A stretch of DNA of 47,076 nt from Nemertoderma westbladi (taxonomy: Eukaryota > Animalia > Xenacoelomorpha). A program made the position numbers and the translations under genes. Below are positions 1 to 47,076 of this stretch, in pieces (positions within the stretch are counted from its first letter, which is position 1; each line of letters opens with the position of its first letter). The notes under the pieces are model-generated. The model was not told the origin of the DNA and did not search any database. It worked only from the letters and a program-made list of their open reading frames with translations. Location: NCBI GenBank assembly GCA_032718475.1, contig JAUCBJ010008035.1, positions 1-47,076 on the forward strand, in the 5' to 3' direction.

Positions 1-939
1 TTAATAAAGGGTCGAGAGATTATTGAAAAAAATATGTTCTACAGTACGTTTTTTTCCTCATGTAATACGGACTGTAATTTTATTCTTCAATTGTTTCTTG
101 TTTGTTGCTCAATTCTTTAATAAAATATAGAGCGATATACAGTAGTGTTAGAAAATACATAGTTACTGCAATTCCAACTACTGTACTCTTCAACTCCCGA
201 TGCTGCTTTACTCAATGTTAAATAATTTTGTGTTCTCGAATATTTATTACGTAACTAGAGAGCCGCTTAACAACATAAACCAATATTGGATATTGAATCC
301 GTTTTGGAGGTAGCCTTGCAGACACTAAAGTTGCAATAACCTTTGAGTGTGTGAATAGATTTTGCTCAAATTACTTGCAAACCTTTTCTACGTCGATGCT
401 CTTTCGACACATAATAATTTAAGAAATTCCACCAAAAATCTTATATTTTACTTTTTTCGCCGGGATAAAAAGTAAAATCCATGCATTCCTGTTGATTACT
501 GTTTTCCCTAGGGAAAAAAATCAAAACTTTTTCTTCCGATTTTGCGGTATATTTGAGCGAAAAAGTAACAATTTAAGAATAAAAATATTTACTGTTTTTT
601 ACACTAACCTTTTATTTTTGTTTTTCATTTAAATTTGGATAAATAAGTGGCAAAATTCAGAAAAATTGCCATGTTCGGTCGGTTTCATTTCGGTTCCGGT
701 TTGGCTCGTCTACTCGTTCGGTCAATCCCTATAATTGTGGGATCGAGGTAGGGGGCCTCCTGTGGTGTGTGGCCTGGGGCCTCGTCCTCATCGCCACCCC
801 CCCCCCCCCCCCCCCCCCCCCCTAAATGCGGATGCGCTACTGATGTCCTGAGAACCAAAGGTAGTCAAGGTGGCAGATTTGCGTCTATTTTACCCACCGG
901 ATGGCAATCTGATGGCTATCTGATGCGCTATGTACAAGT

Positions 940-1960
940 AAATGGACAAAGAGAATCCCTCAAGCAAATATTTTGGTCCCAGCCCCAAAAAAGAGCAACC
1001 TAATAACCCTTTAAACTTTTCGCGGAATCTCGCTAATCTTGATTGCTGCAAAGATATGCAACATAATTATATTAAATCGCATCAGGGATCCTGTTGAAAG
1101 ACTGTTACGTGTGAACCAAGATGGGTTCCGTAAAAGGTCGATGGACCATAGAAACTATTCTGGCACTTGGAAGGATAATCGAAGGGTTATTACTAAAGAT
1201 CATTCATTAAAGGGCTAAGGGGCGCCTCAAAGCTGCTTTAAGAACGTGTTGGGAAATTGAAAGATCCCTTCAGCAACTTGCTTGGGCAGCCACCAAACAT
1301 CGAGGCCAGTCCAAGGAAAATATATAACAAGAAGACGCTACCTATAGAAACAGGGGACTTCCCACCCGCCGAACTCCAAAGAAGCATTAAAAGCATGTCC
1401 AATCATAAAGCGAGTGGATCATATACTTACTGATCTAGACGTTGCTGATGACATAGGGGTACTGTTAGAATCACTAGAGGGAGCCCAAAGGTTTCTCTGC
1501 TCATTGAAGCAGGTTGCTTCTAGTGTTGGTCCTTTTGTAAACTCCAAGAAGACCAAAATCATGACAGTGAACCTAGACTGCACTCAAGAAATGTCTGATT
1601 ATAAGGGCATAATCTCTAGTGACGGCTTGCTTGAGAACGTGGATGACTTCTGCTACAGTACTTGGGATTATGGATCCGAAAGACCATCGGATACGTAAAG
1701 GGAAGTGATGGGCAGCGTTAAATATTCTGTCCAGGATTTGGAAGTCCCAAAGAATAAAACGTAACCTTAAGGTTCGATTATTTAGAGCAGCAGTAGTTCC
1801 AGTACTCCTATATGGGAGTCCATGCTGGGCTCTAACTGCAGAGGATACCAAATCTCTGGATGGCACTTTCACAAGAATGCTGCGCCGGGTTCATTGTGTC
1901 AAGTTCAATGAACACATCTCCAATCAGACTCTATACAATATTGGAGGTGTTTCATTAGTC
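940..1960 (+). mobile_element. Degenerate RTE-clade non-LTR retrotransposon reverse transcriptase fragments (mosaic)
   Basis: Broken frames give RTE-type motifs: LVPAPKK..FRGISLILIAAKICNIIILNRI..LLRVNQDGFRK (~970-1135); linker LLGQPP..LPIETGDFPPAELQRSIKSMSNHKASG (~1270-1420); DLDVADDI..VNSKKTKIM..VDDFCY (1430-1655); KVRLFRAAVVPVLLYGSPCWALT..LDGTFTRMLRR (1770-1890). Stops and frameshifts throughout. Confidence 0.85.
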
Positions 1961-2124
1961 TCCCCTAGCTTGACACTTGAACGGAATTTGACTCTCACTC
2001 ATGCTAAAAATTAATTATTTGATTTTCAGAATTGTCTCAACACAATGCCATTGTCTATAAGAGAGAAAATCTAAGCTTCAACAAAACTTATTTCATTCAC
2101 CCCTATATACTGTGTACATCTATC

Positions 2125-2420
2125 GACAGCAGGCAATCATCCCAGGCATGGAAACCGATCAACTTGCTTACAGGGCGGAAGAGGCAACCAACCACCAAGG
2201 TTAAGGCTGAATCACCAGCCGATCGCCTCAATGGTTGGAAGGCCCACTTTGAAAAGCTCCTCAATAATGACAGGGTATTGCCTGATAACTTTATAGAAGT
2301 AAAAGTGTCTGAGTCTGTACTCCCAGATATTCACATTGGCGAATCTCCTTTGCAGAAGTGAAGGCTGCTGCAAAGAGCATTAAGACCAATCGTGCCAATG
2401 GAGTAGATGGTGTACCCAAA
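2125..2420 (+). mobile_element. RTE-type LINE fragment (endonuclease-RT linker)
   Basis: AWKPINLLTGRK..RLNGWKAHFEKLLN..[frameshift]..EVKAAAKSIKTNRANGVDGVP resembles the segment that precedes the RT domain in RTE ORFs. Confidence 0.75.
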
Positions 2421-3684
2421 TTGAATTACAGTAGTACTGTACCTATAATCTTTAAGATCTTCTACCGTTATTGTAGGCCTACAGTTCTACTTTACTTCAC
2501 TTTAAACAAATATATCGTTCAATCAAATGTAATGGTTTAATGTTTCTTTGTTATTTACAACATTTTGTTTTTTTATAAAATATTTACACATTTATTAAAC
2601 ATATATTTAACAACATTATAATAAATTTGAAAACTTTCAAACAAACAATATCACAATACAATAATAATTCAAAATATCGACCTATTGTACCGGTAACTAC
2701 TATGTATAACAAACTTGAGTTTATAAATCAATTATCATTAACAATGTTAACACGTTCGTGGGGCCTTCGCGCAGGACGAGGCCCAGTTATGAGATACAAA
2801 TTAAAACTGAGCGACTGTATCACAAAATCAGTATTTGAAAAATTTAACCATACCGACAATCAATGAAAGAAAGGGGGACAGTACGAGTTCAGCCCTTTTA
2901 ATCTGCCCCCCCCCCCCCCCCCCCCTTCCTACCAACCAATACATAACCGCGACATCTACCACCCAAGGGGCGGAAGGGTAGCACAAACTTATTTCCAATC
3001 ACACGTTCAATATGCGAAGCCATGTGGTTTATAGGGAATATCGAGAATTCGAGAAAATCGAGAATACGAGAAACTTGATCGAAATACTTGCTCATCCCAG
3101 CATCCGTCCGTATCCACCTCACCGGACAGGTGGGGTTTATTCCCGTAGAACAGTATAATTCCCGCTAAACCAAAATCGCAATCCTCGTCGATTCGTCCAG
3201 TCGTCGACGTAAGTCGGACTCTTCCCACCGAACTCCAAGGTGGGTGACCGGAGTGAGGCATGAGGAACTTGGCAGTGGCCCGCATTACGATCCAACCGAC
3301 CGCCGTATTCCCAGTGTAGTAAATATAATCTTACTGACAAGCAAGCAATTCCGTAGTATTTATTCTTCAGTTAATCGCATCTTGATGCCACTCGGCTGCT
3401 CGGGTCCAGATACACCGGACTGTCGGAAGCTGTTTAGATGAAGAAGTTGTTAAGATGGCCTTGCCAACGACCAACGACCTGAAGACGGTACCGGTAACTC
3501 TGTACCACTGTAACAGTTAACAGTACTGGTACCGTACTGTAATCCTGTAGTCTCCTAGCAACCAGCTGATGCCAAGCTTAATAATTTTTGGTAGATTAAT
3601 TTATTATAACTGTAAGACAGTTACACAGATGCTGCACGAAGACCCCACGCAAATTAAACTTGGAAAATTTCTAAACTTTGGCCA

Positions 3685-4447
3685 GACTACATGTGTACCA
3701 AGTTTGGTTAAATTTCATTAACATTTGGCTGAGTTATTAACGTTTAAAATTGGACACGACAGAACGACAGATCAACAGAACAACAGAGCCACAGACACAC
3801 CGATTGAGTTAGTGGTACCTGTATGCTAAGCTCGCTTACTTTCGTCGCTCGCCCCACAGACACACCGATTGAGTTAGTGGTACCTGTATGCTAAGCTCGC
3901 TTACTTTCGTCGCTCGCCCCACAGACACACCGATTGAGTTAGTGGTACCTGTATGCTAAGCTCGCTTACTTTCGTCGCTCGCCCCACAGACACACCGATT
4001 GAGTTAGTGGTACCTGTATGCTAAGCTCGCTTACTTTCGTCGCTCGCCCCACAGACACACCGATTGAGTTAGTGGTACCTGTATGCTAAGCTCGCTTACT
4101 TTCGTCGCTCGCCCCACAGACACACCGATTGAGTTAGTGGTACCTGTATGCTAAGCTCGCTTACTTTCGTCGCTCGCCCCACAGACACACCGATTGAGTT
4201 AGTGGTACCTGTATGCTAAGCTCGCTTACTTTCGTCGCTCGCCCCACAGACACACCGATTGAGTTAGCGGTACCTGTATGCTAAGCTCGCTTACTTTCGT
4301 CGCTCGCCCCACAGACACACCGATTGAGTTAGTGGTACCTGTATGCTAAGCTCGCTTACTTTCGTCGCTCGCCCCACAGACACACCGATTGAGTTAGCGC
4401 GGTACCTGTATGCTAAGCTCGCTTACTTTCGTCGCTCGCCCCACAAA
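3685..4447 (+). mobile_element. Probable Helentron-associated non-autonomous element (DINE-1/HINE-like) 3' part
   Basis: TGTGTACCAAGTTTGGTTAAA core-like motif (~3692), degenerate ACAG/GACAG microsatellite (3755-3800) and a terminal GCTCGCT..CGCTCGCC motif. This layout resembles invertebrate HINEs; recognised by eye only. Confidence 0.45.
3789..4445 (+). repeat. Tandem repeat, 65-bp unit x 10
   Basis: Unit CCACAGACACACCGATTGAGTTAGTGGTACCTGTATGCTAAGCTCGCTTACTTTCGTCGCTCGCC; ACAGACACAC recurs at 3791, 3856, 3921 ... 4376. Copy 8 has a T>C change; copy 10 has that change plus a 2-bp insertion. Confidence 0.97.
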
Positions 4448-6728
4448 TATAATATGTAATGTTCGGTATCGTCGGTTATAACCTCAACGTTTGAACTCTG
4501 TCGCCTCAACAATTCCGTTAGCACAGTTAGAATTATTAAAGCAAAATGTAAAATATACAGTATGATACCTTATAAAAAACCAGAAATGCCATGAACCAAT
4601 CTAACTGATTATAAAAAGCAGCTACACTGTAATATTGCAACATTTCAAAAAATTTAAAATAAAGTCCTTCGCTTTTGTCTATTCATGACCTTGAGGGGGG
4701 GGGGGGGGGGGGGGGGTATTTTTCATCGTACAAACTCATTCAGGGTTCATTTTAAAGTGAATTTTCAGGAGAACAAATGTTAGTATAAGTCAAAGCCAAT
4801 GCTATATGCAAGCAAAGAAGGGCTATCCATCATTTAAATTGTAAGCATTCGTAAATTCTGGAGTTATTATATTTCATATTTTTATTTATTTATTTTTTAT
4901 TTAAATGAGACTTAAATGAGCTCTGTGCGATAAAAAATGAAGGGTGTGAAATTTTTGTAAGACATGCTCATAGCGGAAAAATCATTCACGGGAAATTCGA
5001 TTTAGTGTAAGACAGAAATATCGCGCTTTGAATCTTAGCGAACAACTAAATTATAGTCACATAATGGATTCTGCAACGAGTAGAATGCCAATACTTGCTA
5101 TAATATGCACTAAAAAAAGGGGTTCAGAATTAAAAAATAACTTCTAAAATATCTTAAAGTTTCAATTTTTTGGCCCAAACTCGACTAACCCCCTCCCTTA
5201 ACCTGTAGTAGATGATTAACTTATAAGATTAGTTTATTATTAATTAATTTACTTTCATTTGTAAAAACCTATAAAATGTCCGTCGCTTTCTAATTCTTGA
5301 ATTTAAATCAATGTTAATTTGTTGTGAAGTGAAAAAAGAGTAGTCCAACTGCAATCCTCCATTCATAATTGAACATCTTTAATATTATGCGGGTCAATCT
5401 TGAATAAAACCCAAAAGTAATTCGCAATCAATCCGAACCACATATTTTGGATTCTATATAACCCTGTTAGTGACCGAAAAAAAGTCTATAAAAATTTAAA
5501 AAAATTCTACATAAATTTTCATAACGCAAGCCAAACAAAAGGGACAGTTAGGGGAGTGTAAGTAGCAAATTAGTGATGTTCCCGAAAAATAATAAATTAA
5601 TTATTGTACAATAGGCCTATGATGCAATTCAATAAGGAAATTAATAAATTTTGCACTGGCCTGTCAAACATAAATTGATATATCTAGGTAACTAGAAGTC
5701 GCATCCAATTTCACGATATATTACGGTAACTGAGATTCCACAGCACGGAAAATTCATAATTTACATTAATGTGCGACGATTTTTCACATAATACAATTTT
5801 GATTGGTCTATTGATTCTCGGTGTATCGTGTATGCCTAATATATTTATTTTATTTGGTTTATAAATCACAATAGTTTATAATTTTACAAATAAATTTTTT
5901 GGGTTTTTGAGGCCGACAAATACGATGAGCGAGGTTAAATGCCCCCGTTTAGTAGAGAAGTTTTGTAAATAAGCTCCTATATTTTACCAATAAAAGTTTT
6001 ACATGATGTACAGTGTCTATAAATCTATCTACCTATTATAGCAGGATAATGTAAAATAAGATAAAATTAGTTCGACTGAATCGCGAATTAGTTTTGGGTT
6101 ACCCCTTGTTTTTCTCTTGATTGATTAGACTATGTAACTATAAAACAGTTACAAACAATTCGTATTGTAGTGAGTGGAAAAGGAAAACCACATATTTATG
6201 GAAAATATTGTCCTGAAAAAAATAAATATAATGTGATTTATACTAGTTGCTAGAATTTAGAGCAAGTGTCTAAAGTATTAAAAAATATTATGTTATTAAA
6301 TGTTAACATTTTATATATATACATTTGTAAGACCCTACCTATGAAATAAATAATAATTATAAAAAAGAGTAACACTAAGTTACGTAAACCTGTTCCGAAA
6401 TAGACACAGGAAAAGTGTATAAAAACAATAATAAAATGCGAATCGCATGAGCTAAAAAATGAGTTTGATGTGAGATTAATTATTACATGTAAGTTCGGAC
6501 ATTGAGATACAATATGGCGTGCATGGGGGGGGGGGGGGGGGGGATAAATAAAGTTCATTCAAAGAAACTTTAAAATACAAGTTGGTGTACATTTTGTTAA
6601 ACAAACAGCGGTGAAAAGGGTGGAAGTTGGAGAATATCTCAAGGTGGAACCCACCGTATGGGTATTTGGCTAATTAACCTCAATTAACCTAAACCAATTA
6701 ATTAAATTAATTGGTTTGTCTTAGTAAA

Positions 6729-8312
6729 TTAATGTAAAGATTTTACAAATTCCGGGTTAAATCCATAACTTATGTCCCCAATAAACCCATCGACCCCCAT
6801 CTCTAGTTGCTTAGCAACATTCCCACCTTCATTGTTCTCCACCCCGTAACTGACTACGAACAACCCCCGTCGCTGCATCTCGCGTACGGCGCCACCTAGT
6901 GAGCGCTCTAGGAACTCGTCAGCGACCACCACCAGGCCCCGCAGTCCCTCCTGCTCGGCGAACGCTACACCGGCACCCAGACTCCCACAGCGGGGGTCCC
7001 TGAACGGTATCCAACGCCGACAAGCGGCGATCGTGAGTAACAAAACCGGGTAACGACTCTGTTTCAATCGCAAAGCTATCGCAACATCTGGATGGAATGT
7101 CGACAGAAATATGTTCCTATGGGGACCTGCGTTGTCAAGGATACAGTCTATCACGGAGTCCACGTAGCTGTCTAAGGCTGGGTAGGTTGGAGCTTCGTGG
7201 GTCCCATCAGATAAACCCATCGGGTATTTTATTTCTATGTTTAAACCAACTCGCCAAGGTAGCGAGGATTCTAGAACCGACTGCAACGAGGGGTATGCAG
7301 ATTCCTCGGTAGTCATGGGAGACCAAGAAGGGTGGCCACAGTGGTCACCCATGGATTGCAGCTGGTGGTGGTGGAGACTGGGAACTGGAATGGGAGTTAA
7401 AGTGGTGGAGTTTCCGTCGCATCCTGATAGGCAGGTATTTTCCACACACTGTGATTGACTACCGGCAGTACATTTTGTACGAATTCCCCCCTTAGCCGGT
7501 TGATTTATGTTCGAATTTCCCGCGTTTTCTCTCACGGAGAAATCGTGCCCCACCACAGGTACGCCATCTAGCGTTACCAGCACGTCCAACTCAATGTAAT
7601 CCACCCCACTAGAGGTCGCCGCGAAGAAACTCGCCATTGTGTTTTCTCGCATGTGCCCAGGTTGCCTAGCGACGCAGCTGTCGACGACGCCGTAACCACG
7701 GTGACCAATGGCGAGCGGCCGTCGAGCCAGTAACGCCGCCCAGGAGGATGTGTGTCGGTTGGCATGGATACCGGTACACTGGGGTGGCGGAACAGTTATA
7801 CGTAGTAGGTTGAGTGTAATAGAGCCTACGGGTTGGGTTGTCAAGGAAACAGCCAATGGTAATTCAGTTTGATTTATCGTTTCCGGGAAAACAGCCAATG
7901 GGAGTTCGACATATTCGAGACAACTTAATCCAAAATAACTGCTGTCTACAATAACAACCTCCCCATAGCGAATTTCTGAGTCCACAGATATAATTTCTAA
8001 ACGACATCCACGTGACTCACGTTCAGTAGTTCGGTAAGATACATTTACAATATCATCGGTATTTACAGGAATAAGAAAGGGACATTCGGTGTACCGCAAA
8101 GTACCGCCGGATGGCGTTGTAACAGTTACCACTAGACCCTGATCTATCGATCTATTTTGTCCGATTATAGAAACACCCAGCTGAAATTCTTGGAGGGTTG
8201 AGTTTGTATTGAGTAACACTGGAGAGCGACTCTTAGTGTTGAATAAATTAATTCGATACTCTGTGATCCTGTTCTGAGAGTGGCCGTTGAGTGGCGCTGC
8301 GAGAGAATCCAT
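6729..8312 (-). CDS. GPCPD1: Glycerophosphocholine phosphodiesterase GPCPD1/GDE5-like (GDPD domain), 527 aa, uninterrupted ORF
   Basis: GDPD motifs IGHRG, ENTMASF, DYIELDV, DGVPVVGHD, LNIEIKYP, plus STFHPD..LRLKQSRYPVLLLT typical of the GDE5/GPCPD1 group. No CBM20 domain is visible in the ORF. Confidence 0.85.
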   Translation of the reverse strand: MDSLAAPLNGHSQNRITEYRINLFNTKSRSPVLLNTNSTLQEFQLGVSIIGQNRSIDQGLVVTVTTPSGGTLRYTECPFLIPVNTDDIVNVSYRTTERESRGCRLEIISVDSEIRYGEVVIVDSSYFGLSCLEYVELPLAVFPETINQTELPLAVSLTTQPVGSITLNLLRITVPPPQCTGIHANRHTSSWAALLARRPLAIGHRGYGVVDSCVARQPGHMRENTMASFFAATSSGVDYIELDVLVTLDGVPVVGHDFSVRENAGNSNINQPAKGGIRTKCTAGSQSQCVENTCLSGCDGNSTTLTPIPVPSLHHHQLQSMGDHCGHPSWSPMTTEESAYPSLQSVLESSLPWRVGLNIEIKYPMGLSDGTHEAPTYPALDSYVDSVIDCILDNAGPHRNIFLSTFHPDVAIALRLKQSRYPVLLLTIAACRRWIPFRDPRCGSLGAGVAFAEQEGLRGLVVVADEFLERSLGGAVREMQRRGLFVVSYGVENNEGGNVAKQLEMGVDGFIGDISYGFNPEFVKSLH

Positions 8313-10890
8313 GTTGTTCCGATTGGGAATATTCTTACAGCAGCATTATTTGTGTTGAACATATAAATAATTCATTATATAAATAACTACTATTGCACAA
8401 AAATTATAATAAAAACTGTTAAAGTTTTAAAAACACACGATATAGATGTGATTAATAATGCGATTTAAAATTTATTATTTAATGTAAAAAATAATGTAGA
8501 ACACTAATTTCACAATGTTTGAGATATTTTAGTTACCAAGGTTAATAATGAATAGAGAACATAGCCAAATTTTATGAAAATTAATAATTCATTTTTATAT
8601 CCAATGTATTTGAATGTAACAATCCTTCATTTTTACGTGAGTAACAAATATGTTTCGCTAATTTAGAGACGCATGTGGGTAACAAACATACCAAACACTG
8701 AGCTGATCATACCAAAGCTCTACATGGCACTAAAGGCCTAGGCTTGCTACACATGAACAATAAACTCATTTCCTGCCACACTCTATACATAATTGGAGGT
8801 GTCTATTTAGTCCCCCCATGCTTGACTCTTGAACAGAGCCGCCTCCGCTTTGCAGGACATTGCTTTCTTCTGTATGAGAATCAGCCCAAGCACGAACTTC
8901 CCCTTTAGTGCCCTCATGGAGAGAATAAGCATGGCGGACGGCCCATAATTTTCTTGAGACGCATTTTAAAGGACATTTGCCTTGAAAATGAAAGTAAATT
9001 CTTTCGATAGTAATGGGGGATAGCAAGTTGTGGCGCAGCAATTCGATTTAGTAGAATGGAATTCGTCAACTATAGTTTCGTAGGGTAAAATAATGGGCGT
9101 TCTATAAAACGGACTGACTGACACAGTGACACCCCACTTTACGGAGGAGTGTCAATGGCGTGTACTTAGTAGTGTGGGGGGTATCCAAAGGGGTAATTCA
9201 TTATAAATTATATACTGCATGTTACACAGGTGCCAACTGAACCAATGAGAATAAATTACCATACTAACTAACGACACACACACTGCCGCCCACTGGTCAA
9301 TGGTTGGAGGTTGCAGAGACAGCTCATTAGTGGTTGAATTAGTTACGTCAGAGCTCCTAAGGGCAATACCCCGTTCTATCAATAACTGGTAGTAGGCGGC
9401 CAAAACTAATTAATTAACTAATTAATTAATTAACAGACATGTTTTAAAATATCGTCAAATAAAGTCAATGGCTTGGTAAAAATGCTATTTAAACAAATTA
9501 CATTACGGAAAATCTTAACGCAAAGAATGCCAATTATCTCAGAATGATAATTAATAAATTAATGTTATTGTGGCGAACAGGGCGTTGAGAGATGAAGAGA
9601 GAGTCCTTCGATGCAGAAAACGCCAGTTGCCGATGGGAGTGCAACTAAATGACGGCTCCCAAAGTAGAGGAAGTTAAGATTTCTTAAGGTGGAATGTGAA
9701 AAAGTTGAAAAAGGTTGTTTTGTAATGACTGAATTAACTGAATTAATTTTAATTTTGAAAAAGAAATAAGAGGAAACAATTAATTCAGTAAACTTTGAAG
9801 CAGGGGTTTGCACAAGGCACCAGGTTGTCGACTTGGAAGTGAGGAAAAAGTGGAGAGAAGCTCCTTAAATACCTTCCCAGGAAGCGTCCTGATTGGGTAG
9901 CCAAGGAGACTGCTGAGTGACCAGTTACACTCCCCGCTAGGGGGTGTTACCAAGAGGGTGCTGTAGAGACACCAGATTCCGTTTCGATCCCAAAAGGTGG
10001 CCACAGATAAATTTGTTAGAGAAAACTATTGAATTTTAGTTAGAGTTCCGTCAACAACCTGGAGATTATTTACAGCTAAAGCTGCTAATAAAAAATCACT
10101 CATTTCAGTATTTTTAAACTTTGCGAGCTAATATTTTGGACTGAAATTCATCTCGGTAAGCAATTTCGATATTAAATAAATTTGTGTGCGTTAAATGTGT
10201 AATGCAAATAAATGAAGTTGACCTATCTTTTTATTTAGTTTTAATTTAATAAGACAAATAATTTAAATCAAATTATAATTACAAAAAACAAGCCATAATG
10301 AGCACTAACTGATCTGTTACAAATGCAAAAATTTATACTATTATAGATATAAAAACAAACAATAAACAAAAAATAGTACAAAACAAAACAAAGGTAAACA
10401 AAACATCCAATAAAAAATAATAAAAAAAAATATAAAAACAACCACAATTTTTTTGTTACATATATTATATATATACTGTACTATCTAATGATTTATATTT
10501 TCCTCATTTGATCGAAAAAATTATTTAAAATCTGTTTTTTAATTTTAATTCCGACCCAAAAAGGTCCATCTTTAGTCCCATTGACTAAATTTAATTCTAC
10601 AATTTAAACACCAATGAGTTAGTATTACCGTAACCAGGATATTGACATACGTCTGTGTAATGTAATATAATACTTTAACGTGTTGTTTGTTACACTCGAG
10701 CGAACGTAGTGATTGAATGCATATAACCACACGAGGTTCATTACAATTACACAGCAAAAACAAACTCTGAAACCATCTGTTTTTATATGTAAATCGCAAC
10801 ATTACATGAAAACTGAATAAAAATAAACTTTTATGCCTTTGGACCTACAGTACGACCAAAAAAAACAAACATAAAAAGATACAAAAAAAG

Positions 10891-11122
10891 GTTATCGTTC
10901 ATATGCGTACCTCTGGCAAAAGAAGCAGGTTACAGTGGTGGTGTTTTCTAACCAAAACAATAAACTAATCTCCATTACTTAATTAACGGAAAGGAGCAGG
11001 TTACAGTGGTGAGCTTTTCTAACCAAAACAATAAACAATATCTCAATAACATAGGGTATTTCATACTTATAGTCTTATTTTTGCAACACGAAAATACCAG
11101 AGGTACGCATATGAACTATAAC
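10891..11122. mobile_element. MITE with 26-bp terminal inverted repeats
   Basis: GTTATCGTTCATATGCGTACCTCTGG (10891-10916) vs CCAGAGGTACGCATATGAACTATAAC (11097-11122), 25/26 complementary. Internal direct repeat AGCAGGTTACAGTGGTG..TTTTCTAACCAAAACAATAAAC x2. Confidence 0.8.
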
Positions 11123-14100
11123 TAAAAAAACAAAAAACAAAATAGTGTGTATTCGAATGACGTCATGTGACTCTATTTAGAATGACGCGGTGACATACCG
11201 GAAATACATAGTAAATGTATGGCGTAGGGACATACAGATAAATAATGTCGCATTGCGATATAAATTTGGAAAATATGTCGCCCTGACGATTTGGTAGTGC
11301 GAAATTAATTCCATACAAATAAATTAAATTTGCTGGAAACATAATAACTATATATTAAAAGAAAACTTAAAGGAATATTTGCTACATTAATATTAAATAC
11401 GCGAACAAATACACTATATACAACTTTTAATTTGTTAAAACTATTCGGTGAAAATGGAAATACGTTTATAATTATGTTTCTTGGCAACCCTTCCAAACAC
11501 TGAGATGTAATAAATTATTTGGGGCTCGCTAGACTATCCTTACTTATACCAGTCTTAGTATGTCATTATATAGCTACTAAGGGTATTAAATGGCTACAAA
11601 AATAGTATAAGGTGGGAATTAATGGCATACAAAATAGTAGTTGGGATGATGCATAAACATTTATTTCAACTTAAAATAAGTGGCTTTAATTATTTAGGGG
11701 TTTAATAATTCATAAATATGGATATATTTATAGGATGATACAGTAAAAGCACAAGCTAATTGTGCAAAGTCCTACTTTACGCAATGCATATGTTTACTAC
11801 TTCACTGATCCGGAGACGTAGAGCCACATCATTAACCTTGATATCCCATGCGATCAATTGATATCTCATGCGATCAATTGATATCTCATGCGAACACTTA
11901 GCGAAAACGAAAACACTCCAAACTAATACCAGCTTACATTTTATTAACTAATAAAAATCAACGTTTTTTATTTTTTATACAGAATTGCACAACCCAACCA
12001 CCACAGAACAGTATATTACCGTACTGTTAACATTTCCAGGCCCACTGGATGCCTATAGATTCCCAGTAGAAGTAGGGATGAAGAACGGAAAGAGAACATA
12101 AGTGACGTCATCTCTATGTTTAGCCACCAAAGTAAGACACGGCAGTCTGTAACAATATAACGCGCTAGTGAACAGAAATTGGATGAGATCTGTGCACACC
12201 ATACTTGCGACCTCTATCTTGGAATCGGGGGGGGGGGGGGGGGGGGGGGGTATTGGATATCCCAGTATCCTAGTTGGAAATCCCGTTTTGCAATTATATA
12301 TAATTTAAATTACAGAACCAATTATTTATTTGGCTCTTAGCCAATCACAGGAACGAGGAGGGCTGCCCTTGAAAACCCTTTGATGGATAAAATTGCAATT
12401 TGAATATTTTTGGATTTACAATTTTTAATAGCCAAGTGTTAAAGTGGTGTAGGTATCTGATGAATCTTATTATTATGGGAATAAAATCTTAAATACTGGC
12501 TGACAGGGAAATATCTATAAAAAAAAACAATAAAAAAAAGAAACATACAAAATCATAATTATGTATATTATAACCTCAAGATGACATCAATATGCCCTCC
12601 TATGACAATGACGTCACACCATATCCTCCACCTTCCCCATCATCATCTCCCAACATTGCAACCCGTGTTCAGTTCAAACAAGGGGCAGTTCTTTCTTCCA
12701 TTCAGCCATTAGTCCATCTTCCACAAATTGAGTATCGCTTTCAGTGTGCTGCAACCTGCAACACCTTTGCTCAGGGCGCGCTACGCGCTACCGTAACACT
12801 AACTTAGCCATTTAGCGACATCCAGAAATCCCTTACTTCCGTAACCCGTTGCTGCGTTGGTGCAAGGAAAAATGCAAGGACGATGAATTCTTTAGCTGTG
12901 AATCTGGATAGCCCTCCGGCCTATGCTAATTGCAGTTATTAGCTATTCTATTAGGTACCAGGTACCAGCTGACCGTGGCAGGTCTGCCGGTAGGACTCTC
13001 GAAAATGCCATGATGCACTAGACAGTTAGATGTAGGCCTAATAATGGCATTAGCCGAAGTGCCTTTTTCGAGACTATTCGCATGCATTCGGGTGTCAGGC
13101 ATGACGGTCCCCTGTCTGCCTGTATCTAACCAGTCAGCCAGTCCGTGCTCATCAGTTCCTTCCTCTGATTCTGTCAGCACACAGGCAGTTCGTAACACAA
13201 CAGACTGACAGAGAATGGAGTTATCTATATTACGTACCGGTACAATTACTGTATTAGTATTACCGCTAGTAAATCTTCAAACCCTATTACTGTATTAAGC
13301 CTATGCCTGTATGCCAGTATGCTTATCTGCGTTTACTGACTATACCGTAGTTCCTGTCCTGGACCACGACCACCAGGCACCAGACTATGGACTAGGCCTA
13401 ACACCTAACAGTAAGCGGTAAACAGCGACGAATTCTGGAATTAGGACGTCTTCATCAGTTAGAAATTTACAGATTGCCAGTGTAATTGTGAAATACAGTA
13501 AGAAAAACAAAGTAGGCCTACCTGCCTACAGGCTACAGCCACAACCTATTCCATAACTAACTCCTACAGCCTAGCCTGACATCTGACAGCAGTACAGTCC
13601 TATGTCTCATGTCTGTAAGTCCTGACCTGAAGTCCTGACTTGGACTTCGTGATTGCCTAACGGCAAACGGACTAGGTACCGGTACTGCTGTACTGTGTAA
13701 CTCTGTACCTACACGTAACCACGTACTGACGTACGTCTGTACATACAGACATATAAGATCAGAAGATACGATAAGATCAGAAGATAAGACAGTGAGATCA
13801 AGATGTAAGATTACGACGCTAAAGTGTAAAGAATTCTGAATTGGTAGGCCTACTACAGTACTATAACAACTGCTGAACTGTAAGATCAGAAGATTGTATG
13901 AACTGCTGTAGGACAAGACTGCATAGGCAGATAGGGGTATTATCACTGTACTTCAACCCCACTACCAGACTACACTACACACTACCTGACTACTGCCATA
14001 CTGCACACTACTACAACAACACTACTGCAGTACAGCAGTACTGCACTACTATCAGTAGGCCTACAGTACTTGTACTACAGACAAAGAGATGCCTACAAGT

Positions 14101-14230
14101 ACAGAAGTTGGTCAGTTCAAATTTCCCTCCTGTTCTTATAATTGATCCCTTGCTGATATGTATCTCAATCAGAGATGGACACAGACCGGGCCACTCTCGG
14201 GCCGGTTTCTAAATATTGGAAAGCCCGCTA

Positions 14231-14290
14231 GTCTCTGACCTGATGAGCATAAGCTCAAAGGATTGTATGCTTGAGCATGTGGACGACTTC
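14231..14290 (+). mobile_element. RTE LINE fragment, left half (interrupted by the LTR element)
   Basis: Encodes ..DCMLEHVDDF, which continues in frame as CYLGSWIRKS after 31444; homologous to 1590-1650. Confidence 0.8.
14286..14290. repeat. Target-site duplication ACTTC (partner at 31440-31444)
   Basis: Identical 5-mers immediately flank TGTTCGCG... and ...GCTTTTACA. Confidence 0.93.
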
Positions 14291-15539
14291 TGTTCGCGCT
14301 TTCAGACCTTTGGCAGTTTAACCCGCCAAATTAGGATGTCTTTTAGATAATAAATCACTTTTAGCCTCTGACAAGTATTTGATTCACTACACTAGTCGAA
14401 ACCAATCTGTGCGCGATCATTCACCCGCTGGATATACCCGGGAGATTGGGTTCGACGGCTTAATCTTATTGCTATGTAAGCCTAATGTATTATTCGACTG
14501 ACAGTATTATATAATCTCTGACAATATTATTCACCTTCGGGGAATATTAACAGTTCCTTTAGGACGTGGCGCTCTATCTATAAAAACAGAGTTATGACTT
14601 AAACTACTCACAACGATATGGCTTAGTTACAATTCACATATATGGCGCATTCTTTAGGAAATGCTTCGTTATCAGTCTCGCTCATACACAACGCTGCACA
14701 ATGCTGCACACTAATCTGCCGATCTTCACTGATTTTAGTCACATATAAAAGGAACACAGACCGACTCATGTAGGGTCTATCAAATAACATTAGATTCACT
14801 TCAAACCACTTTAACATAAGTCACAATCGTTATATGTAACCTTTCTCTCTTACCTTCGGTATATCAAGAATATTGGGTTTTCGGGGTTATTTATCGTTAT
14901 TCCAAATATAATAATTCATCAACCATATTATGAAGAACCGACAGTAAATAGCAGTATAACAATATAAAAGTATGCACAGGTATATTAGATTAGGTATGTT
15001 GCGTTGATTGAGTATGGGCCAGTTAACCAGTATTTTGGTTGGTTTGTTTGCAGGTTTGAGTTTGTTAACGGATATATGTCCTTATAATTAAGCCTACTAG
15101 TGTTAGGCTAAAACAGAAAAGCACAAAATATTCCCAAGCCGCTCTCTCCTGGCTCAGGACAGAATGTAAACACTGCCCATAATGCATTGCGTGATTTCTA
15201 GGAAATTTCTGTACAAGAGCCATAAAAATGCTCTGATTGGCTGACTGAACTGAGAGATGCCGTAGAACAAAGAAAATCGACACGTATGAATATCAGCTGT
15301 TAACCGTCGTCATAGTAACTACTGTTCAAGAGTAGCTATCACCTTTTGCGTCACGGAATTGCCATAGAATCATCAACTATGCCTTTCACAGTACACATAC
15401 GGAGGAAATAGCTCTTAGATCCTCTAAAAAACACCGATACAGCAATAATACGGTCTCTTACACCTATTAAATCAACTACAGAGTATTTTAATGTGAAAAA
15501 TAATAAAAATAACGGGGCAATTCAGCAAAGGCTTTTACA
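14291..15539 (-). repeat. 3' LTR (1,249 bp, TG...CA)
   Basis: Direct repeat of 30191-31439. Differences seen only at 15071 (G vs A at 30971) and 15258 (T vs C at 31158). Confidence 0.97.
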
Positions 15540-15547
15540 CCGCTCCC
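15540..15547 (-). other. Polypurine tract (plus-strand primer)
   Basis: Element sense strand reads GGGAGCGG immediately before TGTAAAAGC, the start of the 3' LTR. Confidence 0.7.
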
Positions 15548-15862
15548 AGAAAATGGGATTTTCAGTCTATAAAATATAAAAATCACAGTTTCTAAAACCT
15601 AAAGATACTCTAAACAGTTAGTCTTTCTTACGCGGACGGCGTTTACGCAGTTTCTTGAGGCTAGCAAGAGTCCTTTTCTCTTTGGGGCGAGCCACTTTAC
15701 GAGGAGGGCTGTAGCTCCTAGGCGAAGGGTGCAATACAATTGCATCAGAAGGTGTAGGGTTACGATCGGTATACCCGCCGGTCGAAGTACCTGGTTGATT
15801 AATATCAACCTCAGTGGAGCGAGGTCTAATGGCCTTTAGAGCGCGTCTCAGGACAGCAGCTC

Positions 15863-18141
15863 CTACGGGTCCTTGACGGGTCGTCTGGACACTAGTGGTG
15901 GACCGTGAGTGGTGAGGAACTTTCTCGGTTTAATGGTTCTCTCCAGCTCGCGTTCTCGGGTTCGATATTCATATGGTCGCCGAGATACTTCCTGTAGTTC
16001 AGGATGCGAGTTCACAAAGATGTCGCCATACTCAGGGTCCTGACGGATAAAATTGATCAGGTGATATGTGGTTATATCATTAGGGTTAACGTTTCTAAGG
16101 TATTTTCTGACAAACTTGGTGGAAATACACTCACCAACACGCTTCATTAACTCGTAACTTGGTACGCGTGTTTTCTGTTCAATCGACGCGAATAGATAAG
16201 GATGGAACGCGTAAACTCCCTCGTAAGCTCTTCCAGGGTAATAGCGATGTCGGGATTCGCAATGTAAATCCGCGTTCGCTTCCCAAGCTCGGATGTATCG
16301 CAGGGTGATCATCTCGTGTACGCTCTCTAAATCGCGATTAAAGGGACAATTGTAACTTTCATGTCCTTTAAGTTGACAGTAGTGACATTGAGTCATAAAT
16401 TGTGGGCAGACGGCAAAAATATGAGAGTTATTAAGTCTGCAATAAGCACAATATATTTCCATCATCGGTTGTTCGAGGAAATAGGAGCAAGGTACGCTCG
16501 AGTCTAGAGGGGTGAAGTGGTCTCTCGATGCGCATAATCGACAACGTTTTCGAGAAACGTAGTTGGCGTGTCGATAATCGTACGCTGTGAGACGTTGTGG
16601 ACCTTGATACCACTCTATGACATAATCATTGTCACTGCTCCGGGAAGCTGTAGGCTGAATCGCTTCTGATTCCAAGCATACTGGTTCATCCTCCAGCTGT
16701 ATAGACGAAGTGGGTGCGTCTGTCTCAGTAAGTGGATCCACTGTCTGTATTTCCACGACGGAATAACCTGTAGGTATTCGGGGTCTTTGTATAACGGATG
16801 AATGTAAGTTCTGTATACAAACGTCTTGAAAAACGGCAAATCCAGCGCTACTCAGTTTCTCCGCAGCTGAGTCTCTCAGACTGAGTTTGGTCAGCGCGCG
16901 GTCCTTGAACTGACTATCGACGTTACGGAACGGAGTCAGGAAGCGCCGGAAACATTCGAAACGTATGAACTTATTGTGTTCGTCTAACTTGGCGAGTTTA
17001 GTTCCAAGTATTAATGGATGAGCGCGTATGGTACGACTGCACACATCGGCTAGCCAACCGGCAAGTGCTGCGTTTTCAAAGATCGTGTATATAGCTAAGG
17101 AAGGGCGAAGTGGAACACTCATAAAGCTATATACGGCACCAGGCGCAGTTAATGGTCCATCAAAATATAAACGAGAGTAATGATCTCCATATACTTGCTG
17201 GTAATTGATAGGATTTCCAACTTTGAAATTCCATCCATATTCTTGAAAGGCAAGATGTCCGATGGATGTCCGTTGTACTTTAGTAATGTCGCTGGGTGTA
17301 TTGGCATACATAGTGCGAAAGAAACCTCGGCCTTCGGCCCAAGGAGCAATCAGCTGAGTATCAACGAAAGGGTATGGAATGTTTTCCATATTCCGGAAGT
17401 CGTTTTGGAGATCTCCATAAACAGCTGAGCCGATTTTTAGGATTCTTTCGTTAAACAACATTTCGAGCACAGGTTGGGGTAACATTGATCCATCGATACC
17501 CATGGCCGGTTTGCGCTCGGTGTCGGTGACGTAACGCTGCGCGAGCTCGAATTGTCCATGTCGAAGTTTCTTTTGTGTCTCCGTAAGGGTTTCAAAAGAA
17601 TAATCAATCACGTCGGAACACGCTCGAGTGAATACGTGGGTAGAACCAGCGAGTCCTCGTATATGTATCATTCACGTAGTTCCTAGTTCTCCCACCGGAA
17701 CGCTACCTTCGTTGTCATAAGTAACAACGCCATACATCTCGATAACGTTAAGAGTCTCATTCCATTCTTTAGTGGCGTTTTCGAGAGTCATTCCCACTGG
17801 ATGCCACAAAGTAGCGCATTCGCTAGCATTGGGTAAATCTCTATACTTTAAGCATTGTGTAGTATAGGTTTCCACATCTCCATATCGTTTAAATCGATAG
17901 GGTGGCCGGTAGTTAAGAAGTCCATATACGTACCATTACGATGCGTATAGCGAGCTGTGAACTTTCTATAGTCCAATTCACGCGTAAGTTGCTCCTGGGA
18001 CATTGGCGGTTCGATATAACGACCATCGTCCTCCGTAGTAGTTGGATCAGCGTCGCCGCGTATCAAGCTATCGACAAACGCTTGTAAAGGTAGAGTATAT
18101 CTCTCCCTGATACCAAGATCATCTTCTATTAATTCAGTCAT
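15863..18141 (-). CDS. Accessory ORF of the LTR element: DEDDy-like 3'-5' exonuclease plus three Cys/His zinc-knuckle-like motifs (~760 codons when joined; split by a -1 frameshift near 17890 and an in-frame TGA at 17672-17674)
   Basis: Three consecutive ORFs (18141-17848, 17875-17672, 17671-15863) join up. ExoI GVVTYDNEG (D 17714-16, E 17708-10); LPQPVLEMLFNERILKIGSAVYGD (ExoII D 17411-13); FVDTQLIA; SIGHLA; PLRPSLAIYTIFE (ExoIII, YxxxE variant); then CRLCASRDH..C, CAYCRLNNSHIFAVC, CHYCQLKGHESYNC. Confidence 0.75.
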
Positions 18142-18227
18142 ATCTGCTATACGAGTTCACCAATATTATAATGAGTTTATATATTTATTAGGCGAGCGGG
18201 CGTCGCTGCCTATTTCTCCCTTGCCCC

Positions 18228-18335
18228 CGGACAGTGTGAGATTCTCAGCGCCGATGTACCGCTGTCGCTGTACTTTCGCCAACGACGTAGCCGTACAACG
18301 ACAACGATAACCGGCACAAGTCACTCCACTGTCCG
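18228..18335 (-). other. Long imperfect RNA hairpin upstream of the accessory ORF
   Basis: Nested complementary blocks: CGGACAGTG(18228-36)/CACTGTCCG(18327-35), GCGCCG/CGGCAC, CGCTGTCGCTGTAC(18260-73)/GTACAACGACAACG(18293-306). The C.A mismatches on the + strand are G.U pairs on the - strand. Confidence 0.7.
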
Positions 18336-18633
18336 TCCCAAAGGCTTAGATGTACTTCAGGTTTTCCTTGGAGAGTTAGGTTACTTTCACGATTGCGACT
18401 AGCTACTGTAAACACACTTTAGCAGTAACATTCACCTATAAACTCACAAATACCACACAACTGGTCACAACTACGCACATTCGGGCGATTTGTCCGTTAG
18501 TCAATGCCTTCCAGAATGTCACTGTATTATTATGTATCCTTGGATACTAGCAGTGCGCTATTTATTCCCTATGCTATTCAATGGGGCATGCTTTCTATTG
18601 TTCTTTTAACTCACTTCTAATTCTAGCGTGGTT

Positions 18634-18647
18634 GTTGCCATGGTGAC
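18634..18647. promoter_or_regulatory. RFX X-box-like motif inside the LTR element
   Basis: GTTGCCATGGTGAC closely fits the palindromic RFX consensus GTTNCCATGGNAAC; it lies ~490 bp upstream of the accessory ORF. Confidence 0.4.
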
Positions 18648-18954
18648 ATTATGGAAAGCTAGCGGTAGAATTAGGGTAATTCTCATGCATACAGATCTGG
18701 GATGCTATTTAATAGTAATTCTTTAATGGTCAATATCCCCTTTATACATGATTTTATGAATTTTATCGGCTATTGACTATACATTGGAGATTCTCGCACA
18801 CAAATACACTTAATAGAGTGAATCTCCGCTCCAATGATCTATTAATTAATGGAATTTTGGGAATGTTATAAATTGTGTAAAAATGGCAATTTATTAAATT
18901 CATTAAAAGGCATGAATTTAAATTTATTCCCTGAAATTTTATTATTTGATAATT

Positions 18955-19278
18955 AAATGGACATATTTTGATTCTAGAACATGTCTGGGACACAAGATCC
19001 TTAATTCTATGAAAATTGTCCTTTTAAGAATATCGGTAAATGCTACGATATCTTAATTGACTAGAATTGTTGAAGGATCTGAATTTTACAGATTTTGATT
19101 TATTAGATTTGCAAATATTAAATAATTAATATTTGAGATGGGCACCGATTTATTCCAGAACTTGTCTGGGGACGTTAACCACTGATTCTAGAATTTGTCT
19201 TTCAAGTATATCGGTGGGTGCCGCGATATCTTAATCAACTAGAATTACAGATGGTCAAAGGGTTTAACAGATTTACTT
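18955..19278. repeat. Degenerate ~180-bp direct duplication between integrase and the accessory ORF
   Basis: ATTCTAGAACATGTCTGGG..TATCGGT..CGATATCTTAATTGACTAGAATT (18971-19068) recurs as ATTCCAGAACTTGTCTGGG..TATCGGT..CGATATCTTAATCAACTAGAATT (19152-19246). Confidence 0.75.
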
Positions 19279-19790
19279 TGCGTTATACGCTACTGTTAAA
19301 GGGACATCACGCTACTATATGTATTATTTAATATACGGTATGAGAGCAATATCGCACGAAGCAATGTCAGTGTGAAGAGGCAAGTCGTTTCCAAGGTCTA
19401 CCCAGAGCTTGGTTTAGCCGAGACACGAGGATCTGAACTTTGCATTCCTAATACTCTGCCTACCAATAATACTTGAATATAGTAGTGGCTTTATTGTACT
19501 TTAATAAGTACGAAGATTTCATCTTACTGTAGTCACGTATTGATTGTGTAATACGGGCAGTAAGGAAAGAGAAAAAGAATTATTTCTCGCCGTCGCACTA
19601 AATATAATATAAGTAATTACGTACGCAATAAACACTAATATATTGCACTATTCTACTAAATAATCGCTAAATAATATTCTACTAAATTAAATAAAACGAT
19701 TATAATAAAATTACATAGTAATACATACATAAATATAAAAATAATAAAATAATATAAAATAATAGAGTCACACGCCCACTCCGAACGATA

Positions 19791-22700
19791 TTAAGTTGGG
19801 GAGTCCCTAGATGTGGGTTGGATTAGGGAAGTGGTCGTGGGAAGAGTTTCTTGCCTTCCATAGTTTCCGGAGAGCTCTCTGTCTCTTTCCAGTAAACATA
19901 AACGACCCACTGGGCGGTTGAGCTGTTGAGTCTCAAAGACTATCCCTGGTTTCTTAAAGTTACGCCGCATGACGACGAGTTCTACTGATCGCACCAAACC
20001 ATCGCTCGAGATATGAGTCTCGATGATACGTCCTGTTTGCCATCGCTTACGTGGGAGATCGGGGTCCACAATAAGCACCATGTCTCCAGCGCTGACGTTT
20101 TCTTGCTGCGCAAACCACTTAGTTCGAAGTTGTAGAGTGGGCAGGTAATGTTTCTCGAAATGGTCAGCGAAACGACGGGATAGCAACTGCATAAGTTGCC
20201 AGGTTCGACGACAGTACTCGTCTCCGTCTGTGATCTCCGATCGTGGGAGCATGGCTACGGGTTTCTTCAGTAGAAAGTGCGCGGGTGTTAGCGCTTCCAG
20301 GGAATCAGGACTTGAAGAGACTGGCATAAGCGGTCTTTCGTTGAGATAGGCGGCGATTTCCTCCATTAACGTCCGCAATAGTTCGTCGGTGAGATAAGCG
20401 CGACAAGGTACAATAAAGTGGAACGCAGTCTTCACGCTCCTAATCAATCTCTCCCAACTTCCTCCCCACCAAGGGGCGTCGGCGGCGTTGAAGGTCCAGC
20501 TAGACGCTGTTATCTTTAGCTGATCGTCCACCTGTCTTTTGTTCCAGTCCTTTACGTAAGCTTGAATTTCGTTGTTGGCGCCAATGAAGTTCGTTCCCTT
20601 ATCCGATCTCATCGTGTTACTGGTTCCGAAACGAGCGATCTGTCGTCGTAAACTCAACACGAAGCTGTTGGTGGATAGATCGTTTACCATATCGAGATGG
20701 ATAGCTCTACAAGTCATACAAACGAAGATGACACACCATCTCTTGACTATAGTCCGGGCACGATATACTTCAATAGGGCCAAATAAATCCACACCGGTAT
20801 TAGTAAAGGGTGGTTCATAGAAGCTTACTCTTTCCCTAGGTAATTCTGCCTCTCACTGTGTCAAAGGCCTACTGAATGCTTTCCTACAGGGTATGCAGTT
20901 CCTAAGGACTTGGTTCAGAGCCCTACGGGGTTTATAAAAATAGAAGCGAGTTCGAATTTCGCTCAGAACTCGTTCTCTTCCAGCATGATACAGTTTGCTA
21001 TGAACATCTACAATCATCTTGATTTGTATGTCAAGATTTCTAATGAGTATGGGAAATTTAGTGTCAAAGGATAATGGGGCGTTGGTAAGCCTGCCTCCAA
21101 CACGTATTAACCCATCTATCATGGTACTAGAGAAGCGATCCCTTAAGCGCATCTGCGGATTTCTTAACAACAGGAAATACTTATCGGGATCTTCATAGCA
21201 TTGTAGGAGTCTCAGCATCTGTTTGTTGGTTTCATCATGCTCCTGGTAACTGATCTTCTCCTTTAGAAACCTGTCGGATATCTTGTATTTGGGAAGATCT
21301 TTAACAACATGGACTCGTGCAGACGTTGATGGAGCATCATCACTATTGGTCTTTGTCCCGGAGTAACGATGATGAAAACATCGTTTTAAATAGGTGACGG
21401 CTTTACAGAGCCGATTCCAGGAGCTGTAGTGACGTATCGCTCTCTGCAAGAGGGGTGAGAGTCCTTGCGCGATATCTGGTATTCCAGATTTCCAATCCTT
21501 GTCACGGATTTCCAAGACTTCTTTAGTCGTGGCGGTGGGTTTCTGATCCAAAGCATCCTCTCTGGAAGTAAATAATACAGATAGATCAACCGCAGGTTTA
21601 AACAACTTCGATTTACTCGCTCGAGTTTTGGGTTTAACTTTCTCCGCTCCCTTGGCCTGTCTGATCTCTGCTGTTGTGAGATGGGGAGGCCATTCTTCTT
21701 CTTCTCGGTAGAGAAAGTCGGGTCCACCTAACCATTCGGGAGTATTTACCAATTCCTTTGGAGTCGCTCCTCGGGAAGCGATGTCTGCTGGATTAATCGT
21801 TCCGGGGCAATGTCTCCATTGGTCCATCGTCGTGCGACTAAGTATGATGGCTACTCTGTTGGTAACGAAGACGCTGAACTGACAGACTTCATTGGTTATA
21901 TACTCTAACACGAGTAAAGCGTCGGTCCAATAGACAGTTTTCTCTAATGGATAGTTAATCTGTTCTGTTACATTCCGGCCGATGGCTCTAGCGTATAGAG
22001 CCGCTTTTAACTCCGCTCGAGGAACTTTCAACTTGTTGTTGATTAATGCCTTAGAAGTAACCAAGGCGACTTTGATTCCATCCGGAGTTTCCACTCTTAG
22101 ATAGGCTACTATACCTATTCCCATATCGCTGGCGTCTCCAAACACATGGAGTTGATAGGAATACGTAGGGAGAACATGACCAAAGTATGAACGGGAAATT
22201 ATAAAATGCTCGATAGCCGGCAGAGAATCTTCCCATTTCATCCACTTCTTTAATAATTCTCCCTTAAGTGGATCGTCCCATGAGTGGTTTTCAAGCCACA
22301 TTTGTTGTACCAAACTACGAGCAATCAATATAACTGGACTAATAAATCCCAATGGATCGAAATAAGTGCTCAGTATACTTAAGCAAATCCGTTTGGTTCG
22401 AACTGGATTATCTCGCTGTTTTAGCTGGAAAAACAGGATATCTCGCTCTGTGTCCCATTTCAAGCCGAGTGTCTTGGTTTCTGGCAGATCATCTTTGATC
22501 AGATCTAGATCTTTCGCCCCTCGATCTTCCGCAGGGATCGACTCCAGAAACTCACGGGAGTTGCTGGTGAATTTCGTTAATCGAAACCCACCTCTTTTTA
22601 AGCACTCTACCGTTCCTTTAGCGACCTCAATGGCTTCCTCAACTGATGGAAGGGACTTCAGATTGTCGTCCATGTATATGTCTCGCTTGATGTTGTCGAT

Positions 22701-25700
22701 CACTTCCTTAGAGAAGGCCTCTCGGTTGTCCTCTGCAGTGGTACGCACTACCGAACAGGCGTTGGAAGGGCTTGAGATTATCCCAAAGGCCTGGATGGTC
22801 ATCCAGTACTCCACCGGTTTCTGGTTGAGGTCTCCTTCGGGCCACCACAGAAATCGTAGACTATCTCGATCCCTATCTAACACTTTGACTTGTAAGAACA
22901 TGCCTTCTATATCGGAGGCGAAAGCAATCGAATATTGTCTCAATCTTAAAAGAATTCCCAACAAAGATTGAAGTAAGTTGGGTCCGGGTAACAATTCAGA
23001 GTTAAGGGATTGACCCATGTAAAGAGCGGAGCCATCAAACACTACTCTCACTTCATGTGGTTTACCGGGTTTAGGAACGTAATGGTGAGTTAAGTAATAC
23101 GTTCTTTCAGTCACAGGTGTTTCTTCCGGTACTCTCTCCGCGTATCCCTTACTAATAAATTTCTCCAGCTGTGTTTGATACATTTCTTTAGCTGAAGAAT
23201 TAGCCGTAAGGCGTCGATGGAGTTGCGCGATTCTTTTTTCCGCCAAGGGCCTGTTATTGATGAACTTCGGTTCTCTCTTGCGGAAAGGTAGACCGACTTC
23301 ATACCTACCTTGATCTTTGAGGAAACGTGTAGTTGTCTCTTGGATCTGCTTGGCCCTTTCCTCTTCCACCGATAAGGCTTTATCGTAGGAATTGGGCTCT
23401 ACTGCCTCTTGCGTAAAGAATCGTACGGCATGTTCATCTCGAGTCTTGGCATTACAACGCTCAATGACGGCATTTAACTCGTCGTTATAAGCTTCTCGTT
23501 CAGATGGATAAAGAAGTTGACATAAGTTCACTTGGTTTTGCCAAGCCTCGTTTTCCTTAAGGAGATCGATGGTATTCTCCTCATCAAAAAGCTGGTGAAC
23601 GTCGTCGTTATCTGAGGAGTATGGGGTTCCCTCAGTTAAATCGTCTCCCTCACTAGTATCATCTTCCCATTCACTCACCTGGCAGACGCGCTCTTGCGGT
23701 AGTCTTTCTCTGAGTGTTCTACGGGAAGGGCCAGTAAAGTACCAACCTACTCTAGTTCTTACCGCATAGGTCTGTAGTGGCTGCGGTTGAGCAGGCCGTT
23801 TCTCTAATGTCTCCAGCGCCTCATGCGCGTTTTGGCCGATGAGTATTTGCACTCCAGGATAATCAGTCTGGAATCGAGGTATCTTAAGATGTTGGATGCT
23901 CTCATCCTCGTCCCAATTATAAAGGTCTGCTTGAGTAGTAGCGAAGTTCTTTATAGCCACCATTTTCACTGACCTTATGCTATGTTCTCCTAGTTCGTCC
24001 TGTGGGGTGGACAACGCGCCTACATAATAATCAGCTGTTACTGTAGATTTCCAAACTTGCATAATGCCTGACATGTTTAGCTTAGTTCGGAACTTGGGTT
24101 GTCCAGCAAATATGTCTTCGGCTAGCTCTTTGTCGATGAATGTTCCTGTACTACCGGAGTCAAGGAGGGCGTTCACTACATAACTCCTTTTAGGTCCGTG
24201 AACCCTTACTTGCACCACAGGAAACTCTCGGATCCCTACATTGGAAGATGGCTCTTTCCAAGATGGTTGTCGATCAGAAGTAGTTAGAGTGAGGTCGCTG
24301 TCTGTATCTTTTTCATATGTGAGTGCTCGATACACTGCGGTATTTATCATGTAACAGGATTCGTTTTCGTCGGAGAACTCGTCCGTATAGAATCCTTCCA
24401 TCTCAGATTGATCAGTGTCGTTCACATCACTGAATTGGACATGCAGTTCGGAATCACTTACCTGATTCGGACTATTTCGATCGAATTCAGCGTGCAACAA
24501 GATATGATGTTTCGCACCACACTTTGCACACCTTATGTCTGAGTAACAGGTTCGCCGTTGGTGTCCTTGTCTGAGGCAATTATAACATAACCGCTTATCC
24601 CACATGACTTCTCGTCTCTCCGTTAATGATTTCTTCAGGAATTCATCACACATATTCAAACGGTGGGTCCCGTCACATAGCGCACATTTCGGTTTGATGT
24701 TACTTACCTTATTTTGGGTGACATTGTGCACTCTCGTTCTTTCTTCGGGCTTTCTCACCTGAATTATCTTGGGAGACGTAGGAGGAGTTTTTCTTACCTG
24801 TTCTCTCTTGTCATTGGATCGAGACTTAAATTTACTTCCCTGTTCGTTAGGTGTTTTATTGACATAATAAGATCTTTCAGTGTCTTTCCCGCTATCCTCC
24901 TCTTGGGAAGCTTGGCTTTCGCCGTCGTCGGTATAACACACTGGTGTTACCTTTCTTCTGGAGACGGGTTTCTCACTTACCTTGTTTTCCGATGTCTTCT
25001 CTCTGGACTGCTTTATGAGCTGTAATTTCACTTCGCCATCCAAGAATGTCATGAGATCAGTCATGGTAGGGTCTCGTTGTTGTTGTTCCATCATGTATAA
25101 CACCTTTTTGTCCCAGCGTGTACCTACTCCACCCTTCGGTAAAGTAGAAGCCACTGCTCTAATAACCATAGCACTCTGATACTCATGAGACTTACCTAGC
25201 CAATCTAATTGTCTGCAGATCTCCTGAATTTCATCGGAAAACTCTATAATCCCGTTGCTAATAAACTTTCGGGGCGCTACCAACTTTGCATACAAATACC
25301 CAGCTATGTTATTCCTATTACCATACCTGATGTTTAGTGTATCCCAAACTTGTCTTAATCCGTCTGGATGTCCAATAAACTTTAACGCCATTAACTTGGG
25401 AGATCCTTCCAAGCACTCTATGAGGAATCTAAGTTTCTCTCCATTAGATAGTACAGAGTTCTGTATGTTATCTTTGTAATATTCATTAAAAGGTAACCAT
25501 TTCATCTCATCTCCATTGAACTTGACGATCTCTCCCACCTTCACCGCTTGCCGGGCTTCGGTTCTAGCCATTTGACGCGTAAAACTTTCTTGGGCCATCG
25601 TGTTATTTAATATCGAGTTATCGGTATATAAATTTCTCGGATTATGATCAGGTCTATAGGGAATGTCATTATCAACAGGTCTATAATTACCCTTAATAGG

Positions 25701-27932
25701 GTTCACTATAGGAGTTTCTACTTCGCTAGCAGTATATATGCGTGTAGGCTCCACACCTTGCGCATGAGATACTTCAGACCTAACAGGTTGACACATTGTT
25801 ACCAAGGGTGGTGGTATACCCCTTTGTGCATTTACTAATTTATCGCGTTCTAGCGCGATACTTTGCTGCACTTCTTGCAACTCTAGCCTACTTTCCCTTA
25901 CTGTGCCCTTGAATTGCTGAACAGTCTCCTGCATCTGCCCGAGCAGGAGATCCATCCCCCGCCGTCTCTCGTCCACCCATTCGATCGCCGAAGCGGGAGT
26001 CGCCAACGTTGTAGCGGGCGGACGAGGGACAACGGGCGACAAATCATGAATATTTCGCTCGGGGTCCAGGACCTGAACTGTCTCCTGGGCAGTTCTACTG
26101 GGCACAGGTAGCTTAGTGCTATGCAGAGGGAATTTAGGGGTAGCTTCAGGGAGCACAGGTGTGTCTATCACCGAAGGGGTGATTTCAAGAACAGGCCTAA
26201 TTATTTCAGGCTCATCTACTATAGTAGGGAGTCTTTCTATTTTAATTATTTGGTCTGTGGGCTCTGTACTACCTAAGTTGGTATTATTTAGTTGCCTTCT
26301 AACAGCTGGAGGCAAATCAGGCAATTTCTGACGGTGGAATGTTCTTTTACGTCTGCTTAGACGAGATCTATTTCCTTTGCCTTCAGTATCGGTGGTATCG
26401 CCTTCTTCAGATGATGTATATCCCTGTCTTTTGGGAGTAGATCGATTCATCATCTGCATATTACTAGCTGTTAACTGTTTATTTATGCAGTCTTGATTCT
26501 CCTGAATGTTTTCCAATTCTAATTGGGTGATTTCTTCAGTCGCTCTCCGTTCGGCTTCGGCCACTGCCTCTGCGGCCTTTCTTTCAGCCTCGGCCGCCTT
26601 TCTTTCTGCCGCTGCCGCTGCCGCTGCCGCTGCCGCTGCCGCTGCCGCTGCCGCTGCCGCTGCCGCTTTTCTTTCAGCTTCGGCCGCTTTTGCCTCTGCC
26701 GCTGCTTCTGCCGCTGCCGCTTTTCTTTCTGCTTCTGCAGCTACCACTGCTGCTTTCTTTCTGTCTTCTATACGTTTTTTCTTTACTTGTTCTTCTTGGA
26801 CTCGTGTCAGGCGGAGTTGTTCATCAAATTTAGCCTGATTCGCAGCCCTCATTTCCACATCGATGGCATCCAACACACGCTGAGTTCCTTCGTTATTAGG
26901 GCTAAGTCCATCTAACCTTCTCCTCAACTCGTCATCACCTAAAAAACGTTGATAGTCTGACAGATAGATGTCAATGGCATCCCTCTTATGCGGTTTCTCT
27001 GCCGTCGCTTCACTTTCCACTTGGGAAAAAGTAGCGTCTGTTGATTCTCCATGGGTGGAGCGCTCCTCCAGCTGAGCTTTCCACTGAGCTGTTCCTTGAA
27101 CCTGGCGACTCACCCGTTGAAACCAAGTCTTTACGGCAACTTGCAACGACGTGTCTTGTCTTCTTTTAGAAGCCTCTTCAAAGGCTGATAATATTAGCCT
27201 GATTCGCAGAATTCTTTCTCTAACTTGATAAAGCAGTTGTCCCTGCTCTTGAGGTCCTTGAGGTTGTTGTAACAGTTGTTTTTCTACTCGCTCCATAGAG
27301 CTGAAGAATCCCTGTGCGTATCCGGCTGCGGACCTCTTCCACACAGCTGGATCGATGGTTTCCTTGGCTACTCCCATCCGGTGTATGTCTTCCCAGGCAG
27401 CTTCTGATAAATCAAACGGGAGTCCGGGTCCGGGGAAGTTCCATTGCGACTCGACCATGGACTTCAGTTCTTCCCTTGTGTATCCAGCATAACTATCTTT
27501 AGTTGAGCGCTGACTTCTCGCCCAATCGATCTGGTGTTCTTCCACCGCAATCAATAACCTAGTGAGTACGGCTGCAGGAAGGATGAGAAGGGGATCCGAA
27601 TAAACCGCATCCGTCATCCTTGCTCCGCGCTCGGGTGTCAGTTCTACAGTATCTTCACTACTGGAGCTGTCGGGCCGCTGAGAAATAATTTCTTGGCTCA
27701 CGGGTTGTTGCTGTTCCGCTGCTTCTTGGTCCCGCTTGACCTGAGCTCGAGTGCCTATGATAGACCTACGATGTTGGACCAGCCTAGGTTCTGTTATTAC
27801 TACAGGAGGGATGACCTTCCTCACAGTGGGAGGTGAACTGAACTTACGACTAGACGGTTCTACGCCTCTATCTGAGTCGCAGATAGTTACATCTAATAAA
27901 CTGTCTGACAGGTTCTGCTTAGTATCAGACAT
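19791..27932 (-). CDS. BEL/Pao gag-pol polyprotein (~2,710 codons) with one in-frame TGA at 20853-20855
   Basis: Gag core (FNGDEMKWLPF..EKLRFLIECLEG..WDTLNIRYGN); zinc knuckles CALCDGTHRLNMC, CYNCLRQGHQRRTC, CAKCGAKHHILLH; protease LLDSGS (~24160); RT VRVVFDGSA, DIEGMFLQV, YMDD (22665-76); RNase H FGDAS, PRAEL, WTDA, NPADIASRG; integrase H..HAG..CIPC, then TQ*EAELPRERV..PFTNTGVDLFGP, SDKGTNF, PWWGGSWERLI, LTPAHFL in the same frame. Confidence 0.95.
26607..26666 (-). repeat. (GCGGCA)n microsatellite encoding a ~20-residue poly-alanine tract in gag
   Basis: (GCCGCT)n on the + strand, flanked by AEAERKA repeats. Confidence 0.9.
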
Positions 27933-28066
27933 GTTTATGTGTACAGTTGAATGTCTACTGCTGTATTACAGTCTGAGCAAGTCTAGTAACTCAGTATTAA
28001 CTGCTAGCCTAGTAATTAATTACCGATACTGCTACTCAGTGTAGTGTGATATATATAATATATTAG

Positions 28067-28315
28067 AATACCGGTATGCTTATAGTATATATAACTATAT
28101 AAGTATTATTACAGACTAGGTTTATCACAGAATACCGGTATAATTTTAGCACAAAGATATATAAATATATAATAGGCCTATCGGGAATACCGGTATACAG
28201 CTTACAGTTTGAAGTATATATAATTCTGGACTAGAATTAATTACAAGTACCGGTATAATTTCAGCCTAAATTTATAGAAATAAAGATAATAGGCCTATCG
28301 TAAATACCGGTATAT
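28067..28315. repeat. Five regularly spaced TACCGGTAT palindromic motifs in the element 5' UTR
   Basis: ACCGGT cores at 28070, 28134, 28189, 28249, 28306 (spacing 55-64 bp); alternate units share TAATAGGCCTATCG. Confidence 0.8.
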
Positions 28316-29254
28316 CAATTATTTTAAATAATTGAATTTCTGAATTTTAGGGTTACTTGGTTACTTTACTTACTTTATTACCGTTATTTGAGCAGTAATC
28401 CAACTGATATTGAGACCTAATGGTTGTATGGTAGGCCTACTATTTATAAATCGTTAGATTTGATTTATAATATATATATACCCGTTTTAATGGGTTTTGT
28501 CAATGTTTGAAATAAATGTTATTATTTCTGGGGAGTAATCACTACACAAAGCGGTGCGCTTTCAGTGAAGTGTTACTTATAGGACACTAAAACAAATAAT
28601 GCTAATTTACCTAAGTTACTTAATACTACAAATTACGTACAATTCGGGTGAGATTACAATCTCTAAATAAACACAAAAATTTACAAAAAACACAAAATAC
28701 GAATTTTCAGGGTAATTTTACAAGAAGTCTACAAACCAGCCTAACAAAGGGTTAGAAATCTGGTTATTACAACGGACAGGGTACTGCGGTATTTGAAAAT
28801 AATACGTAGTAGTAAATACACTGCGTTGTCCAGATAGGAAAATACCACCGCCTGACGACCTATAGCCGTATCGCTATAGGTACTACGTTATGTATCACGG
28901 AGTGTTCCTACCTAGAAGTTAATAGAGCTAATCGAACGTGCCTATCAACCACTTTACAACACAAATATAATGCCTACACTAATTACTTTCGGAAAGCACT
29001 GTACACTAAACCCTAAATTAGGTACGAGTACTTGTACAACATATAATCAGTAGTTAAATATACTTGAACAGCTAAAAGAACCACGGCATCTGCTGGAGTG
29101 ACCGGTGCACAAAATCACCAGTCTTTACCTACGCCAAGCAGCCCGTGTAGTACCGGGGTTAATTTAACTATAGCGGTATGTATAACAAACACAATTATTG
29201 TAGGAACAAACTTGGGGAATGAATGTTGCGAATAATCGCATAAACTCTGAATAA

Positions 29255-29825
29255 TAAATATTACGCTACGCGTACAAACCACTCAAACAAAATGCAGACC
29301 AAATACTGACAGACTACTATCAAGCCTAAATAAACTACAGGACATGCAGACTCCGAAATGATTAGGTAGTATGCGTTCTAACCCAGTAGCACGACTTATT
29401 CTTTAGATGGGGGTTTACCTTACAGCTTTGGCTGCCCCTACTTCCTAACCGTTCTTTATCGGACAGAGGCTCTACACACACTGCAATCCGTTCAGACCTA
29501 ATAACAGCCAGACAACTATCCAGCCTACAAATTATCTAAATAAATATTATACGCTACCTGTACAGACTACACAAACAAAGTACAGACTAAACGATGGCAG
29601 ACTACTCTCAAGCCTAAATAAACTACAGGACATGCAGACTCCGAAATGATTAGGTAGTATGCGTTCTAACCCAGTAGTACGACTTATTCTTTAGTTGGGG
29701 GTTTACCTTACAGCTTTGGCTGCCCCTACTTCCTAACCGTTCTTTATCGGACAGGTGATCTACACACACTGCAATCCGTTCGGACTTAACAGCAATCAGA
29801 CAACAGCCCAGCCTACAAATTGTCT
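29255..29825. repeat. Tandem duplication of ~288 bp in the element 5' UTR
   Basis: GACATGCAGACTCCGAAATGATTAGG... at 29341 and 29629; near-identical core with more diverged ends. Confidence 0.92.
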
Positions 29826-30013
29826 GTACAATATGATCAGGCTTACACGCCTTCTGTTCAATACTGGCCTACAAACAAATAAAACTGACAGAAATAAGTA
29901 AGCTCCAAAAGAAACAAGGGGTGTACAGTCCCTAATCTCTTAAACAGCCTACCGGTATACAATAATCAAATCGAATAATACTAATGTACTTATACGGGAA
30001 GTACCAGTTAGGA

Positions 30014-30123
30014 CAGTTGGGCCTACGGACCTACAGAAGTACCGGTTCTGGCAGTTGGACCTACGGACCTACGGCAGTACCGGTTCTGGCAGTTGGGCCT
30101 ACTGACCTACAGATGTACCGTTC
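30014..30123. repeat. 38-bp tandem repeat x ~3 near the 5' LTR
   Basis: CAGTTGGRCCTACGGACCTACRGMAGTACCGGTTCTGG at 30014, 30052 and 30090 (last copy partial). Confidence 0.9.
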
Positions 30124-30190
30124 AGGTTTACCGGTTGACCGGTACTTTCAACTTTATTGCTTACTGCAATAAAGAAGCAATATCCGTTAT

Positions 30191-31439
30191 TGTTCGCGCT
30201 TTCAGACCTTTGGCAGTTTAACCCGCCAAATTAGGATGTCTTTTAGATAATAAATCACTTTTAGCCTCTGACAAGTATTTGATTCACTACACTAGTCGAA
30301 ACCAATCTGTGCGCGATCATTCACCCGCTGGATATACCCGGGAGATTGGGTTCGACGGCTTAATCTTATTGCTATGTAAGCCTAATGTATTATTCGACTG
30401 ACAGTATTATATAATCTCTGACAATATTATTCACCTTCGGGGAATATTAACAGTTCCTTTAGGACGTGGCGCTCTATCTATAAAAACAGAGTTATGACTT
30501 AAACTACTCACAACGATATGGCTTAGTTACAATTCACATATATGGCGCATTCTTTAGGAAATGCTTCGTTATCAGTCTCGCTCATACACAACGCTGCACA
30601 ATGCTGCACACTAATCTGCCGATCTTCACTGATTTTAGTCACATATAAAAGGAACACAGACCGACTCATGTAGGGTCTATCAAATAACATTAGATTCACT
30701 TCAAACCACTTTAACATAAGTCACAATCGTTATATGTAACCTTTCTCTCTTACCTTCGGTATATCAAGAATATTGGGTTTTCGGGGTTATTTATCGTTAT
30801 TCCAAATATAATAATTCATCAACCATATTATGAAGAACCGACAGTAAATAGCAGTATAACAATATAAAAGTATGCACAGGTATATTAGATTAGGTATGTT
30901 GCGTTGATTGAGTATGGGCCAGTTAACCAGTATTTTGGTTGGTTTGTTTGCAGGTTTGAGTTTGTTAACGAATATATGTCCTTATAATTAAGCCTACTAG
31001 TGTTAGGCTAAAACAGAAAAGCACAAAATATTCCCAAGCCGCTCTCTCCTGGCTCAGGACAGAATGTAAACACTGCCCATAATGCATTGCGTGATTTCTA
31101 GGAAATTTCTGTACAAGAGCCATAAAAATGCTCTGATTGGCTGACTGAACTGAGAGACGCCGTAGAACAAAGAAAATCGACACGTATGAATATCAGCTGT
31201 TAACCGTCGTCATAGTAACTACTGTTCAAGAGTAGCTATCACCTTTTGCGTCACGGAATTGCCATAGAATCATCAACTATGCCTTTCACAGTACACATAC
31301 GGAGGAAATAGCTCTTAGATCCTCTAAAAAACACCGATACAGCAATAATACGGTCTCTTACACCTATTAAATCAACTACAGAGTATTTTAATGTGAAAAA
31401 TAATAAAAATAACGGGGCAATTCAGCAAAGGCTTTTACA
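30191..31439 (-). repeat. 5' LTR (1,249 bp)
   Basis: Copy of 14291-15539, upstream of gag on the - strand. The sense strand has a CCAAT box (TCAGCCAATCAG, ~31133-31144) and a TATA-like TTATAAG (~30981-30987). Confidence 0.97.
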
Positions 31440-31608
31440 ACTTCTGTTACCTGGGATCATGGATCCGGAAGTCAGGTGAGGACCTTCGAATACTTAAGGG
31501 AAAGGCATGGGCAGCCTTGAAAATAGGCTTTCCAGGATTTGGAAGGCACAGAGAATTAATCGGAAACTTAATGTCCGATTATTTAGAGCAGCAGTAGTTC
31601 CAGTTCTT
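31440..31608 (+). mobile_element. RTE LINE fragment, right half
   Basis: CYLGSWIRKSGEDLRILKGKAWAAL-NRLSRIWKAQRINRKLNVRLFRAAVVPVL; homologous to 1650-1810. Confidence 0.85.
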
Positions 31609-31997
31609 AAATGTATTGCATTCAATAGTACTGCATATGGGTAGCAATGTAAAAAAAATGCCATACAGTACAGCCACACAGTACAGCACCATGTCCCGGA
31701 ATACTGTATAGTGTCGTAATTCAGTGACACCCCCCCCCCTAATTTTTCTAAAAATCTTAATGAGATTTCATGAAATTTGAAACAGAGAGAGTATCACCTC
31801 CGAACCACGTACTGGTTGAGCCAGAATTTTTATTTTTGCTTTCATTCTTTAGCTACAAGCGTACAAATGTCTTTGTCGATATTGCACCAGTGTCCCACCG
31901 CAGTTATTCCTCTATCTTATAGCTGTTAGTTGGTACTGCTAGAAAGCTGGCCGTGAAAAGGATTCCAAATATGTACCATCTGAATTTCGTTGAATAT

Positions 31998-32090
31998 CGT
32001 TGTCTGCTGTCGGTTGTCTGCTGTCGTTGTCTGCTGTCGGTGGACTGCTGTCGATTGTCTGCTGTCGGCTGTTTGCTGTCGGCTGTTGGC
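31998..32090. repeat. Degenerate (TGTCTGCTGTCGGT)-like simple repeat
   Basis: About six imperfect CTGCTGTCG units. Confidence 0.8.
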
Positions 32091-32629
32091 GTAACGTTTA
32101 CACCCATTAAATACTGATATTAGATTGTGAGAATTCATGTTGAATCTCCCATTATACTTTCAGTCTCTTAAAGAGTTCCTGTTAAAAAAGTACGTTCAAC
32201 ATTCAAACACACCATAAATTTGTTTCCGTGGATAACAATAATATTTAGAGGTGAATGTACGTATATATACTATATACTATATAAACATCATAAATATATA
32301 CTAGAGCCTATTATTTATTAGTTTATTATTACTGTTTAGAAGTTGTTTAATGTACTCGTGTGTCTTCTCTTCTCAGAAATATTATATGTGTAGGAACTAT
32401 TGAATTCTGATTTCTTTACTTTCTGAGGCAAATTGTTAATTATATTGGCATTACACTGTACCCTTGATATTGCTATTGTATGAATTTATTGATATTGTCA
32501 AAATTTGATTTATCAATCTATTTAATTCAATAGAGAGATTTATATGTCAGATCGCACACTATCGCAATTCAATCTTTCAATCGCAATACATTGCATTGAA
32601 CACAAGGTGGCGTCCAACTCAACAATATT

Positions 32630-32643
32630 GTGTCCATGGCAAC
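32630..32643 (+). promoter_or_regulatory. RFX X-box, candidate CFAP43 promoter element
   Basis: GTGTCCATGGCAAC, followed ~40 bp later by a splice donor CAG|GTAGGT (32686/32687); second X-box-like GTTTCCGTGGATAAC at 32222-32236. RFX control of ciliary genes is established; the link to CFAP43 is inferred. Confidence 0.5.
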
Positions 32644-35600
32644 TGAAATAAACTACAACAATAAATCTGGCAGTGCAAGCCCACAGGTAGGTAGAGGAAG
32701 GAGTAGGGCCTATGTTTTACAGTACAATTCAATAATTAAAGTTTTCTACCTAAAGTTAATCGTTTTCTTTTAGGGTTTTATGTTAATGTTTTAGGCCTAT
32801 TATTATTACATTAATATTGATTCATATCGTGATCATCATATCATAATCTGTGTGAAATGCTCTGTAGTCTGTAGTGTACAGTAGGCCTAAACTGTCTGTA
32901 CGTTCTGACTGAATCAAGGTATTGAGATTCTGTGACGAAAAAGATATTATACTGTCTTAAACTCAGGTACGCCACCCCCCCCCCCCCCCCCCCCCCCTTC
33001 CCTTTATCTGTATAACCCTTATTGAGATCTCGTGAAATTAGAAACATCACATAGTTTGAAGTCCCTATATTTATTCTTACTGGGTGTGTCAGAATTATTA
33101 TTTTCTATAATACTGTAGTAATTTAAATGTTTTTTTCTTTACGTCCATTTTGGATTGTATCTGCATCGATATTGCGCCAGTTTCCTTTAAGAAGTGTTTT
33201 AAGACTGTTGTTGTCTCCCACCTTTTATCAAGTCAAAGACGTGAAAGTATGGCTCCTTTCAAACATTTCAAAATGTGATGAAGTAAGCCAGCATGTTTCC
33301 ATAAGACAATAATTCCCCGTATGGAGACTTGAGGTGGAATTAGAGACAATATCTAACAAGAGTAAAATCTCAATGAAAAAACAGTTTGGAGTTTTAATTT
33401 CCTATAGGAACTACTAACAGTACATACTGTAGACATGGGCTGTCATTACATATGCTAGCGTTAGCGAGCAACACACGGTATTTTTAGCAGTTGATCTCTA
33501 GGCCTATAGCTTATCCATAGGTAGATCATTGCAGATAGAAAACCCCAAAGGTAGACGACGAAAATTTTCATCTAGTCTCTAGAAACGCCTACCACGAAGC
33601 AAACATAACAGCTAACCGCAAAAAATGGAGTTCAAGACTTCAGGTCATGAATGTTACCCGTTACGTATAATATAAGTAAACAATTTTTGGAAATCTTTAA
33701 AAAACACTTGTCTTACTATTATTCTTGAAACCACCTTATCTTTAATAAAAAAAACCGCTTTCTCTTATTTTAAAGTATTGTTGTAGGGATTACTAGATGT
33801 TTACAAGCGAACATCGATACTTTATAAAGAGTAGGCTTACTGTTTTAGGCTTACCCTTAGATGCTATACACACAAAATGTGGTTTACAGTGGCACTGATC
33901 CTGTTAATTAATATTAATAACATGAAATCATTTTATTTAAATTTTGAAGTGAAATTGATGATGGTATAAAACAATATATATTTTTCAAAAATTTGTTTTA
34001 AATTTATTTTTTAATTTAAACAAAAATATATTTTTTAACACCCCACTACAACTGTAATGGTGTATGTATGTTATCGTACTGCCTTGAATGCGCTTAAATA
34101 ATACAACTTTTCCTGAAGATATATACTGCAGGCTTTCCATAGCCTATTTATGTATTTCAGTCCCCATGTTGGTGTATATATATAGCCTACTGGTAGAGGT
34201 TCAATCCACAAGCATACATAGAAATACATAATTTATTAATTTATTTGACATCAGAGTAATGTTGAATGATGAGGAATGCGCCATGTGAGTGTACAGAATG
34301 CTGTATGCAACCATATACTGTAGAGTTTCAATACATAGAGGCCTAATATTAAACATCAAATATATACATAATTTATGTATGTTAATGATCTAAGACTGCT
34401 GTTTCCGGCATGACTCATTTGAAACTCCTGCAGGGTGTCGCTTTATTTTGGCAATTTTCAGTTATTACCGGGATGCCTCGTTGGTTTGCGTATTATATAT
34501 CGTATGCCTGTATCATATGTGCCTTACTTAACCTTATGTTTGCTCGACAGAAACACCGACACATCAATGATCCATAGATTTTCTTCAGACCATCTAAATA
34601 TTCCTAACCTACATTATCTATCCTTGTAAGTTAAAAATCTGTTGAGGGAAAAATATACAGTATAGGTATTCCACATCATTTACTTTATATTATTTTTATG
34701 TTTATATTTGCTTTATTTTAATTTTACTTTATGTCTGTGCACTTTTGTAGCACTTTATTTATAATGTTTCCAGGAATTTTCTTTCCCTTACGTGTTACTA
34801 TCGCTGTTTTTTGTGTTTGCTCCAACAAACAATATTATTATTTATTGCTCTCTATGAATGGTCTATTTTCCGCTCTGAGGCCTACTGTACTGTTCTCAAC
34901 TCAAAGTGACTATCATTTCATGGTCTTTTAGTCTGTAGGCATACTGCTACAGTAGGCCTAGTACTTTCTCTGTACGCAACTTCTGCATGTGATGTTAATA
35001 TAATGTAGGGAGATCCTCCCCTAACCGTTTTTTCCAGAATAGGCCTACTCTTTATACCTCTTGTATTACTTTCCACTTTTTTTTTTACCAAAGTATGAAC
35101 CCCTTTCATCAACATGGTGATTACTTAAAAAAATTAGAGCAGAATTTTTGTATCGTATTATTCAAGGAAAATACATAAATAAATCATCAATCAATCAAGC
35201 AAAACAGATGAAATGTTCTAAATTTTAATTTGAATACTCCCCTTAAACAAATTTATTTTGCCATTTGTTCATTTGTTTTAGATATTGTGTCAATTAGATT
35301 TATAATAAAAATTAATAGACAAATTAAACTCTTACTAAAGACCAATCTGAATGTAATGTAGACTGAATGTACTATATACATTAGATAGTACATTATTTGA
35401 TTCGAAATATACTGAGCACGATGAAATTTAAATAGTATTTAAAAGGTTTATACATTTTTATTTAATTTTCAGACAAGTCTTCAGTGGCCCTAGCTAAGAG
35501 AATAAAACAATCTTTAACCATTTTTAGATTAATCAGTAAATTTTTTGAAACCAGCGCATTTTACAATACAATAGTCTAAGGCATAGAGTATTGATGAAAA

Positions 35601-35762
35601 ATTATGATGATGGGACATTATAAAAATTAGATAAATATTCAGTTCATACAAATTAAAGTCACAACTCATTATTTTTATTTTTATTTCTATTTATTTATTC
35701 GTTTTCTATAGTCCTACAATATTGATTCATATTTATTTTGAAGTAACTTGTAAAAAAATACT

Positions 35763-38700
35763 ATGGATAAATACGGATCATTAAATCTCGAATGGTCAGA
35801 TGGATATAATGGGGAACGGTTCCTGTTCATCAACAATAACGTTGTTGTATTCAAATGCGGCAACGCTATTAAGTTCTATAACATTGAGACGAAACACTCA
35901 AATATATACCAAACCCCAGGCCAAGGCCTCAATATCATTGCTGTCAACGACTTCTCTGGCTTAGTGGGATTCTCTGAGCAAAGAATTTCACCTCGAATTT
36001 TCATTTATAAATTCCCAGGATTTCAGGAGGTAAATATTCTTGATGGAGGTGCGGAGCTCCGATACACACAAATCGCTTTCGCCAATGGATCCCCGTATTT
36101 AATTGCCTGTAGTGATGCTCCAGAGTTTTCATTGTTTCTTTATAACTGGAAGACTGGAAACTTGCTCACTCGATGCCATTCTGCTGAAGATTTGTTTACC
36201 AACCAGATATCATTTAACCCTGCTAATTGGAGACAGCTGGCTACTAGTGGTCCTGAACAATTCACTATATGGTCAATAGAGCAATGCAATGAGACTTACA
36301 ACCTCCATTCCGCATCTGTACCGCTTTTGCGAAAATCGACGGCTAACCTGGTAGGAGAAGATATATCCTACTTGCATGGTTCAGTGAAAGCAACAACTTC
36401 TTCTATATTCCAGGGTTACGATGATCTGGGACCAGAGATGCAGCCTGTAAGCCACACATGGACTGCGAATGGAGAAGTTCTGTGTGCATTCAAGGATGGT
36501 CGTCTCTTACGGACCAGTGCTGAGAATGTAGAAGACAGAATCGAATTGGAAATCAATCACTTTATTCCTGAAGATGAAGAGACTTCAGATGTTGTTGATA
36601 TTTGTTTTCACAAGCAAGGTCTGTATGTGGTTTATCAATGTGGGCTGATTCAAGTATTGGACTTCACAGAGAAAAAGAAAAGTAAAGTTAGAAAGCGAAG
36701 TTCAAATATAGGCAATCAAATCTCTTCACTGTCATTTACTTCTAATTACATGAAAGGAGCATTAAGTGTATCAGGTGGATCTTTGGTAATTTTTAGTATT
36801 GACAATTTAGCGGTTGTTGAAGAAGTTTTTCAGTTGGGAATTGGGGAAATTATAGGCTTAGACCAGCTGAGTTTGTGTGGCAGTGGAGAATCAACAGCTG
36901 TAGCTTGTCGGCAAGGTGGTCTCATGGAGCTTTGGTCCACTCGGGATGGTACAAGGTCAGCGAAACTTTCACTATCTGGTGTCACTTTAAATTCATTGGC
37001 TGCAAATCCGTCCTTGCCATTGGTTATGGTTGGATCTACCAGTGGTTACATCTATGCCTTAGACACGAGTGATATCAATCAACCAAGGGTTATCAGCCAA
37101 GTCCATGCTCATGTGGGACCAGTCAACCATATTGTGTTTGAACCATCTGGACGTTTTCTAATAACTGGATCCAATGATGGAAGTGTCCTTTTAATAAAAA
37201 ATGACTTATCAAATACCAAGCCAATTAATATCCTTGGACATTTTGTAGTAGAAGGGCAGGTTGTCAGCCTTTCTGTTTTGTTAACCTCTAGGCAGGGTTT
37301 TGCTGAAACCGTTGTCCTGTACAATGCAACACCTAATGACCCAGTTGTAAATTTAGGTGCAACGAAATTGGCATACTTTCATGTAACAGAGAAAATGTTG
37401 TCACAGGATCGTGATGTTTACCAAGGTTTACTGCAAGAGTTTAGCGATTCTGCATGTTCTCGTTCTGATGTATACCTTCCGGAGATGTGCAATGGTGCAG
37501 CACTCCATACTTCTGGTCTTTTTACAATGTCCCACACTGCAGAAATTCTCCACCTTCAATTGCCTGAACCTGGTTTCAACGTTACTCATCAGCAGCAACT
37601 TGCTAATATTGAGGAAGAAAATGATTCAGAAGATGTTACGAGTGTTATGGAGATTAATGAAGTTATTGTTGAAATTCTAAACAGATTTGGAGGTCATGAG
37701 GATTATAGAGGTGGTGTAAGTTTATTGGGATCCTGGCTAATGTCTTGGTCACGTGATGGCACCCTGGTGATACGTGATTTGGATGAATCTTTTGACACTT
37801 CTGTCGAAATATATCCAGGACATTTTAGAGAGATGGGAGTCACTGCTGGTTGTTTCATTAAAGATGGCAATAGCATCATAATAGCTGCTAATAACAATGT
37901 GTTATGTTCATACACTTGGGATTTCACAAGAGCAGGTGACTTGGCATGTCAACGGACGACACAAAAAGTTAGTGGTTTGATTCAAAGTTTAAAAGAATCT
38001 TGGAACAAGGCTGCTGGTCTCATTAGCAGGATTAAAGCTTTAGATAGCTTTGATGAGGAAGATGAGGAAAATGTTAATGAGGAACCCAAATTAGTACAAC
38101 AAGATAATGAGATTTATATTACACCACTTCCTAGTGTATCTCCAAAAGCATCATGGATTCGTTGTAAGGAAGTGTCAGTTATTGCAGCCGAGGATGCAAG
38201 GTATGCAGATGACAAGGCAGCTATGAGAAATGAAATAAGTGATCTTAGATCACGTCTGTTGGTTATGATCAAAAATAATGATGCATTAGGTGATTTAGAG
38301 AAATTGCCTCGAGTTGACTTCACTTTAGACGTTGAAGAGTTGGACTCTTGGCGACAGCAAGCAGATAATGCAATAGCAGTTTTGCATGAGGAAATTCATT
38401 ATGAGGATCTTGCAAGACAGTTTCTTTGGCAGATTGTTAAACAAGAATGCTGGGACAGCATGGTTGAATCACCTAAGGGGGTTTGTGGATTCCATGTGGA
38501 CATTATGGTAGATAACTATCCAATGCGACATCAATCAAAGGAAGAAATAAAGATGTTGGAAGAAGCCATTGTGTTTAGAAAAGTAGAAGTGGCTGATAAT
38601 AGTTTACGAAGAGCACTAGAAAGTGCTTCTTCTCGTGCTGCTGAGTTTACAAATCTAGATGATGATGATGAAGGCAAGCAGGTGGAAGATAGTGATGAAT

Positions 38701-40799
38701 TGGAGCCAACATCACCTCCACGTCTCACAGGGAGCTTGGTTCACGAATTTGGAGTATCTCAACCTCTTTCTGCTAATCAATTCCACATTCATACAAGAGA
38801 ACAAAAGTATAATGAAATAATTTTAATTTCTGATACAATTCATCAAGTTAAAAAGGCTTTTAATAAAATTTTTGATAACTGCTATCGCAGCAAAGAGCAA
38901 GAACTCAACAGAGTTAAAGAAAGAAATTTGAGAATTAAAAAAATTATTAAAGACTTGAATTTAGATGAAAAGGTATTTGAACCCACATGGGCTGATGAAG
39001 AAAAGCCTGAAAGGCTGCTCAAAGTAGAAAACATAGAAATCCCATTTGATAAATTTATTAGCCCTGAAATGCAGGCCAAATTGAATGAAGAGGCTCGATT
39101 AGAAGAGGCAAGGAGAAAAGCAGAGATGGGTGACAACTGGAGAGAAAGAGGTCTAGATCAGATGATGGGTGGTCTTCTTGAGGTGACCAAAGAAGATGAA
39201 CTCAAAATCGATGTCCCTGTACCAGGTTTTGTCAATGCAAAACCTCAAGAAGAATGGAATGAAGATGAATTGAAACAATTTAAAGAATATGAAAGGAAAT
39301 GCAAAGAATTACAGGAAGAGAGAGAGAAATATTATAAGCAACTGGAGGGGGAATTTCACAAACTCCAGTCGGGTATACAAGATTCCACTTTATTGTATGA
39401 TGAACAACTCCTTGAATTATTTCAGAAAAAGATTCGGGCTGATATGGTTATCTTCCAGGAAGAGCTTAAGATTCTTCGTCTGGTGAATTCTATGGTTAAT
39501 GAGGAAATATCTGAAGAATCTGAGTTCAATATTCTCCAAGGCCTTGACGTTCTTAAGAAAAAGAAAACAAAATCTGGTCATACCATCCAAGTAACAAGAA
39601 AAGATCTTGATGATTTTCGTGAACGATATGAAATACTCCAGGCTGAAGATAAGATAATGGAGAGAGGTCACCGCCGAGATTTCGGTGACTGTTCTAATGC
39701 CATGATTGATGCTCTTTTTAAACAGTATAAGAGAAGGCCAAAATTTGCCCGTAAGCATATGGGGGATTTAGATGCTGGGATGAACCCCTATGCAGAGCGT
39801 CCAAGTTCAAGTAAACAAGCAGCTTATGCATCAGCAGCACTAACAAAAGCCCTTGAAGATCTTGATGATCCTAAACATGCTCCTGATGGTTTGGAGCTTC
39901 ATATATGGCAGAGGTTGTGTGCTGTTCGTAGGCAGAAGGTAGAAAGTGAACAAGCAGTTAAAGCAGCTGCTCATACAATTGCCGAGATGACTAATTTCCA
40001 GCAGCGGCGATTTGATGAGGATTCCCAAATGCAAGATGAGATCGATAAACAGGTCAAGGAGTTGAATACTACTCGTGAAAATATCGCTAAAAATGGATAC
40101 AATCTCGATGTCCAGTTGGTATTGAAACAAGGACAAGTTGAAGTTGACCCTTTTATATTGATTCCTCACTACAACACAGTCTTGTTGATCCACCGTAAAG
40201 TTGTAGAGGAACTAAATGCGAAGATCAATGTCCTTGGTGGTGGGAAGATAAAACTGATGCGAGACAGTCAAGAGTTTCACAGAGGGATCCACCAGTTGGA
40301 TTGGGAACGCACTAAGATGCTAATGTACATCGATGATCTTCAGGAACGCAACAGGGAGATTCAGAATCTTCGAGTGTCTCGGCACATGGTCAAGTATATG
40401 GATGCATCTGACTTGGAAGAAGTACACAGACAAGAGATGCAGATTCTAGAAGCTACACTGAATCTACAAAACTCGACTCATCACAAAAATATGGATAAAT
40501 GCGAGGATAGAGTTGTGCAAATCAATAAAAAGGTCCACAAACTCATGTTAGAGAATAAACGGCTGGATAAAGAGATTGAGAACCTAAATGTCACTGTTTG
40601 GGAGAGACGACATATAAAGGAGTCTAGCAAGGGCGATTGGAGGGGTGCTGGTTCTGAACAGAAAATGACTGATATTGTCCAGCGAAGAAAGTTGGTTGAA
40701 TTGGCGAAGGCTCAGGCCCAGGAGGTGGCTGTCTTGAGAGCGGAAGTTGAACGCTTACGAATGAGAACGTTCCCAGCTTTAGTACAAGTCGAACACTAA
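35763..40799 (+). CDS. CFAP43: Cilia- and flagella-associated protein 43 (WDR96), 1678 aa, no coding introns
   Basis: N-terminal WD40 repeats (LYNWKTG, QISFNPANWRQL, HVGPVNHIVFEPSGRFLITGSNDGSV), long coiled-coil C-half (RERGLDQMMGGLLE, VQLVLKQGQVEV) and the characteristic C-terminus LRAEVERLRMRTFPALVQ. AATAAA at 40942 and 41234. Confidence 0.93.
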   Translation: MDKYGSLNLEWSDGYNGERFLFINNNVVVFKCGNAIKFYNIETKHSNIYQTPGQGLNIIAVNDFSGLVGFSEQRISPRIFIYKFPGFQEVNILDGGAELRYTQIAFANGSPYLIACSDAPEFSLFLYNWKTGNLLTRCHSAEDLFTNQISFNPANWRQLATSGPEQFTIWSIEQCNETYNLHSASVPLLRKSTANLVGEDISYLHGSVKATTSSIFQGYDDLGPEMQPVSHTWTANGEVLCAFKDGRLLRTSAENVEDRIELEINHFIPEDEETSDVVDICFHKQGLYVVYQCGLIQVLDFTEKKKSKVRKRSSNIGNQISSLSFTSNYMKGALSVSGGSLVIFSIDNLAVVEEVFQLGIGEIIGLDQLSLCGSGESTAVACRQGGLMELWSTRDGTRSAKLSLSGVTLNSLAANPSLPLVMVGSTSGYIYALDTSDINQPRVISQVHAHVGPVNHIVFEPSGRFLITGSNDGSVLLIKNDLSNTKPINILGHFVVEGQVVSLSVLLTSRQGFAETVVLYNATPNDPVVNLGATKLAYFHVTEKMLSQDRDVYQGLLQEFSDSACSRSDVYLPEMCNGAALHTSGLFTMSHTAEILHLQLPEPGFNVTHQQQLANIEEENDSEDVTSVMEINEVIVEILNRFGGHEDYRGGVSLLGSWLMSWSRDGTLVIRDLDESFDTSVEIYPGHFREMGVTAGCFIKDGNSIIIAANNNVLCSYTWDFTRAGDLACQRTTQKVSGLIQSLKESWNKAAGLISRIKALDSFDEEDEENVNEEPKLVQQDNEIYITPLPSVSPKASWIRCKEVSVIAAEDARYADDKAAMRNEISDLRSRLLVMIKNNDALGDLEKLPRVDFTLDVEELDSWRQQADNAIAVLHEEIHYEDLARQFLWQIVKQECWDSMVESPKGVCGFHVDIMVDNYPMRHQSKEEIKMLEEAIVFRKVEVADNSLRRALESASSRAAEFTNLDDDDEGKQVEDSDELEPTSPPRLTGSLVHEFGVSQPLSANQFHIHTREQKYNEIILISDTIHQVKKAFNKIFDNCYRSKEQELNRVKERNLRIKKIIKDLNLDEKVFEPTWADEEKPERLLKVENIEIPFDKFISPEMQAKLNEEARLEEARRKAEMGDNWRERGLDQMMGGLLEVTKEDELKIDVPVPGFVNAKPQEEWNEDELKQFKEYERKCKELQEEREKYYKQLEGEFHKLQSGIQDSTLLYDEQLLELFQKKIRADMVIFQEELKILRLVNSMVNEEISEESEFNILQGLDVLKKKKTKSGHTIQVTRKDLDDFRERYEILQAEDKIMERGHRRDFGDCSNAMIDALFKQYKRRPKFARKHMGDLDAGMNPYAERPSSSKQAAYASAALTKALEDLDDPKHAPDGLELHIWQRLCAVRRQKVESEQAVKAAAHTIAEMTNFQQRRFDEDSQMQDEIDKQVKELNTTRENIAKNGYNLDVQLVLKQGQVEVDPFILIPHYNTVLLIHRKVVEELNAKINVLGGGKIKLMRDSQEFHRGIHQLDWERTKMLMYIDDLQERNREIQNLRVSRHMVKYMDASDLEEVHRQEMQILEATLNLQNSTHHKNMDKCEDRVVQINKKVHKLMLENKRLDKEIENLNVTVWERRHIKESSKGDWRGAGSEQKMTDIVQRRKLVELAKAQAQEVAVLRAEVERLRMRTFPALVQVEH

Positions 40800-41706
40800 T
40801 AGAACTTCGATTCCTTATTAGTTTAAATACTGTGCCCTAGAAACTGCTGTTGTGATAGTTATACCTGATTAGCCCATTAAAAATTCTTCATTATAAAACA
40901 ATGGAATGTAATGTTGCACTTTTAAAACAATATGCCTACCTAATAAATTACATGGAACAGGAAAGGTCCGATTTTAAATGAGATATAAGATAAAATATTA
41001 CCAAGTACTGTATTGCCACACATTAAATTCAATTTCTGATCTGAGGTGACAACATGTATTTATCTATATATATACATCTATATATACACAACATATGTTA
41101 TATTTTTAATATGATTGTTTTATGTTGAAAAATTGTAAATATTTTCATTCTTATATAAGTATAATATAATAATACTCAAGGGACTGAAGCAACGAACAGC
41201 TATTTTTTTCGCTATTTTTTTGTGAAAAATATTAATAAACTTGTTTAATTGTGGCTGTCAATACAGTTCAACATTATGTCCAGAAATCGAAGTGGATAAG
41301 ACATTTGGAGAAACCAAATCAAATTGTTTGGCGGTCTTTGATCTACTACTATAGGTAATGAGAGAGCAAACTTGTAAAATTGTTAACGTTTTTTCAAAGG
41401 TTAATTAATTAATGCGTAGTTTAATAATGTAACAAAACATTGAACCCGGGTAGATGATATTTTAATCCTAACGTTAAAAAATTACTAAATTACCTTTGAA
41501 AATAAATAACATTTATTTACTATCCATAAAAACTTTAATAATTACACAATATTATAATTATTATAAAATTGAAATTAATTTATCTTTCTATAGAATCATA
41601 TAAATAATTAATTTTATTATTGGGTTTGTCTAGTTCATTTGTCAAATATTCTGTTCCCAATGTACACATTCATTGTCAGTTTATTTTAAGGAATTTTTGT
41701 AAATAA

Positions 41707-41989
41707 TTTCGCCCATTTGAAGAATACCAGGATTTTACTTTTCGGTCAACTTTTTATTGGAATTTTATATATGAAGATTTTTATTCTTTTTTAATTTATC
41801 TTTATTAAGTGTTCATAGTGCTTATTTCTGTCTTATAACCTGTACATATACTAATTCGTTTATTGTTTTGGTTAGATTCAGCCCTTCTGTAACCTGTTTT
41901 TTTGGTGAAAACCTGGTATTCTTCACATGGGGGTAACTGCAAAGTGAAATATAACGGCAGAAAGTATGGTATTCTTCACATGGGCCAAT
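41707..41989. mobile_element. MITE copy 1 (TIR GCCCATGTGAAGAATACCA)
   Basis: TTCGCCCATTTGAAGAATACCAG ... TGGTATTCTTCACATGGGCCAAT; body nearly identical to 43971-44362. Confidence 0.85.
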
Positions 41990-43455
41990 AATTTGTAATA
42001 ACAATAATACAATTGTAGAATATTATATATATTAGCTGTTATCTGAGTTCCAGAACTTCTCATGAAAATATAGACCCATCAGGTGATCGTGTAACGAACG
42101 AGTTTGTATTCGAGATTAGAAGTTTAATATATTGAATATCGCGAGTTCATATAACACTGGCGAATTGTGGTTTAGATTACCCAGTGGTCAGAACGTCTGT
42201 ATGGTAACCTGAAGGTTGTAAGTTAGAGTCTTAGTCCAGTCAAAGAAAATGGTTGGGTTGAGAAAGTATTACTTTGAGAATTAGAATGGTGTTAACCCTT
42301 TGTTGCACTTGTTGCTTTTAAGCAACAGCTCTATTATCGGTCTTATCTCATAGAAAAATCCAATCATCCAACTGCGCCCCCATCAGTGCAGTGACCTTAT
42401 TGGGCTCCTTCAGCGCAGCTGCTAAATCGCCTTACCGTATTAAAAAAACCGTTGCGGTTGCAAATACATACCATACGTGAAGAAGCACTGAAATATTATG
42501 TTTATTATTTAACATATATATAAGGCTATTGATAATAACTAATCGCAATAAATAATGTTAAATCAGGCGGAGAGTACTGTGTAACAGCTATATTCTTAGT
42601 GCTTACATAAGATTAGTATTGCAATTTTTATGAATTTATTTATATTTTATTGAAATATACGCACATATGGATGGGAGCTAATTCTCATCCGTATCAAGAA
42701 AGAGATTTGTTCCAATAGGATTAGTAGGATTAGAGAGAAAGTTGATGAGTCTACACCACTCCATCGACATCACATCCCCTTTCACGACGTTCTTACTTTA
42801 GTTTACGTCCCCTAAACATACATTAATATTCGATCCGTCATATTAACAATGTTTTTTCTTGACAGCCATGATATTCTTCTCAAAGTTCTTAACTTCGAAG
42901 TGAAATATTACAAATAGCGGTAAATTTCAATACAATTCCATGGATAAAAACATTATACATTAAATTACGCTAACTTTAAATTTCAATGTTTTTTACTAAC
43001 TCATGAGTATATATTGGTTGGTGTTATCTTGGTGGTTTATGGCATCACGAATGGCTCAAATTCCAATGTACATTCAATCATCAATCAACTTACAATTGAA
43101 TTACAATTCAATATAAATATTGAAATAAATTGAATTATATTGCAATATTGTAATATTATTGTAACATAAATATTGCAATATATAATTCAAGATGAAAACA
43201 GCTGTTTCATCAGTTGTTACCTAGGCAACCAGAGTACCAAGGCATTCTTTCAAGAGCTGAAGTGTAGGCTACAATTACTACAAAGGCCATCGTAAATACA
43301 TTGTATTACAATGCATTGTAATAAGGCCATTGTAATACGATGATCTTGGACTAGCCTTCCTTGCTGTCTTAGCCTTTATGGCTGTAGACATACAGACATA
43401 CACAGCCATTGCATTACACTGTTACAGGTACCCCAGGGGTACCCATACTTAATAT

Positions 43456-43610
43456 TGAATTGAATTGAATGTTTATTTTTTACCCATATACAATATATAA
43501 ATTGAATGCACACACATAAAGTATAATTCTATAATTATTGTCAATATAACATATAGGTAAAGGAGGCGAAGCTAAATAGCATGGCTAGTGAACGGCTGCC
43601 TGCCAGGGAG
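43456..43610 (-). mobile_element. Possible CR1/L2-type LINE or SINE 3' end
   Basis: Minus strand ends AATAAAC(ATTCA)3, the short-repeat tail typical of CR1/L2-group elements; 5' boundary uncertain. Confidence 0.4.
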
Positions 43611-43970
43611 GGTGGATGGATATTTAAAAAACACACAAGGGGCGGGACAGGGGTATTAGTTAGATTAGGATAGGGTTTGATGGATAGGAGGTTTTAATAT
43701 TGCTTGTAAGAGCCTGCAGGTAGCAGTACCCAAAGCAGAAAATATTCTGAGATTCGATTTTGTCACTCTGGTTGCCTAGGTAACTGATGACGGGCTTGAA
43801 ACAGCTAATTTCATCTTGAATTATATATTGCAATATTGATGTTACAATAATATTGGAATATAATTAAATATATTCTGGCAATATTTATATTGGAATTTAT
43901 TTAATTATATTGCAGTATAATTTATTTATTTCATATTTATATTGAATTGTAATTCAATGTAAGCTGATTG

Positions 43971-44362
43971 ATTCGCCCATGTGAAGAATACCAGGATTTT
44001 ACTTTTCGGTCAACTTTTTATTGGAATTTTATATATGAAGATTTTTGTTCTTTTTTAATTTATCTTTATTAAGTGTTCTATAGCGCTTATTTCTGTCTTA
44101 TAACCTGTACATATACTAATTCGTTTATTGTTTTGGTTAGATTCAGCCCTTCTGTAACCTGGGTTTTTGGTGAAAACCTCGTATTCTTCACATGGGAGTA
44201 AGTGCAAAGTGAAATATAACGGCAGAAAGTCTGGTATTCTTCACATGGGGGGTAACTGCAAAGTGAAATATAACGGCAGAAAGTCTGGTATTCTTCACAT
44301 GGGGGGTAACTGCAAAGTGAAATATAACGGCAGAAAGTCTGGTATTCTTCACATGGGCCGAT
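43971..44362. mobile_element. MITE copy 2 with a triplicated 53-54-bp subterminal unit
   Basis: ATTCGCCCATGTGAAGAATACCAG ... CTGGTATTCTTCACATGGGCCGAT; GTATTCTTCACATGGG at 44181, 44234, 44288 and 44342. Confidence 0.85.
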
Positions 44363-45215
44363 TGATTTCAATAATAAAACTGATTGAATGTATAAATATT
44401 GGATGTAGACTGTCATTGTACTTTATAAATCGCGTTCCAATTTTTTTCAAATGCATTGCCGTCAACGGTAGACTTTATACCAGATAATCGCATAGACGGC
44501 CATGACAATCTTTCTTAAAACATCGGACCAATTATATCTTCTAACCTCGTTCCAGTAATAGTTTCTAAATGTCGTTCCAACTTTCCGTGCCAGACAGCCA
44601 GACTAGATTATAGACTGGGCTACTATGCAGATAGCCACGGTGGAAGTATCAACTCACATTCAGCAATATGAAGATCATATTGGATCTTTGCATAGCTGTC
44701 TGGTGTAGCCCAGAGGTGAATGTACTGAGCTAAAGGGCTTTCCATCCAATTCTAACAATGAATGATAGTGCATTGATTGGTTTAGTACGTTACGTATGAG
44801 TGTTTTAATTGCTCAAAATCGTATCGTATAATTATTGTATTTGTTAATAATATTTTAATTAATTGAATCACTGCGCTGATTCTTACGGAAGTATATTTTA
44901 TTTTGTTTTTCTATAATTAAAAAGTTTAAAAAATAATTAAGGAAATAATAGTGCCCCATAGAATTTAAAGTGTAAAGTAAGGTTTAAACGAAAACGCTAG
45001 CAAAAAAAGTCGATTTAAAATATAGCAACTTCTCAATTCCATGTTATAAATAGTATATTATTACTGTATTACAATTAACATTTACTTTTCTTTTCTATTC
45101 GATATATCTGAAATCATTCACAAGGCTAGGAAAATGCCTTTTTTAAAGTAATTGTTACAGTATATCTAATTTATTCATTTACCAATATATTTTCAAAATT
45201 ATGTCACAATTGTCC

Positions 45216-45514
45216 GGATACTTACTAGGACAATTCGGTCCCAAAAAATCCATATTACAGTATTGGTCGAATTAAATTAAATTAAGCTATTAATTTATTA
45301 GCTATTTATTCTTGAATTCATATATATTAATATAGGCTAAATAAGTAGCTAGATATTTGCAATTCAATTTTCCTAGTATTTTGTTTTTTGTCCTAATTAT
45401 GTTTCTATCAGGAAACGGGCAATTCGGTCCCGGACAATTTGGTCCCATTTATTTAGTGTTTTGGGACCGAATTGCCCGGGTCCGAATTGTCCGGAATCGA
45501 ATTGTCCTACATCC
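45216..45514. mobile_element. Non-autonomous DNA transposon with 15-bp subterminal repeats
   Basis: GGACAATTCGGTCCC units (45228, ~45417, 45432) and inverted GGGACCGAATTGYCC units (45463-45507); ends GGAT.. / ..ATCC. Confidence 0.6.
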
Positions 45515-46352
45515 ACCAAAACAATAAACGATAATAATCACTTATATAAAAATAATTACTTTTTACCAATGGGGTCCACAAATGTTTGCAATGGGGCCCT
45601 TAAGTTCGGACTGCAAGGGGCCCGAAAATCCATAATCCGTCCCTGGTTAAATACCGGTATAACGTATTGTATACCGATGTAGTACAGTAATACTGTACGG
45701 CTACTGAATTATTAACCCTATTAAACCCTATTGACCCCCCCCCCGTAGTTTTTTTATTATAATTCTGAAATCTGAAATTTTATGACTTTTCCTAAAAATC
45801 TATTGTCTTCCTAGTAGTGAAAACCGTTTTCAAAAATATTGGGTAGTTTTCGAGTTATAGCACCATTTTTTAACCCTACTTTTGGCACTTTTTTTGAGAC
45901 GTTTTTTAAAATTACATTTCATTAAATATGAATTATAACATCTCTATTTTTGATTTACACCGGTTTTATGGTGTTAGCAAATGGATGTAATTCATATAAA
46001 TTTATTTAGAAATTTCAAACTTCTTTTTTTCGGCGGGTGCCAAATTTTGGTGCCCGCACCAAATTTTGAAATAAGTCAATTTTGTAAATTGATTGTTTGA
46101 AACTTGTTTTTTACGCAATTGGGGTTTTTTGGGGTTCTGGTTTCGATGAAATATATACGAGTTGCACCAAGCGTATCAAACTTGTAGTTTCCGTTGCTGC
46201 GTGCAAATTTTTGTGCTACAGTAAGCACGAAATTTTGAAATCCATTTAATAGATAAAATTGCTTGTGACTGTTTATTTCTTGCGTTTTAGAGGTATATGG
46301 CTGTTCTGAATTCAATGGAATATATAATTATCGAGCTAGACATCTCAAACTT

Positions 46353-47019
46353 TGTTCGCGCTTTTAGACCTTTGGCAGTTTAACCCACCAAACTAAGATG
46401 TCTTCTAGATATTAAATCAGTTTTTAGTATATGACACGTATTTGATTCACTACACTAGTCGAAACCAATCCGTGCGCGACCATTCACCCGCTGGAGATTC
46501 CCGGGAGATTGGGTTCGACGGTTTAATTTTGTTGCTATGTAAGCCTAATGTATTATTCGACTGACAGTATTATATAATCTCTGACAATATTATTCACCTT
46601 CGGGAATATTAACAGTTCCTTTAGGACGTGGCGCTTTATCTATATAAACAGAGTTATGACTTAAACTACTCACAACGATATGGTTTAATTATAATTCACA
46701 TATATGGCGCATTCTTTAGGAATGCTTCTTTAACAGACTCACTCATACACAATGCTGCACAATACTGCACACTAATTTGCCAATCTTCACTGATTTTAGT
46801 CACATATAAAAGGAACACAGACTGAATCATGTAGGGTCTATCAAATAACATTAGATTCACTTCAAACCACTTTAACATAAGTCACAATCGTTATTGGTAA
46901 CCTTTCTCTCTTACCTTCGGTATATCATGAATATTGGGTTTCGGGGTTATTTATCGTTATTCCAAATATAATAATTCATCAACCATGTTATGAAGAACTG
47001 ACAGTAAATAGCAGTATAA
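46353..47019 (-). repeat. Diverged partial LTR of the same BEL/Pao family
   Basis: Begins TGTTCGCGCTTTTAGACC and aligns to 14291-14959 with many substitutions and small indels; homology stops after GCAGTATAA. Confidence 0.93.
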
Positions 47020-47076
47020 AACAACAATGAAAACACTGATAGTTATGAGTTTACAATGTTTCAGCAGTCAGTATGT

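Follow-up and report, generated by a model that had tools for sequence, protein, structure and literature searches.

Juno and Vesta are placed in the Ty3/Gypsy group. These LTR elements of bdelloid rotifers, together with the Athena/Terminon elements, are described as carrying a third open reading frame (ORF3) for a DEDDy exonuclease with a DEED motif (PMC5408684); a sequence-only reading of the present locus had noted DEDDy ORF3s in rotifer Ty3/Gypsy-type elements. Terminons likewise bear a DEDDy ORF3, and neither activity of these ORF3s nor selection on them is reported (PMC5408684, PMC6431247). The rotifer ORF3s are separate, spliced units, and Rodriguez et al. reported for them neither a departure from neutrality nor a benefit to copy number (PMC5408684). 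In Laccaria and Ectocarpus, the transposases of Dada DNA elements are also reported to contain a DEDDy domain (PMC3706591). Among cellular enzymes, TbRND, the RNase D of Trypanosoma brucei, trims guide RNAs, and its CCHC domain raises both RNA binding and cleavage (PMC7797062).

BEL/Pao elements usually measure 4.2-10 kb, with LTRs of 0.2-1.2 kb, and rarely contain env (PMC3118150). The literature searched contained no BEL/Pao element with a DEDDy exonuclease, in keeping with the sequence-only reading; subscription journals, Repbase and supplements may contain one. That reading had also named no case with a zinc-knuckle fusion, which stands for BEL/Pao but not more widely, since an exonuclease joined to CCHC knuckles is known in TbRND (PMC7797062). 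Here we describe such a candidate gene in a 47,076-nucleotide stretch of Nemertoderma westbladi DNA, which we refer to as the window.

Results

A complete LTR element lies on the minus strand of the window at 14291-31439 (17,149 bp). Its 5' LTR (30191-31439) and 3' LTR (14291-15539) are each 1249 bp long, have TG...CA ends and differ by 2 mismatches in 1249 bases, and the element is flanked by a 5-bp target-site duplication (14286-14290, with the second copy at 31440-31444). Adjoining the 3' LTR is a short purine-rich tract (15540-15548, minus strand), likely the polypurine tract (PPT). The gag-pol gene occupies a single minus-strand frame at 19791-27932, which has one in-frame stop (20853-20855) directly upstream of the integrase core. 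A motif check of this frame gave the order Gag knuckles, protease, reverse transcriptase (RT) with YMDD, RNase H and integrase, with the three Cys/His motifs of Gag at residues 1094, 1127 and 1146. Three such motifs in Gag are a feature of BEL/Pao. Pfam models found Peptidase_A17 (PF05380, E 1.4e-35), PF03564, PF17921 and PF18701, the other domains named being DUF1759, an integrase zinc domain and DUF5641.

Judged by its Pao-specific Pfam domains and motif order, the element is a member of BEL/Pao, as had been claimed, and the LTRs and the 5-bp duplication agree. The triple-knuckle Gag, the PR-RT-RH-IN order, Peptidase_A17, DUF1759 and DUF5641 are shared with BEL/Pao (Belpaoviridae), as are the TG...CA LTRs and the 5-bp duplication (PMC3118150). 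In contrast to the usual members, the window element is 17.1 kb long, has a third gene that is predicted to be enzymatic and not env, and has no tRNA-type primer site. The 2.2-kb leader (27966-30190) holds a 288-base tandem pair and three 38-base repeats, and Gag includes an Ala/Glu/Lys-rich repeat with an Ala run (26539-26772).

The window stretch was present in 6 of the 7 listed sequencing runs, which come from 4 studies under two organism labels. The junction of the empty site (14290/31440) was present in runs X1, X4 and X5, and the insertion is thus polymorphic. The BEL/Pao family with the accessory gene is young, high-copy and polymorphic. At 46353-47076 lies the end of a further LTR, which belongs to this family with 94% identity; no primer-site sequence follows it, and it is a 3' or solo LTR. 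Elsewhere the window holds a CFAP43 homolog (35754-40799, plus strand) in a single uninterrupted frame of 1681 residues, which is unusual for an animal gene, and an uninterrupted glycerophosphodiester phosphodiesterase frame (6729-8345, minus strand; PF03009). Both neighbours are consistent with an animal host. It also contains a tandem array of a 65-base unit (3659-4527) and, at 43145-43861 between two repeat copies, a MITE-like insertion in which 65-base inverted repeats surround 587 bases.

BEL/Pao elements usually, though not by definition, have a tRNA-type primer site that starts with TGG. No TGG was found directly inside the 5' LTR, where the primer-site position (30171-30190, minus strand) is followed by stable hairpins (z -3.55), and searches with Rfam and for tRNA genes gave no match. 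Ten bases at the primer position are exactly complementary to the 3' LTR at 15075-15066. In a test made post hoc, a complement of this length arose in 0.35-1.3% of LTRs after Markov shuffling and for 8 of 729 other 20-mers. The 5' LTR has a change within the complementary site, where a G-U pair is still possible. The duplex energy of this pairing was unremarkable (7%): a set of 300 shuffles contained 21 that did as well, and a set of 114 matched 22-mers contained 8. The complement and the hairpins hint at self-priming, a hint that is weak by duplex energy.

Between the end of integrase (19791) and the 3' LTR (15539) lies an accessory coding region in sense to the element (minus strand), which runs in three pieces from an ATG at 18141 to a stop at 15865-15863. 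This agrees with the sequence-only reading, which had described a sense region of about 2.3 kb between integrase and the PPT that the ORF track splits in three. No plus-strand frame of at least 100 codons overlaps it. It is separated from gag-pol by a non-coding spacer of 1649 bases (18142-19790), which has good coverage in sibling copies and contains a GC-rich stretch and, some 40 bases upstream of ATG 18141, a TATA-like run in which the sibling indels fall.

The 5' piece (17880-18141) matched no family. The main frame, translated with its stop written as X (P0006, 676 residues; hereafter the window protein), contains a putative DEDDy-like 3'-5' exonuclease domain at 17039-17731, assigned from motifs, from alignment with a homolog (P0007) and from RNase D models. 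All of the exonuclease motifs that had been quoted are present, and in the same order: YDNE at 17719 (ExoI D 17716, E 17710), MIHIR downstream of the stop, LPQPV at 17482, YGDL at 17419 (ExoII D 17413), VDTQ at 17365 (DTQ 17362), SIGHL at 17266 and YTIFE at 17089 (ExoIII Y 17089, E 17077). The Glu noticed in place of the last Asp is there, and P0007 also has YxxxE. As further described, the domain is followed by an acidic low-complexity linker (16619-16741; 9 D/E versus 2 K/R over residues 401-440) and by three Cys/His knuckles (16346-16543) with the patterns CX2CX4HX9C (16543-16487), CX2CX5HX4C (16450-16406) and the canonical CX2CX4HX4C (16387-16346). We rejected the idea that these are a copy of the element's own Gag knuckles, for which the comparison gave only E 1.2. 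The C-terminal region with the stop codon (15863-16345) has no assigned fold and no significant likeness to P0007. The highest 19-residue hydropathy values were 1.19 and 0.46, and hence no transmembrane segment occurs in the pieces present, as expected if the gene is not env. All of these features lie on the minus strand.

We compared the window with sibling copies in contigs from four runs (X1, X3, X4 and X5), and this comparison changed the picture of a simple join of three pieces into a protein of about 759 residues. A premature stop interrupts the main frame at 17672-17674 (minus strand). At position 17674, another letter was read in 98,731 of a total depth of 98,848 for X1 and throughout the depth of X3, X4 and X5, so the stop is private to the window copy. 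The change of frame lies at 17879-17890 (minus strand), where about 12 bases overlap. Sibling contigs from the exonuclease side depart from the window at 17889-17890 in X1, X3 and X5 and earlier in X4, and those from the upstream side depart at 17879-17883 in all four runs. None of the 32 pieces listed, of about 6300, bridges 17879-17890, and no indel row falls within 17620-18141, all 7 being upstream of the ATG. Loose ends on both sides, with neither an indel nor a listed bridging piece, indicate an internal deletion junction at which a segment is missing from the window copy, and the join of about 759 residues is therefore not a natural protein. Past the junction, one X4 contig runs on for 255 letters or more, and another for 200, and neither returns to the window, so that the deleted segment is probably hundreds of bases long. 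The upstream piece and the exonuclease may be one gene or two.

A programmed -1 frameshift was also considered for this position, where a UUUAAAC heptamer lies in phase at 17893. The downstream structure was not significant (z 0.19 to -1.56) and the siblings have a different sequence at the junction, which rules this out and makes the heptamer a coincidence. Together with the stop in pol (20853-20855), the premature stop and the deletion junction bring to three the lesions in a copy with near-identical LTRs. One X3 contig omits 15539-20353, a weak observation with a side of 25 bases. Summed contig depth was several-fold higher at 17893-18144 than over the exonuclease, a figure that cannot rank the parts of the gene.

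The sequence-only reading had asked whether the frame is absent or decaying neutrally in sibling elements. We examined codon positions, rather than dN/dS, at the listed variant columns, which are the best-supported 40 of 1450 and 40 of 151 in two comparisons. Among the 41 listed columns within the exonuclease frame, 31 were third, 9 first and 1 second positions, a third-position bias with p 3.7e-8 against the expected one third. By part, 27 of 34 listed columns of the N-terminal and exonuclease portion were third positions, as were 3 of 6 from the knuckles to the C-terminus. The upstream piece showed the same tendency (8 of 10 listed columns, p 0.0034) and is likewise under selection. Since the siblings vary chiefly at third positions, the accessory gene is under selection and has been kept. 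The window differs from more than 99% of the X1 depth at four columns, three of which are first positions, as expected for a decaying copy. These results show that the accessory gene is maintained by selection in the siblings and broken in the window copy.

In Pfam, NCBIfam, PHROGs and PDB, the window protein reached no curated cutoff, and the Pfam check that had been suggested (PF01612) gave no match. Only two of 18,950 NCBIfam models matched, both of them RNase D, at residues 140-185 (E 0.009 and 0.064); the better match falls far below its curated cutoff and covers the ExoII-DTQ segment. Structure prediction by AlphaFold2 with one and two sequences gave pLDDT values of 32.0 and 27.9 and unusable models. 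Foldseek on the first of these returned nothing at E 0.001, from a model itself too poor to count, and the DnaQ fold, for which AlphaFold and Foldseek had been suggested as a check, was not obtained.

A phmmer search of 1.84 billion proteins with the window protein gave a single match, P0007 (648 residues, E 8.4e-8), which forms a cluster by itself and is encoded on a contig of 9,449 bp. P0007 has the same layout of exonuclease-like region, charged linker and three knuckles. It is 30% identical to the window protein and retains the Tyr as well as each of the four acidic positions. When the proteins were compared by segment, none of 2000 shuffles reached the score of the ExoII-DTQ segment, the stretch up to ExoIII or the knuckles, whereas the score was reached by 622 of 2000 for the ExoI side, 92 of 2000 for ExoIII alone and 1923 of 2000 for the C-terminus. 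P0007 matched PF01612 weakly (E 0.2) at the same segment, and by sequence it found only nucleocapsid-type knuckles in PDB. The ESM Atlas evidence likewise comes from this homolog: with its residues 35-255, 25 of 30 hits (scores 0.94-0.95) lay in the PF01612 set, in which PF01612 is found on 34% of members. The whole of P0007 gave as its best cluster a mainly euglenozoan one with PF01612 and zf-CCHC (0.86), in the layout of TbRND, which is a lead only. Word-index protein searches found no relative beyond P0007 and no rotifer ORF3 sequence among their matches. No relative was found in phages, and none of 375 pattern matches in viral contigs was confirmed, nor any of 182 in a metagenome search with P0007.

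When metagenomes were scanned with the two-sequence alignment, 148 pattern matches yielded 7 confirmed loci. The PF01612 cutoff was passed by 4 of the 5 loci scanned, and the one that was searched matches WRN exonuclease structures. In L002, L003, L004 and L007, a WRN-type exonuclease, split by an intron, lies between DD and DxxH-like motifs, an arrangement reported for Dada transposases of fungi, and the metagenome loci look like Dada DNA transposases. In a profile comparison with them, the aligned part spanned 37 columns surrounding the pattern (probability 94%), with no signal in the columns before and after it, and the likeness of the window to these WRN-type loci is limited to 28-37 columns, the search pattern included. 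An ExoI profile built from 6 of the loci gave no score with the window protein.

Thus, the ExoII Asp and the downstream DTQ segment are present and score against known families. The ExoI D-x-E is present in register with P0007; the alignment there was not significant. Because the signal is confined to ExoII-DTQ, the assignment of ExoI and ExoIII rests on order, spacing and conservation in one homolog, and the claim of a DEDDy domain stands for the ExoII-DTQ segment more firmly than for the other two motifs. ExoIII reads YxxxE, not YxxxD, in both proteins. As both have D-x-E, D and P-L-x6-Y-x3-E (P-to-Y spacing 8), the Glu is, by this comparison of two sequences, a trait of the family and not damage. 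It may lower or abolish activity; we lean slightly towards a domain that is still active with Glu as its last metal ligand.

The domain may instead be no DEDDy exonuclease at all, with an ExoII-like segment that arose by chance in a knuckle protein of another fold. Such a protein would account for the lack of a curated match and of a usable model, and for a signal limited to about 45 residues. Independent libraries, however, agree on both the family and the segment that matches it, and the motif order and spacing are common to both proteins, which makes this alternative distinctly unlikely. A DEDDy exonuclease fold is the likely identity of the domain.

Discussion

The accessory gene of this BEL/Pao element resembles ORF3 of Juno and Vesta in encoding an apparently RNase D-like DEDDy protein, with no membrane segment, in the env position downstream of pol (PMC5408684). 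Unlike the rotifer ORF3s, from which it is set apart by description only, it has the motif D-E-D-E rather than DEED, and a C-terminal triple knuckle where that source gives a Cys-His-Cys motif in only two ORF3s; the source does not describe the Juno and Vesta clades as BEL/Pao (PMC5408684). With TbRND it shares the arrangement of 3'-5' exonuclease domain (here a putative one), linker and array of CCHC knuckles. TbRND is a cellular enzyme with four knuckles and a 28-residue linker (PMC7797062), whereas the window protein is encoded by a retrotransposon; its knuckles number three, its linker spans about 160 residues, and it has additional regions at both termini. Any homology would be at the level of the fold family. 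Dada elements, as described (PMC3706591), carry a WRN-type exonuclease on a transposon, and the motif order is the same in the loci to which the ExoII pattern of the window led. The exonuclease of Dada lies inside a DDE transposase and retains all four DEDD residues (PMC3706591), whereas the match of the window is to ExoII only.

The explanation that we favour, tentatively and with rather less than even confidence, is that the product is a knuckle-assisted exoribonuclease that targets small silencing RNAs. The accessory gene would encode a 3'-5' exoribonuclease of the RNase D/WRN type, in which the zinc knuckles would grip single-stranded RNA and pass its 3' end into the active site. By analogy with TbRND, of the proteins with this plan the one studied best, we infer that the knuckles supply RNA binding. 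The exonuclease would then shorten or destroy small silencing RNAs of the host; that these are piRNA or siRNA is a guess. The protein would be made separately and act in the cell rather than in the particle. Action in the cell is favoured because the gene lies 1.65 kb downstream of pol, outside the gag-pol polyprotein, and because the rotifer ORF3s are separate units.

A second, rather improbable explanation is that the exonuclease trims the element's own RNA, back to the duplex of LTR and primer site, and thereby makes or cleans the reverse-transcription primer. The missing TGG after the 5' LTR and the rarity of the 10-base complement among shuffled LTRs and other 20-mers would suit such a role, as would knuckles that could bring the protein into particles. 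The complementarity was, however, evaluated after the match had been noticed, and the duplex energy is ordinary. Known self-priming proceeds by RNase H cleavage, which also counts against primer making by an exonuclease. Self-priming as such is known in Tf1/Sushi and in some plant lineages (PMC6317226).

It is about equally doubtful that the protein is a weak or dead nuclease which, like Egalitarian, EXD1 and Maelstrom, serves as an RNA-binding adaptor to localise, protect or package element RNA. Glu replaces the ExoIII Asp in both known sequences, the three knuckles would give binding, and inactive DEDD derivatives that retain RNA binding are described (PMC5408684). Against this, four acidic positions and the Tyr have been retained at 30% identity, which would not be expected of a long-dead site. 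Least supported of the three functions proposed earlier, and very unlikely, is that the protein proofreads or trims the ends of cDNA while an unusually long RNA is reverse-transcribed. In its favour would be the 17.1-kb element compared with the usual 4.2-10 kb (PMC3118150), the precedent for size in nidovirus ExoN and the proposed DNA-end processing by the exonuclease of Dada (PMC3706591), which the nearest loci resemble. Against it stand a gene not fused to RT, extra length that is mostly non-coding and the diversity of sibling copies.

The boldest combination of these ideas is a BEL/Pao lineage that does without tRNA priming and has its own D-E-D-E knuckle exoribonuclease, which would trim element RNA or destroy silencing RNAs. 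This would be an undescribed family of transposon nucleases and the first self-priming BEL/Pao, and we regard it as a long shot.

If the favoured reading of the accessory gene as a knuckle-assisted exoribonuclease is true, BEL/Pao joins the Gypsy, Penelope-like and Dada elements as a carrier of exonuclease cargo, with the addition of a sign of purifying selection that is absent from the rotifer study. Both the replacement of Asp by Glu in the active site and the lack of a tRNA primer site merit specialist attention. Because the family is young, high-copy and polymorphic, it would offer a testable case of whether nucleases encoded by animal retrotransposons act against piRNA or siRNA or serve the element's own replication.
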